Part shown: positions 1 through 64,000 of the stretch, one piece after another | Position numbering within the stretch: the first letter of the stretch is position 1 | How the letters are laid out: each line of letters opens with the position of its first letter | NCBI GenBank assembly: GCA_018822435.1 | Contig: JAHJKD010000050.1 | Coordinates: forward strand, 1,531-65,530 | DNA length: 64,000 bases | From: Patescibacteria group bacterium | GTDB lineage: Bacteria; Patescibacteriota; Patescibacteriia; UBA9570; JAHJKD01 | Direction of reading: 5' to 3' | Made by a program: the position numbers and the translations under genes | The notes under the pieces: generated by a model | Database searches by the model: none | The model's input: only the letters and a program-made list of their open reading frames with translations | What the model was told of the DNA's origin: nothing

Positions 1-681
1 ACCGGTCATGTCAATCACGACGGCATCTTCTTTAATCATGTTTTCTTTAACAGAATTCTGTTCATTCATTGTTGTGACCAAAATATCGGCTTGCCTGGTC
101 ACTTTAGGGTCCAACTTATATAACACTGTAACTCGACCGCCCATGCTAATAAATAACTGGCCTAAAGGACGGCTTAAAAACGGATTGTCGCCTAAAATTA
201 CCACTTCTTTATTTTTTACAGACACGCCCGTCATCTCCATCAGCCTTAAAGCCGCTTGTGAAGTTGAAGGAATAACGCGCGGCTCGCCCAAACTCATCCA
301 GCCTAAATTCTCCGGGTGAAAACCTTCCACGTCTTTCTCTGGATCAATAAAATCAATGATTCGATTTTGGTCCATGTCATCAGGCACAGGCAACTGTAAT
401 AAAATTCCATGCACACGCTTATCTTCATTTAATTTATCAATCAGCTTTAAAACTTCAGCTTGTTCGACATAGTCTTCAAGACCAAAAGTTTCCACTTTAA
501 TTCCAATTTCCTGAGCCTTATGAAAAAACTTCTGATAACCTTCTGATTCCAAATCCAAACCAACCATAATTACGGCCAAAAGCGGCTTAACCCGAAATTT
601 ATCAATTTTTTCCTTAAGCTCAGCAAAAAGCTCTTCGGCCAGGCCTTCACCTGTTAATATTTTAGTAACGTTCTCAGGCAT
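1..681 (-). CDS. folD: Bifunctional methylenetetrahydrofolate dehydrogenase/cyclohydrolase FolD, partial (C-terminal part runs off the window start)
   Basis: Absent from the supplied ORF track because it is open at the window edge. My translation of the minus strand from the ATG at 681-679 gives MPENVTKILTGEGLAEELF...KRVHGILLQLPVPDDMD...EGFHPENLG...DAVVIDMTG, which fits the FolD layout. The ATG overlaps the glyA stop (ATGCCTGA). Confidence 0.85.
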   Translation of the reverse strand, partial: MPENVTKILTGEGLAEELFAELKEKIDKFRVKPLLAVIMVGLDLESEGYQKFFHKAQEIGIKVETFGLEDYVEQAEVLKLIDKLNEDKRVHGILLQLPVPDDMDQNRIIDFIDPEKDVEGFHPENLGWMSLGEPRVIPSTSQAALRLMEMTGVSVKNKEVVILGDNPFLSRPLGQLFISMGGRVTVLYKLDPKVTRQADILVTTMNEQNSVKENMIKEDAVVIDMTG

Positions 682-1972
682 AGGTTATATCAGGATATAA
701 TTTAAATTCTTCTGTTAATTCTGATACTGTCTTCCTAGTATTTTCCTGGGCGTCAGTATTATCCAGATCTTTTAAGACAGCGGCAATGGCAACACCCACT
801 TTTTTCATTTCGCCTTCTTTCATTCCTCTTGAAGTCAGGGCTGGAGTGCCTAGTCTGATACCAGATGGATTAAACGGCGTACGCGTATCAAATGGGATCA
901 TGTTGAAGTTAGTGTAAATTCCCAGGTCTGCTAATTTATTAGCGCCTTCCTTGCCCGTGATATTCAGATCAGTACAATCGATCAACATCAAATGCGTGTC
1001 CGTGCCGCCAGAAACCAATCTCAAACCTTGATTCATAAGCTCATCTGCCAGGGCCTTGGCATTTTTCACGATCTGCCTCTGATATTCTTTATATTCGTCT
1101 GTCATGGCTTCCTTAAAGGCCACGGCTTTAGCGGCAATGACATGTTCTAATGGTCCGCCTTGCATGCCTGGGAATACAGAAAAGTCGATCATGCCCGCTA
1201 AATCTTTTTTAGAATCCGGATGATAAAGATCGTGATATCTGTCTTCTTTTTTGCACATTATAATTGCCGATCTCGGTCCGCGCAGAGTTTTAGTAGTCGT
1301 TGTCATGACGACATCATGGCTGGCCACCGGATTTTCATGGGCGCCCGCAATACATAAACCGGAAATATGAGAAATATCGGCAAAAGCATAAGCATCGATT
1401 TCTTTGGCAATGGCCGCAAACTTTTCAAATTCTACTTTTCGAGGATACGCTGTGGTTCCACAAAGCACGATCTTTGGCCGCTCCTTTAAAGCCAACTGCC
1501 TTACTTCTTCCATGTCCACTTTTTCATCCTTTTTAGAAACACCGTATGGGATGAATTCATATCTTTTTCCGGAAAAATTTACTGGTGAACCATGAGTAAG
1601 ATGACCGCCATGAGCCAGATTCATCCCTAATACCTTGTCTCCTGTATTAATTAAAGCGCCATAAACTTCCATGTTGGCAGAAGAACCAGAATGAGGCTGG
1701 ACATTAGCATGTTCGGCTCCAAAAAGCTCTTTCGCTCTTTCTATGGCCAAATTTTCAATCATATCTATATATTTTGCACCAGTATAGTATCTCTTGCCCG
1801 GATAACCTTCCGCGTATTTATTGGTACAAACCGTTCCCGTGGCTTCCATTACTGCCGGAGAAGCAAAATTTTCCGAAGGAATCATAACTAATCCTTCTCT
1901 TTGCCGGTTTAATTCTTTGTCTAACAGCTCCGCTATTTCTGGATCTTGCTTGCGAATGTTTTCAATGCTCAT
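674..1972 (-). CDS. glyA: Serine hydroxymethyltransferase
   Basis: 432-aa ORF with SHMT motifs NKYAEGYPGKRYYTG and TTTTKTLRGPR (PLP-lysine region). A TTGAGA-N17-TAAAAT promoter lies just upstream at about 2005-2035. Confidence 0.97.
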   Translation of the reverse strand: MSIENIRKQDPEIAELLDKELNRQREGLVMIPSENFASPAVMEATGTVCTNKYAEGYPGKRYYTGAKYIDMIENLAIERAKELFGAEHANVQPHSGSSANMEVYGALINTGDKVLGMNLAHGGHLTHGSPVNFSGKRYEFIPYGVSKKDEKVDMEEVRQLALKERPKIVLCGTTAYPRKVEFEKFAAIAKEIDAYAFADISHISGLCIAGAHENPVASHDVVMTTTTKTLRGPRSAIIMCKKEDRYHDLYHPDSKKDLAGMIDFSVFPGMQGGPLEHVIAAKAVAFKEAMTDEYKEYQRQIVKNAKALADELMNQGLRLVSGGTDTHLMLIDCTDLNITGKEGANKLADLGIYTNFNMIPFDTRTPFNPSGIRLGTPALTSRGMKEGEMKKVGVAIAAVLKDLDNTDAQENTRKTVSELTEEFKLYPDITYA

Positions 1973-2053
1973 TTATTTATGATAATTAATATTATTAGAT
2001 TTATATTTTACCATTCCGCTGATAATTTCTCAAGATATTATCAATGGGATGGG

Positions 2054-2086
2054 GGAGTTCGGAAAAGGAGGGGGAAACCGAACTCC
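2054..2086 (-). terminator. GC-rich hairpin downstream of the aminotransferase-like gene
   Basis: Perfect 9-bp inverted repeat GGAGTTCGG...CCGAACTCC with a 15-nt loop, about 30 nt past the stop codon. No clean U-tract follows. Confidence 0.4.
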
Positions 2087-2116
2087 GGGTGGGAAAAGGA
2101 AGGAAGGCGCCGCACA

Positions 2117-3265
2117 TCAGATCTCCGACGGATCCGGGACATCCGTATGCCACTCCGCGGGAATCTCGAATCCAGGCAGGAGCCGTTCGACCGTAGGCAT
2201 GTCCCGCCGGACCATGGCCCAGTAGGACTCGGCTGCTTTCGCCAGGAGGGGATGGGGCTCGCCGCGCCGTGCGAACGGGGCATCGATGGGCTTGGGATTG
2301 AGGCTGCGTTCCAGCCATTCGAGGTAGGCGTCGCCCTCGCCGTCATGGAAGACTCCCAGAGGCGGGTTCTCGTTGGTGGCTCGCATCACGGCCTGTACGG
2401 GCACGAAGCCGGACCAGGATCCAGAGACCGAAAATCCCTCGGCCTCGACCAGTTCGTGGCGGCTGACAGGCTTCTCTGCCACCGTGACACCCATGTGCTC
2501 GAAGATCTTGATCATGGTGGCCCGCGTCAGCCCGGGCAGGCACCACGAGTGCAGGTCAGGCGTGACCACGGTGTTCTCGTCCTGGAAGACGAAGAACAGG
2601 TTGGATCCGGTCGTCTCAGCCAGATCGTCTCCTTCGTGCGTCATGCCCAGGACTTCGTTGCAGCCGTACCACTTGGCCACCACGCCCTTGAACTTGGCGC
2701 CCAGGGGGTAGTTGGCCGCCGACTTGATGTGCGGGTAGCCGTTGTAGGGGCTGGCCCGCCGGAACAAACGTCCCGGGAAAAGCAAGTTGATGCCGAATTC
2801 GCCCTCAGGCAGTTTGAGGTACTCAGTCAGATCACGCGTGATGATCTGCCAGTCGGCCGTGCCCGTGGCGTGCACCCCGAGCTCTTCGCCCCAGGCCCCG
2901 CCGAAGATGCGGAGGTACACGTCCTGGGCCTGAGTCAGCTCAGCTGCGTTCAAAGAGGCAATCTTGACCATGGCCGTCAGAACTTGCTCGGCCGTAGGAA
3001 TCGTCTCCCGCGGCAAGCCCAGGGCCATCATATTCCGAACCAGTCGCCGAGCGTGGTCCGGACCGCGGAAGATGCGCCGCTTGCCGTCCGCGCACATCCA
3101 GGCTCCGGCCCCGCCGAAGATGCGTGTGCCGTAGTGGCCGTCGTGCCGGTACGGGCTGTGCCCGATCCCGCCGGTCTCGCGAATCTCGCCCTGGACGATC
3201 ATGTGGGTGTGATGGTAGGAACCATCCGCACCCTCGAAACTGTAAACCAAAGGCTTGACGCCCAT
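2117..3265 (-). CDS. Class IV (BCAT/DAAT-fold) aminotransferase-like protein; GC-rich island gene
   Basis: 382-aa ORF. The segments HDGHYGTRIFGG, HIKSAANYPLG and TGSNLFFV...TPDL...LPGLTRATMIKIFEHMGVTVAEKPVSRHEL...SGSWSGFVPV align in my reading with IlvE-type HALHYGTSVFEG, AAKAGGNY and GENLFEV...PGITRD...E. SD-like GGAAGGA lies about 10 nt upstream. The fully overlapping plus-strand ORF 1946..3289 is treated as a GC shadow. Confidence 0.75.
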   Translation of the reverse strand: MGVKPLVYSFEGADGSYHHTHMIVQGEIRETGGIGHSPYRHDGHYGTRIFGGAGAWMCADGKRRIFRGPDHARRLVRNMMALGLPRETIPTAEQVLTAMVKIASLNAAELTQAQDVYLRIFGGAWGEELGVHATGTADWQIITRDLTEYLKLPEGEFGINLLFPGRLFRRASPYNGYPHIKSAANYPLGAKFKGVVAKWYGCNEVLGMTHEGDDLAETTGSNLFFVFQDENTVVTPDLHSWCLPGLTRATMIKIFEHMGVTVAEKPVSRHELVEAEGFSVSGSWSGFVPVQAVMRATNENPPLGVFHDGEGDAYLEWLERSLNPKPIDAPFARRGEPHPLLAKAAESYWAMVRRDMPTVERLLPGFEIPAEWHTDVPDPSEI

Positions 3266-3405
3266 TTTCTTTTCCTTCCGTTAATGTGAGTTGTCAATTA
3301 ACTTTCTTATAATAAAACAGACCCCTCCTTTTTAGAACTCCTTTTTGGTCTGTATTAGCTTGTTTAAATTACTGGAAATACTAAAAAAAATCAAGCTTAA
3401 GTGAT

Positions 3406-3434
3406 TTGACATAAGCCAGGTAAAATAATAAGCT
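3406..3434 (+). promoter_or_regulatory. Sigma70-like promoter for 3475..4332
   Basis: TTGACA (3406-3411), 17-nt spacer, TAAGCT (3429-3434). Confidence 0.45.
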
Positions 3435-3474
3435 TTGGCCACCTTGACAACCTACCAAAAGGAGGGGGAAACCC

Positions 3475-4332
3475 ATGAAACTCACGACCGCACTGGTCAT
3501 CGCGTCCGCCATCACCTTCACTCCGTTTTGCTTCGCACAGATGGATGAAGGGCCCGAACCCGGGGCTGTCCGGTCACCGGGCGAGCCTGTCGACATGTGC
3601 CGCAGCCTTTATGGCTGGGTGCCCTGTTCCGAGGATATGGAGATCACTCATGTCTGTTTCGACCGGTCTTCCAGCTTCAACTGCCTTGACTGCACCATCA
3701 CCATGGCCCTGCTCGGCGTTCTCGATTCCGACCCGCAGAGCATGATCAACACGACCGCCGGCTGCCTCATGAACAACTTCACCCCGGAAGCCTGGGCCGA
3801 ACTCGAACACTGGGAGAAAGACTACACCAGCTCCCTGGGCCCGGCCTTGGCTGGCAAGGACATCGCCGACCTGCTCCAGAACAGTGTTTACATGGCCCGG
3901 TTTGCTTCCTACAATCTCATCTGCAAAGACAAGACCGAGGTGATCCCAGAATCCTTGACCGAGTACGTCACTTTCTGGCGAGAATCCTCCTGGGATGATC
4001 GCGCCCCCTTGCCGGTCATGATCGCCGAAGCTGCTTTTGAAGAGCATCTTGAAGCTCAAGCCTACCTCTTCTCCTTCAACTGCCTCGCCTTTTACCCGCG
4101 CACGCGTGGCAGCCCGCCCATCTACTTCACCCCGGAAGAAGACAGCGAAGCCGAACTTGGAGCCGCCTTGGTTGCTTTCCTTGCCCATCAAAAAATCACG
4201 GCCATCGCCGTGATCAAGGACTCGCCGGAGCAAGCTGCTCTAGAAGCCAAGGACTGGAAGGTCTGTCCTTCTGCCGCCACTGACAACTTCAACGTCGTCA
4301 TCCCCCCACCGATCGTCTACCACTTCCTCTGA
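3475..4332 (+). CDS. Secreted hypothetical protein; GC-rich island gene
   Basis: 285-aa ORF with signal-peptide-like N-terminus MKLTTALVIASAITFTPFCFAQ. Strong SD AAAAGGAGGGGGAAACC ends 1 nt before the ATG. GC-ending codons throughout. No family recognised. Confidence 0.7.
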   Translation: MKLTTALVIASAITFTPFCFAQMDEGPEPGAVRSPGEPVDMCRSLYGWVPCSEDMEITHVCFDRSSSFNCLDCTITMALLGVLDSDPQSMINTTAGCLMNNFTPEAWAELEHWEKDYTSSLGPALAGKDIADLLQNSVYMARFASYNLICKDKTEVIPESLTEYVTFWRESSWDDRAPLPVMIAEAAFEEHLEAQAYLFSFNCLAFYPRTRGSPPIYFTPEEDSEAELGAALVAFLAHQKITAIAVIKDSPEQAALEAKDWKVCPSAATDNFNVVIPPPIVYHFL

Positions 4333-4353
4333 TGCCGTCAAGGCACCTCATCG

Positions 4354-4386
4354 CCTCGGCAGTCTGCTACCCGCATTCTGCCGAGG
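4354..4386 (+). terminator. GC-rich hairpin after 3475..4332
   Basis: CCTCGGCAG (4354-4362) pairs with CTGCCGAGG (4378-4386), 22 nt after the stop. Confidence 0.45.
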
Positions 4387-4457
4387 CCGCCCACTTCTTG
4401 ACTTTTAAACAAAAATATGATAAAATTATTATAATAAAAAATCATTAATATAATTTT

Positions 4458-5030
4458 ATGCCTTCAAGAGAACCAAGTTTTGATTCACAACCAAAAACAA
4501 CAATCGAACAAAAACTCGAACAAAGAACTGACATTCTTGATGATCAAGCATTAACAGAAAAATACAAAGGTGGAATCCAAGTAGATTCATATCCAGTAAA
4601 ATCATCAGCTGACGGCCAATGCATGGCCCAGGAAACCAATCTCCGACTCCCAACTGAATAAACTCGAAGCACTTCAAGCAGAGACACTGTCACGCTACCA
4701 TTAGAAAGTAAAAATTTTTATAAAAATGAAGCAGACCCTAATGCCTCAGATCAATTAGCGTATCACTTTAAGGATAAATACGCTGATGTAAATGGAAAGG
4801 TCGTCCGCGTTGCCCGGCTTATAGGAACTGATAAAGGAGAAAAGTTCTTAATGACATTAGACTATGACATGGAAGGCAATGAAACAACAAAAACAATCAT
4901 GGATGCAAACGGAAATATTCTTAGTACAATGGATCGCCGACAAATAGAAAAACCCGGTAAAAATCTGCCGAACATGGAATTAAAATTTGATATTAAAGAC
5001 GGCGAAGAACAGGTTACCCTAAACTGGTAA
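4458..5030 (+). pseudogene. Hypothetical protein reading frame interrupted by one in-frame TAA (4659-4661)
   Basis: The track lists only 4458..4661 (67 aa). My translation shows the same frame stays open after the TAA to a stop at 5028-5030: ...TRSTSSRDTVTLPLESKNFYKNEADPNASDQLAYHFKDKYADVNGKVVRVARLIGTDKGEKFLMTLDYDMEG...EEQVTLNW. The total of 573 nt is an exact multiple of 3. Confidence 0.5.
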
Positions 5031-5603
5031 TTTTTTATAAGTCATCTTTTTAAGATCTTGCCACCAATCCGTGCTATTGGTGGTTTTTATTTTCTCAATC
5101 ATTTCTTTGGCAGAATCAGTCTCCACGGCTTCAGCTATTTTCACCACCCAGTCATTCATAGATTCATAGCCTTGCTCGGCAAATTCTTTCGCGGTCATGG
5201 CCATTTCCACCCAGTCGGCGTCCTTAGCAACTACTCCCTCTTTTTTGTCCCTGGAATTAAATTCTTTAAAATATTCCAATAATTTTTTCTCAATCTCTTT
5301 AGGCAAATTTTGTACTTGTTCTTCATAAGCTTTCTGCTCTGGTTCAGAATGATCCCAATATCTCGCCCCGACTTTATGCTGGTCGCCCACCCGGCACTCG
5401 CCAATATCATGAAATAAAACCATGCAAGCCGTTTTCTCCTCATCCGCCCCTTCCAGGCCGGCCATGACATAAGCGATGATCGCCGCCCGGCAGGTATGGT
5501 CGGCCAGTGAGTCAGGATCTTTCACGCCCGCCAAAATCGAGCCAGTATGCCTCTGCCTTTTCAATACGCCCATCTCATAAAAAAAATTAACGATTTTTTC
5601 CAT
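5019..5603 (-). CDS. HD-domain phosphohydrolase (YfbR-like 5'-deoxynucleotidase family)
   Basis: 194-aa ORF with ...LADHTCRAA...LFHDIGECRVGD... (H...HD...D metal-binding pattern). Confidence 0.8.
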   Translation of the reverse strand: MEKIVNFFYEMGVLKRQRHTGSILAGVKDPDSLADHTCRAAIIAYVMAGLEGADEEKTACMVLFHDIGECRVGDQHKVGARYWDHSEPEQKAYEEQVQNLPKEIEKKLLEYFKEFNSRDKKEGVVAKDADWVEMAMTAKEFAEQGYESMNDWVVKIAEAVETDSAKEMIEKIKTTNSTDWWQDLKKMTYKKLPV

Positions 5604-5973
5604 ATATCTCTCTTGGTTTATCTTGTTCTAAAAAATCTCCTAAATCTCGCTGCAAAACGTCAAAACTAAGAGTGTCTCGAAACATGAATTCTCCATTTTC
5701 TTTTTTTGCTTCCCATACCATTACCGCAAAATTCTTTAAATCTTCTTGCAATCCCTTGATAATTTTCTTGGAAGGATTCGGACCACAAGTCGAACGATCC
5801 AAAGCAAAACCATGATCAATCTGACCTCCGACATCCCATATTTCTCGACTTCCCTCGTAAGGTTCATCAGCATCAATATATTCATATAAAAAACGAAAGG
5901 CATCATTTAAGGCCTTCAAGTCATCTAAGTGGCTTATGAGGCTTAAAAATGTTGTAAACTCTTTTTCAGTCAT
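5587..5973 (-). CDS. Hypothetical protein
   Basis: 128-aa ORF. Its start overlaps the Elp3 stop (ATGA) and its end overlaps the HD gene start, so the three genes look like one operon. No family recognised. Confidence 0.6.
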   Translation of the reverse strand: MTEKEFTTFLSLISHLDDLKALNDAFRFLYEYIDADEPYEGSREIWDVGGQIDHGFALDRSTCGPNPSKKIIKGLQEDLKNFAVMVWEAKKENGEFMFRDTLSFDVLQRDLGDFLEQDKPREIYGKNR

Positions 5974-7508
5974 ATATTTTTTACCATATAATTATCCTCT
6001 AAATTATAACCCAATTTTCGATAATAGTCCCTTACACCTACTCCGGAGATAACCCAAAGATTGTCATGGCCAGCTTTCTTAGTCAGAGCTTCTGCTTCAG
6101 CCAATAATTTCTTGCCGAAACCAAAATGCTGGACTGCCTTTTCGCCTTTTGCCAGCTCCAGCATCTGCCCATAAGTATGAAGCTCACGAATAAAAGCTTT
6201 TTCTCCCAATCTCAATCGACAAAAAGCAAATAAATATTTTTCATCAGAAGATTCATAAGTTAAAAATATTTCTTTACCGCCTGAAGCCACATAGCCTCTT
6301 TTTACTAACTTGGCCTCACTCAAATCTACTTTAGCCTCACGCGGCTCTCTACATCTGATGCATTTGCACTCAACTCCCCCATCTTGAAGTAATTGCCTCA
6401 AATTAGACACAGTGCTTCCCGCCACGATCGACTCCTGGGGAATATCGCGAATTAATCTCGCAATCCTGACATACTCAGGCATCTCTTTCTTTACCTTTTT
6501 AAGCAATCCTACCAATTCTTCAGTAGTATATGGCTTATACTTTCCCTCTTTATACCATTTATATAATTCCGATCCTTTCGTGACTACGCACGGATAAATT
6601 TTAATCTGGTCTGGCTTAAAATCCGGATTTGTAAATAACTCCCGGAACATCTTATGGTCCTTATCCAAATCAGAGCCCGGCAGATTCGGCATCATATGAT
6701 AAGTTATTTTAAATCCGGCATCTTTTAATAATTTAGTCGCTTGAATAGTTTGCTCTACTCTATGCCCTCTCTGGTTTAGGTCTAAAATATCATCATAGAC
6801 AGTTTGCACGCCCAGCTCGACCCGAGTCGCCCCAAAATCTAACATACGCTGCACTTCTTTTTCATCTACATAATCCGGCCTGGTCTCCAGAGTTAGCCCC
6901 ACCACTCTATGTTCTGCTGTCTCATTTAGTTTCTTAGCCTCTTCCAAATCTTTAGATTCTTTTTTATTATAACCATCATAACAACGCTTAATAAAATCCT
7001 CCTGATATTCCGGCGGCAAGCAAGACCATGTTCCGCCCATCACAATCAACTCACACTTATCTGTCGGATGACCATTGTCATACAAAGCCCGCAGTCTCAT
7101 TTCCACTTGCTTATAGGGATCAAACTCACATAAAACTGCCCGCATCACCGCTGGCTCATTAGAAAGATAAGATTTAGGCATGTCTTTTTCCGTAGGGCAA
7201 TAAACACATTTTCCCGGGCAAGGATGTTCGCGAGTTAAAACAGAAATCACTGCCACACCCGATAAAGTTCGGACATCTCTTTTTCGAAGCATTCTAAAAA
7301 GCTGTTCGTCTTCTTTTATCTCCCCTTTTTTTACTAGAGATCTATATGCCTTAAGAATTTCCGCATTTGTCGCCATGCCTGTGCCATCTTTCTTGGCAAT
7401 CTCTCCTTTTATACGTCGAAGCTGGATCACGTTCTTGGGCTTTTCTTTTATGGCTAATTTTACCAATTCTTCTAGGGCTTTTTTCATAGGGTTATTATAT
7501 ATGAACAT
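5970..7508 (-). CDS. elp3: Elp3-family radical SAM / GNAT acetyltransferase (tRNA U34 cm5-type modification enzyme homolog)
   Basis: 512-aa ORF. Radical-SAM cluster motif CPGKCVYCP, then a TIM-barrel-like region and a C-terminal GNAT motif QHFGFGKKLLAEAE. This is the Elp3 architecture. Confidence 0.85.
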   Translation of the reverse strand: MFIYNNPMKKALEELVKLAIKEKPKNVIQLRRIKGEIAKKDGTGMATNAEILKAYRSLVKKGEIKEDEQLFRMLRKRDVRTLSGVAVISVLTREHPCPGKCVYCPTEKDMPKSYLSNEPAVMRAVLCEFDPYKQVEMRLRALYDNGHPTDKCELIVMGGTWSCLPPEYQEDFIKRCYDGYNKKESKDLEEAKKLNETAEHRVVGLTLETRPDYVDEKEVQRMLDFGATRVELGVQTVYDDILDLNQRGHRVEQTIQATKLLKDAGFKITYHMMPNLPGSDLDKDHKMFRELFTNPDFKPDQIKIYPCVVTKGSELYKWYKEGKYKPYTTEELVGLLKKVKKEMPEYVRIARLIRDIPQESIVAGSTVSNLRQLLQDGGVECKCIRCREPREAKVDLSEAKLVKRGYVASGGKEIFLTYESSDEKYLFAFCRLRLGEKAFIRELHTYGQMLELAKGEKAVQHFGFGKKLLAEAEALTKKAGHDNLWVISGVGVRDYYRKLGYNLEDNYMVKNI

Positions 7509-7535
7509 CGAATTTTAGACGAACTCGAATTAGTT
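7509..7535. repeat. Left arm of the 27-bp inverted repeat flanking the GxxExxY gene
   Basis: CGAATTTTAGACGAACTCGAATTAGTT. The reverse complement of 8356-8382 is CGAATTTGGGACGAACTCGAATTAGTT, giving 25/27 identity with an 18-bp perfect core. Confidence 0.85.
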
Positions 7536-8324
7536 CCTAATAAAATTCCAATTTAATCTTGTCCTATTGAAGTTTGCAATTAATCCTAGCTTAATATTAA
7601 AATATTTCAAGTTTTTCTTCATTTTTTCAATTTCAATTTCTGATATTTCTTTCACTGCTAAAACTCTAACTAATATTTTATTTTCAATAAAAAATAATTT
7701 TACATCGCTTTCCCCAAGGATTTCTCCCTTAAAAGACATGGATTTTTTCTTTTTATACAAAAAGGGAATGCCATTATTTCTTAATTCTATCCATAAGGCC
7801 CTTCTATATACATAATGAAAAAATCCTGGCCCTAAAATTGAATGAACTATTAATAAACAATCAAGAACATCTTTCGATAATCCTGGATAAAGCAAATCAG
7901 GTTTAATAGTTATTTCATTTTTTGGTTTAAAATTTTTATTTTTTAATTTTAAATTATTTATAACTCTCTCATACTGTGCCTTTTCTGATCCAAAATTCAT
8001 TAATATTCCTAAGGAGTAATCAGTAACTTTCAAATAAGAAATTAATTGGGCGATATTAATAGGATGAATTTCATCTCGCGCCTTCAATTCTAAAATTATT
8101 TTATCTTGCACAACAATATCAGGACGACAAAATCCTATTTTATGTCCTTTATAAAGCATGTCTAAAGGTTTCTCTAAAACAAAATTAATTTTCTTTTTGT
8201 TTAAACCAATCGCCATTGCTTTCTGATATATTTCCTCTTTATGTCCTGGGCCAATTTTATTATAAACATCATAATAGACACCTTGTACTAAATAAGATAA
8301 TTCCGGAAAAATAATTTCAGTCAT
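7530..8324 (-). CDS. Tandem GxxExxY-domain protein (PD-(D/E)XK nuclease-like superfamily)
   Basis: 264-aa ORF made of two homologous halves. The first half carries GHKEEIY (GxxExxY). The second half is degenerate (GFFHYVY). Confidence 0.75.
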   Translation of the reverse strand: MTEIIFPELSYLVQGVYYDVYNKIGPGHKEEIYQKAMAIGLNKKKINFVLEKPLDMLYKGHKIGFCRPDIVVQDKIILELKARDEIHPINIAQLISYLKVTDYSLGILMNFGSEKAQYERVINNLKLKNKNFKPKNEITIKPDLLYPGLSKDVLDCLLIVHSILGPGFFHYVYRRALWIELRNNGIPFLYKKKKSMSFKGEILGESDVKLFFIENKILVRVLAVKEISEIEIEKMKKNLKYFNIKLGLIANFNRTRLNWNFIRN

Positions 8325-8355
8325 AAAATATATGGATAATTAATAAATAATTAAA

Positions 8356-8382
8356 AACTAATTCGAGTTCGTCCCAAATTCG
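8356..8382. repeat. Right arm of the 27-bp inverted repeat flanking the GxxExxY gene
   Basis: AACTAATTCGAGTTCGTCCCAAATTCG, the partner of 7509-7535. Confidence 0.85.
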
Positions 8383-8512
8383 GTGTTCATATTCCTCATA
8401 CCAATTCGCGCCCGCGTATGATTCGCGGTAGTCTTCGCGATTGCCAATAAAAAAACGCCCAATGTTTGCCATTTGGACGCCGTAGTTATATATTAAAGGA
8501 AAGAATAACATT

Positions 8513-9190
8513 ATGCAACCATCGCAAGCTCGTGAAATATTGGCCCAAGTTAAGGCTGATTACGATAAAATTGCCCCTCATTTTGCTCAAACCAGGGCAC
8601 AAGGCTGGTCAGAATATGAGGAATTTAAGCCCTATTTAAAAAAAGGCGACGAAGTCTTGGATTTAGGCTGCGGCAATGGCCGTCTTGTTGAATTCCTAAT
8701 TCCTCTTGGAATTAAATACACAGGCTGTGATAATTCTAATCAATTATTAAAATTTGCGTCGGAAAAATATACTGACACCAAATTTGTCGTCGGTGACTTC
8801 ATGCATCCCCCTTTTGAAAAAGAAGAGTTTGATGTGGTCATGGCCATTGCCAGCTTGCATCATGTTCCTTCAGGGGAATTACGCCTGAGAGCCTTAAAAG
8901 AAATTTATCGTATTTTAAAACCAGGTGGATATCTGCTTATGACCAATTGGTATCTTTATCAAAAAAAATATAAGAAGTATATTAAAAATAATAAGGGCAA
9001 AATGGACAAAGGTGACGCCATAATCCCCTGGAAAGACAAATACGGAAATACCCAAGCAGAAAGATATTACCATGCCTTCAAACAAAAAGAGCTCAGCAAG
9101 CTAGCTAGGCAAATCGGTTTTAAAGTTATTTCCCAAAATATGAACGAATCAAAACAAGAAAGAAATATTGTCAGCATTTGGAAAAAATGA
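8513..9190 (+). CDS. Trm9/ALKBH8-like class I SAM-dependent methyltransferase
   Basis: 225-aa ORF. YDKIAPHFAQTR, LDLGCGNG, FDVVMAIASLHHV...RLRALKEIYRILKPGG, AIIPW and RYYHAFKQKEL align block by block with yeast Trm9 (YNEIAPHFSQTR, IDVGCGNG, FDFAISIAVVHH...GG, VFVPW, RYYHLYREGEL) as I recall it. Confidence 0.75.
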   Translation: MQPSQAREILAQVKADYDKIAPHFAQTRAQGWSEYEEFKPYLKKGDEVLDLGCGNGRLVEFLIPLGIKYTGCDNSNQLLKFASEKYTDTKFVVGDFMHPPFEKEEFDVVMAIASLHHVPSGELRLRALKEIYRILKPGGYLLMTNWYLYQKKYKKYIKNNKGKMDKGDAIIPWKDKYGNTQAERYYHAFKQKELSKLARQIGFKVISQNMNESKQERNIVSIWKK

Positions 9191-9232
9191 TATAATATTT
9201 CTCAGAAATAATTAAATAAATAAATATAAACT

Positions 9233-10603
9233 ATGACTTTTCGGAGGATCAAATGGTTCAGTATAGGCACCCTTATCGGGTCCCTTTTAGTACTGGCCCT
9301 ATCCATTCCTGTTTTAGCACAGGATAACACCAACGAAGAACCCTTAATTTCGCCTGATACGGAAACAGTATCAACTGATGCTACTGCTACCACTACTGAT
9401 GGTTCAGATGCAGTCGAAGAAGTGCCCGAAATCGTACCTATTAGCGCCGAACTTGGAAACGAAACCGTAACTGACATTGATTCTGATGTAGAAGAAACTG
9501 AAGTGCTCGGGACAACTACCTTTAAAACTGGTGAGACGGTAAACGTAACTGGCACTTATGATAATGATGTCATTGTCGCCGGAAACAACATAACTATTGA
9601 TGCTGTTGTTGATGGTGATGTTCTTGCCATGGGCGGAACAGTCACGATTCGGGGCCGCGTTGAAGGCAATATTCGCGTGATGGGTGGAACTGTAAATATT
9701 GAGGGTGAAGTAGCCAAAAATGCAACTGTCTCTGGCGGTTGGATCAATGTGGCTAACACTGCCAAAATAGGAAAAGATGCCATGTTCTGGGGCGGAACTG
9801 TAAATATTGACGGTGAAATCACTGGCAGCTTATTTGGCGGAGCCGGAACAGTTACTTTAGACGGAATTATTGGAGGAAATGTTGATGTTGAAGTTGGTTC
9901 TTTGAATGTTGGCAGTAAAGCCAATGTCACCGGCGACTTAAAATATAACGCTGGCCAAGATGCTTCCATTAGTTCCTCTGCGACAATCAACGGTGAAACA
10001 ATAAAAGTGGATCCAGCCACTGCCACTGATGATGCTGATACTGTAAAAAAAGATGACTCTAATTTAAGCAAGCAAATCGGCTGGAAACTTGTCTGGTGGG
10101 TTAGCAATCTGCTTCTCGGCTTGCTTCTAATTTACGCTTTCCCGAAATGCGTCAAAGGCACAGGCAAAGCTATGTTTGCAAAGGCCGGTCATTCTTTCCT
10201 CTGGGGCTTGCTTGTCTTATTTGTCACTCCGATCGTCCTACTAATTCTAATGGTTACAGTTATTGGCATTCCAATTAGTATAATCGGCTTTATCGCTTAC
10301 GGCATCGGCATTTATCTGGCCTCTATTGTTTTAGGCATCGCTCTAGGTAACAAGATTTTGCCAAAAATGGAAAATCCAATCCTCCCTATGGTTATTGGTG
10401 TAACTATTATCTATATTCTTGGCTTAATACCCTTCCTAGGTGGATTAGTCGGCTTTGTGGCTGCTCTCTGGGTACTTGGCGCTTGGATGGTTTATATTAA
10501 ACAAAAAAAAGAAGCCCAGAAAGAAATGAAGATGGAAGAGAAAGAAGAAAAAAAGCCTGCCAAGAAAATTTCTAAAAAAACAGACGCTAAAAAGAAGAAA
10601 TAA
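9233..10603 (+). CDS. Membrane-anchored protein with bactofilin-like (polymer-forming, beta-helical) repeats
   Basis: 456-aa ORF. N-terminal signal/anchor, then repeated G(D/N)V...V.I.G.V.G units, four C-terminal TM helices and a Lys-rich tail. Confidence 0.65.
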   Translation: MTFRRIKWFSIGTLIGSLLVLALSIPVLAQDNTNEEPLISPDTETVSTDATATTTDGSDAVEEVPEIVPISAELGNETVTDIDSDVEETEVLGTTTFKTGETVNVTGTYDNDVIVAGNNITIDAVVDGDVLAMGGTVTIRGRVEGNIRVMGGTVNIEGEVAKNATVSGGWINVANTAKIGKDAMFWGGTVNIDGEITGSLFGGAGTVTLDGIIGGNVDVEVGSLNVGSKANVTGDLKYNAGQDASISSSATINGETIKVDPATATDDADTVKKDDSNLSKQIGWKLVWWVSNLLLGLLLIYAFPKCVKGTGKAMFAKAGHSFLWGLLVLFVTPIVLLILMVTVIGIPISIIGFIAYGIGIYLASIVLGIALGNKILPKMENPILPMVIGVTIIYILGLIPFLGGLVGFVAALWVLGAWMVYIKQKKEAQKEMKMEEKEEKKPAKKISKKTDAKKKK

Positions 10604-11949
10604 TGAAAGAAAAAGTGAACGAAGGAATTTTCAAAGCATACGATATAAGGGGGATTTACCCCGATGAAATAAACGAAAACACGGCCTATTTACTGGGCCG
10701 TGCTTTCGCTGTATTTGCTGATTCCGATACAATTCTGGTCGGTCGCGACATGCGCACGTCCGGTAAATCATTAGTTAACGAATTTGCCCGCGGCGTTGTT
10801 GACCAAGGCAAAACCATAATTAAACTCGGCTTGATTTCCACTGACGCTCTTTATTTTGCGGCGGGAAAATTAGATGCCCCTGGCGCTATGTTCACGGCTT
10901 CCCACAATCCGCCAGAATACAACGGCATTAAATTTTGCAAAGCCGGAGCTGAACCTGTTTCCGACGAAACCGGCCTTAACGATATCCGCGACATGGTTCT
11001 TAAAAATGATTTTCCAGAAGCAAAAAATAAAGGCAAACAAGAAGAGAAAGACATTCTCCCTGATTATGTAAAACATGTCTTATCTTTCGTGGAAGAAAAA
11101 AAACTTGGAAATCTTAAAATAGTGATTGACGCCGGCAATGGCATGGCCGGAAAATTAGCTCCCATGGTATTTGATAAAACTCCCTGTGAAATCATCCCTA
11201 TGTATTTCGAACTGGACGGCACTTTTCCCAATCATGAAGCTAATCCTATTAAACCTGAGAACGTTCAGGACCTTATTACCAAAGTAAAAGAAGAAGGCGC
11301 TGATCTTGGCCTGGCCTTTGACGGCGATGCTGACCGGGTTTTCTTTATTGACGACCAGGGCAACCGCGTTTCCAGTTCTTTGATCACGGCCATGGTGGCT
11401 GACCAGGTTTTGGAAAAAAATCCGGGCGCTTCTATTATTTATAATGTCCCGTCATCCAAGATCGTCCCGGAAATAATCGAAAAAAAAGGCGGCATCGCGA
11501 TTTTAGAAAGAGTCGGCCATTCTTTCATTAAAGAAACGATGAAAGAAAAGAATTCCATCTTTGGCGGCGAACATTCCGGCCATTTTTATTTTCGAGACAA
11601 TTACAGAGCTGACAGCGGGTTAATAGCCGCCTTAATAGTAATAGAAATCATCTCTCAAGCTAAAGCCAAATTTTCTGAACTTTTAGCTCCTTATGCGAAA
11701 TACAATGCGATAGAAGAAACCAATTTTGAAGTTTCAGACAAAGAAAAGGCTCTGGCGGCATTAAAAGAAAAATATAGCAATGCCAGAATAGAAGAAATCG
11801 ACGGCATCACTTTCCATTATGATGATTTTTGGTTCAATGTCCGGCCTTCTAACACTGAACCTGTCATCAGGCTAAACCTTGAAGCAAATACAGAGGAGTT
11901 AATGAATGAGAAGACCAAAGAAATTAGCGGCTTCTTAACCAGCGTATGA
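10603..11949 (+). CDS. Phosphomannomutase/phosphoglucomutase (alpha-D-phosphohexomutase)
   Basis: 448-aa ORF with active-site TASHNPPEYNGIKF, metal loop FDGDADR and GEHSGH. Confidence 0.9.
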   Translation: MKEKVNEGIFKAYDIRGIYPDEINENTAYLLGRAFAVFADSDTILVGRDMRTSGKSLVNEFARGVVDQGKTIIKLGLISTDALYFAAGKLDAPGAMFTASHNPPEYNGIKFCKAGAEPVSDETGLNDIRDMVLKNDFPEAKNKGKQEEKDILPDYVKHVLSFVEEKKLGNLKIVIDAGNGMAGKLAPMVFDKTPCEIIPMYFELDGTFPNHEANPIKPENVQDLITKVKEEGADLGLAFDGDADRVFFIDDQGNRVSSSLITAMVADQVLEKNPGASIIYNVPSSKIVPEIIEKKGGIAILERVGHSFIKETMKEKNSIFGGEHSGHFYFRDNYRADSGLIAALIVIEIISQAKAKFSELLAPYAKYNAIEETNFEVSDKEKALAALKEKYSNARIEEIDGITFHYDDFWFNVRPSNTEPVIRLNLEANTEELMNEKTKEISGFLTSV

Positions 11950-13469
11950 AAATAAAGCGACCCATCGTGCTCACCATCATGGATGGCTGGGGTATTGGCA
12001 ATGATGATGCCCACAACCCCATCTTTTTGGCTGATACGCCTAATATTGACCATCTTCTGGCTACTTATTCCAATACCATTATTGGCGCGGCCGGAGAATT
12101 CATCGGCCTGACTCCGGGCCATCAGGGCTCATCAGAAATCGGTCATCTTATTATTGGCGCTGGTCGCAATGTTTTACTGCCTCAAACTCAGATCAAGCAA
12201 GCTACTCAAAATGGCGATATTAATAAAAATCCTGCTTATTTAGATTCACTAAAAAAGCGAGAAGAAAATAATAGCAATTTGCATATTTTTGGATTACTGT
12301 CAGATATGGGCGTGCACGCTTATGATGAAACCTGTCACGCCCTGCTAAAACTAGCTCGTGAAAAAGGCGTGCCTGACGAAAAAATATTTGTTCATGTCAT
12401 TGCGGACGGCCGCGACGTTATGCCCAAAACAGTTAATACTTTTTTGGACCGTTTAAATAAAGTCGGTATTGGCCGCATTGCTGATATTCAGGGCCGCTAC
12501 TTCTGCATGGACAGAGATCACCGTTGGGACCGGGTTGAAAAAGCTTATGATCTTTTCACGTCTGGCCAGGCCGAATTTAAAGCTGACGATGCTTACCAGG
12601 CAGTTGAAGCAGCTTATGAGCGTGGCGAAACTGATGAATTCATCAAACCCACTCTTATTATAGAAGGCGGACATTTTCAAGATAATGATGTTGTTTGGAA
12701 TTTTAATTATAGAGTAGATAGAGAAATTGAAATCACCGAAGCTTTAATTGAACCTGACTTCAAAAATTTCTTACGCCCTGTCTGGCCGCAAATTAATTAT
12801 GTTGCCATGACAGATTATTATCAAGGCATCACCTGCCCGGTCGCTTTTCAAAGAGAAGAACCAAAAAACACATTAGGCGAAATTTTAGCAGATAACAGCC
12901 TGACCAGTTTTCGTTGTACGGAAACGGAAAAATGGCCTTATCTCACAAAAATATTCAACGGCCTCCGTGAAGATCCCTTCCCAGGTGAAGTAAGAAAATT
13001 ATTTCCATCAGATAAAGTCGACACGTACGATGAATTGCCAGACATGCAAGCTATGAAAATTGCCAAAGCCGTCAGCCAGCACCTTCATGAAAAATCATTT
13101 GACGTTTATATGATCAACTTTGCCAACCCGGACATTCTCGGCCATACCGGCAACAAGGACGCCATCATGCAAGGCATTCACACAGTCGACAAGGCTCTCG
13201 GACTTATTTATGAAGAACTACTAAATATGGACGGTATCATGCTTGTCACCGCCGATCATGGCGATGCTGAAATTGTTTATGATAAAGAAAGCGGCCAACC
13301 CCATACTTCGCACACTGATTCTCATGTTCCCTTTATCTATATTGACGAAGAGAATAAAAATGCTACTCTAAGAGAAAATGGTGCCTTACAAGATGTTGCT
13401 CCCTCGATTCTTAAATTATTAGACATTAAAAAACCCAAAGAAATGACAGGTAAATCAATAATCATATGA
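11946..13469 (+). CDS. gpmI: 2,3-bisphosphoglycerate-independent phosphoglycerate mutase
   Basis: 507-aa ORF with iPGM hallmarks (VLTIMDGWG, GSSEIGH, NFANPDILGHTG, TADHGDAE). Its start overlaps the preceding stop. Confidence 0.93.
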   Translation: MKIKRPIVLTIMDGWGIGNDDAHNPIFLADTPNIDHLLATYSNTIIGAAGEFIGLTPGHQGSSEIGHLIIGAGRNVLLPQTQIKQATQNGDINKNPAYLDSLKKREENNSNLHIFGLLSDMGVHAYDETCHALLKLAREKGVPDEKIFVHVIADGRDVMPKTVNTFLDRLNKVGIGRIADIQGRYFCMDRDHRWDRVEKAYDLFTSGQAEFKADDAYQAVEAAYERGETDEFIKPTLIIEGGHFQDNDVVWNFNYRVDREIEITEALIEPDFKNFLRPVWPQINYVAMTDYYQGITCPVAFQREEPKNTLGEILADNSLTSFRCTETEKWPYLTKIFNGLREDPFPGEVRKLFPSDKVDTYDELPDMQAMKIAKAVSQHLHEKSFDVYMINFANPDILGHTGNKDAIMQGIHTVDKALGLIYEELLNMDGIMLVTADHGDAEIVYDKESGQPHTSHTDSHVPFIYIDEENKNATLRENGALQDVAPSILKLLDIKKPKEMTGKSIII

Positions 13470-14203
13470 TAGGAATCTTTGACTCCGGTTTAGGAGGATT
13501 AGGAATTTTCAAAAAAATCAAAGCCATGCTTCCGGATGAGGATATTTATTATTATGGCGATACCGCTAATATCCCTTATGGTGAAAAATCTCCAGACGAA
13601 TTAAAAGGCCTGATTACTGCTGGCTTAAAATATTTAGAAAAAAAAGGCGTGAATATTATTGTAATTGCCTGTAACACGGCTTCTGTTTTGGATACTACTT
13701 ATTTTCGCCGCCAAGTTAAAATTCCAGTTGTTGCGGTCGTACCGGTTATAAAAACTGCTTCCAATCAGTCAAGAAATAATAAGATCGCCTTGCTGTCCAC
13801 TAAAGCCACCGCCATAAGCCCTTACACGGATTACCTTATAGAAGAATTCGCCCCAGAAGCCGAGGTCAAAAAAATTGCCTGCTCTGGCTGGGTTGAAGCG
13901 ATTGAAAAAGGCAAGGTCTCTGACCACCGTTTAAATTCTTGCCTAAAAAAGGTCGATGAAGAAGACGTTGTCGTGCTCGGTTGCACCCACTACACTCTTA
14001 TCAAAGGCGATATCCAAAGATTGCTCGGTCCCAATAAAATCCTCCTTGATTCCAATGAAGCTGTCGCCCGCCAAGTTCTTCGTGTCATGAACAAAGAAAA
14101 ACTTTACCAACATATAAAAAAGCCGAGATATATTTTCGACGCTTCCGGACATAAGAAAAAATTCCAGAAAATGGTTGATAGGTATTTAGAGGAGATAGCA
14201 TAA
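13466..14203 (+). CDS. murI: Glutamate racemase
   Basis: 245-aa ORF with IGIFDSGLGGL, IACNTAS and LGCTHY motifs. Confidence 0.92.
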   Translation: MIGIFDSGLGGLGIFKKIKAMLPDEDIYYYGDTANIPYGEKSPDELKGLITAGLKYLEKKGVNIIVIACNTASVLDTTYFRRQVKIPVVAVVPVIKTASNQSRNNKIALLSTKATAISPYTDYLIEEFAPEAEVKKIACSGWVEAIEKGKVSDHRLNSCLKKVDEEDVVVLGCTHYTLIKGDIQRLLGPNKILLDSNEAVARQVLRVMNKEKLYQHIKKPRYIFDASGHKKKFQKMVDRYLEEIA

Positions 14204-14287
14204 TTTCACGCCCCCAATAAATTGGTGGCCTGAAATTATATTATAGTATATTAGCCAAGCCCCGAATTTATTCGGGGTATTGGCTAA
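14202..14287. repeat. Double-hairpin intergenic repeat, copy A
   Basis: AATTTCAcgCCCCCAATAAATTGGtGG...CCAAGCCCCGAATTTATTCGGGGTATTGG. A second copy lies at 41058-41140. It sits between convergent murI and murD. Confidence 0.8.
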
Positions 14288-14289
14288 TT

Positions 14290-15576
14290 TTATTTTATCT
14301 TTTTGACTTCCTTCACAAACTGTTCCCCTCTCATAAATTCATTCATGACCGGCAACCAAGTCAAGCCAGGCGATAACAATATCACATCGCCCTCTTCGGA
14401 AAGCTCCCAGGCCTTTTTTACCGCGTCCTTCATGTCCACGGCTTCCAGGCCGGCGGGCAGGTCCTTATTGGCGTTGCCCGGCAGTAAAATCAAGATCTTG
14501 GCTTTCTTGGCGATCTCCTGGCTGAACTGCTTCAGATCTAATCCCTTGGAATTGCCTCCGGAAATCAGGATAATGTCATTTTCAAACGCACTCAAAGCCG
14601 CCACCCCCGCGTCCGGGCTGGTCGCGGTCGTGTCATTATAAAATTCCCGGCCCTGGTGTTCCCGCACCAGTTCCAGGCGGTTAGGCACGCCCCGGAAATT
14701 CTCCACTACCTGGCGCGCCGCCTTTTTCGACACCTTAAATATATCCGCCACTCTCATGGCCGCGTCGGCATTGGCCAGATTATGCCTGCCTTTGATGTGC
14801 TTGGGCGTGAAATCGATCTCTGTAAAATAATAGCCATAGGCCGGCGTATGATGGATCATCTTGTTTACGACCGGATCACGCCGGTTCAGCACGACATAAT
14901 CATCTTCGGTCTGATTTTTTAAAATATTTTCTTTGTCTTTCCTATACTCCGCCATAGATCTATAAAAATTCAGGTGATCAGGCAGTAAATTTGTCATCAC
15001 GGCCACATTAAATCTTTCTTTCTTCAGTTCATGCAACTGGAATGAAGAAACTTCTAAAACCACAATATCTCCTTTTTTTATATCATCCACAAAATTCAGG
15101 GGCGAATTGCCGACATTGCCTCCGATCCAGACTTTGTTCTTAAATTTCTTCCTTAATATCTCATAAATCAAAAAAGTCGTGGTCGTCTTACCCCGCGTGC
15201 CGGTCACGCCTACGACTTTTACGTCCTTGTCTTTTATTTCATTGAAAAAGAGAGAGAGGTCATTCACGATCGGGGTGCCTTCTTTTCCGGCCACGGCCAG
15301 ATATTCCGAATCCCAATGCACGCCCGGGTTCCGCACTACCAGATCCCGGCCTTTAAAATCTTCTTTCCTGTGTTTGCCTAAGACTAGCTGGATATTTTTA
15401 AATTTTTTCAGCTGATTTATTGTGCTGGGGTTTAATTGCGACTTTTTTTTATGATCTGTCACAATAACGCGCGCGCCTTTTCGCGCCAAAAACCGGGCCG
15501 CGGAAAAACCAGAGCCTTTTTCAATGACCCCGAGCCCCATGACCGTGATTTTTTTATCTTTATATGAATCAATCAT
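14290..15576 (-). CDS. murD: UDP-N-acetylmuramoylalanine--D-glutamate ligase
   Basis: 428-aa ORF with Mur-ligase P-loop GVTGTRGKTTTT and a C-terminal Mur ligase domain. Confidence 0.9.
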   Translation of the reverse strand: MIDSYKDKKITVMGLGVIEKGSGFSAARFLARKGARVIVTDHKKKSQLNPSTINQLKKFKNIQLVLGKHRKEDFKGRDLVVRNPGVHWDSEYLAVAGKEGTPIVNDLSLFFNEIKDKDVKVVGVTGTRGKTTTTFLIYEILRKKFKNKVWIGGNVGNSPLNFVDDIKKGDIVVLEVSSFQLHELKKERFNVAVMTNLLPDHLNFYRSMAEYRKDKENILKNQTEDDYVVLNRRDPVVNKMIHHTPAYGYYFTEIDFTPKHIKGRHNLANADAAMRVADIFKVSKKAARQVVENFRGVPNRLELVREHQGREFYNDTTATSPDAGVAALSAFENDIILISGGNSKGLDLKQFSQEIAKKAKILILLPGNANKDLPAGLEAVDMKDAVKKAWELSEEGDVILLSPGLTWLPVMNEFMRGEQFVKEVKKIK

Positions 15577-16573
15577 TTGCTACTCCCAGGCCCACGACTT
15601 TCCTCACATTCTCCATGGTCGGCTGTGCCAGCTTGGCCGCTTCTTTAGCCCCATTCGTTAAAATCTTTTCCAGCTTAGGCTGATCATCAATATATTCTTT
15701 ATATTTTTTCTGAATCGGTTCAATAAATTCCACCACGGCTTCGGCCAGGCCTTTCTTGAAATCGCCATAACCTTTGCCCGCATATTCCTTTTCCAAAGAT
15801 TTTATATTTTTTTCCGTCACCAGCGAATAAATAGTCAACAAATTAGAAATCGCCGGTTTTTTCTCCTCGTCAAATTTCACCTCTGACCCGGAATCTGTCA
15901 CTGCCTTCATGATCTTCTTCCTGATTTTGTCCGGTTCATCGGTCATGGCAATGTAATTATTTCCACTACTCGCTGATTTGCTCATTTTTGATGTCGGATC
16001 ATCTAATCCCATAATTCTGGCGCCCACTTCCGGCAACAGTGCTTCCGGCTCTTCAAACACCTGGCCATATTTATTGTTCACTCTATGGGCAATGTCCCGT
16101 GTCAGCTCGACATGTTGTCTCTGATCTTCGCCCACTGGAACTTTATTGGTCTGATATAAAAGAATATCCGCTGCCATCAAGGCCGGATAAGTGAATAAAC
16201 CAGCATTAATATTTTGCTTATGCCTTTGTGATTTATCTTTAAATTGCGTCATGCGCTCCAATTCACCCATTTGCGTATTGCAATTCAGCACCCATGCTAA
16301 TTCTGTATGTGCTGAAACATCTGACTGCACAAATATAATCGCCTTTTTCGGATCTAATCCTGACGCCAGATAAATCGCCGCTAGTTCTCTGATATTTTTC
16401 TGCAGTTCTTCCGGCTCCTGCTGTACCGTAATCGCATGCATATCCACAATGCAAAAAATGGAAAAATATTTATCCTGTAAATCAATCCATTGTTTGATCG
16501 CACCAAGATAATTTCCTAAGTGAATTACACCGCTAGGTTGTATGCCTGAAAATACTATTTTTTTATTTGTCAT
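15569..16573 (-). CDS. trpS: Tryptophan--tRNA ligase
   Basis: The track ORF (15569..16903) carries a 110-aa extension running through the neighbouring GC island. The conserved protein starts at MTNKKIVFSGIQPSGVIHLGNYLGA (ATG 16573-16571) and contains KMSKS. Confidence 0.92.
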   Translation of the reverse strand: MTNKKIVFSGIQPSGVIHLGNYLGAIKQWIDLQDKYFSIFCIVDMHAITVQQEPEELQKNIRELAAIYLASGLDPKKAIIFVQSDVSAHTELAWVLNCNTQMGELERMTQFKDKSQRHKQNINAGLFTYPALMAADILLYQTNKVPVGEDQRQHVELTRDIAHRVNNKYGQVFEEPEALLPEVGARIMGLDDPTSKMSKSASSGNNYIAMTDEPDKIRKKIMKAVTDSGSEVKFDEEKKPAISNLLTIYSLVTEKNIKSLEKEYAGKGYGDFKKGLAEAVVEFIEPIQKKYKEYIDDQPKLEKILTNGAKEAAKLAQPTMENVRKVVGLGVAND

Positions 16574-16596
16574 AAAATAATTATACAATAAAAAAT

Positions 16597-16619
16597 ACCG
16601 TCTATCAAGCAGACTTTTT
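16597..16619 (+). terminator. Conserved hairpin family, degenerate copy 0
   Basis: ACCGTCTATCAAGCAGACT plus a T-run. It keeps the CTATCAAGC loop region of the family. Confidence 0.45.
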
Positions 16620-16690
16620 CCTTGACTATATCTCAATAAAAAGCTAAAAATACCCCACCACCCGTACCACCACCAAGGAGGAAAAAATCC

Positions 16691-16948
16691 ATGAAAGCGA
16701 GAATCATCGACCCTGGCACAAATTCTTTGGTCCTCTGGCTCATAGTCGAGGTGAATGAAGGCGAAATCGCCATCAAGCCCAGTAAAGGGGGGATCGAAGT
16801 AGCTGTGTTCGTCTCCGGCTGGTTTCCGGACACAATCATCGGGGAGACTGAGGTGCCGGAAGATTTGGTCGAGAAGGCAGTCGCCCATCTCCGGACCAAG
16901 CACGAGCTCGACCAGCTGGCCAACCAGCTCAAGGAGATCCTGCGCTGA
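16691..16948 (+). CDS. Hypothetical 85-aa protein; GC-rich island gene
   Basis: SD AAGGAGG lies 9 nt upstream. TTGACT-N17-TAAAAA(T) promoter at 16622-16651. GC-ending codons. Followed by an imperfect GC hairpin (about 16950-17000) and family hairpin copy 1. Confidence 0.6.
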   Translation: MKARIIDPGTNSLVLWLIVEVNEGEIAIKPSKGGIEVAVFVSGWFPDTIIGETEVPEDLVEKAVAHLRTKHELDQLANQLKEILR

Positions 16949-17026
16949 GTGGAGGGGGCGGGCGGCGGCTCATCAAAAAGCTGCCGTCCTCCCTCCAATC
17001 TAGTAACAATCACTTCATATAAAAAC

Positions 17027-17053
17027 GGCCCGCCTATCAAGCGAATTTTTTTT
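17027..17053 (+). terminator. Conserved hairpin family, copy 1 (right arm degenerate)
   Basis: GGCCCGCCTATCAAGCGAA followed by T8. Confidence 0.5.
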
Positions 17054-17115
17054 ATTCTTGTAAAAAAAGGATTTTTGTAGTATAAAGGAACCACCTAAGT
17101 ATTTACTTCAAACAT

Positions 17116-17934
17116 ATGAAAAAAATATTCTTATTCCCTATTCTGGGCATTTTATTATTTACTATTAATTTCTTAGCGACTCCTTCAACCAAAGCATTTA
17201 GCACCGCCACTCATCCCATAGTTATAGATAATATATTAATGGGAGGATCGGGAAATGATGTTTGGATAGATGCTTCATATGGTAAGTATTGGGATTTAAA
17301 AGGAAAAAAATACAAGTTGTATAAAATGCGTTCTTATATTGGCAAAGGTACGGGCAGTGGAATATACCAAGGCCCTCCATCCATGACAGAAATTGTGAGA
17401 ATGAAAAATAATGGGACATATCTGAATAATTTTGTGGCCATCAGAAGCAATTGGAAATTTTTCCCTCAAAAGATAAGGAAGGGCAGTAAAAAATCTCCTA
17501 CTTATAAAAAAGTTATCAAAAAAATATTACGCAGGAATGATTTAGGCCATTTAAAGCCAAAGATCAAACAAATTTACAAAGTTGACCTGGATGGTAATGG
17601 CACCAAAGAAAAAATTATTCATGCTTCCAATATTGATTTTAATAATCCAAATTACTATCAGGAAAAAAATACTTATTCAGTCGTATTTGTAAGAAAGTTA
17701 GTAAATGGAAAAAAGAAAAATATTATTTTGAGGAAAAGCTTTTACACAGAAGACGGAGATTTTGAAGACGGCCCTACATATTCGCATCGCATCCGCGCTA
17801 TCGGCGATTTTAACGGGGATGGAAGAATGGAGGTCGTAGTTGAGACAAGATACTATGAAGGAACTGGATTTTCAATCTTTGAAGTAAAAAAGAAAAAAGC
17901 CGTGCCTGTACTCAGTAACGGCTCAGGAGCATAA
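17116..17934 (+). CDS. Secreted protein with a C-terminal FG-GAP/VCBS-like repeat
   Basis: 272-aa ORF with signal peptide MKKIFLFPILGILLFTINFLATPSTKA and IGDFNGDGRMEVVVE near the C-terminus. Confidence 0.6.
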   Translation: MKKIFLFPILGILLFTINFLATPSTKAFSTATHPIVIDNILMGGSGNDVWIDASYGKYWDLKGKKYKLYKMRSYIGKGTGSGIYQGPPSMTEIVRMKNNGTYLNNFVAIRSNWKFFPQKIRKGSKKSPTYKKVIKKILRRNDLGHLKPKIKQIYKVDLDGNGTKEKIIHASNIDFNNPNYYQEKNTYSVVFVRKLVNGKKKNIILRKSFYTEDGDFEDGPTYSHRIRAIGDFNGDGRMEVVVETRYYEGTGFSIFEVKKKKAVPVLSNGSGA

Positions 17935-17946
17935 TATAAATAAAAC

Positions 17947-17971
17947 GACCCGCCTTCCAAGCGGGTCTTTT
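17947..17971 (+). terminator. Conserved hairpin family, copy 2
   Basis: GACCCGCCTTCCAAGCGGGTC plus TTTT, directly after the stop. Confidence 0.7.
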
Positions 17972-18023
17972 CTTATTTAAAAAAAATATGATATTATTAC
18001 ATTGAAAGGAATAAATTATATTT

Positions 18024-18761
18024 ATGGCAAATAATATGGAAGGGCGACGGCCAGCTCAAGAGCTGGAGTCAGCCAAAAATGTTACTAAAGAAGAGCTGGA
18101 AAAAATCGCCAAGAAAAAATTGAATTTTATGGTGAAAAAGGATGGATTAATTCTTGCTAGCTCGTTTGAAGATCTCAATTTGGGGGATGATGCCCAAGAC
18201 ACTGAAGGCAGTCCTTATGAATGGTTCCAAATCTTTGATGAAAAAGACCATCCCTACCGAATTGAAGGTAATGATGTCGTTCTTTATCGGAAGGAATGTC
18301 ATGGAAAAGGAAGAATTGAGAACGTTTATCATCGCGGCACCGATGTTTGGATAGTGAACCCAAAGAACGAACTCATGGTCCCTGTTAGAAGTGCAAAAAA
18401 AGACCTCTACTCCTCTATGGGAGACAACAGTGTAAGTGAACATAATAGCATAAGAGAGCCGTATTTAGGCACTGCCGTTAGGGGTTTCCAAGAAGAGCTT
18501 GGAATATCGGTCCCCCCTGAAGGACTATCCCTTGTGTGCAAATTTCCAGTGCATGATAAAAATCAATGGCAATGGTCTCAATATTACGTATTTCCCGATA
18601 AAGAAGGAAAATATAATCCGTCTGAAGAAGAAATAGGGGAAGTCCGCTGGATTCCCTTACAAAATTTATTTACAGAGGAAGGGATAAAAAAAATAAATTT
18701 TCGACTAGACCATTTACCCGCTCTAAAAGTATTTCTAGAAAAAATAAAAAATAAAAAATAA
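18024..18761 (+). CDS. Nudix hydrolase (IDI-like subfamily)
   Basis: 245-aa ORF with a Nudix box region GTAVRGFQEELGI and an upstream ...HRGTDVWIVNPKNELMV... layout. Confidence 0.7.
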   Translation: MANNMEGRRPAQELESAKNVTKEELEKIAKKKLNFMVKKDGLILASSFEDLNLGDDAQDTEGSPYEWFQIFDEKDHPYRIEGNDVVLYRKECHGKGRIENVYHRGTDVWIVNPKNELMVPVRSAKKDLYSSMGDNSVSEHNSIREPYLGTAVRGFQEELGISVPPEGLSLVCKFPVHDKNQWQWSQYYVFPDKEGKYNPSEEEIGEVRWIPLQNLFTEEGIKKINFRLDHLPALKVFLEKIKNKK

Positions 18762-18766
18762 AAAAA

Positions 18767-18793
18767 CGCCCGCCTATCAAGCGGGTCTTTTTT
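18767..18793 (+). terminator. Conserved hairpin family, copy 3
   Basis: CGCCCGCCTATCAAGCGGGTC followed by T6. Confidence 0.7.
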
Positions 18794-18832
18794 ATCCCTT
18801 TACATTCAGACTTTTTTTGATAAAATATCAAT

Positions 18833-19531
18833 ATGGGAGAAAAATACGAATACAATCAAAGTGGTGCAGAAGCCTACAAAGAATTAGGTATCGAGGGAAC
18901 TACATATGAAATGTCATTCTCTGAGATGAAAAGGATGCTTGGAAATATTCAAGGCATGAATTTTTTAGATTTCGGCTGCGGTTCAGGTCGTAGCGCACGA
19001 TTCCTAAAAACTCTCGGCGCTAAAAACGTCATTGGTGTTGATCATAATGAATCTATGATAAAACAGGCCAAGGCAACGGCAGTACAAGGGATTGATTTCA
19101 GGCTGATCAAAGAAAAAATTCCTCTAGACGATGATTCCGTTGACGGCGTAATTAGTTCAGCAGTTTTCTTAGAAATAAAAAATTTGGCTGATATGGAAAA
19201 AACGGCCAGGGAAATTGCCCGAGTTCTCAAGCCCGGTGGCGTATTCATACTAGTTACCGTAAATCCGGACGCCTTCGGGCATGATTTTGTAAGTTTTACC
19301 AGAACAGGAAACCCTGCAGAACTCGAAAGCGGCGATATGACTGAATGCCGGATGAAAGGAAAAAAACCATTTGTAATAGATGATATATTCTGGACCGAAG
19401 ACGATTATAGACAAGTGCTTGAATCAGCCGGTTTTACCATCGAAGATATTGTTTTCCCGAAAGCAGAATCAGGTAATTGGCTGGATGAAACAAATGTCGC
19501 ACCTGATATGGTCATAAAAGCAACAAAATAA
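18833..19531 (+). CDS. Class I SAM-dependent methyltransferase
   Basis: 232-aa ORF with motif I FLDFGCGSGR and a later LKPGGVFILV. The promoter TTTACA-N16-(TGa)TAAAAT ends 6 nt before the ATG, so the mRNA is possibly leaderless. Confidence 0.8.
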   Translation: MGEKYEYNQSGAEAYKELGIEGTTYEMSFSEMKRMLGNIQGMNFLDFGCGSGRSARFLKTLGAKNVIGVDHNESMIKQAKATAVQGIDFRLIKEKIPLDDDSVDGVISSAVFLEIKNLADMEKTAREIARVLKPGGVFILVTVNPDAFGHDFVSFTRTGNPAELESGDMTECRMKGKKPFVIDDIFWTEDDYRQVLESAGFTIEDIVFPKAESGNWLDETNVAPDMVIKATK

Positions 19532-19534
19532 AAC

Positions 19535-19561
19535 GACCCGCCTATCAAGCGGGTCTTTTTT
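19535..19561 (+). terminator. Conserved hairpin family, copy 4
   Basis: GACCCGCCTATCAAGCGGGTC followed by T6. Confidence 0.7.
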
Positions 19562-19614
19562 AATTTTTTAACCACTTCTTCTGAACACCAAAATTTGATA
19601 TACAAAAGAAGGGG

Positions 19615-19646
19615 CGGGGGCATGGTTCTTGCGAACGCAGCCCCCG
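19615..19646 (-). terminator. GC hairpin terminator of 19678..19923
   Basis: On the minus strand, CGGGGGC-18 nt-GCCCCCG is followed by CCCCTTCTTTTGTAT. Confidence 0.5.
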
Positions 19647-19677
19647 TTTGATCCCGTAAACTACCGAAGCATCCACG

Positions 19678-19923
19678 TCACTCTTCATCCTCGTCCTTCG
19701 TATCCTCCTCTTCTTTTTCCTCATTTTTTTCCTGAACAAGACGTGCGATGCTTTCAGGAATCTGACTGACTAGTAAACCTAAGAAGAAAAGAGACAGTGC
19801 TATAGCCATACAAAGCACGACAATCGCAACCTCTGCGTTCCCATTGAAAACACATATGCAAGCCAAACCAGAAGAGAGGAAAAAAGTAGCCATCCATAAA
19901 GGGAATACGATACTTTTTGTCAT
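19678..19923 (-). CDS. Small membrane protein (81 aa, two predicted TM helices, acidic tail); GC-rich island gene
   Basis: SD AGGAGG lies 5-6 nt upstream of the ATG. Two hydrophobic stretches, FPLWMATFFLSSGLACICVF and VAIVVLCMAIALSLFFLGLLV, are followed by an EEKEEEDTKDEDEE tail. Confidence 0.6.
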   Translation of the reverse strand: MTKSIVFPLWMATFFLSSGLACICVFNGNAEVAIVVLCMAIALSLFFLGLLVSQIPESIARLVQEKNEEKEEEDTKDEDEE

Positions 19924-20023
19924 GGTAACCTCCTAATAGGTGGATGAAGTTGTTAACGGTCGCCTGTTCCGGATTCGCCGGCAACTTATTTTGCCGACTA
20001 AATCACTAGATACAGGATAGGCG

Positions 20024-20052
20024 ACCTTACCATTTCAGCGATCCCTTGTCAA
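20024..20052 (-). promoter_or_regulatory. Sigma70-like promoter for 19678..19923
   Basis: Minus strand TTGACA (20052-20047), 17-nt spacer, TAAGGT (20029-20024). About 100 nt of GC-rich 5' UTR follows. Confidence 0.4.
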
Positions 20053-20085
20053 TAGTCGCTCTTGAATAATTATTATCAATAAAAA

Positions 20086-20110
20086 CACCCGCCTATCAAG
20101 CGGGTCTTTT
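20086..20110 (+). terminator. Conserved hairpin family, copy 5 (no plus-strand gene precedes it)
   Basis: CACCCGCCTATCAAGCGGGTC plus TTTT. Confidence 0.6.
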
Positions 20111-20168
20111 CTTTAATAAAAATAATATTTCTGATATATTTAATCATATCTAGATAAATAAACATTTT

Positions 20169-20639
20169 ATGCCACAAAATAATTCAAGACCAGCTAAAAA
20201 ACCTTTTACGGAAAACGAACAAGTTCTTCTAAGGAATAAAGCAATTGATAAAATCAAAGACCTTTTTCTGCCTAATGATAAAATTCTGAAAATAATTCTT
20301 ATTGGATCTTCTGTGAAGGGATCTTTTGGGGAATATGGACCGCCCGGTTTCAGAAACAGCCTATTTTCTGATTTTGATTTCATTTTCTTTGTAAAAGACG
20401 ATTATGAAATTCCTGATTGGTTAAAAAAAGAACCGTCGGGAAAACCTTTCACTGACGACAGTCTTAATCTTGCCTATCGCAACGCAAAAATGGTCGACGA
20501 TAAATATGATATCGAATTTTTCTTTATCAGGGAAGAGAATCTGGATGATAATAATTTTATCGAAGAAGGAGAAGGGGCAGGCATTCCTTTGAAAAAGAAT
20601 TCAAAAATTGAACATCTGACTATTTTTGAAAAAAAATAA
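20169..20639 (+). CDS. Nucleotidyltransferase-fold protein (Pol-beta/MNT-like)
   Basis: 156-aa ORF with LIGSSVKGSFG...SDFDFIFFV, matching the GS-x(n)-DxD pattern. Confidence 0.65.
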   Translation: MPQNNSRPAKKPFTENEQVLLRNKAIDKIKDLFLPNDKILKIILIGSSVKGSFGEYGPPGFRNSLFSDFDFIFFVKDDYEIPDWLKKEPSGKPFTDDSLNLAYRNAKMVDDKYDIEFFFIREENLDDNNFIEEGEGAGIPLKKNSKIEHLTIFEKK

Positions 20640-20643
20640 AAAC

Positions 20644-20670
20644 GATCCGCCTATCAAGCGGGTCTTTTTT
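20644..20670 (+). terminator. Conserved hairpin family, copy 6
   Basis: GATCCGCCTATCAAGCGGGTC followed by T6. Confidence 0.7.
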
Positions 20671-20696
20671 ATTTAAAGTAATTTTAGAAAAATAGT

Positions 20697-20722
20697 GGGA
20701 CTGAATGTAAGGATTCAGTCCC
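20697..20722 (-). terminator. GC hairpin terminator of 20758..21156
   Basis: GGGACTGAAT-GTAAGG-ATTCAGTCCC (10-bp perfect stem), followed on the minus strand by ACTATTTTTCT. Confidence 0.6.
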
Positions 20723-20757
20723 GGGGGAAACAACCGCGCCTTACCGCGGGTGCGACG

Positions 20758-21156
20758 CTAGGCCACTTCGTCGAAGTAGTCCCAGCGCGCCTCATCGATC
20801 TCCTCCACGACCGCCTCGCACATCATGTAGATCATGACGTCGCGCAGCGTGATGTGAGCGGAATGGTCGACGTTGCACTCGAAACCGCAGTAGCACTCAC
20901 AGCAAGATTCCTCGCGGACACCGACGATGCCTCTAGCGGTCTGATCCAGATCCAGCCCATCCAGCATCATGTCCTCGGTGTAGCGGAACAGGACGGCGTC
21001 GGTCATATCCGACGCGCGACCGTAAGCCGCCCGCCAGGTCGAGTCCGTCTCCTTCCACCAGTGATCCGGGCCGAAATGGTCCATGATCCGGCGAGCGAGC
21101 CGCTCGATCAGGTAGGAGGAATCATGCCGGTTACCCTTTTGTTGTACGTTCATCAC
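20758..21156 (-). CDS. Hypothetical acidic 131/132-aa protein; GC-rich island gene
   Basis: SD AAGGAG lies 7 nt upstream of the ATG at 21153 (a GTG at 21156 is also possible). GC-ending codons and a Cys-rich patch CCECYCGFEC. No family recognised. The plus ORF 20695..21264 is a shadow. Confidence 0.6.
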   Translation of the reverse strand: MMNVQQKGNRHDSSYLIERLARRIMDHFGPDHWWKETDSTWRAAYGRASDMTDAVLFRYTEDMMLDGLDLDQTARGIVGVREESCCECYCGFECNVDHSAHITLRDVMIYMMCEAVVEEIDEARWDYFDEVA

Positions 21157-21232
21157 GTATCTCCTTTCAGGAGTTTTACCGCACCTGCTCCATGCAGGAC
21201 GGCGATGGCAATGCCATCATTGAGGGTCAATC

Positions 21233-21261
21233 TGTATATCACATTTTTTCAATTTTGTCAA
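21233..21261 (-). promoter_or_regulatory. Sigma70-like promoter for 20758..21156
   Basis: Minus strand TTGACA (21261-21256), 17-nt spacer, TATACA (21238-21233). Confidence 0.4.
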
Positions 21262-21279
21262 TAGTAATCCATAAAAATA

Positions 21280-21308
21280 TTGACAAATTCTATAATATTT
21301 GCTAATAT
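21280..21308 (+). promoter_or_regulatory. Sigma70-like promoter for 21343..22083
   Basis: TTGACA (21280-21285), 17-nt spacer, TAATAT (21303-21308). Confidence 0.5.
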
Positions 21309-21337
21309 TTACATAGGTTTACATAGGTTTACATAGA
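21308..21337 (+). repeat. Three tandem 10-bp direct repeats (candidate operator)
   Basis: TTTACATAGG TTTACATAGG TTTACATAGA, between the -10 box and the ATG at 21343. Confidence 0.85.
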
Positions 21338-21342
21338 TTATT

Positions 21343-22083
21343 ATGAAAGAAAAATTACATTCAATCGGAGAAACAGCTAACATTATTGGAGTTTCTATTG
21401 ATACTCTACGAAAATGGGATAAAAAAGGCATTTTGCCTTCTTTTCGACCTTCACCTACCAGTAAAAGATACTATCGCCAAGAAGATATTGATGCTTTTTT
21501 AGCAAAAGAAACCCAACTAGATCTGAAATCCATGGCTGAAAAATGGGCCATTGATCCATCTCCTTCTCCCCTGTCCCCGGAATTATATTGCCAGACAAGC
21601 GATGTTTTTCATGCTCGCCTGCAACATCTAGAGGTAGAAATAGCCCGCGTACCTAAATTAAAAGATATTTTTCCCTTAATCGTCGCTGTTATTGGTGAAA
21701 TCGGCAATAATTCTTTCAACCATAACATTGGCAATTGGCCGGATGAGCCAGGCATATTTTTTGGATACGACCTAAAAAACCGCCAAGCTGTTCTGGCTGA
21801 CCGAGGCCAAGGCATCTTAAAAACTCTGAAGCGTGTAGTGCCGGATTTGAAAAACGACCAAACTGCCCTAAAAGTTGCTTTCACCGAATATATTTCCGGC
21901 CGCGCCCCCGAAGACAGGGGCAATGGCCTGAAATTCGTCCGGGACGTAGTGACGGAAAATCCGATACAGCTAAAATTCTTTACCGGTGAGGCGCAACTGG
22001 AGTTAGAACAAAATACAGCTGATTTAGATATTAAAAAAAGCGATCTTTCCTTCCATGGCTGCATCGCCATAATAAATTTCTAA
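21343..22083 (+). CDS. MerR-type HTH fused to a GHKL (RsbW/SpoIIAB-like) ATPase/kinase domain
   Basis: 246-aa ORF. N-terminus IGETANIIGVSIDTLRKWDKKGIL...YYRQEDID is a MerR-type HTH. C-terminus has an N-box-like EIGNNSFNH, a G1-like DRGQGI and a G2-like GNGLKF. Confidence 0.7.
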   Translation: MKEKLHSIGETANIIGVSIDTLRKWDKKGILPSFRPSPTSKRYYRQEDIDAFLAKETQLDLKSMAEKWAIDPSPSPLSPELYCQTSDVFHARLQHLEVEIARVPKLKDIFPLIVAVIGEIGNNSFNHNIGNWPDEPGIFFGYDLKNRQAVLADRGQGILKTLKRVVPDLKNDQTALKVAFTEYISGRAPEDRGNGLKFVRDVVTENPIQLKFFTGEAQLELEQNTADLDIKKSDLSFHGCIAIINF

Positions 22084-22100
22084 CATCCTAATCCTATACT

Positions 22101-22385
22101 ATGAATATTTATCTAAAAAAATTTGGTACTACTCTCGTTTCCCGGCCGGCCGGCAAAGAGGCTTGGCTCGCGCTCCAACCCAATCTTAAGGAATTAGAAG
22201 AAAACGAAAAAATAATTATTGATTTCAAAGGCGTGGCCGTGCTTACCCCTTCCTGGGCGGATGAAGTCGTCTCACCTTTAAAAGACAATTTTCAAAATCA
22301 GATCAGTCTGATAAATACGGAAAATCCGTCTGTCCAAGCCACATTAACTACACTAAAAAAAGCAAAGCAAGACCAAAAATCTTAG
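22101..22385 (+). CDS. STAS-like (DUF4325-type) protein
   Basis: 94-aa ORF. Its size and the pattern ...SRPAGKEAW...IIIDFKGV..LTPSWADEV... match the STAS-like DUF4325 family as I recall it. It lies 18 nt downstream of the GHKL gene. Confidence 0.55.
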   Translation: MNIYLKKFGTTLVSRPAGKEAWLALQPNLKELEENEKIIIDFKGVAVLTPSWADEVVSPLKDNFQNQISLINTENPSVQATLTTLKKAKQDQKS

Positions 22386-22466
22386 TAAAAATTAAAATTT
22401 TATTAATATTTGAATCCATCTATTGATACAATGTATACAAACTTTCTTAGATGTACATGAAAAATA

Positions 22467-22493
22467 ATTCCGCCGTTCAAGCGGGTCTTTTTT
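22467..22493 (+). terminator. Conserved hairpin family, variant copy 7
   Basis: ATTCCGCCGTTCAAGCGGGTC followed by T6. Confidence 0.5.
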
Positions 22494-22547
22494 GACTTAT
22501 CTATGCAAATTGCTATAAAATAGAATAGTAAACAAAAAAATAATTTC

Positions 22548-23021
22548 ATGAACAAGCAAGAAGCCCGAAGACCGACTCCTGAAAAACAAGAAATAAAAAA
22601 AGTTGAAATTGGCAATCTCGATGAGTTTGATATGGATTATTTCCACCAATTAGAGGGCGAAGACGGTTGGATCGCTATAGGACAAGATAATTGCCAAAAC
22701 CAAAAATATTTCACTCTAGGAGGAACAGAAGGAGACAAACTAGGAATAATCGGTGTTTTTGACACGGATGAAGATTCAAATATCACCCACACTGTAATTG
22801 ATCCAAAATTCCGTGGTCAAAGGCTGGCCAGCCGAGCCAAGCACGAATTGATGGACAAACTGAATCTGCCTTTTATTACTATGATAATAGATTTGGATAA
22901 TCTTCCCTCTATCAAAGCGACAGAAAAAATCCCTGGCGTTAAAAGAGTGAGCGATGATACTTATGAAGAAGAATTTCATAAGGTCAAACTTGTTTATGAA
23001 AAACCTCCAACAAATACCTAA
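22548..23021 (+). CDS. Putative GNAT-family acetyltransferase
   Basis: 157-aa ORF. VIDPKFRGQRLASRAKHELMDKL resembles GNAT motif A. Weak call. Confidence 0.45.
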   Translation: MNKQEARRPTPEKQEIKKVEIGNLDEFDMDYFHQLEGEDGWIAIGQDNCQNQKYFTLGGTEGDKLGIIGVFDTDEDSNITHTVIDPKFRGQRLASRAKHELMDKLNLPFITMIIDLDNLPSIKATEKIPGVKRVSDDTYEEEFHKVKLVYEKPPTNT

Positions 23022-23037
23022 AAATTAACTTAAAAAC

Positions 23038-23427
23038 ATGCTAGAATCATTTGAAGTTTCCGATATATTCCCGGTCAGCCCAGAAGAATTATATTCTGCC
23101 TGGTTAGATAGTAAAAAACATGGTGCCTTTACTGGCAGCAAAGCCAAAATCGATCCTAAAGTCGGGGGAAAATTTACGGCTTGGGACGGATACATTGAAG
23201 GTGAGACTGTAAAGCTCGAACCAAATAAAAAAATCTTGCAAAAATGGCGCACGACTGAATTCCCTGAAGATAGCAAGGATTCAAAACTTGAATTAATATT
23301 TGAGGAAGTTGATGAAGGCACTAAACTGACTATTAAACATTCTGATGTGCCTGAAGGCCAAGCGAAAAACTATAAACCAGGTTGGGATGAATCTTATTTC
23401 CAGCCCATGCAAGAATATTTTGAATAA
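23038..23427 (+). CDS. SRPBCC/AHSA1-domain protein
   Basis: 129-aa ORF. PEELYSAWLDSKKHGAFTG...GGKFTAWDGYIEGE...LQKWR... is typical of Aha1-like SRPBCC proteins. Confidence 0.65.
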   Translation: MLESFEVSDIFPVSPEELYSAWLDSKKHGAFTGSKAKIDPKVGGKFTAWDGYIEGETVKLEPNKKILQKWRTTEFPEDSKDSKLELIFEEVDEGTKLTIKHSDVPEGQAKNYKPGWDESYFQPMQEYFE

Positions 23428-23446
23428 TTAAAAATAAAATAATTTT

Positions 23447-24718
23447 ATGGAAGAAAAGATTTCTGAAAAAAAGGAAGTTGTCACAGAACCAAATCCAAAA
23501 CCAAAGAAAAAAAAGTCGACTCTAATTATAATTATTGTCATTGTTATTATAGCCCTACTATTGATCGGCAGTGTAATTGGCGTAGGAATTTATTTTTGGT
23601 CAAAATCAAACCAAGAAAAGCAAGATCAAGCCGCCCTCCAAATGCAATTAGAAGGCTTAGTCGCTGAAGCAGAAACATATATTGACGATTACGAATATGA
23701 ACCAGCCATTAAGGCGGCCACGCAAGCCATAAATTTAAGCCAAAATTATGTCCCGGCGTTAATAACCCGGTGTAAAGCCTACCGCAAAGACGAACAATAT
23801 GAAAAAGCTTATGCTGATTGCGACAAAGCCATTGAACTGAATCCGAATTCTGCCCGCGCTTATCATAACCGGGCCTACATTTATTTAAATGAGGAAAAAT
23901 ATGAAAAAGGCATTGCCGACGCCCAGAAAGCGATTGAATTAAATCCGCAAAACGCAAAAGGCTACACGGCATTATGTTGGGCCTACGGCGATCAAGGCAA
24001 ATATGAAGATGCCACCCTGCAATGCAACAAAGCCATTGAACTTGACCCCAACGATGACTTTCCGCACAGCCTGATTTGTTATGACTTGCGCGAACTAGGA
24101 AAAACAGAAAAGGCTCTCCAAGAATGCAATGAAGCGATTGAACTTGACCCGGAATATTCCTGGGCTTACCGCAACCGCGCCCTTGTCTATGAGGATAAGG
24201 AAAATTGGGACAAAGTCATTGCTGACACAACTAAGGCAATCAAATTAAGAGAAGACTTTGCCCATGCCTATGATATTCGCGGCTTCGCTTATTTTAAGCA
24301 AAAAAAATATAATAAAGCTAAGGAAGATTATAATAAAGCCATTAAGCTTGATCCGGAAAATGAATATTTTTTCTATGACCGTGCTTATTTAAACGAAAAA
24401 CAAGGCGACTGCGATAAAGCCATTGAAGATTACACCAAAGCGATTGAAATATACAAAGATTACCAGCAGGCTTATTCCAGCCGCGGTTATTGTTATACGG
24501 AATTAGAAAAATGGGACAAAGCGATTGATGATCTTAAAAAAGCCGTCAAACTGGACCCGAAAGATAAATACGCATTTAACAATCTTGGTTATGCCTATGA
24601 TAATCTTGAAGATTATGACAATGCTCTAAAATACTACGAAAAAGCGGTTGAACTTGATCCTGATTATGAAATCGCGATTGAAAATGTAAAAGGATTAAAA
24701 GAATTCCTTAATCAATAG
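23447..24718 (+). CDS. Membrane-anchored tetratricopeptide (TPR) repeat protein
   Basis: 423-aa ORF with an N-terminal TM segment (LIIIIVIVIIALLLIGSVIGVGIYFW), then about ten 34-aa repeats of the form A..Y.KAIELDP....AY.NRG. Confidence 0.85.
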   Translation: MEEKISEKKEVVTEPNPKPKKKKSTLIIIIVIVIIALLLIGSVIGVGIYFWSKSNQEKQDQAALQMQLEGLVAEAETYIDDYEYEPAIKAATQAINLSQNYVPALITRCKAYRKDEQYEKAYADCDKAIELNPNSARAYHNRAYIYLNEEKYEKGIADAQKAIELNPQNAKGYTALCWAYGDQGKYEDATLQCNKAIELDPNDDFPHSLICYDLRELGKTEKALQECNEAIELDPEYSWAYRNRALVYEDKENWDKVIADTTKAIKLREDFAHAYDIRGFAYFKQKKYNKAKEDYNKAIKLDPENEYFFYDRAYLNEKQGDCDKAIEDYTKAIEIYKDYQQAYSSRGYCYTELEKWDKAIDDLKKAVKLDPKDKYAFNNLGYAYDNLEDYDNALKYYEKAVELDPDYEIAIENVKGLKEFLNQ

Positions 24719-27700
24719 CTAAACTTTTTTCTTAAAAGTCAGTCCTCTTTTCCTGGTGTAGAAGAACATGAATATCGCGAAAGCCACTATCAGGCTCAGA
24801 TTGACTATGAACAGCCACATCGTTTTGGACAGGCCCTGGCCTTCTTCCGGTATGACGAATTTACCCAGCACGATCTCATCTGTTTCCACTCCGTACAATT
24901 CCGACTGGGCGTAAACGGTATGTTCGCCCTCGGGCAGCAATTCCATGGGCACGCGGATTTCCCAGCGGCCGTATTCATCCGCCTTAGTCACCCTAACCAC
25001 TTCTTCAGACCTTATTTTCACAGTCACGGTCGCATGAGGCAAAGTCAAGCCTTTAAGCACCAACTCCGGACCAGATACATTGATCAATGTCTGAATATTT
25101 CCCTCTTCATCAATATATTCTTCAATGCCCGGCACATCCCCGTAAGTCGCCTCAAAGAAATCCATGCCTTCCACATTGGTGTCATTCACCATTAAAAGTT
25201 TCAAGAAATTTTCCATGGTTTCTTTCAGTTCCTGCCGCTCTTCTTCGGTCTGGGGCGGCCTGATGTCGCGCGGAATTTTTATTTCCTCTTCATTTACAAT
25301 TACAATGATAAATTCTTCCTCTTCTTCCTCCTCAAATGCGAGCACGATAGTTTGCCCGGCTGATGAATGTCTGCTCACCGACGTATAAGCGGTCGCCGTA
25401 GCTGCGAAAGAGGAAGGCCCGAATACTTCCGCGTAATAAACGCCGGAACCAAGTCCGTAAAAAGTCAGTTCGCCATTTTCATTGGTTACTCCGGACGATA
25501 CTTTGTAGCCGTCTTTATAGATATAGACATAAGATCCGGGCAATGGATCCCCGATCGGATCTTGTACATAATAAGATAAAGTAGAAGTCTCGATCGGATT
25601 GCTGGTCATGTTAGAATTGGTCGCGGCCGATGCCTCATTAGATGAAAACGCTGCTTCACTGCCTACCACGGCTGAATTGAAATTCGGATTAATAACCCGA
25701 ACAACAAAGTAGACCGATTTTGTCTCTCCCGGCGCGATCGCTGTATCGCTGAAATCAAGCGTTGTACCGTTTACATTAAGATCTCCGCCATATGAGGAAA
25801 GATAGGTTCCTGATGGGATATAATCGCGAATATTTATAGATGTCGCATCGCCATCGCCCGTATTTCTATATGTCAGGGAATATTTCAGATAATTTCCCGG
25901 TTCAACTGGCACGCCGTTGTCGTCAGCTGCCTTAATGACCGGACTAAATATTGCAAACACGACCAAGGCGGCCGTAATTACGCCGGCGCCGACAGCGGCC
26001 CAGTGATTTGTTTTGGCATTGCCCCGGAACTGATCGTAAGACATTTGCCAAGTGCCCTTTTTATTGGCCGGGGCGATTTTCGAGAACGACCGGGCCGGAC
26101 TCCTGAATATGACCAGGTGCGGTTTTTTTAAGCCACCGGATAAAAAGAGGGTCACCAGAAATAGCGTCAGGAATATAAATAAAAATGACCAAAGAGGTAT
26201 CTGATAAGCCGAGTAATCAAGCTCGCGGAATTCTACATTTTCATTCCCTGTCGCGGCCATGGCCATTTTAATGAACTTATTAAGCCAGGTCAGCGGAGCC
26301 GTGCCTACTGTAACAATTTTTGTAAGGGATATTTCCGGATCAAGCGAAGTATTTACATAAAACTTCTTCGCACCAGACCATTCTCCTTTCAATCCTTCCG
26401 GATCAATCGCCCGCACAGTCCAGTAATAATCTGTTTCATCATTCAATTGATTAATCACGTTCACTTCCGGGCTGCCCGTGGCTGACGTATAGGAATATTC
26501 GTAATTATTGGCCGGATCAGAATTTTTCCCTATCCTTACCCGGTAATAAAGCTGGGACTTGCTGTGGTCCGGGTCGCTGGGCGCGTCCCATTTCAGGGTC
26601 GGCGTCTGGCTGGAAGTGGTGGAGTTATTTGGTGGTGAAAAACCTGAAGTTATCTTATTAGGCGGATCATTGACATTGTTGACGGTCAGGGTCACCTGAT
26701 TGGAATTCCTCGTATCTCCCTCGGTATCTATCGCCTTGAAAGTGACCGTAGCCGTGCCGTACCAGTTCGATTTCGGGGTAAAGGTCACTTTATTCTCGCT
26801 GCCGATGCTGACAGTAATATTGGCCGGGCTGTCCGAACCCAGCACTTCATAATGCATGGCCAGGCTCCTCAGGTCCTGGAAATAGTCATCCAGGTCAAAG
26901 GCCTTTGTCAAGGTCGTATCTTCATTCCATTGCTGGTTCGGGATCGTCCCGGTCTGTATTATATTTGAAGTAGAAGTCGTAAACACGGTGCAATTCGAAT
27001 AATTAGAGTAATTGCCATAAGAATTTTTATAGCGCACGTGCCACCAATAGGTCGCGCCCTTGGCCAGACTGCCGTACGGGACCGTGTAAGAGGTATTAGC
27101 GGCCGCGTCCCCCGTATTTAGAACGGCTCCGGAATCGGCCGCGCACTGGGAAGACGAATTATAAACTTTCCACTGTGAAGCGGCATGCGTCTCAGCCGCG
27201 TCCGCAAAAGCAGAAGCCGATAAAGCCACGTCTGTTTTTTGGTCAACTGATCCATTAGCCGGAGATGTATTGGCTGGCTGGTCCGGCACAGTGGAAACGA
27301 TCGCATCAGCGATCTGATACCGCCATACTCCGTCTGTATCATAATAAGAAGGCAGACCGCCTGGATTCGTATCATCGTCCTTGCCATTAAAAGTAAAAGT
27401 CGGATTCAAAGAATCATTTGCATAGTCGCCATAAACCTTGATAGTAAAAGGACCGTATTCAGTTTTTGAACCGTTTACGTCATATTCATAATCAGTAATA
27501 TAAAACCAGGTCGGTTCGTCATCGTATTCAAAGCTGGCCGGCCCCCACGCGCCCTGATCAGTATCACCAGCCGGATAGGGCGGATTCGTAAAAGTGCCAT
27601 TACTTAAAGTGGAGCCGCTGTAAGTGGCGCCTGACTGGGGAATCACAGAAACCGTATTGCTGCCGGATTTTATCGGATTCAGGTCCTTATATAAGATCTC

Positions 27701-29758
27701 AACTGCTCCCCACCAGGTCGAGCGAATGTCAAAATTATTATTATTATTACCGATATTATTATCGGTTAAAAGCGTTGTCTCATTAGCCGCTCTGGTATCA
27801 ACAAATAAAATACCGCCGTCCGTATTGCTGTTAATCGTATTTTCCACGCCGCTACCGCCAATATCAGGCTTTGAAACCAAATCATAAGAATGTCCGATCG
27901 GCGTCTGCTTATCATAATAAGGATCATAATGATTCGGTAAATCATCTTGATTCAGGGCATGGTCAAGAGTTCCGGCCGCATAAATACCATAATCTGCATT
28001 ACCGGTCAGAGTATTGCTTTCCAAAGTCATGGTTGATCCTTCAAGAAAAACACCTGAACCGCCATTACCTGATATTGTATTGTCTCTTACGATTGGTTCT
28101 TCACCCGGAGTCTGATCAAGATTATAGTCTTGGGCAAAAATTCCATGAGAAGAATTATTGGAAATATCATTATTTTGAATTATATATCCCGCGCCAGGAA
28201 ATCCAGATGAAGAATAAACCATGCGCATAACAACACCATAGGTATTATTTTTTATAGAATTTGTCCGATTGCCTGCCGCCCCAAAATAATCATTGCCTCC
28301 CGCTTCTCCCGCTATTATATTTATGCCCATATAATTTGGAATACTGGAATCATCTTTTCCAATACCAAAATAATTTCCATAAATCATGGAATCATCTCCC
28401 ACAATATGAGAAAATAACATACCGCTGCCATCATCAGCCGGATGTGAATCAGATATTCCTGTATTCCCAATAAAATAATTTCTTTGGTCGGCTAATAATC
28501 CCGCATTTGAGCACATGTTCACGGCCCAGCCTAAATCATCTGTATCATCGCAATAGCCGATGATATTACTATAATGATTATAAATAAATCTTACGCCCTG
28601 TTCTGTTTGTCCAGGTGCTGGAGTATAAATATCACTTGTTCCAGTCGGATCTCCTCCAATAATATTTCCTGATACACGATTATGATGAAAGCCCGGATTT
28701 GTGTCCTGATCAAATCCAAAAAAGGTACCATAATCATAACCCGCCCCAACATTGCCTTCTGAACTATCATCAACTCCGTCTCCATCTGTACCAATCGTAT
28801 TATATTTAGCATCAGTATATAAATATACTCCAAAAGCCAATTCTCCATAATGGACAATAGCAGAGCCATCAGGCCGAATATTAAAATAATTACCTGACAC
28901 TTTATTTTCCTGGCTGCTCCATCCTATAAAAAGTGAATCAGTATTTTGGTCATCGCCAGCTGCAAAAATATTCCGGGCTTGTGCCGCCGTACAAGAAAAA
29001 GCCGGATCATCATCAAAGCCGGTAATATTCTCATCCGAATTATAATAACGCAATGATGCGCCATTATTGCTATTCCAAGTCGTCCCGTTATCATCCAATG
29101 CAAACCAGTTGCCGGCCACATGATTTCTGTCCGCCACTAGCATGTAGATGCCGTTTCCTGAAGAAATTGCTCCCACAATATTATTGCCCACAATAACATT
29201 TCTTTGATGACTGTCAGGCGTACCAAAACAATCCAGTCCGATCTGGCTGTCTTCTGCCCTAAAAAATATTCCATTATCATCAAAGCCTTCCACTTTCAGT
29301 CCGCTAATGCGCGAATTATCAGCCGCATCATTAAAATACAATCCATTAAGGCAAGTTCCCGTTTTTGTTATACGAATTCCAGGTCTATCATTAATTGTAT
29401 CCCATTCATTTTCCGCTGTTAGAATTAAATCTTCATTTACGTTTGGCAACTGGCCCTGTCCGTCGCCGTCCACGGTAATGGTCACCTGGCTGCCAGCCAC
29501 AGCTACACCGGCAAAATCAACAGTATCTAATCCTGGATTTCCATTGGCCGCTGTTATGGCCTCGCGCAAAGAACAGTCGCCAGGATTGCAAGCACCCGGC
29601 GCCGGATCATCGTTCCTGGTGACGGAATAAGTGGCTGCGTATCCGGAAAAAGGCACACAAAGAAAAAGCCCTCCGATTAGGAGGGCCATAAAAAATCCAA
29701 AATATTTAGCATTTTGGCAGTTTTCACCGATGGATGCTATCTTTTTCCACAGTTTCAT
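24719..29758 (-). CDS. Giant (1679-aa) surface protein with parallel beta-helix, FN3/cadherin/Ig-like and DUF11-like modules
   Basis: N-terminal signal/anchor and many NxxGIxx beta-helix turns. Also has ...VTLTVNNVNDPP..., a DUF11-like LKYSLTYRNTGDGDATSINIRDYIP and a CarboxypepD_reg-like segment. There are two internal TM helices and a C-terminal TM anchor. Confidence 0.8.
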   Translation of the reverse strand: MKLWKKIASIGENCQNAKYFGFFMALLIGGLFLCVPFSGYAATYSVTRNDDPAPGACNPGDCSLREAITAANGNPGLDTVDFAGVAVAGSQVTITVDGDGQGQLPNVNEDLILTAENEWDTINDRPGIRITKTGTCLNGLYFNDAADNSRISGLKVEGFDDNGIFFRAEDSQIGLDCFGTPDSHQRNVIVGNNIVGAISSGNGIYMLVADRNHVAGNWFALDDNGTTWNSNNGASLRYYNSDENITGFDDDPAFSCTAAQARNIFAAGDDQNTDSLFIGWSSQENKVSGNYFNIRPDGSAIVHYGELAFGVYLYTDAKYNTIGTDGDGVDDSSEGNVGAGYDYGTFFGFDQDTNPGFHHNRVSGNIIGGDPTGTSDIYTPAPGQTEQGVRFIYNHYSNIIGYCDDTDDLGWAVNMCSNAGLLADQRNYFIGNTGISDSHPADDGSGMLFSHIVGDDSMIYGNYFGIGKDDSSIPNYMGINIIAGEAGGNDYFGAAGNRTNSIKNNTYGVVMRMVYSSSGFPGAGYIIQNNDISNNSSHGIFAQDYNLDQTPGEEPIVRDNTISGNGGSGVFLEGSTMTLESNTLTGNADYGIYAAGTLDHALNQDDLPNHYDPYYDKQTPIGHSYDLVSKPDIGGSGVENTINSNTDGGILFVDTRAANETTLLTDNNIGNNNNNFDIRSTWWGAVEILYKDLNPIKSGSNTVSVIPQSGATYSGSTLSNGTFTNPPYPAGDTDQGAWGPASFEYDDEPTWFYITDYEYDVNGSKTEYGPFTIKVYGDYANDSLNPTFTFNGKDDDTNPGGLPSYYDTDGVWRYQIADAIVSTVPDQPANTSPANGSVDQKTDVALSASAFADAAETHAASQWKVYNSSSQCAADSGAVLNTGDAAANTSYTVPYGSLAKGATYWWHVRYKNSYGNYSNYSNCTVFTTSTSNIIQTGTIPNQQWNEDTTLTKAFDLDDYFQDLRSLAMHYEVLGSDSPANITVSIGSENKVTFTPKSNWYGTATVTFKAIDTEGDTRNSNQVTLTVNNVNDPPNKITSGFSPPNNSTTSSQTPTLKWDAPSDPDHSKSQLYYRVRIGKNSDPANNYEYSYTSATGSPEVNVINQLNDETDYYWTVRAIDPEGLKGEWSGAKKFYVNTSLDPEISLTKIVTVGTAPLTWLNKFIKMAMAATGNENVEFRELDYSAYQIPLWSFLFIFLTLFLVTLFLSGGLKKPHLVIFRSPARSFSKIAPANKKGTWQMSYDQFRGNAKTNHWAAVGAGVITAALVVFAIFSPVIKAADDNGVPVEPGNYLKYSLTYRNTGDGDATSINIRDYIPSGTYLSSYGGDLNVNGTTLDFSDTAIAPGETKSVYFVVRVINPNFNSAVVGSEAAFSSNEASAATNSNMTSNPIETSTLSYYVQDPIGDPLPGSYVYIYKDGYKVSSGVTNENGELTFYGLGSGVYYAEVFGPSSFAATATAYTSVSRHSSAGQTIVLAFEEEEEEEFIIVIVNEEEIKIPRDIRPPQTEEERQELKETMENFLKLLMVNDTNVEGMDFFEATYGDVPGIEEYIDEEGNIQTLINVSGPELVLKGLTLPHATVTVKIRSEEVVRVTKADEYGRWEIRVPMELLPEGEHTVYAQSELYGVETDEIVLGKFVIPEEGQGLSKTMWLFIVNLSLIVAFAIFMFFYTRKRGLTFKKKV

Positions 29759-29783
29759 TAAATATAGTATAGCACATTTTCAA

Positions 29784-31583
29784 TTAAACTTCAATAACGA
29801 CCGGGAGTATCATGGGACGTCTTTCAGTTTTCTTGAATAAAAATTTTCCAATTTCATCCCGAAGCTTATTTTTCAAATACATCGGATTGGCTGCATCTTG
29901 GGGATTTTTATCCTTAGCGACTTCTCTTACTTTTTTTCGCGTATCCTCAATAAGATTTTTACTGCCTTTCATATATATAAAGCCGCGGGAAATAATATCA
30001 GGTGATCCGATCAATTCCCCGGTTTGTGCCGATACAGTCACGATCACGACAAACATGCCGTCATCGGCCATAACTTGCCTATCTCTTAAGACTACATTAG
30101 AAACGTCGCCCACGCCAAGACCGTCAACCATAACATAGTCAGTATCGACTTTATCTTTGGTCATCCTGCCTTCACCACCAGAAAATTCCATAACCTGGCC
30201 ATTTTTAGTAATAAAGACATGGTCTTTGTCCCAGCCCAGGCCTTCTGCCACCTTAGCCGCCGCATGCATCATGAATTGATTACCCATGATCGGAATAATA
30301 TATTTCGGCTTGATCAAAGTGTAAAGCAGTTTCAGGTCTTCTTCTTTAGCATGACCGCCGGCATGCACATCCATCATTTTATAATGGATAACATTGGCGC
30401 CTTCTTTTACTAAAGTGTCTTTTAGCCTTTGTACAGTTCTTTCATTTCCAGGAATGACTGAAGATGAAAACACGACTGTATCGCCCGGTTGGATCCGGAA
30501 ATATTTATGTTCCTTGCCGGCAATACGCATTAGAGCGGCATTGCCTTCGCCCTGGGCACCAGTACACATAATAATAACTTTATTATCAGGCAGCTTACTC
30601 GCTTCGGCTGAAGAAACGAATGTATTAGGTTTGGCTTTCAGATAGCCTAGCTCACGGCAGAGGGCCACGTTTGTTTTCATAGAATAGCCTTCCACCGTAA
30701 TCTTCCGTCCATACTTTTCCGCATCCCACACAATCTGCTGGACACGGGTAAGTAAAGATGCAAATGTACCGACAATTACCCGGCCTTCAGCATCTTTAAT
30801 AATATTTTCCAGAGTCTCCCCAATCGTCTTTTCTGATTCCTGATGGCCGGCTTGGTCAGCATTAGTCGAATCTGAAAACAGGGCCAGTACGCCTTCAGTG
30901 CCTAGGCGGGCAATTTTATCAAACTCCGCCACTTTATCCATGACTGGAGTATAATCAAATTTGAAATCACCGGTGTGAACCAATGTTCCTTCTGGCGTAT
31001 GCACAATTATGCCGACACAATCCGGGATATTATGGTTGACGCGAAAAAATTCTACGCGAAAAGCGCCTAGTTCCAATTCCGCATCTGGATTGATCTCTCT
31101 CGTATCAAGACTGCCTTTACCGGCAAAATCTTCCTGGCGCTTATCAATAATGCCCAGCGTCAATTTTGTGCCATAAATTGGGGGGTTCTTCAGACTAGGC
31201 GCGATATGCGGAATCCCGCCAATATGGTCGAGATGGCCATGCGTGATAATAATGCCTTTAACATTTTTTTCCTTGCCTTTTAAGTAGTTCATGTTCGGAA
31301 TGATGTAATCAATTCCGGGCTGATCCTCTTCAGGAAATTGCAAACCACAATCAATCATGATGATGTCATCACCGTACTCGATTAATGTCATGTTGCGGCC
31401 GACTTCTTCGGCTCCTCCCATGATCATGACTTTCAGCTTGGCACCACGCCGGCCTTTTGCCATTGTTGTCGGCCTTTTTTGTCCGCGCTGGAAAGTTCTA
31501 TTTGATTTTGTCCTGTTCTTGACCACTATGGTCTTACGCCTTTTTGGCGAATGACCTTTATAGGTCTTCTTCTTTGGTGTCAT
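29784..31583 (-). CDS. rnj: Ribonuclease J
   Basis: 599-aa ORF with metallo-beta-lactamase motif ITHGHLDHIGG, beta-CASP and a C-terminal domain. A basic N-terminal extension is present. Confidence 0.9.
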   Translation of the reverse strand: MTPKKKTYKGHSPKRRKTIVVKNRTKSNRTFQRGQKRPTTMAKGRRGAKLKVMIMGGAEEVGRNMTLIEYGDDIIMIDCGLQFPEEDQPGIDYIIPNMNYLKGKEKNVKGIIITHGHLDHIGGIPHIAPSLKNPPIYGTKLTLGIIDKRQEDFAGKGSLDTREINPDAELELGAFRVEFFRVNHNIPDCVGIIVHTPEGTLVHTGDFKFDYTPVMDKVAEFDKIARLGTEGVLALFSDSTNADQAGHQESEKTIGETLENIIKDAEGRVIVGTFASLLTRVQQIVWDAEKYGRKITVEGYSMKTNVALCRELGYLKAKPNTFVSSAEASKLPDNKVIIMCTGAQGEGNAALMRIAGKEHKYFRIQPGDTVVFSSSVIPGNERTVQRLKDTLVKEGANVIHYKMMDVHAGGHAKEEDLKLLYTLIKPKYIIPIMGNQFMMHAAAKVAEGLGWDKDHVFITKNGQVMEFSGGEGRMTKDKVDTDYVMVDGLGVGDVSNVVLRDRQVMADDGMFVVIVTVSAQTGELIGSPDIISRGFIYMKGSKNLIEDTRKKVREVAKDKNPQDAANPMYLKNKLRDEIGKFLFKKTERRPMILPVVIEV

Positions 31584-31632
31584 AAATTTAAAAAAATTTA
31601 ATTGTTAAAATAATAAATAGAAGAAATTTATT

Positions 31633-31716
31633 GTGCCGGGAAGAGGATTTGAACCTCCACGGAGTTGCCCCCACACGGCTCTGAACCGTGCGTGTCTACC
31701 AATTTCACCATCCCGG
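31633..31716 (-). tRNA. tRNA-Leu (anticodon CAG)
   Basis: Minus-strand sequence GCCGGGATGGTGAAATTGGTAGACACGCACGGTTCAGAGCCGTGTGGGGGCAACTCCGTGGAGGTTCAAATCCTCTTCCCGGCA. It has a 7-bp acceptor stem, anticodon loop TTCAGAG, a long variable arm and T-loop TTCAAAT. Confidence 0.9.
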
Positions 31717-31804
31717 CCCTTCGATGCGCTATGCTTACTCAGGGTCTACTTATAATATTTAAATTTATCCTGAGTAGCCCGAAGGGCGTACCGAAGGATA
31801 AAAA

Positions 31805-33826
31805 TTACTCTTGTGTGTCTTCGGCTGTTTCTTCCTCTTCTTTTACAGCCTCTTCATCTGTAGCTGTTTCTTCCTCAGAAGCATCAGTCGCTGTCGCATC
31901 TGTAGCGACCGCATCTGTTGCTTCTGTGGAGTCCTGCGAAGCCTCTGGCGTAGCAGACTCCGGCGGTAATTCAACCACATCCGTTTCTTCTTCATCCTCT
32001 ATTTTGGATTTCCATATCCTGCTTGTCTTTACATACCAATTGGCAATACCAGCAAACCGGTCAGACGGTATCGTAATATATTGTGATTCAATTCCCTTAA
32101 CTTTCTTATGTACGGCATAAGTATAAAGTGGGTTATATAAGAAGATGGCAGGCAGTTCATCTGCTAAAATATTTTGAAAATGATAATATTTTTTAGCTCT
32201 TTCTTCATCGTCTGTGGCCACGCGTGCTTCTTCTAGTAACTGGTCAACATCTTTAAGCCTTTTATAAGGAATAGCCAGATTCAAACCAGGATGTTCATCC
32301 TGAGAAGAATGCCAGAAAGGATACGGATCCGGATCAGTTCCGACGATCTCGCCAAATAATAAAGCTTCATAATTTCTGTCTTTAATGACTTCTGTCTGGA
32401 TATCTTCCACACTATAGGTGTTGATATTAACTTTCATGCCCATGTCTTCCCAGTTCTGCTTCAAAACATCCAGGGTCTGGATAAATTCTGGCTGGTCAAC
32501 TGTCACGATCGTAAACTCTAAAACACGATCATTTCTAGTGCGATATTCTTCGTCATCATCTTTTGTCCAACCGCCTTCGTTTAATATTTCCCTGGCCTTT
32601 TTAATATCATATTCATATTTTCTGATTTCTTCATTATAGCCGACATAGCCAGGCAGAATTGATGCAAAAATCGGTTCGCCATTTCCACCCAAAACATCAT
32701 CAATAATCTTTTTTCTGGGAATGCCATGGGCCATGGCTTCACGCACAGCTTTATAAGCTAAGACATTATCTTCGCCTTCTTTTTGATTAAAGAAAATAGC
32801 CGTATATTGCGGTAATCTTAAATAATGATATTCGAGCTTTCTATTCCTTTTATGGAGGTCTTCCTGCATGTCAAACGGCACAAAAGCAACGCTTTCGACT
32901 TTTTTTGCTGCGGCTGCATCTACCGCCGCTGTAATATCTGGATAAAAAATAAAATTCAAATTATCCAAATAGGGTAAACGTTCAAAATAATTCTTATTCT
33001 TTTCCAGATGGAAAGATTTAATATTACCATCGCGGTCCTTCACCAATTCTTTGAATTGATAAGGGCCGGAACCGATCGGCTTAATATTATATTCAGTCAA
33101 TAAAACATTTTTCGTTGATACGGAATAAGCATCAAACCAGATATGTTTGGGCATGATGCCAAAAGTCAGGGTTGATAAGAAAGGAGCAAATGGTTCTTTC
33201 AAAAACATTTTAAAATTATATTCATCCACCTTTTCCACGCCAACACCGCGCAAACTGGGCAAGAGCGGGCTTTGAAAGTTTTCATCCTGGATAGCGCCTA
33301 TGGTAAAAACAATATCTTCAGCCGTCAGCGGTTCACCATCATGCCAAACCACGCCTTCTTTTATCTTAAATGAATATTCTTTCTGGTCTTCAGAAATCTC
33401 ATAAGACTCTACTAAGTCAGGCACTAATTCCTGATCTTCATTATATTTGAACAATCCTGAAAAAATAAGGCGGGAAAGATCCATGTCCACGTCATTTGTC
33501 TGGGCCAGAATCGGATTAATATGTTCCGGGTAACCCACTAGAGCTTCTGTGTATTCTCCGCCATTTTGCGGAATTGCTTCGGTATTACTGAAATATGCAT
33601 ACCCAATCAAGCCAACCACACCTGCTATTAATAGCATGCTGGCAACATAGGCAATTATTCTTTCCTTTTTCGGTAAAACTTTAAAAAAATATTTTGTCTG
33701 CTCCCAGGAAGGTTTCTTTTTATCGCTCACGCCATAAATAAGCTCCTCGCTTGGATCAGCTTTTTTTTCTTTATTTTCACCTTCCTTTTTCTTAGGAATA
33801 AATGATTTAAATGGATTGTTCTTCAT
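31805..33826 (-). CDS. ABC transporter substrate-binding protein, family 5 (peptide/nickel, OppA-like)
   Basis: 673-aa ORF with an N-terminal TM anchor, an SBP_bac_5-like core and an acidic low-complexity C-terminal tail. Confidence 0.8.
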   Translation of the reverse strand: MKNNPFKSFIPKKKEGENKEKKADPSEELIYGVSDKKKPSWEQTKYFFKVLPKKERIIAYVASMLLIAGVVGLIGYAYFSNTEAIPQNGGEYTEALVGYPEHINPILAQTNDVDMDLSRLIFSGLFKYNEDQELVPDLVESYEISEDQKEYSFKIKEGVVWHDGEPLTAEDIVFTIGAIQDENFQSPLLPSLRGVGVEKVDEYNFKMFLKEPFAPFLSTLTFGIMPKHIWFDAYSVSTKNVLLTEYNIKPIGSGPYQFKELVKDRDGNIKSFHLEKNKNYFERLPYLDNLNFIFYPDITAAVDAAAAKKVESVAFVPFDMQEDLHKRNRKLEYHYLRLPQYTAIFFNQKEGEDNVLAYKAVREAMAHGIPRKKIIDDVLGGNGEPIFASILPGYVGYNEEIRKYEYDIKKAREILNEGGWTKDDDEEYRTRNDRVLEFTIVTVDQPEFIQTLDVLKQNWEDMGMKVNINTYSVEDIQTEVIKDRNYEALLFGEIVGTDPDPYPFWHSSQDEHPGLNLAIPYKRLKDVDQLLEEARVATDDEERAKKYYHFQNILADELPAIFLYNPLYTYAVHKKVKGIESQYITIPSDRFAGIANWYVKTSRIWKSKIEDEEETDVVELPPESATPEASQDSTEATDAVATDATATDASEEETATDEEAVKEEEETAEDTQE

Positions 33827-33876
33827 GAAAAATTAGGGAAACAGTATTTGTGTTCCGCCTATAAATTTAGCGTTAA

Positions 33877-34098
33877 TTATCCTTGGATCAGAAATGAAAA
33901 CAAGGCCAGCCCGAGAAATAGAACAGAGAGTACAATAGAAGAGTAAAAAATAAACTTTTCTGCCCCGCGGCGCATGCCAAAAGACTCGCCTCCGCCGCCG
34001 AAAGCAGCGCCTAAACTTGATCCTCTTTGTTGCATCAGGATAGTGATTACAAGCAAAACAACTACCACTATCTGGGCAATACTTAAAGCTGTGTTCAT
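33877..34098 (-). CDS. secG: Preprotein translocase subunit SecG
   Basis: 73-aa ORF with two TM helices flanking the Gly-rich loop QQRGSSLGAAFGGGGESFG. Confidence 0.85.
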   Translation of the reverse strand: MNTALSIAQIVVVVLLVITILMQQRGSSLGAAFGGGGESFGMRRGAEKFIFYSSIVLSVLFLGLALFSFLIQG

Positions 34099-34181
34099 AT
34101 ATGTAAAAAGTCTTTAAATCGCATAATTACGTCAAAAAGTACTATATCATGAGTGCTTATATTTGTCAATGAGACCTGTTT

Positions 34182-35237
34182 TTAGGCCGCTTCTTTGTCT
34201 TCCCTGTTTCTCTCATTTTCTTTCGCCATTCTAATCATTTCTTCCATAAAATCCACTTCTTCCTCTGGACCTTCTTCATCCCAGTTCTCTTCTTCTGGTA
34301 AACCTTCAGTCGGCTTTCTGGCAATTTCCTCATATTCCTGCCAAGTTAATTCATCCTCCCGATCCTGCCGATAACCTCTCGCCTCTGCTTCTGCGTATGA
34401 TCCAGCTGTTTCCTGGCCCATTTGTTCTATGGCGTCGGCTTTTTCTTCTATTCTCGTTTTCCGGTCCCGTTGCCTTAATTCCTGCCTGCCTGTCTTTCTT
34501 GTCCGTAATTCCGCCATAATCGCCTCCTGCCAAATATCAAAATTGTCTTTTCCGGAAAATTGCTGTTCCAAGGATTCTTCCATTTCTTGCCTTGAAAATC
34601 TTTCCTTTCCAAACCTGGCAGCCTCCAGGTCCCGGGCCACAAAATTTAGTTTCGATAATACCTGGCTGTGCCTGGCCTCTTTTTCCCTGATAAGGCTCTT
34701 GTCCGCCTTATTCTTAATCAACGACCCGATCTCGTCTTCCAGAGCCCGGTTCTCATCTTTATAATATTTAATCAGATCGGAAAAATGAATAATATTCCCC
34801 CTAAATTTTTTATCAGCTTTATTGTCTGCTTTTTCCTTTTCCGCTTTGATCTGATCCAACATATACACAAGCTGCTCTTTTTTCATATTCCTGACCCGGC
34901 CGGCCACTCTTCTTTCAATCACATGAGAAGGCGCCTTGGTTTTTTCCCTGCCCAGGCCGATTTGTTTTCTTTGTATGTTTTCTTTTTCACCAACATCAAA
35001 TGCCTCTGGTTGATGACCTATTGCATGATCCTCATTAAAACGCATTTCCAATTCATGATCCAGAAGCTCAGCCTCAGTTGCCGGCTGCCCTCTTCTTTCA
35101 ATGATTTCTCTTGCGTTATCAGGCCAATCTTGGGACGCCTGCATCTTATTATAAATGCGTCCTCTTTTTTCTGCACCTGATCTGTATGTTGCTCCTCTCA
35201 TATAAGTAAAAATACCTAAAAATCGGCCCCTAGTCAA
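34182..35237 (-). CDS. Highly charged coiled-coil-like hypothetical protein
   Basis: 351-aa ORF, E/K/R-rich, no family recognised. The true start is uncertain. Confidence 0.55.
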   Translation of the reverse strand: MTRGRFLGIFTYMRGATYRSGAEKRGRIYNKMQASQDWPDNAREIIERRGQPATEAELLDHELEMRFNEDHAIGHQPEAFDVGEKENIQRKQIGLGREKTKAPSHVIERRVAGRVRNMKKEQLVYMLDQIKAEKEKADNKADKKFRGNIIHFSDLIKYYKDENRALEDEIGSLIKNKADKSLIREKEARHSQVLSKLNFVARDLEAARFGKERFSRQEMEESLEQQFSGKDNFDIWQEAIMAELRTRKTGRQELRQRDRKTRIEEKADAIEQMGQETAGSYAEAEARGYRQDREDELTWQEYEEIARKPTEGLPEEENWDEEGPEEEVDFMEEMIRMAKENERNREDKEAA

Positions 35238-35272
35238 ACCCCATTATTTCTGGTACACTAATCGGACTGAAT

Positions 35273-37366
35273 ATGGCAAATACGAAAAAAATCAATCCAA
35301 TTTTATATCCGCTGAATCCGAAACAGCAAGAAGCCGCTTCCGTGAATGAAGGGCCGGTTTTAATTTTGGCCGGCGCCGGTTCTGGCAAGACAAAAACACT
35401 GGTCCACCGCATTGCCAACCTCATCGCCGCTTACAAAGTTAAGCCTTGGAATATTCTGGCTGTCACTTTCACCAATAAAGCGGCTGGAGAAATAAAAGAA
35501 CGCGTGCAAAAGCTGATCGGCAAGAAATACAAGCATCTTCCTGCTATGGGTACTTTTCATTCCATCTGCGTCCGCATTTTAAGGCAGGAAATTGAGATAC
35601 TAGGCTACAAAAAGAACTATAATATTTTTGATTCTCATGACTCTCTGTCACTTATTAAGAAAGTCATGAAAGATCTGAACATCGATATTAAGCAAGTTAA
35701 TCCTCGGGCGATCGCGGCCATCATTTCTAATGCCAAAAACGAATTAATAGGGCCTGATGAGTATGCCGGACAAGCAAAAGGCTATATGGAACAAATGGTT
35801 GTAAAGGTCTATCCCGAATATCAGCGCCAGTTAAAAGACGCCAACTCGCTTGATTTTGACGACCTGATCATGAAAACCGTCCAGATTTTCCAGCAATATC
35901 CCGAAGTTTTAAAAAAATATCAGAATCTTTGGCATTATATATTAGTAGATGAGTATCAGGACACTAATCATGCCCAATACTTGTTCATTAAATTATTAGC
36001 CGAAGAAAAGAAAAACATTTGTGCCATAGGCGATGATTATCAGTCTATTTACGCCTTCCGCGGCGCAAATTACCAAAACATCCTGGATTTTGAAGATACA
36101 TTTGAAGATACAAAAACTGTTTATTTAGAGCAGAACTATCGTTCCACGCAAAATATTCTTGATACTGCTAACGAAATTATCAGTCATAATAAAAACCAAA
36201 AAGACAAAAAACTTTGGACAGAAAACCCCAAAGGCGACCGCGTCGTGGTTAAGGAGGTTCATGACGAAATCGACGAAGGCGAATATATTATTAAGTCTAT
36301 CTTTGGAATTGACGATGTAGGGGTCCGGAATTCTGAACCCGATCCCGACAGTGAAATAACTTATGAACCAGAAGAGCCCCAACACCAAACCATTCTAGAA
36401 AAAGTTATGGCTTCTAAAACTTTCCAAGAAAGACAAGAAGACAAAGATATATTAAATGCCGTGGAAAAATCTCTTAAAAAAACTGACTTATCCCAGTACG
36501 TAATTTTATACCGCACTAATGCCCAGTCCCGCGCCTTAGAAGAGTCTTTCTTAAAATATGGGATTCCCTATCGCATTATCGGCGGCATCAAGTTTTACGA
36601 AAGAAAAGAAATCAAAGACGTCCTCGCTTTCATGCGCGTCCTTTCCAATCCCTTGGACTGGGTCGCCCTGGAAAGATTGATCAATGTCCCTCCGCGCGGC
36701 GTTGGCCAAAAATCCTGGTTGAAAATTGAACGCGCCTGCCGCGATGCTGGGAAGACATATTTAGAAATAACTCCTAATGAAACTCCGGATGTGACTACTC
36801 GTTCCCGCCAAGGTTTTTTTATCTTTCAGGAAGCTATGAAAGAAATTGATGCCAAAAAAGAAAAATTAAATCCCACGGAAATATTAGACCTAATAGTAAA
36901 CAAGACTGGAATGAAGGCCTTTCTTAAAGATGGCAGTGAAGAGGGAGAAAGACGATGGGAAAATATCATGGAATTAAAAACTGTCACAAAAAAATACTTC
37001 GGCCAAAAAGGCCAGAAATCTTTAGAGGCATTTTTAGAGGAAGTCGCTCTAATATCTGATCAAGATAATATTGATGAAAAAGCCAAGGCCGTCAACATGA
37101 TGACGATTCATGCCGCCAAAGGCCTGGAATTTCCTAATGTATTTTTAGCGGGCATGGAAGAAGGCTTGTTCCCTCATTCCCGTTCTTTGTTTGAACCTAA
37201 AGAAATGGAAGAAGAACGCCGCCTCTGCTACGTCGCCCTCACCCGCGCCCGGGAAAAACTGAATTTAATTTATACATCACAACGGACTGTTTACGGCAAT
37301 ACGCAAATAAACGCTCCGTCAAGATTTATTGACGATCTTCCCAAAGAAAATATTGAAATGCGGTAA
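35273..37366 (+). CDS. pcrA: ATP-dependent DNA helicase PcrA/UvrD (SF1)
   Basis: 697-aa ORF with Walker A AGAGSGKT, DEYQDTN, QNYRST and later helicase motifs. Confidence 0.92.
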   Translation: MANTKKINPILYPLNPKQQEAASVNEGPVLILAGAGSGKTKTLVHRIANLIAAYKVKPWNILAVTFTNKAAGEIKERVQKLIGKKYKHLPAMGTFHSICVRILRQEIEILGYKKNYNIFDSHDSLSLIKKVMKDLNIDIKQVNPRAIAAIISNAKNELIGPDEYAGQAKGYMEQMVVKVYPEYQRQLKDANSLDFDDLIMKTVQIFQQYPEVLKKYQNLWHYILVDEYQDTNHAQYLFIKLLAEEKKNICAIGDDYQSIYAFRGANYQNILDFEDTFEDTKTVYLEQNYRSTQNILDTANEIISHNKNQKDKKLWTENPKGDRVVVKEVHDEIDEGEYIIKSIFGIDDVGVRNSEPDPDSEITYEPEEPQHQTILEKVMASKTFQERQEDKDILNAVEKSLKKTDLSQYVILYRTNAQSRALEESFLKYGIPYRIIGGIKFYERKEIKDVLAFMRVLSNPLDWVALERLINVPPRGVGQKSWLKIERACRDAGKTYLEITPNETPDVTTRSRQGFFIFQEAMKEIDAKKEKLNPTEILDLIVNKTGMKAFLKDGSEEGERRWENIMELKTVTKKYFGQKGQKSLEAFLEEVALISDQDNIDEKAKAVNMMTIHAAKGLEFPNVFLAGMEEGLFPHSRSLFEPKEMEEERRLCYVALTRAREKLNLIYTSQRTVYGNTQINAPSRFIDDLPKENIEMR

Positions 37367-37407
37367 AACTAAATATCCTACCCCTTAAGGGGCAGGATAT
37401 TTAGTTT
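37366..37407. terminator. Long bidirectional hairpin after pcrA
   Basis: AAACTAAATATCCTACCCCT-TA-AGGGGCAGGATATTTAGTTT, with 19/20 paired arms. Confidence 0.7.
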
Positions 37408-37413
37408 TTATTT

Positions 37414-37554
37414 TTATTTTTCCTTCAATTTCTGCAAATCAAAAACGGCCTTGCCTGAGACTTTCATTTTAGGCTTTTTTGTTTTCTTCTGCTGCCGTCG
37501 TTTTGACTTGGCTTCAGCTTTCTTTTCTAACTCATGAGAGTGGTTGTTCTTCAT
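37414..37554 (-). CDS. Small basic protein (46 aa)
   Basis: Below the track threshold. My translation is MKNNHSHELEKKAEAKSKRRQQKKTKKPKMKVSGKAVFDLQKLKEK. It ends at the pcrA hairpin. Confidence 0.35.
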   Translation of the reverse strand: MKNNHSHELEKKAEAKSKRRQQKKTKKPKMKVSGKAVFDLQKLKEK

Positions 37555-37668
37555 GAGTGTATTATATAAAACGAACTAGAATTTGAAAAGAAGGAGGGGG
37601 AGGATTTCGGGAGGGGGAGGAGGATCCGAGGGGTTATGCCGAAGCAAAACCACACGGACCTCCTTCCC

Positions 37669-37998
37669 CTATGGGAGAACAAATCGGAACAAACAAGTGT
37701 CCCCAGCCACGACCACCTTGCGGGGGTCATAACCGTCTGCCCATGAGATCCCCCGAAGGGTTTCCCACAAAAAAATATCGTCTCCCAACGTACATGCTTT
37801 CAGCATGATCATGTAGTAGGACTGTCCCACGTACACGATTTTGCCTTCTGCACGCACGCCCCCCACCAACGCTACTGTCTCCTCCGAAGGGACATCCTCC
37901 GAATACTCGAAGACCAGAACGAGCGTATCGTCCGTAGTCCTCATAGCGTCGACATTTTGGGGGGTGGAGCATTCTCCCGAAGGCTGCGTGGCCAACAT
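37669..37998 (-). CDS. Hypothetical 109-aa protein; GC-rich island gene
   Basis: SD AAGGAGG lies 7 nt upstream of the ATG. GC-ending codons. Overlapping ORFs on both strands are shadows. No family recognised. Confidence 0.6.
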   Translation of the reverse strand: MLATQPSGECSTPQNVDAMRTTDDTLVLVFEYSEDVPSEETVALVGGVRAEGKIVYVGQSYYMIMLKACTLGDDIFLWETLRGISWADGYDPRKVVVAGDTCLFRFVLP

Positions 37999-38063
37999 CT
38001 CTCTGCCTCCTTTAAATACTCACCCCCTTGCAGGGGGCTATGCGGCTTGATTGCCGACGGTAA

Positions 38064-38092
38064 AACTTACAATTTTTCTTGAATTAAGTCAA
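38064..38092 (-). promoter_or_regulatory. Sigma70-like promoter for 37669..37998
   Basis: Minus strand TTGACT (38092-38087), 17-nt spacer, TAAGTT (38069-38064). Confidence 0.4.
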
Positions 38093-38214
38093 TATTGTTA
38101 TCTACATTGACAAATTAGCAAAAATATGATATTATATATATAATATAAGCCAAACCTTGACATTATAAGCAAATTGCGCTAATATAATTCGTTTTACTAT
38201 TAGCTTAAAATTAT

Positions 38215-38511
38215 ATGTTTAAAGAAGGAACAAACACTTCAACCCAACCTAGGCCTGAACCAAAAAAACAGGATAAAAAAATCAATGGCACAAGATCAGA
38301 ACAGCCTACTTCTGAAGATTTAGCTGATCTGCAATCTGCTTTTCCAGAGAGAGACTTAACCAGCCATGCTGTTGGTGGAAAGCAAGCCCAGGAAGGACTG
38401 CAACAGACTCTCCAAGAAATCAGAGCCAGCGAGGAAAGCCGAAAAGCACGATACGCTTCCCTGAAAGAAAAAATGGACAAAGAAAGAGAAGACAGAGAAA
38501 AAAGAGCTTAA
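38215..38511 (+). CDS. Hypothetical charged protein (98 aa), N-terminal paralog of the next gene
   Basis: KQDKKINGTRSEQPTSEDLADLQSAFPE matches KQDRKIKGVRAEQPTQADADALQAAFPD of 38530..39789. TTGACA-N17-TATTAT promoter at about 38121-38149. Confidence 0.6.
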   Translation: MFKEGTNTSTQPRPEPKKQDKKINGTRSEQPTSEDLADLQSAFPERDLTSHAVGGKQAQEGLQQTLQEIRASEESRKARYASLKEKMDKEREDREKRA

Positions 38512-38529
38512 TTATTATATCTATATACT

Positions 38530-39789
38530 ATGCCTAATTTAGAAACCAGAATGGGCTCAAAGCCCGCCACACAAGAAGGTGCTAAACAAGACAGAAAAAT
38601 AAAAGGTGTAAGAGCAGAACAGCCTACTCAGGCTGATGCTGATGCATTGCAGGCTGCTTTTCCTGATAAAAAAATCAAGCAAGCCATTGCCGCTCAAGAT
38701 GCTGACCAAATTGCGGCTGTAAAAAAGAAAATGGGTGTTGATCCTAGTGTTGCGCAAAAGCGCCCTGGCGAAACAACTGGTGAATACAAAACCAGACTAT
38801 CCCGATACAATCTGGAAGAAAATTATGGCGCCCCGAAAAAACCTGTTTCTGCCGCTGCTATGAAACCTGGCGAAGTAATGGTGGCCCGCAAAGATCCAGG
38901 CCAGCCTGTCCAGCCTGTTGAGGAAGTTAAATCCAAACTAGACGACTTAATGAGTGAATACGTAAACCTTCGCACCAAGATGAAAAAACTTGAAGGCAAA
39001 GGCTTTGCTTTCTTTAAAAAAGCTCGCCTTAACCGCCTCAAACAAATGGAAGGAAATCTAAATACCCAAGTTGCCGAACTGACTCCGATTGAAAATAGAA
39101 AAGATGCTCGTGCGCTTTATGACAGAATGGACATCAATTTAGGTGACCGCATGACTGCCAATGCCCGCGCGGAAGTAGAAAAACAAAATGCCTCTTATAT
39201 GGAAGCAATTGGTCCGGCTTTAGAAGCCCGGCGTGTAGCTGAAGCGGAAAAAAGCCTTGGCGAAGCAGCTGCAGCCAGAGAAGAGGAAATGGCGGCTTAT
39301 CGTCCCATTACTGACGTTGAGGAAAATATTACTGAAAAACAGCCAGATGTAACTGAACAATTAGAATTAATTGAAGAAAAACCTGATGTAAGTGAAGATC
39401 TTGAATTAGTTGATGAAACAAAACCGACAAGAAAAGATATGGAAGGAGCAATTCAAGCCAGAAAAATTTTAGTTGAAGATATGGGTGAAATTGAGGCTGG
39501 CGACGACGAACCAACTGATGAAGAAATTGCTGCTCAAATGGAAGAAATTAATCTACAATTAGCCGAAGAAGAAAAAGCTGCCAGAATGGCAAAATATCCT
39601 AAGGCTATTAAGCTAAAAGAGGGTACTCAGCCTGAACCATATGCGGGGGGCCCGACTCTAACGGAAAGCTCCGCTCCAAAATCTGCCACGCAAGTGCCAG
39701 AAAAGGATCTGCCTGAATTAAAACTTGATGATGAAGTTGAAGAAATCGAACTGGATGAAGATGATAAAGACCAGGCTGCGTCAGCTTAA
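38530..39789 (+). CDS. Hypothetical charged/acidic protein (419 aa)
   Basis: Long ORF in AT-rich context sharing its N-terminal module with 38215..38511. No family recognised. Confidence 0.65.
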   Translation: MPNLETRMGSKPATQEGAKQDRKIKGVRAEQPTQADADALQAAFPDKKIKQAIAAQDADQIAAVKKKMGVDPSVAQKRPGETTGEYKTRLSRYNLEENYGAPKKPVSAAAMKPGEVMVARKDPGQPVQPVEEVKSKLDDLMSEYVNLRTKMKKLEGKGFAFFKKARLNRLKQMEGNLNTQVAELTPIENRKDARALYDRMDINLGDRMTANARAEVEKQNASYMEAIGPALEARRVAEAEKSLGEAAAAREEEMAAYRPITDVEENITEKQPDVTEQLELIEEKPDVSEDLELVDETKPTRKDMEGAIQARKILVEDMGEIEAGDDEPTDEEIAAQMEEINLQLAEEEKAARMAKYPKAIKLKEGTQPEPYAGGPTLTESSAPKSATQVPEKDLPELKLDDEVEEIELDEDDKDQAASA

Positions 39790-41024
39790 ATACCTTTTAA
39801 CCTAAGCTTGCGATGATAAGCTATGGCAAAACGATGCGCTTCATCGCGCATGCGCTGCATTAAATAATATCCTTCTGAATCCTCGGTCAACTTCCGGGGA
39901 TTCTTTATATTTGGCATATAAATTTCTTCTTCCCTCTTTGCTAAAGCCACAACTGGCACTTTATATTCTTCCCAAATATCTTTTACTGCATTTAATTGCC
40001 CCTTGCCGCCGTCCATGATCGCCAAATCCGGCTTGGGCCACTTATTTTTCACCCGCCGCATAATAACTTCTTTCATCATAGCGACGTCATTAATGCCGGA
40101 CACGGTTTTTATCTTAAATTTTCTGTATTCCTGCTTATCCGCCTGACCATTTGTAAACACGACCATAGAACCGACGGCAAACGTGCCCTGAATATTAGAA
40201 ATGTCGTAAATCTCTATCCGCTGGGGCAGCTTATTTAATTTTAATTTTAATTTAATCTGCACCAGCGCTTTGCGTATCTTCTCTTGCTCAGAACGTTTCT
40301 GAATTTGAAGCGAAGTAAGACGAATCTCTTTAAGTTTATTCATCGCCCGCATCTGGTCCCGATAATATGCCGCCTTTTCAAAATTCTTTTGTTCAGAAGC
40401 TTTTTTCATCTTTGCTTCCGCTGCAACAATAAATTTATCTTCATTGCCTTCAAAAAAATCAATTACTTCGTTTATTATCTTCTGATACTCCTCTTTTGGT
40501 ATACCATCCACGCATGGCGCCAGGCATCGGCCCATATGATATTCCAGGCACGGCTTTTTCGGCATAGCGGAACAGGAACGAAGCGGGAATATCTTGTGAA
40601 AATATCGATACACTTGCTTGACCGGCCGGCTCCAGGGAAACGGGCCGAAATATCTGGCCTTTTGCCGGAAATTCGGTCGGCGCACAAATTCCACTTTTGG
40701 AAAATCTTCTTCTTTTATTTTTAAATATAAATAATTCTTATCATCTTTCAACATTATGTTATAAGGTGGCTTGTATTTCTTAATCAACATTCTCTCCAAT
40801 ATTAAAGCCCTGGCTTCGTTCTTGGTATTTTGCACTTTCACGTCAGCTATTAAACGGACCATAACTTGCTTCATTACGGACAAATCAGAGCCTTTTTGAA
40901 AATATGACCTCACTCGGGAACGTAAATTCACGGCCTTACCAATATAAAGCACCCGGCCTTTTTTATCATAAAAAGTATAGGCCCCGGCCGTATTTGGTAG
41001 ATTTTGTAGCTTTTTATTTTCCAT
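39786..41024 (-). CDS. uvrC: Excinuclease ABC subunit C, short form lacking the C-terminal (HhH)2 domain
   Basis: 412-aa ORF. It has GIY-YIG (GAYTFYDKKGRVLYIGKAVNLRSRV), a UVR-like region and an RNase H-like endonuclease region (IEIYDISNIQG...DGGKGQ...RDEAHRFA). The ORF ends directly after that region. Confidence 0.85.
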   Translation of the reverse strand: MENKKLQNLPNTAGAYTFYDKKGRVLYIGKAVNLRSRVRSYFQKGSDLSVMKQVMVRLIADVKVQNTKNEARALILERMLIKKYKPPYNIMLKDDKNYLYLKIKEEDFPKVEFVRRPNFRQKARYFGPFPWSRPVKQVYRYFHKIFPLRSCSAMPKKPCLEYHMGRCLAPCVDGIPKEEYQKIINEVIDFFEGNEDKFIVAAEAKMKKASEQKNFEKAAYYRDQMRAMNKLKEIRLTSLQIQKRSEQEKIRKALVQIKLKLKLNKLPQRIEIYDISNIQGTFAVGSMVVFTNGQADKQEYRKFKIKTVSGINDVAMMKEVIMRRVKNKWPKPDLAIMDGGKGQLNAVKDIWEEYKVPVVALAKREEEIYMPNIKNPRKLTEDSEGYYLMQRMRDEAHRFAIAYHRKLRLKGI

Positions 41025-41057
41025 AATTTAATTATAGCAATATCTCTTTCCAAAACA

Positions 41058-41140
41058 AATTTCAAACCCCCAATAAATTGGGAGCTTGAAATTAAATAAT
41101 CGTAAACTCCAAGCCCCGAATTTATTCGGGGTATTGGAGT
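41058..41140. repeat. Double-hairpin intergenic repeat, copy B
   Basis: AATTTCAaaCCCCCAATAAATTGGgaG...CCAAGCCCCGAATTTATTCGGGGTATTGG. It is the partner of 14202-14287 and lies between divergent uvrC and uvrA. Confidence 0.8.
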
Positions 41141-41212
41141 TTATGTCCATATTCTTGACCAAAACGAAAATCTAGTATATAATACTTCAGTTGAATTTTT
41201 TTACAAGATTTC

Positions 41213-44047
41213 ATGGATATAAATAAAATTAGCGTCAAAGGCGCCCGTGTCCACAACCTAAAGAATATCAACGTCGATATTCCTCGGGACAAGTTAGTTG
41301 TTATTACCGGCATTTCCGGATCAGGCAAGTCATCGCTCGCTTTTGATACGATTTATGCGGAAGGACAAAGAAGATATGTCGAAAGCCTGTCTGCTTATGC
41401 CCGCCAGTTCTTAGGTTTAATGGACAAGCCTGATGTCGACCAAATTGAAGGCCTTTCTCCGGCCATTTCCATAGACCAGAAAACAGCTTCTCATAATCCG
41501 CGTTCTACTGTGGGCACAGTCACCGAAGTTTATGATTATTTACGTCTGCTATACGCCCGCATTGGCATTCCTCATTGTCCTAAATGCGGACAAGTTATAG
41601 TTAAGCAAACTCGAAAACAAATCTCCGATAAAATTTTAAAAATGGAAGAGGGCACCGAATTCATGATTATTTCCCCTATTATTCGTGATAAAAAAGGTGA
41701 ACATAAATCCGTTATTGAAGAAGCCCGAAAATCTGGCTATGTCCGCCTACGGATCGATAACAATCTATATTCTATCGAAGAAGCCGAAGACAAGGACCTG
41801 GATAAGAAGAAAAAACATAATATAGACGTTGTAATTGACCGGCTGACAATTGGAAAAGAATTAGAAAAAGAAAGATTGACAGAATCTTTAGAAACGGCCC
41901 TGGATCTTTCCAACGGCTTAGTCGTGGTTCATGATTCTAAAGCAGAAAAAGACAATATCTTTTCTGAACACTTTTCTTGTCCAAAATGTGACATTTCCCT
42001 GGAAGACATTGAACCTAGAAACTTTTCCTTTAACAGCCCGCATGGTGCTTGTCCTGAATGTACAGGCCTGGGCACGAAGCTGGAAGTTGATGAAAATTTA
42101 GTTATACCAAATAAAAAACTTTCTATTGCTGAGGGCGCTATCCGTCCCTGGTCCCGCACTTCTTCTAATCAGACCTGGCAAATGCGTATCCTGGAAGCTG
42201 TGGCTAAAACAAATGGTTTTTCTACCCGTACTCCGATTAAAAATCTATCGCCGCAAGACTTGAATGTCATTCTGTTTGGAACTGGCAGTAAATCTTATGA
42301 TGTAAATGCTCCGTATACTACTGGCAAAGTCAAAGAATTCTATACAAACTATGAAGGCGTTATTCCTAATTTGGAACGCCGGCACAGAGAAACCGAGTCT
42401 GATTACATGCGTACCGAGATTGAAAGATATATGCGTATTTACGCTTGTCCGCTATGTGTTGGCAAGCGCTTAAGAAAAGAAGCTCTTGGCGTCACCATTG
42501 CCGACCAGAACATATCCCAAGTCACTTCCCTGCCCATTGATAAGACCCTGGATTTTTTCCGCGGATTAAAACTTAATCAGCGGGATCAAAAAATTGCCAA
42601 GCAAATATTAAAAGAAATTGATTCGCGGTTGAAATTCCTGACTAATGTCGGCCTTTCCTATTTGACCCTGGACAGAACCGCGTCCACTTTGGCCGGCGGT
42701 GAGGCCCAGCGCATCCGTTTGGCTACCCAAATCGGCTCTGCCCTGACTGGCGTATTATATATTCTCGATGAACCTTCCATCGGCTTGCACCAAAGAGATA
42801 ATATGCGATTGATTGAAACTCTGCAAAATCTCAAAGCCTTAGGAAATACAGTTATAGTAGTAGAACATGATGAAGAAACCATTTTAGAAGCTGATTATGT
42901 CATTGACATCGGCCCTGGAGCTGGCGCCCAAGGAGGAGAAGTTGTCGCCCAAGGCACGCCGGCCGAATTAATGAAAAAAAAATGTCTGACTGGCGAATAT
43001 CTTTCCGGCAAAAAAGAAATTGCTGTTCCAAAAAAATTCCGCAAAGGCAATGGCCTGGACATTGAAGTTATTGGCGCGGCCGCCCATAACCTTAAAGAAA
43101 TAGATGTTAAGATTCCTTTAGGTAAGCTCGTTTCTATCACTGGTGTTTCCGGGTCTGGAAAATCAACCTTAATGACAGATATTCTTGCCCGTGCCCTGGC
43201 CCTGCAATTCCATAATGCAAAAAATCTTCCGGCCGAACATAAAGAAATTAAAGGTCTTAAAAACTTGGATAAAGTTATTCATATAGACCAATCTCCTATT
43301 GGCCGCACCCCGCGTTCCAACCCCGCCACCTACACCGGCGTTTTCACTTATATCCGAGACCTCTTTACCCAAGTCCCAGAATCTAAAATGCGCGGGTATA
43401 AAGCGGGACGCTTCTCTTTCAATGTAAAAGGTGGTCGTTGCGAAGCTTGCCAGGGCGATGGTGTCCAAAGGATTGAAATGCATTTCCTGCCTGATGTTTA
43501 TGTTAAATGCCCGGAATGCAAAGGCAAACGTTATAATCCTGAAGCTCTTGAAATCCATTATCGGGAAAAAAACATTTCCGACGTCTTAGAAATGAGCGTG
43601 GAAGAAGCTTATCATTTCTTTGGCAATATCCCGGCTGTTAAAGAAAAAATGCAGACTCTGCGCGATGTCGGCCTTGGTTATATCAAGCTTGGCCAGAATG
43701 CCACCACTCTTTCCGGCGGTGAAGCCCAGCGGGTTAAGTTAGCGACAGAATTATCCCGCCGCGCTACTGGAAAAACACTTTATATTTTAGATGAACCGAC
43801 CACCGGCCTGCACTTTGAAGATGTGAAAAAATTATTATCTGTATTAAACCGGCTTGTCGATAAAGGCAATAGTGTCTTAATTATCGAACACAATCTCGAC
43901 GTCATTAAATCATGCGATTGGATTATTGATCTTGGTCCGGAAGGCGGCGATCGCGGCGGCCTAGTGATTGCCCAGGGTACTCCACCTGAAGTGGCTAAAG
44001 AAAAAAAATCTTATACCGGTAAATATTTAAGGCGATATTTTAAATAA
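41213..44047 (+). CDS. uvrA: Excinuclease ABC subunit A
   Basis: 944-aa ORF with two ABC ATPase modules ([18 protein letters not shown]), Zn-finger cysteines and LSGGEAQR signatures. Confidence 0.97.
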
Positions 44048-44055
44048 CACCTCTC

Positions 44056-44095
44056 TGTAGTGTAGGGACAACCCTAGGGTTGTCCCTACACTACA
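44056..44095. repeat. Perfect 40-bp palindrome, GTAG-type (REP-like), copy 1
   Basis: TGTAGTGTAGGGACAACCCT|AGGGTTGTCCCTACACTACA. It shares its outer 15-bp arms with 56245-56285. Confidence 0.9.
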
Positions 44096-44106
44096 GGTAT
44101 TTCATA

Positions 44107-45006
44107 ATGGATAACCTAGAAAATTCCATCCTTAAAACCCTCACATACTTCGATCTTTTCGACTACCCTTTAACTTTGCTGGAAATTCAGAAATGGTTAT
44201 GGGAAACAAAAGAGGAAGATCTTAATAAAATCAAACAAGTCTTAAACAATAGCCCTCAAATAGAAAGCCGCGAGGGCTTTTATTATTTACAGGGACGGGG
44301 CGACATTGTGCGAAAAAGAAAAAACCGTTATGTCGTGGCCCAAAAAAAATTCAAGAAAAGACTTCCCTATATCCGCCTGCTTACCTGGCTGCCCCATGTC
44401 AAAGCTATTTTTGTGGTAAACAACCTGGCTATTGCCAATGCCGGCACAAACAGCGACATTGACCTCATGATCATCTCCCCGGACGATAAAATATGGACCA
44501 CGCGCATGTTTACGACCACGCTCATGAAAATCTTCGGCCTCCGTCCTACGCAAGAAAAAAACAAAGACCAACTTTGCTTAAGCATTTACCTCACGGAAAA
44601 AAATCTAAATCTGGAAGATTATAAAATTAATCCGGACGACATCCATTTCACTTACTGGGCAGATCAGATCTTCCCGGTTTATGACCCAGACAACCTGGAA
44701 AAAAAATATATTAAGGCTAATGCCTGGATTAAAAACAAGCTGCCCGCTTCAATTGGATATCAGGCTGCCTGGCCTCGCACTATTAATCGATCCGGCTTAA
44801 ATAGATTTATGCAGTCTTTCTTAAGTCTGGCTTCTTTTGAAAATGCTTATAAAAAATGGCAGCTGAAAAATCTGCCCCAAAACCTGAAAGACATGATGAA
44901 TAAAGATACCAGAGTAGTTGTCAACGACAAAATTTTAAAATTCCATGACAATGACCCCCGAGCAGAAATCCTCCAAAAGTGGGAGCAAAAAATCCAACAA
45001 ATTTGA
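44107..45006 (+). CDS. Hypothetical protein with a nucleotidyltransferase-like core
   Basis: The track start at 44080 (TTG) lies inside the palindrome. ATG 44107 (MDNLENSILK...) is preferred. GTNSDIDLMII resembles an NTase G[ST]-x(n)-DxD motif. Confidence 0.6.
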   Translation: MDNLENSILKTLTYFDLFDYPLTLLEIQKWLWETKEEDLNKIKQVLNNSPQIESREGFYYLQGRGDIVRKRKNRYVVAQKKFKKRLPYIRLLTWLPHVKAIFVVNNLAIANAGTNSDIDLMIISPDDKIWTTRMFTTTLMKIFGLRPTQEKNKDQLCLSIYLTEKNLNLEDYKINPDDIHFTYWADQIFPVYDPDNLEKKYIKANAWIKNKLPASIGYQAAWPRTINRSGLNRFMQSFLSLASFENAYKKWQLKNLPQNLKDMMNKDTRVVVNDKILKFHDNDPRAEILQKWEQKIQQI

Positions 45007-45835
45007 ACAGCGCGCCGACATCATAGACGCGATTCGCGCCTTCTTTAAAAATGAAGGTTTTTTGGAAGTTGATACGCCTTGCCTGGTTGATCTGCCTGGC
45101 ATGGAACCATATTTAGATCCATTAAAAACTGAAAAAATAAATGGCCGAGGAAACAAGAAAGATGCCTATTTAATTACATCTCCTGAATACGCCATGAAAA
45201 AATTATTAGTCGATGGCTTTAAAAGAATATACACGATCTGCTCTTGCTTTCGTAACGGCGAAACCCCTTCCTCTCTTCATAACACTGAATTTAAAATGCT
45301 CGAATGGTACCGGGCTGACGCCGATTACAAAGACATCATGAAAGACACGGAAAACCTAATCTATTTTGTAAATAAAAAAATTAATAATTCAGATTTTTTA
45401 GAATACCAAGGCAAAAAAATTGACCTCACTCCTCCCTGGTCGCGAAAAAACCATACTGGAGATGAAATAGACGAGCATCTTGGCTGGGAAAAACCAGAAT
45501 TTATAATTGACTATCCTGCAGCAGAAGCATCTCTTTCTAAAATTAATAAAGAAGACAAAGCCGAAAGATTCGAATTATTTATTGCCGGCATTGAACTAGG
45601 TAATGCTTTTTCTGAATTAACTGACTGGCAAGAACAAGAAAAAAGGCTCATAAGAGAGAGGGAAGAAAGAATAAAGATGGAAAAAATTATGTACCCCGTT
45701 GACAATACCTTTATAGAAGCGCTAAAATGTGGAATGCCCGAATCAGGCGGAATCGCCCTGGGCGTCGACCGACTAGTCATGTTATTGACCAATAGTCGGT
45801 CTTTAAAAGAAGTAATTTTATTTCCTGACGATTAA
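44945..45835 (+). CDS. epmA: EF-P lysine beta-lysyltransferase EpmA (PoxA/GenX-like, class II LysRS paralog), short form
   Basis: 296-aa ORF. IRAFFKNEGFLEVDTP, TSPEYAMKKLL, CFRNGE...HNTEFKMLEWY, ERFELFIAGIELGNAF and GIALGVDRLVML parallel E. coli EpmA blocks. It lies next to efp. Confidence 0.8.
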   Translation: MTMTPEQKSSKSGSKKSNKFEQRADIIDAIRAFFKNEGFLEVDTPCLVDLPGMEPYLDPLKTEKINGRGNKKDAYLITSPEYAMKKLLVDGFKRIYTICSCFRNGETPSSLHNTEFKMLEWYRADADYKDIMKDTENLIYFVNKKINNSDFLEYQGKKIDLTPPWSRKNHTGDEIDEHLGWEKPEFIIDYPAAEASLSKINKEDKAERFELFIAGIELGNAFSELTDWQEQEKRLIREREERIKMEKIMYPVDNTFIEALKCGMPESGGIALGVDRLVMLLTNSRSLKEVILFPDD

Positions 45836-45840
45836 TTTTT

Positions 45841-46401
45841 ATGATTGACGCCAACCAAATCCAAAAAGGCACTGCCTTTAAATGGAAAGGCGACCCGTAT
45901 GTGGTGACTGAATTTGAATTTTACAAGCCTGGCAAAGGCAATTCCCTGACCCGGACGAAAATGAGAAATCTGAAAACAGGCAATGTCGCTTCTAACAATT
46001 TCCAGTCTGGTGAGAAGCTGGAAAACATACAAGTCAGCTTCCTGCCTGTTTCTTTCCTATATAAGGACGATACTGACTTTTTTTTCATGGACAAGAATTT
46101 TGAACAATTCCAAATCCCAAAAAACATTATTGCCGAACGCGATAAATACCTGGTCGAAGAAGGCCAAGTCGACGGCATCTTCATTGAAGACGCCCTCTAT
46201 GACATCCGCCTGCCTAAAAAAATGCAGTTCAAAGTCGTGGAAGCCCCAGAAGGCGCCCGCGGTGATACAGCTAACGCCGCCACTAAGCCAGTCAAACTAG
46301 ATACCGGCGCGGAAGTCCAGGCCCCTCTATTTATTAAAGAAGGTGAAATTATTCAGATCAATACAGAGACGGATGAATATGTCGGGCGGGTGAATGAATA
46401 A
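45841..46401 (+). CDS. efp: Elongation factor P
   Basis: 186-aa ORF with the conserved loop YKPGKGNSLTRTKMRNLKTG, which includes the modifiable Lys. Confidence 0.95.
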   Translation: MIDANQIQKGTAFKWKGDPYVVTEFEFYKPGKGNSLTRTKMRNLKTGNVASNNFQSGEKLENIQVSFLPVSFLYKDDTDFFFMDKNFEQFQIPKNIIAERDKYLVEEGQVDGIFIEDALYDIRLPKKMQFKVVEAPEGARGDTANAATKPVKLDTGAEVQAPLFIKEGEIIQINTETDEYVGRVNE

Positions 46402-46465
46402 GCTCCAACAATAAATATTCCAAAAGGCGGATGTAGCGACATCCGCTTTCATTTTTTATATATAT

Positions 46466-47281
46466 TTATGACAATTTCTTATTCTGAGGTTTTTTAAGAT
46501 AATTATTTTTAATTGAAATCTTTTTTCCCGTACGTTTCTCAATGTCCTTACGGGTAGATCCGGCTACTTCACCGCCTTCTTTAGCATCTTTTTTTAATGG
46601 TTTGAAAGATTTGGACTCTTTGTCTTGAGTTAATCTGGTTGTTGTCGCTTCACCCAGCATTGTCAGGATCAATTCCAAATCATCCATATGATCCCTTAGA
46701 TTCTCACGCTGTAAATTCTTAAACTTTTTATACTCCTCCGGCGACATGTCAAAAGTGGCCTTAGAAATTTCTGAAGTCAAAATGGCGTATTCCCTCGCTT
46801 GTTTTAGCCCTCTTTTACTCCACTCATCAGTCAGCTCTTCCCGCACAGCAATGCCCCTCATCCTCTTCTCAATCCAGGAGTCACTATATCCCTTGGCTTT
46901 ATATAGCGCCTTTGTCCTTTTTGTTGCCAATTCCGGATCTTCAATTTCTTTGATCCTTTCATAGCCAACTCTGGCTAGCCAACGCTTGAAAGGTTCGGCT
47001 TTAGGCGAAGGGATTGATTGGATAATACGAAATATCCCCTCTGTATTGGCGCAATTCATCTCTTGTTTGCCGCCTTTAGTGCCTATTTCAAGGGTGTGTA
47101 CAATTTGTACCCACCCCTTAGCTATTTCTGCGTCTCTCTGCTTCATCCGTTGTATATATTGTTTTGCGTCCCGAGAATCAATTAATGCTAAAACAACATC
47201 TTCAACAACAAACCACCATTCATTATCATGAATAGTCCTTCTCACTTTTTTCCCTTTAAAAATCGCAATTTTATTATTCAT
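46466..47281 (-). CDS. Bro-N domain / DinD-like (phage antirepressor-type) protein
   Basis: 271-aa ORF. IHDNEWWFVVEDVVLAL...NTEGIFRIIQSIPSPKAEPFKRWLA is characteristic of Bro-N/DinD proteins. Confidence 0.75.
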   Translation of the reverse strand: MNNKIAIFKGKKVRRTIHDNEWWFVVEDVVLALIDSRDAKQYIQRMKQRDAEIAKGWVQIVHTLEIGTKGGKQEMNCANTEGIFRIIQSIPSPKAEPFKRWLARVGYERIKEIEDPELATKRTKALYKAKGYSDSWIEKRMRGIAVREELTDEWSKRGLKQAREYAILTSEISKATFDMSPEEYKKFKNLQRENLRDHMDDLELILTMLGEATTTRLTQDKESKSFKPLKKDAKEGGEVAGSTRKDIEKRTGKKISIKNNYLKKPQNKKLS

Positions 47282-47637
47282 CTAATTTTATTTTAAATGA
47301 TTATATTAATTATAACAAAAATAAATAAAAACACCCGGATTTTTTTGGGTGTTCTGAATTTAACATATAAATTTTTATATCTCAAATTTAACACAAAATT
47401 TGAAATATGGCAAATCCTTATTTCAAGTAAAATTTAATTAACTATTATATAAAATAGACAAAATTTAAACTGCCACCGAGAACTTCCTTTGTGTATGACA
47501 GTCGCTGCTGTCGCTGAGGGAGGCGTGGACACCGTCATCAGGAAGATGATGTTCGGAAATGGGTTGTGGTGTCTCTGAGGGCAAGTACGGAGCAGACTTC
47601 TTCCTCCAGCTGGCGAAGAAGTAGAAAGGAGGAGGCC

Positions 47638-47736
47638 ATGTCTCATTCACGAGCCGGGCCAACAGACTCGCCAGCGGAGGCCTCAAGCCAAGAATCCCTG
47701 GTGAGTCTCCGTAAAATTATTACATTTTTAAAATAA
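47638..47736 (+). CDS. Candidate 32-aa peptide at the 3' end of a GC-rich segment
   Basis: AAAGGAGGAGG SD precedes the ATG at 47638. Translation is MSHSRAGPTDSPAEASSQESLVSLRKIITFLK, with the stop just before hairpin ACCCGA-ATATCA-TCGGGT plus a T-run. The competing minus-strand ORFs 47465..47686 and 47434..47646 lack any SD. Confidence 0.25.
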   Translation: MSHSRAGPTDSPAEASSQESLVSLRKIITFLK

Positions 47737-47774
47737 TAAAAACACCCGAATATCATCGGGTATTTTTATTGTTG

Positions 47775-47816
47775 GTTGCGGGGGGCGGATTCGAACCGCC
47801 GACCTGATGGTTATGA
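47775..47816 (-). repeat. Orphan copy of the 3' half of tRNA-Met (att-like direct repeat)
   Basis: 42/42 identity with 49829-49870 (GTTGCGGGGGGCGGATTCGAACCGCCGACCTGATGGTTATGA). It covers the tRNA 3' end up to the anticodon loop. Confidence 0.9.
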
Positions 47817-47994
47817 AGATTGGGACCCCTCATCAACCAATTTGGCTAACCTAAGTCATTTATAGCTGAGCTCAGCTAAAATTTACCCACCTATCATTTT
47901 CTCAAGCATTCCCAAACTTGATCAAATGTACTCAATCATCATCACTTCGTGGGCAACTGGTGGGCAACGCTTTTTAAGAAAGTAATTATTAATT

Positions 47995-48204
47995 ATGAAA
48001 ACCAATCACAATGAATCCAAGCCATTGGATGAATCTCTCTTAACCGTAAGCCAAGTTGCGAAGCTGTTGAATCTTTCCAAAACAACAATCTATCGTCTGG
48101 TTGAGACGCGACAAATTCCACACTACAGAATTTCCGGGTCTCTCCGCTTTTCACGGAAAGAGATAGAAGAATATTTAAGGCAAGAAAGCTACAGATCTCC
48201 CTAG
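47995..48204 (+). CDS. Excisionase/AlpA-type (MerR-superfamily) HTH DNA-binding protein
   Basis: 69-aa ORF. LLTVSQVAKLLNLSKTTIYRLVETRQIPHYRI...RFSRKEIEEYL matches the helix_turn_helix_17/Xis pattern. Confidence 0.75.
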   Translation: MKTNHNESKPLDESLLTVSQVAKLLNLSKTTIYRLVETRQIPHYRISGSLRFSRKEIEEYLRQESYRSP

Positions 48205-48296
48205 AACCCAATTTAGAAAATTTTTATATTTCCTGCCTACATTGACAAATAGCAAATCTTTCTTAAGATAAATGTACTTATTTTTAACACAATATT

Positions 48297-48839
48297 ATGA
48301 GTGTAAAATTTTTAAAGAGCTTTGATGATTATTGCGAAGAGCACACATCAAAGGAAGATGTAAACGAAGCAATTAAAAATCCAGATAAAGTGACCAGAGA
48401 AGATATGGGTAATCAGCAATCCCTGTTCTTTTTGAAACATTTCTCTGAAGGCGAAAATGAATATTACATTCTTGCCTGCGCTACCAAAAAGGAAGATGAA
48501 ACTAGTGTATATGCCGCTTTTTATCTGCCACCGGAATTTGATAGTCAACTATCTAAAATGGATGCAATAGATGTAATGGTGGCTGTGGCCGAGGCATTTG
48601 GTTTAGAGGCAACTAGCGGTTCAGCCAAATCTAAGTTTATTCATCATCAGACCTATTGGACTGACAACGATAATTCTATACCTTTTATAGAAGGATTTCA
48701 GCCAGGTGATAAAAAAATGATATGTCAAACGTGGTTTAAAAAAGAGCCCCACGGAAGCAAAGTTCGTATCGAAATTCATACTGCTTTTTGCATCAATATG
48801 GATATTTATTACGAATGGCTACATTCTATTAAAAGATAA
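48297..48839 (+). CDS. Hypothetical protein (180 aa)
   Basis: ORF with TTGACA-N17/18 promoter at about 48243. No family recognised. Confidence 0.55.
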   Translation: MSVKFLKSFDDYCEEHTSKEDVNEAIKNPDKVTREDMGNQQSLFFLKHFSEGENEYYILACATKKEDETSVYAAFYLPPEFDSQLSKMDAIDVMVAVAEAFGLEATSGSAKSKFIHHQTYWTDNDNSIPFIEGFQPGDKKMICQTWFKKEPHGSKVRIEIHTAFCINMDIYYEWLHSIKR

Positions 48840-48849
48840 GAATAAGAAC

Positions 48850-49701
48850 TCATGCTAAAATATATTTCTTTATATAAACATCTAACTCTATCCAATTAAC
48901 CAAGGGCCTATTAAATTTTTGTATAATTGGTTCGACTTCCTTCGCTATAATATTATTTTTAATCAAGAAATACATTTGTGAGAATTTTCCTCTGTTCTCA
49001 TTATCTTGTTCTTCCCAACTTATTATCACTCCAAGGATATTCTTGTTTGAAGATAAAAATAGCTGGACTGGTATAGACATCTCTGCCAAGCCTGGTTTTA
49101 GAATCCAGTGCTGAGGTACTCTAAGAAATATAATTCCTAAGTTTTCTTTTCGAATTTGTTCAGCTGCTTTCTCACAAGGTTTTACTATTGATTCTTCAGA
49201 ATAGGGGGTAGTTTCAGATTTATTTTTTACCTCACATCGTATTTCAGGAGTAGTCTTTAAAAGTATATCAAAATTTTTATCTTTATCCTTATCTTTATCA
49301 GCGATAACAAACTCAAATGGTAAATTTCTTCTGAAGAAATGAGCACCACCACCCAATTCAGCAAATCGCGAAGTTAGATTTCCTCTTTTTATATGCTTAA
49401 CAACAGAGTCTATCCCCTCAACATGCTGCATGTTGTAAACCATTTCAGCTAAATCAGTAACCCGATTTTGATGGACAAATCCCATTTTCTTTGTGAGTAG
49501 AAACACCCTAGCTTCTTCTGTTTGTTGTGGATGCCGGCTATGTTGCATAAAAAGCGTTTGATTGGCCCATTCGTTTCTTATCATTCTTCTTATCAATTCT
49601 ATTGAGACGGCGCTCCTATAGAAATCAAACTTTTCTTTTGGGAGCTTGTTTTTTATTGTTTGGCATAATTTTTTTATTTCTGCCTCACTGACTTTTTCCA
49701 T
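48850..49701 (-). CDS. Hypothetical protein with a possible PD-(D/E)XK nuclease motif
   Basis: 283-aa ORF. NFDILLKTTPEIRCEVKNK fits D-x(n)-E-x-K. The call is tentative. Confidence 0.5.
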   Translation of the reverse strand: MEKVSEAEIKKLCQTIKNKLPKEKFDFYRSAVSIELIRRMIRNEWANQTLFMQHSRHPQQTEEARVFLLTKKMGFVHQNRVTDLAEMVYNMQHVEGIDSVVKHIKRGNLTSRFAELGGGAHFFRRNLPFEFVIADKDKDKDKNFDILLKTTPEIRCEVKNKSETTPYSEESIVKPCEKAAEQIRKENLGIIFLRVPQHWILKPGLAEMSIPVQLFLSSNKNILGVIISWEEQDNENRGKFSQMYFLIKNNIIAKEVEPIIQKFNRPLVNWIELDVYIKKYILA

Positions 49702-49829
49702 ATGTTTCTTATTAATAATTACCCACTACTTATTTTATCATGTTCAATTACAATAATAACAACATAATATAATTGTAGTTTTTAGGTGTGATTTGATTTA
49801 ATCAGTAAACACCGATGAGGGACTTCTTG

Positions 49830-49901
49830 TTGCGGGGGGCGGATTCGAACCGCCGACCTGATGGTTATGAGCCACCCGAGCTGCCACTGCTCCACCCCGC
49901 G
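49830..49901 (-). tRNA. tRNA-Met (anticodon CAT), initiator-like
   Basis: Minus-strand sequence CGCGGGGTGGAGCAGTGGCAGCTCGGGTGGCTCATAACCATCAGGTCGGCGGTTCGAATCCGCCCCCCGCAA. A C1:A72 mismatch and the CGCGGGG acceptor match bacterial tRNA-fMet. CCA is not encoded. TTGACA-N17-TAATAT promoter at about 49958-49986. Confidence 0.88.
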
Positions 49902-50013
49902 TCATTGACCCTGAGCTTGTCGAAGGGTCTCATTACTCTTATAGAGCAAGCTATATATTAACCCCAAAAATTAAATATGTCAAATCTTAGCCAAATTTGG
50001 TATAATTAACCTC

Positions 50014-50955
50014 ATGAAAAGAAGGGCCAAGGGAATCAAAAAACCACGCGGCGAGCGCATTAAAAAAGCGCTGGTTGTTTTTAATCCCGAGGCCGGGCTG
50101 GCCGTTCTGCGCATGGGCGATAAAAAAATAATTGAAAGATATCTCAAAAGAAAACTGATTCAATATACTTTTTACACCACCAAGGAAGACAAACCGATCG
50201 AATTGGAAAAATACAAAGAAGAAAAATTTGATATTATTATTGTCGCTGGCGGGGACGGAACAGTCAGGGAAGTTGCCCATTGGATGCTTAAAAATAACGA
50301 CAAGACCCCCTTGGCGATTATTCCTTCTGGTACCAGTAATTTTTACGCCATGGGCCTGGGCGTTCCCCTCACTTTAAGAAGAGCCTTGTCATTTGCCATC
50401 AAACATAAGGCCATGCCCCAGGATGTGGGTATAGTTAATAAAAAACAATATTTCCTTTTTGTGGCCGGCGCCGGGTATTCTGCAAAATTTGCCCAGGATA
50501 CTCCCCGCCGATTAAAAAAAGTAATTGGTTTCCCGTCTTACTTACTCATTGCTGTCGCTCATTCTTTTAATAAAGACTATATCGAAGGCACTCTGCAAAC
50601 AGATGGTGACACCAGGGAAATAAGAACCAGAGCTTTGGTCGCCTTTAATATGAGATCGGCCCTGAATGTTAATCCTTATGTCCCTTTAGATGCTCATCCT
50701 GGTGTATTAGATGTTTTAATTGCCGATGAAATTAAAGTCACCAATGTCATGCGCTTGGCAAAACGTTTCACCGATGAAAAAAGGACCCTTGATCAGAACC
50801 AGGTTAAATTAATTAAAACAAAAAAATTAATTTTTGAATCAAAGTCTGTGATACCCATGGAAATCGACGGGGAAACATGGACTGGAAAAAAATTAGAGAT
50901 CGAATTAATTCCTAACGCCTTAAATATCGTATGCGGCAAATCATCGCCAAAATAG
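50014..50955 (+). CDS. Diacylglycerol-kinase-family lipid kinase (YegS/BmrU-like)
   Basis: 313-aa ORF with IIIVAGGDGTVREVA and IIPSGTSNFYA motifs. Confidence 0.8.
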   Translation: MKRRAKGIKKPRGERIKKALVVFNPEAGLAVLRMGDKKIIERYLKRKLIQYTFYTTKEDKPIELEKYKEEKFDIIIVAGGDGTVREVAHWMLKNNDKTPLAIIPSGTSNFYAMGLGVPLTLRRALSFAIKHKAMPQDVGIVNKKQYFLFVAGAGYSAKFAQDTPRRLKKVIGFPSYLLIAVAHSFNKDYIEGTLQTDGDTREIRTRALVAFNMRSALNVNPYVPLDAHPGVLDVLIADEIKVTNVMRLAKRFTDEKRTLDQNQVKLIKTKKLIFESKSVIPMEIDGETWTGKKLEIELIPNALNIVCGKSSPK

Positions 50956-52214
50956 GTGAATGGCTCTTATATATTTTTGCCTTCTTGCTTCCCTGGCAAA
51001 CCCGGTGGATTTTTTTTGAAGGTGAAATAAATAATGGCTTCTGGGAATATGGCTCTTATAGTTTGTATGGTTTTGATATTATATTGTTTCTTCTGCTCAT
51101 CATTACAATCATAGTCGGAAAAAAGAAAAACTTTTTCATCAATCGATTTAGTCTGGCTGCTCTTGGCCTTCTCCTGGTTGCCTTTTTCTCTCTCTACTGG
51201 GCCCTGGACAAAGAAATCGCCCTATATGCTTTTACCCGCCTGCTGGCTGCCATGCTGCTTATTATTATTGTCTGGCAGATCAAATTCAAGCCTCTTTTTC
51301 TGGCTGGCGCCATTGCATTGGCCGGAGTATTTCAATCTATTCTCGCCACCTGGCAATTTTTCACACAAAAAGCTGTGGCCATAAAATTTTTAGGCATGGC
51401 TGAACACCTACCCTGGATCCTGGGGGATCAGGTTATTGAATTTACCGGCGGCCGAATGCTCCGGGCTTATGGCTCTTTTCCGCATCCCAATATTCTAGCC
51501 GCTTTTCTCGCTATCGCTGTCATTCTCTCTATTGGTATTTATTTAAAATCAACTAATAAATGGGGTAAGTATTTTGCTCTGGCTTCTCTGGTAATAAATT
51601 CTGCCGGATTATTCTTTACTTTCTCCCGCGCCGCCTGGATCGGCTTATTTATTACTTTGCTTTTTTATGGTTTGCTGATCTTCTGGATCTACCATCGCCG
51701 TGAGCTGACATATATAAAATTATTCACTGCTATTCTTCTGCCGTTTATTTTGCTGACTGCCATTTATCCTAATCTCGTTTTAACTAGATTCGGATTAGGA
51801 GAAGATTTTCAGAGATTAGAGATAAAATCTATTGAACAGCGGGCCGATTATACGGAACAATCATTGGAAATCATTAAAGCCAATTTCATGACTGGTGTTG
51901 GCATTGGCAATTATACCTGGACCTTGCATGAACAAGTTGATAAACATTTGGAATCTTATGATTATCAGCCTGTCCATAATGTTTATTTACTTGTCTTGGC
52001 TGAATTAGGAATATTTGGATTATTATTTTTTATATATTTAATCGCGGCTGTATTATTGAAAATTGATTTGAAATCTCGTCTTAATCTGGCTTTTGCCATG
52101 TGCTTCTTGTTTTTCGCCTTTATCGCTTTTTTCGACCACTTCCTCTGGACTATGGCGATTGGACTTTATCTTTTCTTTTTGATATTCGCCGTCAACAGTA
52201 AATATAGTAATTAG
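50931..52214 (+). CDS. O-antigen ligase (Wzy_C) family membrane protein
   Basis: 427-aa polytopic ORF with FSRAAWIGL in a central loop region. Its last codons lie inside the MITE-like repeat. Confidence 0.7.
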   Translation: MRQIIAKIGEWLLYIFAFLLPWQTRWIFFEGEINNGFWEYGSYSLYGFDIILFLLLIITIIVGKKKNFFINRFSLAALGLLLVAFFSLYWALDKEIALYAFTRLLAAMLLIIIVWQIKFKPLFLAGAIALAGVFQSILATWQFFTQKAVAIKFLGMAEHLPWILGDQVIEFTGGRMLRAYGSFPHPNILAAFLAIAVILSIGIYLKSTNKWGKYFALASLVINSAGLFFTFSRAAWIGLFITLLFYGLLIFWIYHRRELTYIKLFTAILLPFILLTAIYPNLVLTRFGLGEDFQRLEIKSIEQRADYTEQSLEIIKANFMTGVGIGNYTWTLHEQVDKHLESYDYQPVHNVYLLVLAELGIFGLLFFIYLIAAVLLKIDLKSRLNLAFAMCFLFFAFIAFFDHFLWTMAIGLYLFFLIFAVNSKYSN

Positions 52215-52428
52215 GATCACGAAAATTCGAAAAAACGAATTTCTCGAAGGTATTAACTTCATTTATATTGTAATGGCTGATGACTATTTTGTTGGGAATT
52301 TATATTACAGAAATCTTTTCGGCTTATTAAATAATTTCACTTTAAAATTAGTCCAAAGGCGCTTATTAATTTATAAGAGTAATTACCTTCGAGTTTTTCG
52401 TAACTTCATGCTTTCGTGATCCAAATTT
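52204..52428. mobile_element. MITE-like element, copy 1
   Basis: ATAGTAATTAGGATCACGAAAATTCGAAAAAACGAATTTCTCGAAGGTA...TACCTTCGAG...TTTCGTGATCCAAAT. It has imperfect terminal inverted repeats of about 44 bp (about 31/44 paired by my count) and no ORF. Confidence 0.7.
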
Positions 52429-52526
52429 CCCCTAAACGAAATAGAGCCCGTGACATGCACAGAATAGCGTCATAAAATTCACGATAATTTCAGAATAAAT
52501 AATTTGCTTATTTTCTCTGAAACGAT

Positions 52527-52563
52527 GGGATGAAAGACGGACGCTGGGTCCGTCTTTCATCCC
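52527..52563 (-). terminator. 16-bp perfect GC hairpin downstream of 52592..52888
   Basis: GGGATGAAAGACGGAC-GCTGG-GTCCGTCTTTCATCCC. Confidence 0.55.
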
Positions 52564-52591
52564 AAACAGGAAACCGCTCTTCCGGCAAGCG

Positions 52592-52888
52592 TCAGAGCCT
52601 CTCGATGATCCCGCCGGGTCCATGGGGGCCGTAGCCGTGGCCGTCCAATGACCCGATCAAGGCCCGCAGCCTGTCCGCCTTCGCGACTTTGCTGCGGACA
52701 ATGCTCATGATCCCTTCCCAGACGGCCTGGCGCTCGTCGTCTTCCAGAGCCATGAAAACTTCATAACTGCGGGCAGTGAAGCTTTCATCCGCCATCAGGG
52801 AAACCGGATCATCAGAACTGGAATCAATTGACTCACACACCTGCTCGAAAAAACTCGCCAAAATCTCACGATTATCAGATTTAGCCAA
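52592..52888 (-). CDS. Hypothetical acidic 98-aa protein; GC-rich island gene
   Basis: TTG start with SD AAGGAGG 8 nt upstream. GC-ending codons. No family recognised. Confidence 0.55.
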   Translation of the reverse strand: MAKSDNREILASFFEQVCESIDSSSDDPVSLMADESFTARSYEVFMALEDDERQAVWEGIMSIVRSKVAKADRLRALIGSLDGHGYGPHGPGGIIERL

Positions 52889-52921
52889 TTAGGTTGCCTC
52901 CTTTCTTCCTGTTGAAGACTT

Positions 52922-52951
52922 AGCTTACCAAGAAAGGCAAAAAAAAGTCAA
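52922..52951 (-). promoter_or_regulatory. Sigma70-like promoter for 52592..52888
   Basis: Minus strand TTGACT (52951-52946), 18-nt spacer, TAAGCT (52927-52922). Confidence 0.4.
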
Positions 52952-53023
52952 TAAATCCCTTAAAATAAGGGGAATTTTACCCTCTTGACGCAATTTTTAA
53001 ATTTGTTAAGATAATATCATTGC

Positions 53024-53050
53024 TTAGCACTCTTATTTTAGGAGTGCTAA
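53024..53050 (+). promoter_or_regulatory. CIRCE operator (HrcA binding site) of groESL
   Basis: TTAGCACTC-N9-GAGTGCTAA is a perfect consensus. It lies downstream of TTGACG at 52985-52990. Confidence 0.92.
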
Positions 53051-53114
53051 TTAAACCCTAAAATATGGCTAAAATTAAACAAATTTAATTTAATAATAAT
53101 TAAGAAAAAATATT

Positions 53115-53390
53115 ATGGCATTACAACCACTCGGAGACAGAATCCTAGTAAAACCTCTCTCAGAAGAGGAGACAACCAAGTCCGGTATCGTCTTACCTGA
53201 CACAGTTGATAAAGAAAAAAAGGCCGAAGGCGAAATCTTAGGCATCGGTGACGGCGAAGACATTAAAAAACTTGGCCTTAAAGAAGGTGACAAGGTTCTT
53301 TTTGGTAAATATTCCGGCGAAGACGTCGAATATGAAGAAGACGAATTAAAGTTCTTAAAGTACGACGAAATTCTCGCCGTAGTTAAATAA
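53115..53390 (+). CDS. groES: Co-chaperonin GroES
   Basis: 91-aa ORF MALQPLGDRILVKP...GIVLPD... Confidence 0.97.
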   Translation: MALQPLGDRILVKPLSEEETTKSGIVLPDTVDKEKKAEGEILGIGDGEDIKKLGLKEGDKVLFGKYSGEDVEYEEDELKFLKYDEILAVVK

Positions 53391-53410
53391 TTATTAATTA
53401 ATTTATGTAA

Positions 53411-55093
<1,683 letters not shown>

Positions 55094-55095
55094 AA

Positions 55096-55129
55096 CACGA
55101 AATCACGAAATTTTCGAAAATCACGAAGG
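55096..55129. repeat. Solo terminal-repeat fragment of the MITE-like family
   Basis: CACGAAATCACGAAATTTTCGAAAATCACGAAGG resembles the left TIR ATCACGAAAATTCGAAAAAACGAATTTCTCGAAGG. Confidence 0.5.
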
Positions 55130-55160
55130 CGAGACTAAATATCTCGCCTTCATTTTATTT

Positions 55161-55320
55161 ATAGTAATTGGGATCACGAAAGTACGAAATTACGAATAAC
55201 TCGAAGGTAATGACTTTTAATATAAAATATTCGTTTTATTACTAATTTATTACGTATAAATATTGGTATCACGACTTTCTTCGTGTTCTTAACTCTTTCG
55301 AAATTTCGTGTTCCAAATCA
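55161..55320. mobile_element. MITE-like element, copy 2 (shorter)
   Basis: ATAGTAATTGGGATCACGAAAGTACGAAATTACGAATAACTCGAAGGTA...TTTCGTGTTCCAAAT. It has the same ends as copy 1. Confidence 0.7.
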
Positions 55321-55345
55321 CTTTATTTTTTGCTATAATTACCCC

Positions 55346-55819
55346 ATGGAATACCCTAATACAACCCAGATAGAAATCCCCAAAAAAGATATATCCGCCG
55401 GAGTAGGTAAAGCGAAGGAGGGCGATACTCAGGCTTTAGCCGAAAAATATTTTAGGACTTTTTTCCTACCTGGAATAATTGCCACTATTTTTGCTGTATC
55501 AGCCCAATTTATTGATAATACTTTCTGGATATCTCTGATCGCATATGTGGCCTTATTAATGTATGTCTCTTGGAGATTATATGAAGAAAAGGCTTCTCCA
55601 AAAATTTCTTTCTGGGCCATGTTTGTCGCTATGTTAATGATAACTTTCCTGGTCGCCGTCGTAAAATTAGTTATAAATTTCAAATTCGTGTATTTTCTGA
55701 ATTTAATTACAGAACCTCTCATCTATGCTATAATTGGTGGAGCTTTAGGTTATCTGGTTATGCTTGCCCTCACGCGGGGCCAGAAAAACCCAAAACCAGA
55801 AACTAAACCTAAACAGTAA
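55346..55819 (+). CDS. Integral membrane hypothetical protein
   Basis: The track start at 55283 lies inside the MITE. ATG 55346 (MEYPNTTQIEIPKK) is preferred. Four predicted TM helices. Confidence 0.6.
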   Translation: MEYPNTTQIEIPKKDISAGVGKAKEGDTQALAEKYFRTFFLPGIIATIFAVSAQFIDNTFWISLIAYVALLMYVSWRLYEEKASPKISFWAMFVAMLMITFLVAVVKLVINFKFVYFLNLITEPLIYAIIGGALGYLVMLALTRGQKNPKPETKPKQ

Positions 55820-55856
55820 TTAATCAATAAAAATTAAAACTGAAGGGAGGTGGATT

Positions 55857-56186
55857 ATGGAAGAAGAAAAAAAACAACCGGAAGCAGATTTAAAGTTTGA
55901 TCCTAAAGACGTAGAAGAGAATAAAGCTATCGCATGTCTGAGCTACATCGGTATTCTATGCTTAATTCCTCTACTGGCTAAGAAGGATTCCAAATTTGCC
56001 CAAGCTAATGCTAAGCAGGGATTAGTCATGTTAATCGCCTGGGTATTAGTAGTCATCCCATTTATTGGCTGGCTATGGGGATTGATCTTATTAGTTGTGT
56101 CTTTGATCGCTCTTATTAATTGTCTATCTGGCAAATATTGGAAGATTCCTGGCGCAAATGACATCGCCAAGAAATTCAACTTCTAA
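55857..56186 (+). CDS. DUF4870-like small membrane protein
   Basis: 109-aa ORF. KAIACLSYIGILCLIPLLAKKDSKFAQANAKQGLVMLI is typical of DUF4870. It is one of the few backbone genes with an SD (GGGAGG). Confidence 0.65.
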   Translation: MEEEKKQPEADLKFDPKDVEENKAIACLSYIGILCLIPLLAKKDSKFAQANAKQGLVMLIAWVLVVIPFIGWLWGLILLVVSLIALINCLSGKYWKIPGANDIAKKFNF

Positions 56187-56244
56187 TTTTATCTCTAGAG
56201 ATAACAATAAAGGCCCGCTATATCGCGGGCCTTTATTTATTTTT

Positions 56245-56285
56245 TGTAGTGTAGGGACAGAACAATGTTCTGTCCCTACACTACA
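56245..56285. repeat. 41-bp palindrome, GTAG-type (REP-like), copy 2
   Basis: TGTAGTGTAGGGACAGAACA-A-TGTTCTGTCCCTACACTACA. The outer 15 bp match copy 1. The inner 5 bp differ but remain complementary. Confidence 0.9.
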
Positions 56286-56291
56286 AAGTTC

Positions 56292-57299
56292 TTATTTATC
56301 TTCTTCTTTAACAGCTTCCCAGACTTCTTTTTTGATATTATTCATAATCTTGGGATTTTCTTTCAAGTAAGCTTTGGCATTTTCCCGGCCGACACCGAGT
56401 TTTTCTTCCTTGAATTTGTAGCTATTGCCGGATTTATCAACTACGCCAAATTGTATGCCTGTATCTAAAATATCGCCAGATAATGATATGCCTTCGTTAT
56501 ACATGATATCAAATTCAGTTGTCCTGAATGGAGCGGCTACTTTATTTTTTACGATCTTACATTTTACGCGATTGCCGATCACCCGGTCAACTTGCTTGAT
56601 TTGGGCGGATCGTCTGACTTCAATACGAACAGATGAATAAAATTTCAACGCTGTGCCACCAGTCGTTGTTTCCGGGTTGCCAAACATCACACCAATCTTC
56701 ATGCGAGTTTGGTTGATGAAAATCACAGATGTTTTAGTTTTAGCTATAATACCAGCCAGTTTTCTTAAAGCCTGGCTCATAAGCCTGGCTTGCAGACCCA
56801 TATGCACATCTCCCATTTCACCTTCAATTTCTGCCTTTGGCGTCAAAGCGGCAACTGAATCAACCACAATTACGTCAACACCGTTTGAACGGACCAAAGT
56901 TTCTACGATTTCTAAGGCCTGTTCACCTGTATCTGGTTGGGAAATTAGCATCTCATCTACATTAACTCCTATCTTCTTGGCATATTCCGGGTCTAAAGCA
57001 TGCTCTGCGTCTACAAAAGCAGCTACACCGCCTTCTCTTTGTACACTAGCCACAATATGCTGGGCCAAAGTGGTTTTACCAGAAGCTTCCGGGCCATAGA
57101 TTTCAATAATCCGGCCGCGTGGCACGCCGCCTACGCCTAAGGCCAAATCCAGAGACAAACAAGAGGTAGATATAACATCTACTTCCATTTGTTTGGCATC
57201 TCCAAATTTCATAATAGAACCTTCTCCAAAGCGCTCCCTAATCTGGTCAATTGCCTCCTGGGTTGCTTTTGATTTATTTTCGTCTTGTTTTTTTGTCAT
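56292..57299 (-). CDS. recA: Recombinase RecA
   Basis: 335-aa ORF with GPEASGKTT Walker A and conserved L1/L2 regions. Confidence 0.98.
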
Positions 57300-57395
57300 T
57301 TTTTTTCATTAATTTTTTCTACGGGGTTTGTACAACTCATAATAACCGAAGAAAAACCGAAACACAAGTCCTCCCTGTGGATAACAGTAGACAGG

Positions 57396-58070
57396 CTATT
57401 TTTGCGTCTTTTTCTTGACTTTAATCTGTTTGACTATAACTAATTCCTTAGAATGTTTTTTCTTGGCTGAAATAGTCATCGTATTGATCCCCTCTTGCAG
57501 AGAAACTACTTCTTGAAAATTTCCACTTGGATCAACGCTTATCATTTGGCCATTTATAAAAACATTGGCCTCTGGATCTGTTTGGCCCACTATATTAACA
57601 GAATTATCTTCTGTAATCATGTTATCTGGCACATTGTAAACTTCCAAAGTCGGCGGCTCCACAATATTTGATATTTCAAATCCTAAATATGAAAAAATAA
57701 TTAAAACCACCATGGCAATCAGCAATCCATAAACTAATTTTGGTACATTTAAGGCCCTTTTAATATGCCGGGCTGACTTACCTGGTTTTTCCGGCTCTTT
57801 ATACATAATGCGTTCCTGATCATACATTTTTTTTACCCGCGGCCAGCTTAGTTGCAGGAAATTTGTGTATGTTTTTAAATAATTTTCTATAAATAAAAGC
57901 CCGGGTAATTTATTGTATTGCCCGGTTTCTAAATAATTAATATTTGATGGCTTGATCCTGGTCTGATCAGCGACCTGCTCTAAAGTATAGCCTTGTTCTT
58001 CTCTGGCATTTTTTAACTTTTCCCCCAAAGTTTCACTTCCAATAATTTCTTTCTTTTGAAACTCTGTCAT
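57396..58070 (-). CDS. RodZ-like HTH (Xre-type) membrane protein
   Basis: 224-aa ORF with an N-terminal HTH (LKNAREEQGYTLEQVADQTRI), a single TM helix and an extracytoplasmic C-terminal domain. Confidence 0.65.
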   Translation of the reverse strand: MTEFQKKEIIGSETLGEKLKNAREEQGYTLEQVADQTRIKPSNINYLETGQYNKLPGLLFIENYLKTYTNFLQLSWPRVKKMYDQERIMYKEPEKPGKSARHIKRALNVPKLVYGLLIAMVVLIIFSYLGFEISNIVEPPTLEVYNVPDNMITEDNSVNIVGQTDPEANVFINGQMISVDPSGNFQEVVSLQEGINTMTISAKKKHSKELVIVKQIKVKKKTQK

Positions 58071-58071
58071 T

Positions 58072-60399
58072 TTATTCTTCTTTACTTTCTTCCTCAGATT
58101 CTTCTTCTGTCATTTCTTCCTCTTCTGAATTATTCTCTTCACTTATTTCTGGTTCGTCAATTTTTACTTCTTCTTCACTATCCTCAGTAACATTACCCGT
58201 CTGCTCTTCATCTCTTTCAAAAAACTTATCGCCCTTAACCAATATTTCCCTTGGTTTAGCGCCATCAGCCGGCCCAATAATGCCCTGTTCTTCCATGATA
58301 TCTAAAATTCGGGCAGCCCGGGCATATCCGATTCGGAGTCTTCGTTGTAAAAGTGAGGCAGAAGCTTTTTGGGCTCTGATTACCACTTCTTTTGCTTCAG
58401 GCAATAACTCATCTTCCGCTTCATCAAAGCTGCCATTAGCGCCGCCCCCGGCACTGCTTGTCTGGATCTCTGTTACATCTTCAGTATATTCCGGCTTAGC
58501 TTTGCCTTTTAGGAAATTAGCCACATTTTCAATTTCATGATCTGTCAGTAATGCGCCCTGCAAACGTTTGGGGCTGGAAAGGCTGGCTGAAATATAAAGC
58601 ATGTCTCCTTTTCCTAATAATTTCTCTGCCCCAGAATGGTCAAGAATAGTTCTTGAGTCTACTAAGGAAGCCACATTAAAGGCAATACGAGAAGTAATAT
58701 TAGCTTTGATCAAACCAGTGATAACATCAACTGAAGGCCTTTGAGTAGCCAATACTAAATGAATGCCCACGGCTCTGGCCATTTGTGCTAATCTGGTAAT
58801 GGCTGCTTCCACGTCTCGGGCGGCTGTCGCCATCAAATCAGCTAATTCATCCACTACTAATACTATGAAAGGCATTTTCGCATCTGGATTAGCCGAATTG
58901 TATGCGTTTATATCTCTTTTACCTGATTGTGATAATAATTCATAACGCCTGTCCATTTCTGCTACCACCCATTTCAAAGCGTTAATTGTCTTTTTAACAT
59001 CTGTAATAACCGGCGTCAATAAATGAGGGATGTCATTGTAGACTGTAAATTCTACTCTTTTTGGATCAACTAATATTAATTTCAAATCATCTGGTCCGTT
59101 CTGGAAAAGCAAGCTCATGATAATGGCATTAATACAAACAGATTTACCAGATCCAGTCGCGCCAGCAATCAGTAGATGAGGCATGGTGCCAAGGTCAACC
59201 ATGGACATTTTACCGGACACGTCCCGGCCCAGGCATATCGTCAGATCACTTTTTCTTTGTTTTTTGAATTCCGATGAAGCTAGCATCTCTTTCAGGCCCA
59301 CTATAGCCACGGCCTTGTTCGGCACCTCAATGCCAACCAAAGATTTTCCCGGGATCGGTGCTTCTATTCTGACCGGATGCGCGGCCAGAGCAAGAGCCAA
59401 ATCATTAGAAAGAGTTGTAATCTGAGATATTTTCACGCCTTCGGCCGGATGCATGGCATATTGGGTCACCGTCGGGCCGACAGAAACATCAGCCATGTCC
59501 ACTTCAATGCCAAAATTATCCAAAGCTTGTTTGATCTTTTCTTTATTGGCGTCTATGTCGCCGGCGGACGGCTTGCCTTTCTTTTCTTCCAACAATTCAA
59601 GCGGGATGGCGATTTGCCTTCTCTTTCTCTTTAAAGTTGGCATCAATTCCATTTGCTCGCCGTCACCTTTTCCGGCCACTTCTTTTGTTTTAAATTTAGC
59701 CTCTTCCCCGTCTTCTGGATTTTCTTCACCTTCGGCCATTTCTTCAGTCACAAAACTAGATTTTTCAATGCCATCGTCAATGGCTCCATCTTTTTTAAAC
59801 AAGGCAGTAGCTTTGTACCAGGTCCGCCTGAAAATATTTCCTGACGGAGCTTTTTCCATGATCCGGGAAAGCGACCAATTAAACATAAGCAACCAGGAAA
59901 TCGCAAACAAAGCAATCAAAACTACTAATGCTCCCCAGAAGCTTAAAGCCTTTTCTAAAGTATATCCAAAAACATAGCCCAGATATCCGCCACTATGGCT
60001 TTCATTGGATAAAAGATCAAACAATCCGAAAAAGCTTAAAACAAAAATTGCCAATCCAATATAATTGGTAACTTTTATTTCATATTTTTCCGGAAATATT
60101 AAAATGTATCCAAAAACGATCAAAACCAAAGGCGCCACATATTTGCCCCAACCGAGAGCCATGTCCATGCCCGTATCCAGCCATCCGCCGATCCGGCCCG
60201 CTCCCCCGAACATGGAAAGCAGCAATAATAAAGCCAGCGCAAATAAAGCCACGATCACAATGCCTTTTTGCGTGTCCTTAGAAAGCCCGGCTACAGAGCT
60301 AGGATCATCCTCTTGTTCTGTGTCTTTGCCTTTTCTTCTCTTCTCTTTCTTGTCTTTCTTTTCTTTGGCTTTTTTTAATTTTTTCCTCTTTCTTGCCAT
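58072..60399 (-). CDS. ftsK: DNA translocase FtsK
   Basis: 775-aa ORF with N-terminal TM helices, the motor domain (AGATGSGKS, VVDELADL) and a gamma winged-helix domain (LLQRRLRIGYARAARILD). Confidence 0.95.
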   Translation of the reverse strand: MARKRKKLKKAKEKKDKKEKRRKGKDTEQEDDPSSVAGLSKDTQKGIVIVALFALALLLLLSMFGGAGRIGGWLDTGMDMALGWGKYVAPLVLIVFGYILIFPEKYEIKVTNYIGLAIFVLSFFGLFDLLSNESHSGGYLGYVFGYTLEKALSFWGALVVLIALFAISWLLMFNWSLSRIMEKAPSGNIFRRTWYKATALFKKDGAIDDGIEKSSFVTEEMAEGEENPEDGEEAKFKTKEVAGKGDGEQMELMPTLKRKRRQIAIPLELLEEKKGKPSAGDIDANKEKIKQALDNFGIEVDMADVSVGPTVTQYAMHPAEGVKISQITTLSNDLALALAAHPVRIEAPIPGKSLVGIEVPNKAVAIVGLKEMLASSEFKKQRKSDLTICLGRDVSGKMSMVDLGTMPHLLIAGATGSGKSVCINAIIMSLLFQNGPDDLKLILVDPKRVEFTVYNDIPHLLTPVITDVKKTINALKWVVAEMDRRYELLSQSGKRDINAYNSANPDAKMPFIVLVVDELADLMATAARDVEAAITRLAQMARAVGIHLVLATQRPSVDVITGLIKANITSRIAFNVASLVDSRTILDHSGAEKLLGKGDMLYISASLSSPKRLQGALLTDHEIENVANFLKGKAKPEYTEDVTEIQTSSAGGGANGSFDEAEDELLPEAKEVVIRAQKASASLLQRRLRIGYARAARILDIMEEQGIIGPADGAKPREILVKGDKFFERDEEQTGNVTEDSEEEVKIDEPEISEENNSEEEEMTEEESEEESKEE

Positions 60400-60476
60400 T
60401 TTTAAATAAAAAAAATAGGGTATATCTATCTTATTTTACCACTATTTCACCCCTTCGTCAAAGCTAAGCTTTGCCC

Positions 60477-60605
60477 CTAAGTTGTCTTTAAAAGCACATA
60501 CCATATTACATATAAAAAAACCAAAACCGCTGCCAGGCTGATATACTTCATTATCAGCGAAGCGTCTTTGGATAAGTGTTTTTTCTTAATCTTTTTCTCT
60601 TCCAT
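60477..60605 (-). CDS. Candidate 42-aa single-TM peptide
   Basis: My translation is MEEKKIKKKHLSKDASLIMKYISLAAVLVFLYVIWYVLLKTT. Below the track threshold. Confidence 0.3.
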   Translation of the reverse strand: MEEKKIKKKHLSKDASLIMKYISLAAVLVFLYVIWYVLLKTT

Positions 60606-60670
60606 AGTATTCTTATCCTATACTATATTATAAAAAATTCCAAGTAGAGTTATATGCTATAATAAAACAT

Positions 60671-60991
60671 ATGAAAATCATCTACGACCAAAATCCGCCC
60701 ATCAACATGCGCAACCTGCTCATGAAAATCGGTTATCACGAACATTATGACTATAAAATGAAAAGGTCTTCTTTTGTTTCTCCCCTTAGCTCTGGTTATT
60801 ACCCCCGCTTTCATATTTATACAAAGGATAAACACGACGGCTCCATAGAGCTTGATCTTCATCTTGATCAAAAAAAGGCCTCATACAAAGGTACGAAGGC
60901 CCATATGGGCGAGTCTGACTCTTCTAATGTTTTAGAAGAAGGCGCCCGCATCCAGCGCTGGCTGGATTACGCCCGCATCCAGCGCCGTTAA
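60671..60991 (+). CDS. Hypothetical protein (106 aa)
   Basis: ORF in AT-rich context. No family recognised. Confidence 0.5.
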   Translation: MKIIYDQNPPINMRNLLMKIGYHEHYDYKMKRSSFVSPLSSGYYPRFHIYTKDKHDGSIELDLHLDQKKASYKGTKAHMGESDSSNVLEEGARIQRWLDYARIQRR

Positions 60992-62800
60992 TTACTCCCA
61001 TTCAATCGTTCCTGGCGGTTTATTTGTAATATCGTAAAAGATATAATCTATGCCTTTTATTTTTTTCAAACGGTTTACCAGTAATTTCAGCAAGTGGTCG
61101 TCCATGCGGTAAAAATTTACAGTCATGGCTTCTTCAGATTCAATCGGCCTAAGAACGATAGATTCGCCTTTATTGCCAAACGGCACTAACACGACCGGGT
61201 TTTGCCAGATATCTTTATAAATCTCTTTTTCCCGCATAAATCTGGTCACTTCATCATCCACTTCCCGGAGTAAGTCTAATCTCTTTTTTGTCAGAGTCGC
61301 TTTTTTCATTTTTGCCTCGCTGGAAATCTTCTTCTTGTCCACTAAATAGATAACTCTGTTAATATCTTTGTCATTGGTAATATTAATGGAAAGAGTATTT
61401 AATAGTTCCCAGTCCGTCTCGCCGATAATTACGGCCGGGTGGCGATAGGTTCTTTCGTCTCCTTGCACACCCACGCTTTTAACAGGTAAAATCTCTACAT
61501 CTAGACCGTGCGGTTTAACATATTTTCCTAATTTATCTAAAATTCGCTTTTTCTCCTCTACTTTCTCTTTTCCATCTGAACAAAGACAGCGGATGGCCAG
61601 GCCCGGACCGGGAAAAGGATGCCGTGATAAAAGTTCCCTGTTTATTTTCAATTGCTTGCCTAACTCCCTAACTTCATCTTTATAAAAATCCGCAATCGGT
61701 TCAATTATCTTTCCCTCATCCATCATCTCCTGGATCAGGTCTACCCGGTTATGATGGGTTTTGATTTTATCCGCGTGTTGGGTGCTGCCGGATTCAATCG
61801 TGTCCGGATAAATCGTGCCCTGCCCGAGGAGCCAACCTTCTTTGTCTGGGTCAATGTCTAATTTTTCCATTTCTTCATTGGCGATATTCACGAACATCTC
61901 TCCGATGATCTGCCTCTTTTTTTCCGGATCAATCACGCCTTCTACCGCTTTTAAAAATCTGGCCGAAGCATCAACCATATGTAAATCCGGAAAACCGGCC
62001 TTTTTTAAGAATTCCATTACTTTCTTGCTTTCATCTTTTCTCATGAAACCGTTGTCCACGTGCAGACCGTATACATCATCCAAACCAAGCGCTTTTTCCA
62101 GTAAGGCAAAACTGACAGTTGAATCAACTCCGCCAGAAACCAGCAAAAATACATTTTTATTTTTTGCTTCGGTTTTTAAGGTATTCATTAATTCTATCGT
62201 CATGTCATCAACTTTCCAGTCCGGCTTCATTTTACAAATATCAAATACAAAATTAGATAATATATCCTGGCCGTGTTTGGTATGGTTCACTTCCGGATGG
62301 AATTGAAACCCGTAAACCTTTTTTGCTTTATTGCGCATAGCTGCCACTGGACAATCCGTAGTCGCCCCGATCAGTTCAAAGCCTTCTGGCATTTTCACGA
62401 CTTGATCGCCATGACTCATCCAAATTCGTTCTTTGTCCTTTAGACCCTTGAAAATATCATCTTTTTCTTCCACAAACAGATCGGCCTGGCCATATTCGCC
62501 CTGATCACCAGAAAGTAATGTTCCGCCTAAATATGTCGCTATTAATTGATGGCCATAGCACAAACCCAAAACAGGCACACCCATTTTGAATATACCGGGG
62601 TCAAATCTTAAAAAACCCTTATCTTTTACAATCGATCTAGGACCGCCAGATAAAATAATGCCGCCAATGTTCTTCACTTTAGAAAAATCCGTATCAGGTG
62701 CGTAAATTTTGGCTAAAACATCAAGCTGCCTGATTCTTCTGGAAATCAGGTGTGTATATTGGGATCCGAAGTCTAAAATTGCGATTTGTTTATGTTCCAT
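60992..62800 (-). CDS. guaA: GMP synthase (glutamine-hydrolysing), long form
   Basis: 602-aa ORF with a GATase domain (LGLCYGHQ), the PP-loop SGGVDSTV and a C-terminal ...KPPGTIEWE. Confidence 0.95.
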   Translation of the reverse strand: MEHKQIAILDFGSQYTHLISRRIRQLDVLAKIYAPDTDFSKVKNIGGIILSGGPRSIVKDKGFLRFDPGIFKMGVPVLGLCYGHQLIATYLGGTLLSGDQGEYGQADLFVEEKDDIFKGLKDKERIWMSHGDQVVKMPEGFELIGATTDCPVAAMRNKAKKVYGFQFHPEVNHTKHGQDILSNFVFDICKMKPDWKVDDMTIELMNTLKTEAKNKNVFLLVSGGVDSTVSFALLEKALGLDDVYGLHVDNGFMRKDESKKVMEFLKKAGFPDLHMVDASARFLKAVEGVIDPEKKRQIIGEMFVNIANEEMEKLDIDPDKEGWLLGQGTIYPDTIESGSTQHADKIKTHHNRVDLIQEMMDEGKIIEPIADFYKDEVRELGKQLKINRELLSRHPFPGPGLAIRCLCSDGKEKVEEKKRILDKLGKYVKPHGLDVEILPVKSVGVQGDERTYRHPAVIIGETDWELLNTLSINITNDKDINRVIYLVDKKKISSEAKMKKATLTKKRLDLLREVDDEVTRFMREKEIYKDIWQNPVVLVPFGNKGESIVLRPIESEEAMTVNFYRMDDHLLKLLVNRLKKIKGIDYIFYDITNKPPGTIEWE

Positions 62801-62896
62801 ATAGGCTTATTTTAGCAAAAAATTTTTACTTTGGCCAGATACAATTTTATCTTAAAAACATTGACTTTTTCGCTAATTTCTGCTAAAATTACATAT

Positions 62897-63307
62897 ATGC
62901 CTGAACCAAAACCAGAACGACAACCTGATCTGGCCCGCAAGATCCAAAGAGAATTTGGAATTATTTTGATCAAAGAGGGTGACGTTGACTTTGACAGTGA
63001 CATGTATAACGCAACCTTAGAAAATCTTTATAAAACATTAAAAGCACTGAAAAAAATTGATGAAAGAGAAGGCAATCAATTTATTCGCGGAACAAGTATT
63101 TTTATAAGCGATGAAGAACCAGAAAATGCTACGCCAGATGGGATTCGGGGGCATAGCGTCAAATGGGGGGATACACCAGCAGCAATGTTGAAAAAATTGC
63201 AAATAGTCAGGAAAAAGCGCGGCGAAATTTTCAACGATGAAAGGAAGACTCTCCCTTTAGACGCGGATGATGAAGACAATAAAGAAACCTTCAATACTGA
63301 CGAATAA
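62897..63307 (+). CDS. Hypothetical protein (136 aa), probably leaderless
   Basis: TTGACT (62861-66), 17-nt spacer, TAAAAT (62884-89), then 7 nt to ATG 62897. The track start at 62831 would lie upstream of this promoter. Confidence 0.5.
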   Translation: MPEPKPERQPDLARKIQREFGIILIKEGDVDFDSDMYNATLENLYKTLKALKKIDEREGNQFIRGTSIFISDEEPENATPDGIRGHSVKWGDTPAAMLKKLQIVRKKRGEIFNDERKTLPLDADDEDNKETFNTDE

Positions 63308-63351
63308 TAAATATTAAGACCCGTAAATTAGCTCTGAGTGACCGGCAATAA

Positions 63352-64000
63352 TCAGTGTTTGAAAGCGCGTGAACCAGTAAACACCATCGGGATCTTGTGT
63401 TCATTGCAAGCGGCGATCACCTCGGCATCGCGCTTGGACCCGCCAGGCTGAATAATGGCCCGAATTTTTTTATCCGCAATTTCATCAATGGAGTCGCGGA
63501 AAGGGAAAAAGGCGTCAGATGCTAAAATGCATCCTTCTACATTACCTTCTGCTTTCATAAGAGCGACCTTAGTGGAATCAACCCGGCTCATCTGGCCCGC
63601 GCCCACTCCCACTGTGGTCATATCTCTAGTAAATAAAATTCCGTTTGATTTGATGTGCTTGATCACTTTCCAGGCAAAAAGCATTTCCTGGATATCTTCT
63701 TTTTTTGGCTTAATTTTTGTGGCCACTTCCAGATCCTTTTCCGTAACAATCAGCCTGTCCAGATCCTGAATCAACATGCCGCCCACAACTTTTCTCATGT
63801 CCCATAAATGCGGTTCCTTAGAAATCGGTCCGACTTCAATCAAACGCAAATTCTTTTTCTTGGCTAACACGTCATGGGCGTCATTATCAAAGCTCGGGGC
63901 AATTACAATTTCCACGAATACTTTGGCCAGCTCTTCCGCAATTTCTTTAGTACAGTCTCGGTTCAAAGCAATGACCCCGCCAAAAGCAGAGAGAGAATCT
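63352..64000 (-). CDS. purH: Bifunctional purine biosynthesis protein PurH (AICAR transformylase domain), partial; N-terminus beyond the window end
   Basis: The frame is open to the window end. Translation ...DSLSAFGGVIALNRDCT...GAGQMSRVDS...IIQPGGSKRD...MVFTGSRAFKH matches the PurH C-terminal domain. Confidence 0.9.
   Translation of the reverse strand, partial: DSLSAFGGVIALNRDCTKEIAEELAKVFVEIVIAPSFDNDAHDVLAKKKNLRLIEVGPISKEPHLWDMRKVVGGMLIQDLDRLIVTEKDLEVATKIKPKKEDIQEMLFAWKVIKHIKSNGILFTRDMTTVGVGAGQMSRVDSTKVALMKAEGNVEGCILASDAFFPFRDSIDEIADKKIRAIIQPGGSKRDAEVIAACNEHKIPMVFTGSRAFKH

Follow-up and report, generated by a model that had tools for sequence, protein, structure and literature searches.

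The 64,000-nucleotide stretch of DNA analysed here (the window) encodes, on the minus strand, the radical SAM/GNAT tRNA U34 modification enzyme Elp3 (5970..7487; TIGR01211, 1.5e-174) and, divergently on the plus strand, a Trm9-like class I SAM methyltransferase (8513..9190; Methyltransf_11). The best match of the methyltransferase to a solved structure was chain 5cm2_Z (E = 3.6e-18), deposited as 'tRNA methyltransferase', which we take to be the Trm9-Trm112 complex. Between these two host genes lies a minus-strand gene encoding a tandem GxxExxY protein of the PD-(D/E)XK type (7530..8324; 264 amino acids), bracketed by inverted repeats. A preliminary description of this DNA had proposed that the GxxExxY gene and its repeats constitute an inserted cassette that splits a divergent Elp3/Trm9-like gene pair. 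The comparisons reported below bear out the insertion, through empty sites in relatives, repeats that are linked to the gene, and an identical cassette found in two contexts elsewhere.

Both domains of the GxxExxY protein matched PF13366 (PDDEXK_3; 184.1 bits against a cut-off of 22, 1.2e-54) and TIGR04256 (188.2 bits against a cut-off of 35, 4.5e-56), in two stretches each, which confirmed the tandem gene as first read and makes it a clear member of the family. The protein fuses two domains, of which the second is catalytically degenerate: the N-terminal domain (approximately 7950-8324) has E30, D69, E79 and K81, and the C-terminal domain (approximately 7533-7907) has lost its catalytic residues (GxxHxxY, with AxK in place of ExK). 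In an alignment of 20 tandem family members, E30 (of GxxExxY), D69 and E79-x-K81 were invariant in the N-terminal domain, and the C-terminal domain of all 20 had GxxHxxY, no conserved Asp, and A-x-K/Q. Since the catalytic residues are kept in the N-terminal domain only, each chain is predicted to have one active site. The AF2 model of the protein (pLDDT 91, pTM 0.83) confirms a generic, restriction-endonuclease-like PD-(D/E)XK fold, in agreement with the superfamily named in the preliminary description; the nearest structural neighbours of the model were Cas4 and restriction-endonuclease-like proteins, none of them close. The cassette contains no second ORF and no known transposase or recombinase, and its protein has no Pfam family other than PF13366. 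A defence-system or phage protein was considered and rejected, there being no family match in PADLOC or PHROGs.

GxxExxY proteins form 9,588 clusters at 50% identity (E <= 1e-3). In a survey of the PD-(D/E)XK superfamily, PF13366 was assigned the function 'Unknown' and the remark 'multiple transfers' (PMC3424549). No characterised member was found in the literature, and no description of such cassettes or flanking repeats turned up under GxxExxY, PF13366/TIGR04256 or the IVS-protein names, or under the sequence of the repeat.

The repeats were first described as a 27-nucleotide inverted pair (7509-7535 and 8356-8382; 25/27 identical, with an 18-nucleotide perfect core). Direct reading confirmed this pair, and a repeat search extended it to 43 nucleotides (7499..7541 and 8350..8392; 38/43 identical, 88%). 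The Elp3-side arm, which reads ATATGAACATCGAATTTTAGACGAACTCGAATTAGTTCCTAAT from the outside in on the plus strand, includes the stop codon (7530-7532) of the GxxExxY gene; the inner methyltransferase-side arm is 91% identical to it over the aligned core. The 18-mer core occurs at only 2 sites in the 64 kb with no mismatches, and 0.06 matches would be expected by chance in the window with three or fewer. A third related unit lies farther out on the methyltransferase side (8399..8436, minus strand; GAAGACTACCGCGAATCATACGCGGGCGCGAATTGG), with the canonical ACTAC terminal motif and a CGAAT-N12-CGAAT doublet (8404-8425) in the same orientation as the 8350-8392 arm. This unit resembles the GC-rich variant of two other loci (L050 and L107) and is probably the true end of the cassette on the methyltransferase side. 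The layout in the window can be written >>[G]<, where G is the GxxExxY gene, and three CGAAT-type doublets in 917 nucleotides have a Poisson probability of about 1e-6. When the 42 long ORFs of the window were scored for inverted flanks, the GxxExxY gene ranked first with a score of 61; the second-best score (38) came from a duplicated self-complementary terminator hairpin. No further copies of the unit were found elsewhere in the 64-kb window, so that the search for other copies suggested in the preliminary description was fruitless within the window; beyond it, a unit of about 30 nucleotides was found beside tandem GxxExxY genes at other sites in other phyla.

One detail of the preliminary description has to be revised: the Elp3-side repeat had been placed 1 nucleotide from the Elp3 start codon. 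The ATG in question (7506-7508) is inside the extended repeat, and the start of Elp3 is most probably at 7487, because gene callers give a 505-amino-acid protein and the Elp3 orthologue of a related locus (L006) begins at the matching MK... residues. With the start at 7487, the repeat lies upstream of Elp3 and does not abut the start codon.

A search of reference genomes for Elp3 yielded 34 loci. At 13 Patescibacteria loci, the methyltransferase and Elp3 genes lie next to each other in divergent orientation, the GxxExxY gene is absent, and the start-to-start spacer ranges from 72 nucleotides down to overlapping starts, compared with 1,025 nucleotides in the window; the repeats are likewise absent from these relatives, where the spacers are 0-72 nucleotides. 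The GxxExxY gene has a GC content of 26% against 41% for the window, and no other stretch of 820 nucleotides in the window is as poor in GC as the one between the arms (25.5%; window mean 41.4%, sd 4.6), which is about 3.5 sd under the mean, with the minimum exactly at 7541. The empty sites in relatives that the preliminary description proposed to look for were found. The only carriers at the Elp3 site are the lineage of the window and two others (L006 and L040), with the gene order methyltransferase(-) / GxxExxY(+) / Elp3(+). The preliminary description had reasoned that relatives with the gene and without the repeats would speak against a cassette; both relatives with the gene have repeats (42-nucleotide arms, 79% identical, in L006; 53-nucleotide arms, 75%, in L040), so that the bracket is present in all three carriers, and the single unit of L006 and L040 matches the outer methyltransferase-side unit of the window in position. 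L040 is nearer to the window than L006 by Elp3 (85 vs 76% identity), methyltransferase (67 vs 60%) and GxxExxY protein (54 vs 50%). The simplest history that these identities suggest is that the cassette was inserted once, in an ancestor, and then descended vertically, its gene changing faster than the two host genes; a single insertion suffices because the three carriers form one clade. By these comparisons the copy in the window did not arrive recently but is an old one passed on by vertical descent, and, having kept its site through a 24% divergence of Elp3, it may no longer move or may have been domesticated.

Features of transcription adjoin both ends of the cassette. On the methyltransferase side, a promoter-like site (TTGCCA-17-TATATT; 8466..8494, plus strand) lies outside the cassette and is conserved in L006 and L040. 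Its -35 element is overlapped by a hairpin followed by a U-run on the host side just outside the cassette (8448..8481, minus strand; MFE -12 kcal/mol, z = -2.2), which is kept with compensatory changes in both L006 and L040 (z = -3.4 in L040). On the Elp3 side, direct reading revealed a TATAAT box at the outer edge of the cassette (7494..7499, minus strand), 6 nucleotides before the probable Elp3 start at 7487; in all three carriers this box is 0-5 nucleotides outside the unit and 6-7 nucleotides before the Elp3 ATG. The cassette gene is on the same strand as Elp3 and 42 nucleotides upstream of it. Because of this gene arrangement and the closeness of the box to the ATG, Elp3 may lack a leader or share a transcript with the cassette gene. 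To either side of the cassette, the promoters look rebuilt.

Tandem-domain GxxExxY proteins also occur in Chloroflexota, Planctomycetota and other phyla, with identities of 30-52%. The four further members looked at first were all bracketed by inverted repeats at unrelated sites, one of them between purE and purK. A metagenome scan contributed 80 loci, and 82 tandem-GxxExxY loci were assessed by the criterion that the best inverted alignment of the upstream and downstream flanks must exceed those of all 30 shuffles. By this measure 68 of the 82 loci, from several phyla, were bracketed, compared with 0 of 35 neighbouring control ORFs at the same loci; a significant bracket was missing in 14, and a profile of CGAAT/CGGAT type did not detect the unit in 23. 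The preliminary description had allowed for repeats that occur only here, as a regulatory palindrome, which these counts contradict; the bracket belongs to the gene and not to the locus. Family ORFs were also lower in GC content than their own flanks at 96% of 52 loci.

The arms at these loci are copies of one unit of about 30 nucleotides (ACTACAACGAAT-N11-CGAAT) that points at the gene. Its consensus, ACTACAACGAATTnGGnAAnGGAACGAATT, contains two CGAAT-type half-sites 16-17 nucleotides apart, for which the lineage variants include CGGAT, CGGAC, CACGAT, CACAGAG and GCGAATC, and its outer terminus resembles (A)ACAC(T/A)ACAAC. Unit density was 5.05 per kb within 250 nucleotides of the ORF and 0.17 per kb farther off, a 30-fold difference, and units were oriented toward the gene on both sides (68+/31- upstream, 28+/66- downstream). 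Among loci with detected units the commonest layout was >[G]<, with the inner end of the upstream unit 25-65 nucleotides ahead of the ORF start, and some loci had arrays with a 16-17-nucleotide period and up to approximately 9 half-sites. When other loci were used to build a unit profile (nhmmer/PWM), the arms of the window did not come out on top, because the profile is dominated by 16-nucleotide spacing and the spacing in the window is 17 nucleotides; the homology of these arms to the family unit rests on the shared doublet design and on direct alignment. Aligned with the family unit, the Elp3-side arm retains the invariant CGAA and CG columns; in an alignment of the arms of the window with those of six other loci, the same columns were invariant and the AC-rich terminal motif was common to all.

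At the Elp3 site the two arms are more similar within a genome (91, 79 and 74%) than same-side arms are between genomes (44-68%). Since the arms group by genome and not by side, the two ends have been kept matched by concerted evolution, a pattern to be expected where a single protein has to recognise them both. Of six plasmid-borne genes for single-domain GxxExxY proteins, three (from Bernardetia, Treponema and Bacteroides finegoldii) were clearly bracketed by comparable arms, composed of doubled or reiterated short motifs, a fourth had a repeat hairpin on one side only, and the other two were ambiguous.

One clear case was found of the same element at more than one genomic site. The cassette P0015 occurs in two contexts (L045 and L047) with 0 differences in the 807 nucleotides of its ORF, and it has the look of recent activity. 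In L044 and L045 the purE stop precedes it and the purK start follows, the sequence being ...GCAGTGAAG/ATGACAACGAAT...ATTCGTTGTCATCAC/CATGAAT..., and in L047, a 1.25-kb contig that includes one flank only, unrelated sequence follows ...GTCATCAC. Of the P0015 contigs, two start at ATGACAAC and three stop at GTCATCAC, in each case precisely at a unit terminus; from these breaks it follows that the 915-bp block behaves as a separate assembly node. The empty purE-purK junction of the P0015 host is predicted to read ...GCAGTGAAG followed by CACCATGAAT or CATGAAT.... Other near-identical gene pairs shared the same context, with changes in unit copy number and one IS-like insertion. The preliminary description had called the element mobile or homing-type: mobility is supported by the identical P0015 cassette in two contexts, but strict homing is disfavoured because that copy sits in unrelated flanks.

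The ends of the elements are discrete: at 35 loci, arm similarity ceased 0-8 nucleotides outside ACAACGAAT. At the same loci there was no sign of target-site duplication, a 2-nucleotide match being present at 1 of the 35 against approximately 2.2 expected, with none longer. Inverted pairs of units without a gene were found away from the gene at some loci (for example L116 and L059, in flanks of 2.5 kb). No dispersed unit copies were detected in the Bernardetia replicon at BLAST sensitivity, for which a 36-nucleotide query is too short to be informative. No trans-acting enzyme was consistently near the cassettes. Approximately 75% of cassettes were co-oriented with their neighbours, and the purE-purK copy is inside an operon.

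On balance it is probable that the stretch from 7499 to approximately 8436 is an old copy, passed down vertically, of a compact mobile cassette from a hitherto undescribed family, and that the encoded protein binds the ends of the cassette, cuts, and moves it. In an ancestor of this Patescibacteria lineage, the cassette would have been inserted where only a very short divergent promoter region separated the Trm9-like and Elp3 genes, and would have been inherited vertically thereafter. The end repeats are probably, to judge from their conserved design, the binding sites of the encoded nuclease-like protein, which would bind reiterated half-sites in double-stranded DNA at both ends, its one intact and one degenerate domain acting somewhat as a built-in heterodimer. 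Cleavage would occur at or near the outer ACTACAAC termini, and the cassette would be moved or copied without a staggered cut of the target and without target-site duplication. We know of no precedent for transposition by a lone PD-(D/E)XK protein.

Several other explanations were weighed against this one. It is unlikely, though to be taken seriously, that the cassette is foreign but its protein is not a mobility enzyme, the units being operators for its own gene or the neighbours, or sites used by a recombinase or transposase that is the host's or acts in trans, and the protein having another cellular role such as repair or defence. The inner end of the upstream unit does lie where a promoter or operator would sit, 25-65 nucleotides before the ORF; the copy in the window has long remained intact with its catalytic residues conserved, as a gene useful to the host would; and there are neither target duplications nor a known transposase. 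Operators, however, would not explain mirror-oriented units downstream, where arrays reach approximately 9 half-sites, and the assembly breaks and the change of context fall exactly at the outer unit termini; nor does the protein match a defence-system or phage family, or a candidate trans-acting enzyme recur nearby. Far less can be said for a regulatory palindrome or duplicated promoter specific to this locus, with GxxExxY an ordinary resident gene. The arms do face outward to Elp3 and the methyltransferase, and the TATAAT box abuts the Elp3-side arm, but the methyltransferase is preceded by a conserved promoter of its own that is not part of the cassette, GxxExxY genes of other phyla have the unit on both sides at loci unrelated to this one, and gene-less relatives with spacers of 0-72 nucleotides lack the repeats. 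A locus-specific bidirectional promoter, or a duplication of the 5' end of Elp3, was rejected on the first two of these grounds, and this explanation is barely credible, being in our view disproved by these observations. An integron-type cassette was also rejected: there is no integrase, and the repeats are mirror-oriented at both ends and located at scattered single sites.

Two further alternatives invoke single-stranded nucleic acid. In a system like REP/RAYT, pairs of units in single-stranded DNA would fold into hairpins that the protein cuts and rejoins, so that the gene is inherited vertically in single copy while small pairs disperse. Back-to-back inverted pairs capable of forming hairpins are present at many loci (L097, L067, L103, L131 and L043), orphan pairs are present off the gene (L116 and L059), and gene and flanking repeats persist vertically, as those of RAYTs do (PMC3116915, PMC3337134). 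Such a mechanism is nevertheless improbable for the cassettes, in which the commonest detected layout, and that of the window itself, is a single unit per side, approximately 800 nucleotides apart and forming no hairpin; the unit is non-palindromic and lacks a GTAG/CGTC tag, the fold is PD-(D/E)XK and not that of an HUH tyrosine transposase, and dispersed copies are absent from the 64-kb window and, at BLAST sensitivity, from the Bernardetia replicon. Still more doubtful is an element acting in RNA like the intervening sequences of 23S rRNA, in which the arms would pair in a read-through transcript; RNase III, for example, would then process the stem, and the host operon would tolerate the insert because the ORF is released or silenced. 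An intervening sequence with an ORF and terminal inverted repeats provides a precedent (PMC4990558), the arms enclose the whole ORF, and both the co-orientation of approximately 75% of cassettes with their neighbours and the purE-purK copy within an operon would accord with read-through. Against this, mismatches between arms that are wobble-compatible on either strand numbered 95 and 102 (p = 0.67), 224 of 421 (53%) were transversions, the sequence of the arms is conserved across phyla beyond what pairing demands, neither tandem arrays of half-sites nor one-sided layouts form stems, and there was no Rfam match. An RNA processing stem was rejected on the negative wobble-asymmetry test and the lack of an Rfam match, and recognition of double-stranded DNA is favoured over an RNA helix because of the absence of wobble bias, the proportion of transversions and the conservation of sequence across phyla.

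Among known systems, the closest in its working is a small transposon whose terminal inverted repeats are accompanied by subterminal arrays of binding sites; the cassette differs from it in the type of transposase and in target duplication. The ends of Tn7 and Mu combine terminal inverted repeats with subterminal binding-site arrays. Like insertion sequences and DNA transposons, the cassette is a discrete element with terminal inverted repeats, reiterated end sites, a distinct outermost terminus and, in one clear case, an identical copy in a different context, but it has no DDE, HUH, serine or tyrosine recombinase, its sole gene being of the PD-(D/E)XK type; it has no target-site duplication (1 of 35 loci), and it is present as one copy per locus with no multi-copy spread in the window. 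It shares with REP/REPIN-RAYT systems (PMC3116915, PMC3337134) a single gene with inverted units, vertical persistence, and gene-less pairs in some genomes, but its enzyme is PD-(D/E)XK and not HUH/Y1 (IS200/IS605-type), and its units are non-palindromic and have no GTAG tag. Homing endonucleases include a PD-(D/E)XK enzyme, I-Ssp6803I (PMC3943268, PMC3384342), and free-standing homing endonuclease genes are similarly small nuclease-type intruders with occupied and empty sites (3 and 13 in the present case) and a patchy distribution among phyla. Such genes, however, lack conserved terminal repeats, whereas the cassette carries its own ends; homing requires homologous flanks, whereas an identical cassette is in unrelated flanks and the family is at many unrelated sites; and no intron or intein is involved. 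The ORF-bearing intervening sequences of 23S rRNA (PMC4990558) resemble the cassette in a small, selfish-looking ORF, terminal inverted repeats and a location in essential host DNA. The cassette differs from them in its location outside rRNA, between protein-coding genes (the 64-kb window has no rRNA genes), in its ORF family, and in its arms, which are conserved in sequence and show no signs of selection for an RNA stem.

As far as we have found, the recurring design of gene and end repeats across several phyla has not been described previously. A broader proposal, which we make tentatively and hold to be possible but not probable, is that GxxExxY genes are the autonomous core of an unrecognised class of prokaryotic mobile elements, in which a lone PD-(D/E)XK protein recognises arrays of short half-sites at both ends of its own cassette of approximately 0.5-1 kb, moves or copies it between genes, and leaves no target duplication; the protein with two domains would then correspond to a single-chain variant that has one active site. 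Should the protein prove to be the enzyme of mobility, it would represent a new enzymatic route to DNA transposition or insertion, and a compact, sequence-directed nuclease with a known site of approximately 30 nucleotides. For the organism in the window, which belongs to the CPR, the cassette indicates that a streamlined genome tolerates a 1-kb intruder in the shared promoter region of a two-step tRNA wobble-uridine pathway. For annotation, the repeats flag such inserts and can help to avoid miscalled start codons of neighbouring genes, as with Elp3. The GxxExxY/PDDEXK_3 proteins are a large family of small proteins of unknown function that clutter bacterial annotations; their packaging with repeats, as units AT-rich relative to the host that split conserved gene pairs and appear unchanged in new contexts, gives this family a testable biology, in which the unit of approximately 30 nucleotides offers a defined DNA substrate for the first biochemistry.

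The ORF of the tandem-GxxExxY cassette was lower in GC than its flanks at 96% of the 52 loci of this type compared (L053-L132 set), by a mean of 7 points, independently of host composition. At the related locus L137 (and also at L138-L143), tandem arrays of half-sites with a 16-17-nt period extend for ~150 nt on either side of the ORF; those of L137 comprise approximately five half-sites upstream and nine downstream (repeats of ATTCGTTCTCATCCTA), with the ACAAC terminal motif present on the outermost copy only.

Comparison of two loci from the tandem-GxxExxY set, L069 and L072, revealed cassettes that are identical except for an insertion of ~1.4 kb in L069 (311-1709), which contains an ORF of ~400 amino acids and adjoins the upstream repeat unit. 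The blocks flanking this insertion both match the same 9 nt of L072 (1874-1882), as in a target-site duplication, and on the basis of this match the inserted segment is probably an insertion sequence. At L144/L145 (1666-3052), the cassette is located between small ORFs with a faint match to HsdM_N and a weak match to T1RH-like_C, and may occupy a disrupted type I restriction-modification locus.

Directly beyond the methyltransferase-side end of the cassette, a hairpin followed by a U-run (window 8448-8481, minus strand; L006 972-1000; L040 1034-1068) is kept in all three loci that carry the cassette between the methyltransferase and Elp3 genes, with compensatory changes in the stem. It overlaps the -35 element of the methyltransferase promoter. 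In the cassette-sense direction it looks like a terminator, although no gene leads into it from that side. Both methyltransferase-side repeat units are spanned by an ORF of 64 amino acids (8317-8511, minus strand), called as 51 amino acids in one public assembly, for which a search found no family match and which is unlikely to be a real gene. Elsewhere in the window, a duplicated self-complementary terminator hairpin (18752-18792 and 19530-19570; GACCCGCCTATCAAGCGGGTC with A/T runs) accounts for the second-highest inverted-flank score; its copies are located 3' of two consecutive genes, one for a NUDIX hydrolase and one for a further class I methyltransferase.

The Elp3 gene appears as several ORFs in table 11 translations of four loci labelled Gracilibacteria, Peribacteria or Patescibacteria (L025, L027, L028 and L031), which would fit an alternative genetic code with UGA as a sense codon. 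In the window, the longest Elp3 ORF starts at an ATG (7506-7508) that falls within the repeat, and the likely start is at 7487. A TATAAT box (7494-7499) is located just 6 nt upstream of the latter, with matching geometry in L006 and L040, and thus the Elp3 mRNA may be leaderless.

Follow-up and report, generated by a model that had tools for sequence, protein, structure and literature searches.

A clustered family of putative terminator repeats delimits mostly single-gene units in a variable islet of a Patescibacteria chromosome

In a Patescibacteria chromosome, trpS on one side and a TPR/giant surface-protein gene on the other enclose an islet of single-gene units, several of them with promoter-like sites of their own, and the question that it raises is why unrelated genes should be set apart by one and the same short hairpin. 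All positions given here refer to the window, the whole stretch of 64 kb that was analysed. The element is about 35 nt long and consists of an A-tract, the hairpin GACCCGC-CTATCAA-GCGGGTC and a T-tract: eight copies lie on the same strand in 5.9 kb, and the remaining 58 kb hold no copy as good.

16588..16621, plus strand: hairpin c1, degenerate ACCGTCTATCAAGCAGAC, left boundary of the islet; -2.5 kcal/mol
17020..17053, plus strand: hairpin c2, 3' arm degenerate, 78 nt behind the stop codon of the GC-rich ORF (85 aa); -3.3 kcal/mol
17940..17973, plus strand: hairpin c3, "allele B", loop CTTCCAA, T-tract TCTTTTCTTATTT, 12 nt past the stop of the 272-aa gene; -13.4 kcal/mol
18760..18793, plus strand: hairpin c4, A-tract contains the Nudix stop codon; -13.0 kcal/mol
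19528..19561, plus strand: hairpin c5, exact 21-mer match, A-tract contains the methyltransferase stop; -13.5 kcal/mol
20079..20112, plus strand: hairpin c6, flanking the inverted 81-aa gene at its 5' side, with the nucleotidyltransferase gene downstream; -10.6 kcal/mol
20637..20670, plus strand: hairpin c7, 4 nt past the nucleotidyltransferase stop codon; -14.0 kcal/mol
22460..22493, plus strand: hairpin c8, weaker stem, loop CGTTCAA, 81 nt past the STAS-like gene; -7.0 kcal/mol

The repeat family exists and is clustered. With at most 3 mismatches, the core 15-mer CCGCCTATCAAGCGG has 8 matches in the window where about 1.1 are expected, a count that none of 100 shuffles reaches, and all of them fall at the eight positions named in the sequence-only reading, each of which does carry a related element on the plus strand. 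Repeat grouping of the window puts eight copies, each of 34 nt, into a single family; a covariance model scores these copies at 42.7-59.3 bits, the next match in the window at 31.8 and all others below 20. By our own estimate, the chance that 8 of 8 copies fall inside 5.9 kb of 64 kb under uniform placement is about 5e-7. Likeness among the copies is confined to some 35-45 nt, and the flanking sequences are unrelated. The single conserved hairpin first described is, however, better seen as a family of eight relatives: the exact 21-mer occurs once, at 19535, with 5 sites within 3 mismatches of it, five copies fold stably and three are degenerate, and the loop CTATCAA, said to be invariant, is found in 6 of the 8, the others having CTTCCAA (17947) and CGTTCAA (22467). 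One distant member lies outside the islet, beside a tRNA fragment. The other terminator-like hairpins of the window are unrelated in sequence to the family, and the contrast drawn earlier with ordinary terminators holds to this extent: within the window, the repeat is not the generic terminator of the organism.

The copies at 17947, 18767, 19535, 20086 and 20644 have folding energies of -10.6 to -14.0 kcal/mol (z -3.9 to -5.0 against shuffles), and those at 16597, 17027 and 22467, at -2.5, -3.3 and -7.0 kcal/mol, do no better than shuffles; the copies are too alike to display any covariation, and none was found. With a 7-bp G+C stem and a 7-nt loop between an A-tract and a T-tract, and with Rfam near-matches (all below threshold) solely to models that end in intrinsic terminators, the hairpins would appear to work as terminators, and the family probably consists of lineage-specific, bidirectional Rho-independent terminator repeats. 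The claim that each copy sits right at a stop codon is true of four, with gaps of 12, 5, 3 and 4 nt, the A-tract of the element holding the stop codons of three genes; two more copies lie 78 and 81 nt away, and it fails for the copy at 16597, which is upstream of the divergent trpS start, and for the one at 20086, which is on the 5' side of an inverted gene.

The genes of the islet and its flanks are as follows.

15569..16573, minus strand: trpS, Pfam tRNA-synt_1b, the conserved left flank (90% amino acid identity and synteny in relative L011)
16691..16948, plus strand: orphan ORF, 85 aa, GC 0.56, third-position GC 0.73; its ribosome-binding site, AGGAGG, is strong
17116..17934, plus strand: 272-aa protein with a signal-peptide-like N-terminus, FG-GAP match below the Pfam cut-off, GC 0.34
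18024..18761, plus strand: Nudix hydrolase, 245 aa, Pfam PF00293, E 1.9e-7
18833..19531, plus strand: class I SAM-dependent methyltransferase, 232 aa, Pfam Methyltransf_11, E 1.2e-20
19678..19923, minus strand: membrane-like ORF, 81 aa, with an acidic tail, GC 0.415, inside a 551-bp indel unit
20169..20639, plus strand: putative nucleotidyltransferase, 156 aa, Pol-beta match below the Pfam cut-off
20758..21153, minus strand: Cys-rich orphan, 131 aa, inverted, GC 0.60, third-position GC 0.80
21343..22385, plus strand: two-gene unit, MerR-type HTH protein (246 aa) and STAS-like DUF4325 protein (94 aa), Pfam
22548..23427, plus strand: GNAT-like (157 aa) and AHSA1/SRPBCC (129 aa) genes, a variable stretch absent from L011
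23447..24718, plus strand: TPR protein, with a convergent 1679-aa surface protein the conserved right flank

This is indeed an accessory variable cluster, made mostly of single-gene units set apart by one repeated structured site. Its composition is mixed, with ORF GC from 0.33 to 0.60, but the supposed inverted GC orphan at 19678-19923 has a GC of merely 0.415, and the truly GC-rich genes are two, at 16691-16948 and 20758-21153. Pfam agrees with the labels Nudix, methyltransferase, MerR-type HTH and STAS-like DUF4325; FG-GAP and Pol-beta nucleotidyltransferase stay below its cut-offs, and the GHKL label, given for putative C-terminal GHKL-like motifs of the 246-aa protein, was confirmed by neither Pfam nor a PDB sequence search. 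The 85-aa orphan has no match in Pfam, PADLOC or PHROG and no phage tblastn match, and the 81-aa ORF has a weak PHROG match only. The 131-aa Cys-rich orphan has only 3 representative clusters among 1.84 billion proteins, and it is kept in a second relative, R2, at 66% amino acid identity with a dN/dS of about 0.39.

Does the islet vary? Within the sampled population it does not: cassette polymorphism, raised in the sequence-only reading, is absent from three MAGs and Logan contigs, whose content is identical. Among relatives the gene content between copies does vary, as comparison of the window with L011 and R2 makes plain. L011, with a TrpS 90% identical, keeps trpS and the TPR/giant gene in synteny, and the sole islet gene in common is the nucleotidyltransferase (73% amino acid identity, against 88% in R2). 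The L011 homology block of trpS stops at 16619, the 3' edge of c1, that of the nucleotidyltransferase at 20641, just before c7, and homology picks up again at 23745, in the TPR gene; since any such boundary has to lie in a spacer of about 70-120 nt, the coincidence with hairpins says little. L011 retains the loop and 3' arm of c1 in the same place, and has members of the family only at both ends of its islet. Both islet and hairpin are missing from relatives whose TrpS is 83% identical.

R2, a closer relative than L011, comes from two ENA assemblies, in contigs of 1.2-1.5 kb at 2-4x coverage. Its gene order is methyltransferase (a homologue partly present), one hairpin, nucleotidyltransferase; in the window the order runs methyltransferase, c5, 81-aa unit, c6, nucleotidyltransferase. 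The difference is one hairpin-bounded indel:

19535..20085, no strand assigned: 551-bp unit, made up of a whole inverted module of promoter, 81-aa ORF and terminator together with one hairpin copy, absent from R2

The left repeat of this indel is c5 and the right repeat c6, and the single R2 hairpin that stands in its place is a hybrid, its left flank matching that of c5 and its right flank that of c6: L022 15-422 corresponds to window 19152-19559 and L022 390-1514 to window 20078-21197, an overlap in the hairpin only, and a three-way alignment also displays the indel. The R2 hairpin behind the nucleotidyltransferase is a mosaic of two window copies: it has the 5' arm and flanks of c7 with the loop and T-tract of c3, four linked differences in all, and is 95.6% identical to c3 over 45 nt. 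Divergence is discordant across one hairpin, with a dS between window and R2 of 1.72 for the methyltransferase and of 0.52 and 0.57 for the two genes beyond. An assembly chimera formed at the shared repeat could give the appearance of both the indel and the dS jump; the two assemblies agree.

Comparison with the relatives points to the short repeats as the places where single-gene units are lost, gained or swapped. Terminator-mediated gene shuffling, proposed earlier, is the reading that the comparative evidence favours, and we lean, with somewhat better than even confidence, towards terminator repeats acting as short portable homology for ectopic recombination in a hypervariable accessory islet. 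Each unit would largely stand by itself, comprising one gene or a few together with a promoter-like site of its own and a terminator, and terminators that are near-identical and in direct orientation could consequently serve as such homology. Ectopic recombination between copies would homogenise the hairpins via gene conversion, and recombination between two copies would delete the unit in between; the same exchange would probably insert or swap units, either through an excised circle integrating anew at a different copy or through recombination with incoming DNA of relatives having the same repeat. Units would in this way be gained as well as lost; the indel, not being polarised, may be only a deletion. 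As to the pathway, we infer that the likely routes would be RecA-dependent short-homology exchange, RecA being present in the window, or replication slippage. At 24-45 bp, the homologous stretches are close to the shortest that RecA-dependent exchange can use. Portable homology gives no account of how the repeat first came behind unrelated genes.

Unlikely, but worth serious attention, is the possibility that the terminators are passive: their common ancestry would stem from local duplication and gene conversion, the variation of the islet from unrelated illegitimate recombination and deletion, and the repeats would have no causal role save occasional slippage deletions. The confinement of breakpoints to short spacers fits this, as does a single clean repeat-bounded indel, explicable by deletion; the L011 nucleotidyltransferase gene has a different terminator, the GNAT-like and AHSA1 genes vary with no hairpin behind or beside them, and the native tRNA-Met terminator at 47731-47770 resembles the family, suggesting a generic stem type. 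Left unexplained are the bracketing of unrelated genes, one inverted, by the same 35-45 nt and loop, the mosaic hairpin, and the dS jump exactly across a hairpin. We judge it improbable that some recombinase with its gene elsewhere (integron-like, Xer-like or HUH-type) uses the hairpin as its site for capturing and excising gene cassettes. Copies are unidirectional and at unit boundaries, their conserved asymmetric loop would give the site polarity, hybrid sites exist, and the 3' half (TCAAGCGGGTCTTTT) is more conserved than the 5' arm, also at the trpS-proximal "first" site in two genomes. Yet no ORF of at least 70 aa in the 64 kb has a Phage_integrase or other recombinase domain, the window has no integrase or transposase, no RYYYAAC or GTTRRRY core lies near any copy, and there is no dif-like site or arm; three copies are too degenerate to fold, and the exact 18-21-mers of the family are absent from 185,579 species-representative genomes, JGI metagenomes and IMG/VR, hence no sign of a widespread system.

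Slightly less probable still is a selfish REP/MITE-like mini-element, a palindrome copying itself into intergenic sites, for instance by a RAYT-type transposase, with terminator use secondary. At about 35 nt, palindromic and extragenic, the element is like REPs, and its copies are near-identical despite unrelated neighbours; but the window has no Y1/RAYT or transposase gene, the copies keep to one orientation and one 5.9-kb islet instead of being dispersed, neither target-site duplications nor a GTAG-type head can be seen, and no relative differs by a hairpin alone, with its gene content unaltered. Least probable of all, we think, is a regulatory element, its loop kept for putative protein or RNA binding (to coordinate how the islet genes are expressed or how stable their mRNA is) or as a minus-strand -35 box, TTGATA. 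The trpS gene has its best promoter-like site, TTGATA-17-TATAAT, at 16608-16580 (11/12 positions matching), with the c1 loop on the minus strand as its -35, and on our reading the L011 counterpart retains TTGAAA-17-TATTAT; c6 yields TTGATA-16-GATAAT facing the inverted gene, and the islet encodes a MerR-type regulator. Most copies, however, have no minus-strand gene to drive, two have other loops, and indel and mosaicism are left unexplained. The T-tract of c8 runs into the promoter-like site of the next gene, TTGACT-18-TAAAAT, at 22492-22521.

How do repeats acting as portable homology compare with known systems? The differences from an integron noted at the outset hold: besides the missing cores and integrase, attC sites measure 57-141 nt and the islet repeat, 35-45 nt. 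The resemblance to an integron-type array does not extend to mechanism, and within the 64-kb window an integron-like dedicated system is not supported; the hairpin, always on the plus strand even where the enclosed gene is inverted, thus does not travel with each gene cassette as a 3' appendage. Shuffling at terminator repeats would, by analogy, work like the PeSL-mediated modular shuffling of T4-type phages. In PeSLs a promoter is part of the repeat, whereas no promoter is conserved within the islet hairpins; the topology of two repeats versus one chimeric repeat has already been described for them (PMC2839356), and c5 and c6 in the window versus the single hybrid hairpin of R2 have exactly that topology.

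The window is chromosomal, with genes for SHMT, phosphoglycerate mutase, murD, trpS, RNase J, uvrABC, EF-P, groES/EL, recA, ftsK and guaA, and its mean G+C is 41%. All eight hairpins, labeled c1 to c8 (at 16597, 17027, 17947, 18767, 19535, 20086, 20644 and 22467), fall within a variable islet that extends from trpS (15569-16573, minus strand) to the genes of a TPR protein and a giant surface protein. Several of its units are orphans:

16691-16948, plus strand: 85-aa orphan, G+C 0.56, third-position G+C 0.73
17116-17934, plus strand: 272-aa secreted-looking protein, FG-GAP match below cut-off, G+C 0.34
18024-18761, plus strand: Nudix hydrolase, G+C 0.39
18833-19531, plus strand: SAM methyltransferase, G+C 0.41
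19678-19923, minus strand: 81-aa membrane-like ORF, not GC-rich, G+C 0.415
20169-20639, plus strand: 156-aa putative nucleotidyltransferase, G+C 0.33
20758-21153, minus strand: 131-aa Cys-rich orphan, G+C 0.60, third-position G+C 0.80
21343-22385, plus strand: MerR-HTH protein and STAS-like DUF4325 protein, G+C 0.42 and 0.40

The sequence-only reading had named the Nudix hydrolase and the methyltransferase correctly; its FG-GAP label stays below cut-off, and the inverted 81-aa ORF is not the GC orphan that it had announced. It had also described eight same-strand copies of one conserved hairpin, with an invariant loop, each at a stop codon. The exact 21-mer GACCCGCCTATCAAGCGGGTC occurs only once in the window, at 19535; with up to three mismatches it is found at 5 sites, against 0.00 expected. 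A 15-nt core, again with up to three mismatches, recovers all eight positions, all on the plus strand: about 1.1 matches are expected, and eight were reached in none of 100 shuffles. The repeat family is thus real, and so is its single orientation. When the copies are aligned with their flanks, the shared part is only about 35-45 nt long, with unrelated sequence next to it, and consists of an A-tract (mostly AATAAAA), a 7-bp stem, a 7-nt loop and a T-tract. Five copies have stable folds, from -10.6 to -14.0 kcal/mol, well beyond those of shuffles, and T-runs are present; the outer copies c1, c2 and c8 fold too weakly, not far better than shuffles. The loop proves variable: six copies have CTATCAA, and the other two have CTTCCAA and CGTTCAA. 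As for stop codons, four copies follow one at 3-12 nt, three of these stops being within the A-tract of the element; two copies lie about 80 nt past a stop, and the remaining two are behind no plus-strand gene.

With a G+C-rich stem-loop and a T-run near a stop codon, the family has the anatomy of intrinsic terminators, c1, c2 and c8 being too weak, and the hairpins presumably function as such. No covariation was seen in the stems, since the copies are too alike, so that the case for the structure is one of thermodynamics and anatomy. No Rfam family is matched at its gathering score, and the sub-threshold matches are to models with a terminator at their end. Scored with a covariance model built on the family, R1, the eight islet copies reach 42.7-59.3 bits, the next match in the window 31.8 bits, and all others less than 20 bits. 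This ninth hairpin, AAAAACACCCGAATATCATCGGGTATTTTT at 47731-47770, lies next to a displaced piece of the 3' part of tRNA-Met, whose native terminator it probably is. Because it resembles the islet hairpins, these look like a derivative of the ordinary terminator style of the genome, and not that style itself. The possibility that the family is simply the generic terminator of the organism was rejected within the window: the other terminator-like hairpins are unrelated to it in sequence, and R1 adds a single distant match. Exact 18-21-mers searched in 185,579 species-representative (GTDB) genomes, JGI metagenomes and IMG/VR gave chance matches only, on unrelated contigs of 54-66% GC.

The surroundings of tRNA-Met (49829-49901, minus strand) contain a repeat of another kind. 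A 42-nt exact direct repeat, at 47775-47816 and 49829-49870, is the 3' end of this tRNA; the 2 kb or so between its copies hold an excisionase-like HTH ORF (47996-48205) and ORFs of 180 and 283 aa without family matches, and a BRO-N gene (46466-47281) adjoins them. The arrangement suggests an integrated element, now decayed, with the 42-nt repeats as its att sites; no integrase was found in the region 46466-49901. A second, unrelated repeat family is made of long perfect palindromes with 20-bp stems and a common arm TGTAGTGTAGGGACA, at 44054-44097 and 56244-56286, after uvrA and adjoining recA.

Some hairpin copies have promoter-like sites 3' of them, outside the conserved repeat, and the inverted units have their own promoter-like site, ribosome-binding site and hairpin, which is why the units can be likened to phage ‘morons’. 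Since the hairpins keep their plus orientation around inverted genes, the hairpin is not a 3' tag that moves with each gene. No integrase, transposase, HUH or other recombinase domain was found in any ORF of at least 70 aa in the 64-kb window, which does encode RecA, FtsK and UvrD. A defence island or a phage origin was considered and rejected: PADLOC and PHROGs gave generic domain matches only. Two GC-rich orphans compared with phages by tblastn had no match, and viral contigs yielded no relative of either the nucleotidyltransferase or the methyltransferase.

Genes of high G+C are found in several places of this 41% genome, as single-gene patches of 54-64% G+C in intergenic slots, several with a strong AGGAGG ribosome-binding site: 2041-4400, 16650-17000, 20700-21200, 37581-38060, 47465-47686 and 52521-52888, together with 8466-8858 in the relative L011 described below. 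Among their products are a 382-aa class IV aminotransferase, a 285-aa secreted-looking protein and several orphans of 73-131 aa. A 17-mer, AAAAGGAGGGGGAAACC, is present at 2063-2079 and 3457-3473, its copies being in the ribosome-binding region of the 285-aa gene and in a hairpin loop downstream of the aminotransferase gene. The only motifs common to the boundaries of GC-rich inserts are the hairpins and a promoter-like ACTATTGACAA. The 131-aa gene belongs to three representative clusters only, without taxonomy; its third-position GC of 0.80 is kept in a relative at a dS of about 0.57, and in L011 its position is taken by an unrelated gene, again GC-rich.

Other units have features of their own. 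The nucleotidyltransferase (20169-20639) matches no Pfam family above cut-off, and its family is conserved, at about 60% identity, in many Patescibacteria as well as in archaea of the DPANN group (Woese-, Nano- and Aenigmarchaeota), a cross-domain conservation unusually high for a small accessory protein. The MerR-HTH ORF (21343-22083, 246 aa) is unannotated in the NCBI record and called in Logan contigs; GHKL-like N, G1 and G2 motifs can be seen by eye in its C-terminal half, unconfirmed by Pfam and by a PDB sequence search. Upstream, at 21237-21304, back-to-back TTGACA boxes serve the divergent GC-rich gene and the MerR-type gene, and at 21310-21339, between promoter-like site and start codon of the latter, TACATAGGTT stands in three tandem copies, the last one being TACATAGATT; these may be an operator. 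At the far end of the islet, the 28 nt that precede the GNAT start (22523-22550) and the TPR start (23422-23449) are 82% alike, and the spacer between c8 and GNAT is weakly similar to the spacer between hairpin and TPR gene in L011 (6870-6940). There is a hint here of an ancestral hairpin-plus-promoter that was parted from the TPR gene when GNAT and AHSA1 were inserted; such an AT-rich likeness could be due to chance.

We now turn to the same islet in other genomes. In the sampled population, identical proteins appear in the same order in three NCBI MAGs, GCA_018814995.1 (contig JAHIYR010000040.1), GCA_018825215.1 and a third that includes MBU1673980, and in several Logan contigs. The 81-aa ORF has no protein accession in the third MAG and no gene call on one contig; polymorphism was rejected here, the DNA being 100% identical and the absence a difference in gene calling. 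A more distant islet is that of L011, a Logan contig from SRR17165146 whose TrpS is 90% identical. Synteny with the window covers pgm, murI, murD and trpS to one side of the islet and, to its other side, the genes of the TPR protein and of the giant surface protein. The gene set in between differs: only the nucleotidyltransferase is common to both, at 73% amino acid identity. In L011 this gene has another terminator 3' of it, then an unrelated GC-rich inverted gene. Two members of the hairpin family are present, one at each end of the islet and in the same orientation: ...CGCTTTTCAAGCGGGTCTTTTT adjoining trpS, and GGCCCGCTCATCAGGCGGGTCC before the TPR gene. Nucleotide homology on the trpS side ends at position 16619 of the window, the 3' edge of c1, and the homology block of the nucleotidyltransferase ends at 20641, three bases short of c7, breakpoints that must fall within short spacers in any case. 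In relatives at 83% TrpS identity, a LytR gene adjoins trpS, with neither islet nor hairpin, and three distant contexts of the nucleotidyltransferase hold neither the hairpin family nor any other repeat family.

The closer relative R2 is known from two ENA contigs, L022 and L023 (samples ERZ24794671 and ERZ24794666), of 1.2-1.5 kb and 2-4x coverage, and its nucleotidyltransferase is 88% identical. It has, in order, the 3' end of the methyltransferase gene, one single hairpin, the nucleotidyltransferase gene, a hairpin, and a homologue of the GC-rich 131-aa gene. Positions 15-422 of L022 correspond to 19152-19559 of the window, and 390-1514 to 20078-21197: the two segments overlap in the hairpin only. 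In a three-way alignment, the left flank of the single hairpin matches that of c5 and its right flank that of c6. Consequently, by this alignment, the 551 bp from c5 to c6 are a repeat-bounded indel that comprises one repeat copy and the whole inverted 81-aa unit. The second hairpin of R2 has the 5' arm and the outer flanks of c7, but the loop CTTCCAA and the T-tract TCTTTTCTTATTT of c3, with which it shares 95.6% identity over 45 nt; with four linked differences, this mosaic bears the mark of copies that underwent ectopic gene conversion or exchange. Divergence also changes along the islet. Between the window and R2, the nucleotidyltransferase has a dS of 0.52 and the GC-rich 131-aa gene one of 0.57, against 1.72 for the methyltransferase; the jump spans the single hairpin of R2, and the corresponding pS values, 0.37 versus 0.67, are about 4 standard errors apart by our estimate, which indicates that neighbouring units have different histories. 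There is always the possibility that a chimeric join at the repeat mimics both the indel and the jump in dS; two assemblies agree on them, and the mosaic hairpin is unaffected by this objection. Since the direction of the indel cannot be polarised, gain of a unit through the repeats is something we infer.

Accessory content between hairpins thus varies: the cassette polymorphism suggested from sequence is found in L011 and R2, so that relatives are not identical in content, and it is lacking within the sampled population. Between the explanations that can be offered, shuffling mediated by the terminators, which the sequence-only reading had put forward, is the best supported, by the indel, the mosaic hairpin and the dS jump, and we lean towards it by a modest amount. 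The hairpins would be intrinsic, probably bidirectional terminators that insulate separately transcribed accessory genes; being direct repeats and nearly identical, they would also be the sites at which ectopic recombination preferentially takes place in a plasticity islet. Gene conversion between copies would keep the hairpins homogeneous; deletion, or the reverse insertion of a circle, would yield the single hybrid hairpin of R2; and recombination from copy to copy would account for the mosaic hairpin and for the change of divergence across a hairpin. Homology of 24-45 bp is short for RecA-dependent exchange, and the case is drawn from one lineage and three genomes.

A dedicated system of the integron type appears improbable to us. 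The islet does resemble an integron in that its genes, mostly single, unrelated, promoter-poor to small and of mixed composition, stand in a unidirectional array, with a structured imperfect palindrome behind each. The sole hint of a dedicated site is that the loop and the 3' arm are the better conserved parts, also at the site next to trpS in two genomes. However, every defining feature of the mechanism that could be tested is absent, and the analogy fails at this level: there is no intI or Phage_integrase in ORFs of at least 70 aa in the 64-kb window, no RYYYAAC/GTTRRRY core as far as 60-80 nt from any copy, and in the islet no pair of attC type; the sequence-only reading had already noted the lack of the cores and of an IntI-like gene in the window. 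Where attC sites are 57-141 nt long, the islet repeat has 35-45 nt and no R''/L''/L'/R' organisation; it is a canonical-looking terminator with a T-tract, it stays on the plus strand around inverted genes, and its units have their own promoter-like sites. It is equally doubtful that the hairpin is a minimal, terminator-shaped recombination site of a CPR gene-capture platform, with a recombinase encoded elsewhere or a repeat-duplicating insertion akin to CRISPR adaptation, c1 then being the entry site and the GC-rich genes the newest captures.

Patescibacteria have tiny genomes with few recognisable mobile elements, and how they gain and turn over accessory genes is consequently poorly understood. 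If their terminators provide both insulation and homology for shuffling, then the type of shuffling attributed to the PeSL repeats of phages, compared below, would not be peculiar to T4-like phages, and would offer a general route without recombinase, a ‘poor man's integron’, together with a simple sequence signature by which to recognise such plasticity islets among metagenome-assembled genomes.

Among known systems, REP/BIME elements are also palindromes of about 35 nt that lie outside genes, downstream of them, and can serve as terminators or mRNA stabilisers, but they are dispersed genome-wide, in both orientations, with a RAYT, whereas within the 64-kb window the hairpins are confined to one islet and one orientation, and no RAYT or Y1 transposase was found there. 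The pdif sites of Acinetobacter plasmids are likewise short imperfect palindromes with an asymmetric centre, bracketing modules that differ among relatives; they are AT-rich XerC/XerD sites of 28 bp in alternating orientation, while the islet copies are all direct, and no dif-like pattern (XerC/XerD arms, 6-nt centre) was found in the islet with one mismatch allowed. A CRISPR array was rejected, spacings being 430-1823 nt and holding genes, where CRISPR repeats, of 21-48 nt, have spacers of about 26-72 nt between them. Morons and the minimal mobile elements of Neisseria share with the islet self-contained promoter-gene-terminator units of deviant composition between conserved flanks, and different content at the same site in relatives; theirs have unrelated terminators or long flanking homology, and here one terminator is repeated at each boundary.

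The closest comparison is with the promoter-early stem-loops, or PeSLs, of T4-type phages (Arbiol et al. 2010, PMC2839356; Comeau et al. 2014, PMC4122927). PeSLs are about 100 bp long with a conserved sigma-70 promoter, and number about 50 per genome; the islet repeat is a terminator with A/T tracts of about 35-45 nt, in eight copies in a single small islet of a cellular chromosome, and no conserved sigma-70 promoter was found within it, conservation being limited to the stem-loop and the A/T tracts. Mini-circles have been detected in the phages (PMC2839356; PMC4122927), and the islet is known from sequence. Both are nevertheless short conserved intergenic regulatory repeats with a terminator stem-loop, gathered in a hyperplastic region rich in orphan genes, with upstream stop codons inside the AT-rich part of the repeat, and without a dedicated recombinase, here within 64 kb. 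In phage RB49, an orphan gene lies between two PeSLs where phi1 has one chimeric PeSL (PMC2839356; PMC4122927): as with the window and R2, two repeats and a gene in one genome correspond to one chimeric repeat in a close relative.

Follow-up and report, generated by a model that had tools for sequence, protein, structure and literature searches.

Island C, the interval 19605–20055 of the 64-kb stretch of DNA analysed here (the window), is best explained as an ordinary autonomous monocistronic unit whose leader acts as a constitutive 5′ stem-loop mRNA stabiliser, an explanation that we judge about evenly poised between right and wrong. A sigma-70-type promoter would produce a leader of ~95 nt, followed by a strong Shine-Dalgarno (SD) sequence, the gene of an 81-aa two-helix membrane protein and a series of 3′ hairpins. 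This series ends with copy 4 of a hairpin array, which can be read as a bidirectional terminator. The unit fills one slot of a species-specific array of eight units, each ended by a 34-nt hairpin terminator. The leader hairpin, located 2 nt from the predicted 5′ end, would shield the mRNA from 5′-end-dependent decay, and RNase J is encoded in the same window (29784–31583). The leader would also leave the SD accessible, in a genome whose genes mostly have none. Judged by the 5′ stem-loops of E. coli and B. subtilis mRNAs, on which it is modelled, stabilisation is the most likely role of the leader; this role, the terminator roles and the transcription start are predicted from the sequence. The leader is probably not a ligand-sensing riboswitch. 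One element is unaccounted for by the stabiliser model, namely the dual complementarity of AUGGUAAGGUCGCCU to AGGCGACC and to the start codon region. Our analysis supports the first-pass description of a small membrane-protein unit that is self-contained and faces the opposite way to its surroundings, starts from its own promoter with a structured leader, and has a hairpin on either side.

Expression signals and the leader RNA

All expression signals of the unit are on the minus strand. The proximal promoter-like site (20024–20052) is composed of TTGACA (20047–20052), a 17-nt spacer and TAAGGT (20024–20029), with a TG at 20031–20032 that gives TGn before the −10 box. Because TAAGGT matches the consensus at only three of six positions, the site is absent from the consensus-scanner list. 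Its −35 context, ACTATTGACAA, is identical in islands C and D, and aside from this context no leader motif is common to the SD-led genes. Transcription is predicted to start at ~20018, ~6 nt after the −10 box. An alternative promoter-like site is located upstream (20072–20099) and consists of TTGATA, 16 nt and GATAAT, which gives 10 of 12 matches in the consensus scan; in the minus-strand reading, its TTGATA is the loop of hairpin copy 5. The SD, AGGAGG (19929–19934), is placed 5 nt before the ATG with a duplex energy of −10.9 kcal/mol. A comparable SD precedes only ~6 of the 57 genes of the window. The genome of the window is mostly without ribosome-binding sites, and the SD and long leader of island C are exceptional there. 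The few long-leader, SD-led genes of this genome comprise GC-rich imports, the island C unit and one further gene of host-like GC content (55857–56186).

If transcription starts ~6 nt after the −10 box, the leader spans ~95 nt (19924–20018) and folds with a minimum free energy (MFE) of −27.4 (z −2.26). It contains an irregular hairpin (19963–20016; MFE −23.2 kcal/mol, z −3.29, equalled by one of 200 shuffles), which is closed by CCUGU/ACAGG and continues as GAUUU-A-GUCGGCAA / UUGCCGGC-GAAUC around the loop AAUAAG. The hairpin begins 2 nt from the predicted 5′ end and adopts the same structure in the fold of the full leader. In the centroid structure of the leader folded from the predicted start, the SD is unpaired. 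The leader thus folds better than its shuffles, with z values of about −2.3 to −3.3, and after GC correction it ranks 248th among 12,778 windows of 116 nt (top 2%). Its folded structure is real, and nothing shows that it senses a ligand or a signal.

The promoter TTGACA-N17-TAAGGT, the SD before the ATG and the nested leader helices are all present where the first-pass annotation placed them. Each listed helix exists as a sequence, but not all of them can coexist. CGGCAA/TTGCCG and CCGG/CCGG overlap in CCG, and CCTGT/ACAGG and the outer helix GGTCGCCT/AGGCGACC overlap in AGG. The outer helix corresponds to an 8-bp inverted repeat taken from the inverted-repeat listing, with the 3′ arm AGGCGACC at 19958–19965 and the 5′ arm GGUCGCCU at 20019–20026 (both in minus-strand letters). 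The 5′ arm extends into the −10 box and is upstream of the start that the proximal promoter would give (~20018). The longest of the proposed helices would lose its 5′ arm in this way, and the hairpin at 19963–20016 remains inside the predicted RNA. In a separate comparison, an 8-nt match between the leader (GATAGGCG) and one hairpin half (CGCCTATC) was judged compatible with chance.

A rival reading takes the leader as a regulatory RNA, be it a riboswitch, thermometer or two-transcript switch. Here, long transcripts, initiated at the promoter embedded in hairpin copy 5 or arising from read-through, would hide the start codon, and the short transcript would be translatable. Including the upstream arm, the leader folds at −35.8 kcal/mol (z −3.08 relative to shuffles), and a 152-nt extended form folds at −45.1 kcal/mol (z −2.98); in this form, the MFE and centroid structures both pair the AUG. 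A transcript from the upstream promoter-like site would hold the full outer helix and would also cover its start codon by pairing AUGGUAA with UUACCAU; AUGGUAAGGUCGCCU, 15 nt long, is complementary to both AGGCGACC and that UUACCAU. The 10/12 score of the upstream site and the rarity of long SD-led leaders in this genome point in the same direction. On the other hand, the complementarity was noticed post hoc, the fold places the leader no higher than the top 2% of the window, and the leader is a simple irregular hairpin with no multi-helix junction. Rfam at the gathering threshold reports only two tRNAs in the whole window. With the cutoff relaxed to E ≤ 10 for 16400–22700, Rfam 15 again has no match to the leader (19924–20030), and all weak matches fall on terminator hairpins. 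No homologue of the gene or the locus was found in any collection searched, and there is hence no covariation support for the helices. We consider a regulatory RNA unlikely.

The 81-aa protein and its transcript

The ORF at 19678–19923 on the minus strand (NCBI KKC88_04455, hypothetical protein) encodes 81 residues with two transmembrane helices, in agreement with the first-pass annotation, and an acidic C-terminal helix. The two hydrophobic segments cover residues ~5–26 and ~32–53, and the acidic tail of 28 residues has a net charge of −9. In the single-sequence AlphaFold2 model (mean pLDDT 82), helices are formed by residues 3–26, 30–53, and 57–78. A permissive PROSITE-type lipobox pattern matches residues 1–22 (...SGLA-C22); the −3 position is not Leu, Val or Ile, and a second helix follows.

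The stop codon is directly followed by 3′ UTR hairpin 1 (19655–19677, minus strand), which has a UUCG loop. The unit's own GC-rich terminator-like hairpin (19604–19645, minus strand) consists of GGGGGC...GCCCCC (19616–19645), 5 nt and then UUCUUUU (19604–19610). Hairpin 3, CCCCUUCUUUUG...CAGAAGAAGUGG (19573–19614, minus strand), is present in both the fold and the inverted-repeat listing, as is the GC-rich hairpin. Folding of 19525–19690 (minus strand) gives an MFE of −63.3 kcal/mol with a z value of −5.27, and the 3′ UTR is therefore far more structured than the leader. The term "GC island" used in the first-pass annotation suits only these untranslated parts: the whole interval 19605–20055 has a GC content of 0.459, with 0.587 in the 3′ UTR part and 0.46 in the leader, but the ORF, at 0.415, does not differ from the window at 0.414.

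The 81-aa protein is a strict orphan in the collections searched. It retrieved only itself in a word-indexed search of 5.8 billion proteins and in a full HMMER scan of 1.84 billion representatives. Pfam, PADLOC and NCBIfam gave nothing meaningful, and the sole PHROGs match is weak (phrog_12129, function unknown, E 0.0023). The protein has no similarity to the small two-helix ORF of the cassette-like contig L088, and blastn of island C against phages and plasmids returned no match.

The small hydrophobic protein, the heavily structured 5′ and 3′ untranslated regions, and a promoter of its own in an orientation opposite to most neighbours would suit a type I toxin-antitoxin-like module, or a small toxic membrane-peptide module, in which the untranslated regions would restrict translation and an antisense RNA would act as repressor. 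Such a module could stabilise the array in the way of toxin-antitoxin cassettes in chromosomal integrons, and promoter-bearing cassettes of this kind are known from sedentary chromosomal integrons (PMC13108822). Several observations make this assignment improbable. PADLOC, Pfam and NCBIfam gave no hit, the short transcript does not strongly sequester its SD, and a plus-strand promoter-like site for an antisense RNA was not found within 19560–20045 by a consensus scan, which may miss an unusual promoter. In addition, type I toxins usually have fewer than 60 residues and one helix, for which a protein of 81 residues, two helices and an acidic tail of 28 residues is atypical.

Could the frame be fortuitous, and the locus a decayed remnant or the site of a non-coding RNA? 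The absence of relatives among the 5.8 billion and 1.84 billion proteins would agree with this, as would the weak codon-model score of 0.023 bits/codon, compared with 0.14–0.41 for most neighbours. (The scores of islands A and D are 0.128 and 0.029.) Moreover, all contigs on record are identical, with the two compared loci alike base for base, and provide no pattern of synonymous and non-synonymous substitutions. Opposed to these points are the perfect SD spacing in a genome that hardly uses SDs, the coherent arrangement of promoter, ORF and terminator, and the confident helical-hairpin model. The annotated frame also scores best of all six under the host codon model, with a host-like GC3 of 0.40. 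We find a fortuitous frame unlikely. From the SD, the frame score, the predicted helices and the agreement of the NCBI and Logan gene callers, both of which call the ORF, we infer that it is a real gene, whose protein is probably made.

The hairpin array around the unit

The array adjoins trpS, beginning at the trpS promoter, and holds unrelated genes between its hairpin copies. Eight copies, all in the same orientation and each ending one array unit, lie within 16588–22493. Their conserved unit of ~34 nt, AAAACGACCCGCCTATCAAGCGGGTCTTTT, has a perfect 6–7-bp stem and a conserved loop, with flanks that are not conserved. The family is far above chance, with six matches where 0.01 are expected. 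No further copy was found in the rest of the window (the other 58 kb), among relatives or in the public collections covered, and the exact hairpin 21-mer had zero matches in genome and metagenome collections. One match of the hairpin 18-mer in viral contigs, a single copy without A/T tracts, was judged to be chance.

Measured between the starts of copies 4 and 5, the slot of island C is 551 nt long; its neighbours are a methyltransferase gene and a nucleotidyltransferase gene. Copy 4 (AAAACGACCCGCCTATCAAGCGGGTCTTTTTT, 19528–19561) is terminator-shaped on both strands (plus, 19535–19555; minus, 19555–19535), and is predicted to end both the methyltransferase gene on the plus strand and the 81-aa transcript on the minus strand. 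Copy 5 (20079–20112) closes the slot with the inverted unit. The scanner lists both copies as terminator-like, with a GC-rich stem-loop and a T run, on both strands. As the first-pass annotation had noted, the two copies flank the unit, and copy 5 is downstream of no plus-strand gene.

Every plus-strand unit of the array seems to have its own promoter. Islands A and D share the layout of island C, which comprises a −35 TTGAC(A/T), a hairpin leader, an AGGAGG-type SD (AGGAG in island D) and an own GC-rich terminator; therefore, the common layout looks like a generic expression module. The leader hairpins of island D are kept in its homologues via compensatory changes, a positive control for the covariation test. 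The closest relative found, whose TrpS is 83% identical, has only trpS and murD in common with the window, and carries neither the array nor a hairpin beside trpS. A search via the exact flanking proteins revealed no insert-free variant, and all contigs on record have the same arrangement.

A far-reaching interpretation takes island C as a cassette of an undescribed gene-capture array. The 34-nt hairpin would be the recombination site of a recombinase encoded elsewhere, imports would bring −35/SD modules to a largely SD-less, leaderless genome, and the leader would be a new translational switch, in which the pairing of AUGGUAAGGUCGCCU with AGGCGACC and the start codon would silence read-through transcripts of a potentially toxic membrane peptide. 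We regard this combination as very unlikely. If the hairpin were a recombination site, it would be an attC-like site much smaller than any known.

The first-pass annotation had suggested that the duplication of copies 4 and 5 was related to insertion; the island would have inserted beside a single pre-existing hairpin, and the two copies would be a target-site duplication. Their 33 nt in common at 94% identity and the lack of a plus-strand gene before copy 5 fit such an event. However, these are two of eight array copies, with such a hairpin in every unit, and they are not the nearest pair: in a 47-nt comparison, copy 4 is nearest to copy 6 (39/47) and copy 5 to copy 2 (38/47), while copies 4 and 5 agree at 33/47. 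With no terminal inverted repeats bounding island C, no transposase gene in the window and no insert-free variant on record, an insertion duplication is highly unlikely, and the suggestion was not upheld. A transposable element or MITE was likewise rejected, as there are no terminal inverted repeats, the flanking hairpins are not a specific pair, and no other copy occurs in the collections searched. Least probable is a DNA operator at GGTCGCCT/AGGCGACC, where a repressor would block the promoter at its −10 box: the inverted repeat is perfect over 8 bp, and one arm covers −10 to +1 and is not part of the RNA made from the proximal promoter, but a gap of 53 bp separates the two arms, much more than in the palindromes that dimeric repressors bind, the unit has no regulator gene, and no second instance of the motif occurs in the array.

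Taken alone, island C matters little, being another orphan gene for a small membrane protein with orderly expression signals. The array and the mostly SD-less genome are the more interesting context: at a local landing zone, this uncultured Patescibacteria genome carries single-gene units that each end in a hairpin. The few SD-led long-leader genes bear on how foreign genes are expressed where most mRNAs are leaderless or SD-less.

Comparison with known systems

Like integron cassettes, the array units are short, unrelated genes, most of them in one orientation, with a copy of one palindromic repeat after each; some have their own promoter and the opposite orientation, and the content is foreign, variable and missing from the closest relative. 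The repeats are different. An attC site is an imperfect palindrome of 55–140 nt with RYYYAAC/GTTRRRY cores, whereas the array repeat is a 34-nt perfect-stem terminator hairpin with no GTTRRRY core. An integron also has IntI and attI at the array end, and there is no integrase gene in the 64 kb, where no gene has a recombinase or transposase domain. Integron cassettes are mostly promoterless, in contrast to the plus-strand units of the array, each of which seems promoter-bearing. The integron assignment was hence rejected on attC and IntI/attI, although the variable co-oriented cassettes and the repeat agree with it. A literature search on integrons or leaderless translation in Patescibacteria/CPR yielded nothing pertinent. 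Compared with REP/BIME elements, the array hairpin is similarly a short palindrome of ~34 nt at gene 3′ ends and terminator-like, but its eight copies are clustered in 6 kb in one orientation, the other 58 kb lack it, and the window encodes nothing RAYT-like.

Phage morons are autonomous promoter-gene-terminator units inserted between genes. Island C resembles them as a self-contained small-gene unit between unrelated genes with expression signals unlike those of its neighbours; it differs in that it is not in a prophage (the flanks include trpS, murD and RNase J) and in the host-like GC content of its ORF. Small hydrophobic bacterial proteins include the type I toxins Hok, TisB, and Fst as well as class II holins. 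With this group, island C shares a small hydrophobic helical protein and an mRNA with long structured untranslated regions, and with class II holins also the two helices and the charged C-terminus. The 81-aa protein is longer than type I toxins and has an acidic rather than basic tail, and beyond the weak phrog_12129 match, neither an antisense promoter nor an adjacent lysin gene nor sequence similarity was found. Despite the compatible topology, a class II holin was rejected in view of the methyltransferase and nucleotidyltransferase neighbours and the only weak PHROG match.

For the preferred reading, a leader that stabilises the mRNA, the relevant models are the 5′-terminal stem-loop stabilisers of the E. 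coli ompA leader and the B. subtilis aprE and ermC leaders. The island C leader has no sequence relationship to any of them and its 5′ end is predicted; the analogy is one of mechanism only. Like these leaders, island C would place a stable hairpin a few nucleotides from its predicted 5′ end and leave the SD region behind it unstructured, in a genome that encodes RNase J.

Island C and its predicted product

Island C is a minus-strand unit built around an 81-aa open reading frame, which is present at 19678-19923 as claimed in the first-pass annotation. The promoter and Shine-Dalgarno (SD) sequence proposed there were likewise recovered: TTGACA (20047-20052) is separated by 17 nt from TAAGGT (20024-20029), with TGn before the -10 box, and AGGAGG (19929-19934) lies 5 nt upstream of ATG. 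The other features listed in that annotation also lie where it placed them, and its interpretation is partly borne out. Its description as a GC island is marginal: the interval 19605-20055 has GC 0.459, but enrichment is limited to the 3' UTR (19603-19677, 0.587) and the leader (0.46), the ORF being host-like at 0.415; the GC of the window is 0.414. The GC3 of the ORF (0.40) equals that of host genes, unlike islands A and D, two neighboring GC-rich small-gene units.

Hydropathy places membrane-length segments at residues ~5-26 and ~32-53, in agreement with the predicted two-TM protein, and the C-terminal tail has a net charge of -9. Single-sequence AlphaFold2 modeling gives helices 3-26, 30-53, and 57-78 (mean pLDDT 82). 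The topology is probably N-in/C-in with the acidic helix cytoplasmic. A permissive lipobox pattern matches the protein up to Cys22. The protein finds only itself in a 5.8-billion-protein index and in a full HMMER scan of 1.84 billion cluster representatives, and has no match in Pfam or PADLOC. NCBIfam returns one match far under cut-off (E 0.0037; 17 bits vs 170), PHROGs one weak match to a 79-residue family of unknown function (E 0.0023), and blastn of island C against phage and plasmid records no match. The window sequence is also contig JAHIYR010000040.1 of MAG GCA_018814995.1, labeled 'Patescibacteria group bacterium', and a Logan assembly of SRR2544004 carries an identical copy (0 differences over 15.7 kb). 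The arrangement is identical in all contigs having the exact flanking proteins.

The hairpin array and its expression units

Island C is contained in a 6-kb array bounded by trpS (15569-16573, minus strand) and a GNAT/AHSA1/TPR gene group. The array element is 34 nt long, with consensus AAAACGACCCGCCTATCAAGCGGGTCTTTTTT and conserved loop CTATCAA. Its eight copies (c1-c8), all in one orientation, start at 16588, 17020, 17940, 18760, 19528, 20079, 20637, and 22460, and span 16588-22493. A 19-mer with up to three mismatches found six matches against 0.01 expected by chance, and the other 58 kb of the 64-kb window holds no copy. Every copy has an intrinsic-terminator shape; a terminator scan scores most of them on both strands. 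The genes in between are short and unrelated to one another; in order, they encode an orphan of 85 aa, a protein of 272 aa whose N-terminus is signal-like, a NUDIX protein, a SAM methyltransferase, the 81-aa protein, a nucleotidyltransferase-like protein, the GC-rich 131-aa protein, a MerR-type protein, and a DUF4325 protein. Neither integrase or transposase domains nor a recombinase gene were found among the genes of the window. The exact hairpin is absent from GTDB representative genomes and JGI metagenomes, and it was not found in the neighborhoods of trpS homologues (80 loci); the nearest relative, whose TrpS is 83% identical, has only trpS and murD in common and is without the array.

Each plus-strand array unit has its own promoter-like site directly after the preceding hairpin. 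The degenerate copy 1 overlaps the trpS promoter (16573-16621), and its loop on the minus strand is the trpS -35 box TTGATA, with a 17-nt spacer to TATAAT and 6 nt from there to ATG (leaderless). Read on this strand, the loops of all copies are TTGATA-like. Elsewhere, phage-like remnant genes at 46466-49901 (Bro-N domain, HTH_17 excisionase-like, and two unknown-function proteins) adjoin tRNA-Met (49829-49901).

With a cut-off of -9 kcal/mol, an SD-like duplex precedes about six of the 57 genes in the window, namely 3475-4332, island A (16691-16948), island C, island D, 52592-52888, and 55857-56186. Four of them (3475-4332, islands A and D, and 52592-52888) are GC-rich (0.56-0.60) and apparently imports. 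No such duplex precedes housekeeping genes, among them groEL, recA, ftsK, uvrA, and the RNase J gene. A TATAAT-like box, often TGnTATAAT, ends 6-11 nt (mostly 6-8) before ATG in ~15 of the 57 genes, as in trpS (TTGATA-17-TATAAT, 6 nt, ATG); this is how leaderless mRNAs are arranged. Given the few SD sites and the leaderless-like host genes, the 95-nt leader of island C with its AGGAGG is unusual in this genome.

Islands A, C, and D have a common layout, with a -35 box TTGAC(A/T), a hairpin leader, and an own GC-rich terminator. The SD is AGGAGG in island A and AGGAG in island D, and islands C and D share the same -35 context, ACTATTGACAA. The 85-aa ORF of island A is compositionally foreign (GC3 0.73), and the 5.8-billion-protein search likewise finds no relative of its protein. 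Promoter-like boxes TTGACT-18-TAAAAA were read by eye there, the promoter scan listing the overlapping hexamer AAAAAT; the island also carries AAGGAGG and its own long GC-rich hairpin. The Cys-rich 131-aa protein gene of island D (20758-21156) is likewise compositionally foreign (GC3 0.80), and its module (20690-21300) comprises a promoter, a two-hairpin leader, an SD, and a double terminator. Three homologues of 55-66% identity lie on short metagenome contigs (L088:165-700; L090:1-476; L089:1-409). L088 and L090, which include the upstream region, keep the promoter, the leader, and both leader hairpins, in L088 via compensatory changes. One hairpin changes between GATGGCA/TGCCATC and GATGGAA/TTCCATC, the second between CCG..CTGC/GCAG..CGG and CAG..CCGC/GCGG..CTG. 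The island D leader thus seems to be a conserved, structured element. As promoter and leader are kept in two homologues, island D is a portable expression module. Island C is alike in layout, but its ORF is host-like in composition and without relatives.

Contig L088 (1-1530) is AT-rich with secA at its end, and the island D homologue lies amid three copies of a ~110-nt repeat. This repeat, TCTTTCCCGGCAATTTACTACAACGTTTGC ... GCTGTTGTRG, has cross-complementary halves, an attC-like feature; between two such halves, the opposite strand carries a two-helix ORF of 67 aa. In the window, a 10-nt sequence, TTTACATAGG, is directly repeated three times in tandem (21307-21336; last copy ending in A) just ahead of the MerR-type gene at 21343. 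The repeats adjoin a 27-nt inverted repeat (21237-21263 / 21278-21304) carrying two divergent TTGACA boxes, and the region may be an operator region. This MerR/HATPase-like 246-aa gene (21343-22083) is called in the Logan assembly and absent from the NCBI annotation of the same sequence.

Leader folding and proposed working of island C

The leader helices listed in the first-pass annotation are all present, but they overlap. UUGCCG and the first CCGG have CCG in common, and ACAGG and AGGCGACC have AGG in common; hence, the helices are alternatives rather than a single structure. The 5' arm of the outer helix, an 8-bp inverted repeat (20019-20026 / 19958-19965), sits between the -10 box and the expected start at ~20018, and would not be transcribed from the promoter named there. 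On the minus strand, 19915-20030, with the outer arm included, folds at -35.8 kcal/mol (z -3.08), the 104-nt segment from the predicted start at -27.4 kcal/mol (z -2.26; 2/200 shuffles as good), the segment from 20012 at -22.6 kcal/mol (z -1.87), and the 5' hairpin alone (19955-20018) at -23.2 kcal/mol (z -3.29). When every 116-nt window of either strand was scanned with GC correction, the best one in the leader came 248th of 12,778 (z -2.3), so the leader is structured but not exceptional. The 3' UTR (19525-19690, minus strand; -63.3 kcal/mol, z -5.27) is far more structured, with four successive hairpins, the last being copy 4 on the minus strand. Rfam at gathering score yields two tRNAs only in the whole window; at E<=10 the leader has no match, and weak matches all fall on terminator hairpins. 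The top-folding 116-nt windows (GC-corrected z -4.2 to -7.5) are 56161-56320, 43981-44140, 41031-41170, 14181-14300, 52451-52590, and 37291-37420. Probably long terminator hairpins, all of them are at or near gene ends or in intergenic gaps, and none was picked up in the searches for the array hairpin family.

We propose that a sigma-70-type promoter fires at ~20018, and that the RNA would open with a stable irregular hairpin (19963-20016) 2 nt from its 5' end, followed in the centroid structure by ~30 mostly unpaired nt and an accessible SD. Translation would yield the 81-aa helical-hairpin membrane protein, and termination would occur at the unit's own GGGGGC...GCCCCC hairpin and U-rich tail, with c4 as a backup. 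Hairpins at the extreme 5' end guard mRNAs against 5'-end-dependent decay in E. coli and B. subtilis. Since such protection is known and the organism encodes RNase J, we favor the leader as a putative constitutive stabilizer and translation enabler rather than a sensor.

It is unlikely that the leader is a regulatory RNA by which long transcripts are silenced. A TTGATA-16-GATAAT site from the c5 loop is a possible further upstream start, and the 5' extension AUGGUAAGGUCGCCU would then pair with AGGCGACC and, over the start codon, with UUACCAU; this pairing is suggestive but was found post hoc. A type I-toxin-like module, which the untranslated regions and hydrophobic product would fit, is just as improbable, as the size and acidic tail of the protein do not fit and the promoter scan found no antisense promoter-like site. 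Slightly less probable again is a spurious 81-aa ORF: its orphan status and weak codon score leave some room for this, but the SD is perfect although the genome has few, and promoter, ORF, and terminators are coherently laid out, which speaks against it.

Insertion of island C with duplication of the hairpin is very improbable. Copies 4 and 5 were claimed to be near-identical, and they do have 33 nt in common at 94% identity; however, the insertion-related duplication drawn from this is not supported. Over 47 nt centered on the loop, c4 matches c5 at only 33 positions, being nearest c6 (39/47), then c2 (38) and c3 (37), while c5 is nearest c2 (38); the relationships among copies do not pair the two. 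No terminal inverted repeats were found around island C. A simpler description is that the inverted unit fills one array slot, 551 nt from copy 4 start to copy 5 start, and that the hairpin to its right is the one closing every slot, whatever the gene orientation. The inverted repeat as a DNA operator is the least probable reading, its arms being 53 bp apart and no regulator gene being present.

Comparison with known systems

The layout of the hairpin array is like that of an integron cassette array or CALIN, and promoter-bearing cassettes are known in integron arrays (PMC13108822). Because it has neither an attC-type site nor IntI, the array lacks what defines an integron. In its autonomy, island C is comparable to a phage moron, except that it is not within a prophage. 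The array hairpins are similar to REP elements, yet clustered and co-oriented. By this comparison, island C is classed as an orphan representative of a known kind of unit, the autonomous small membrane-protein gene whose leader is structured, and is itself of less interest than the array that the hairpins delimit and the way SD-led imports stand out from a leaderless-like host.
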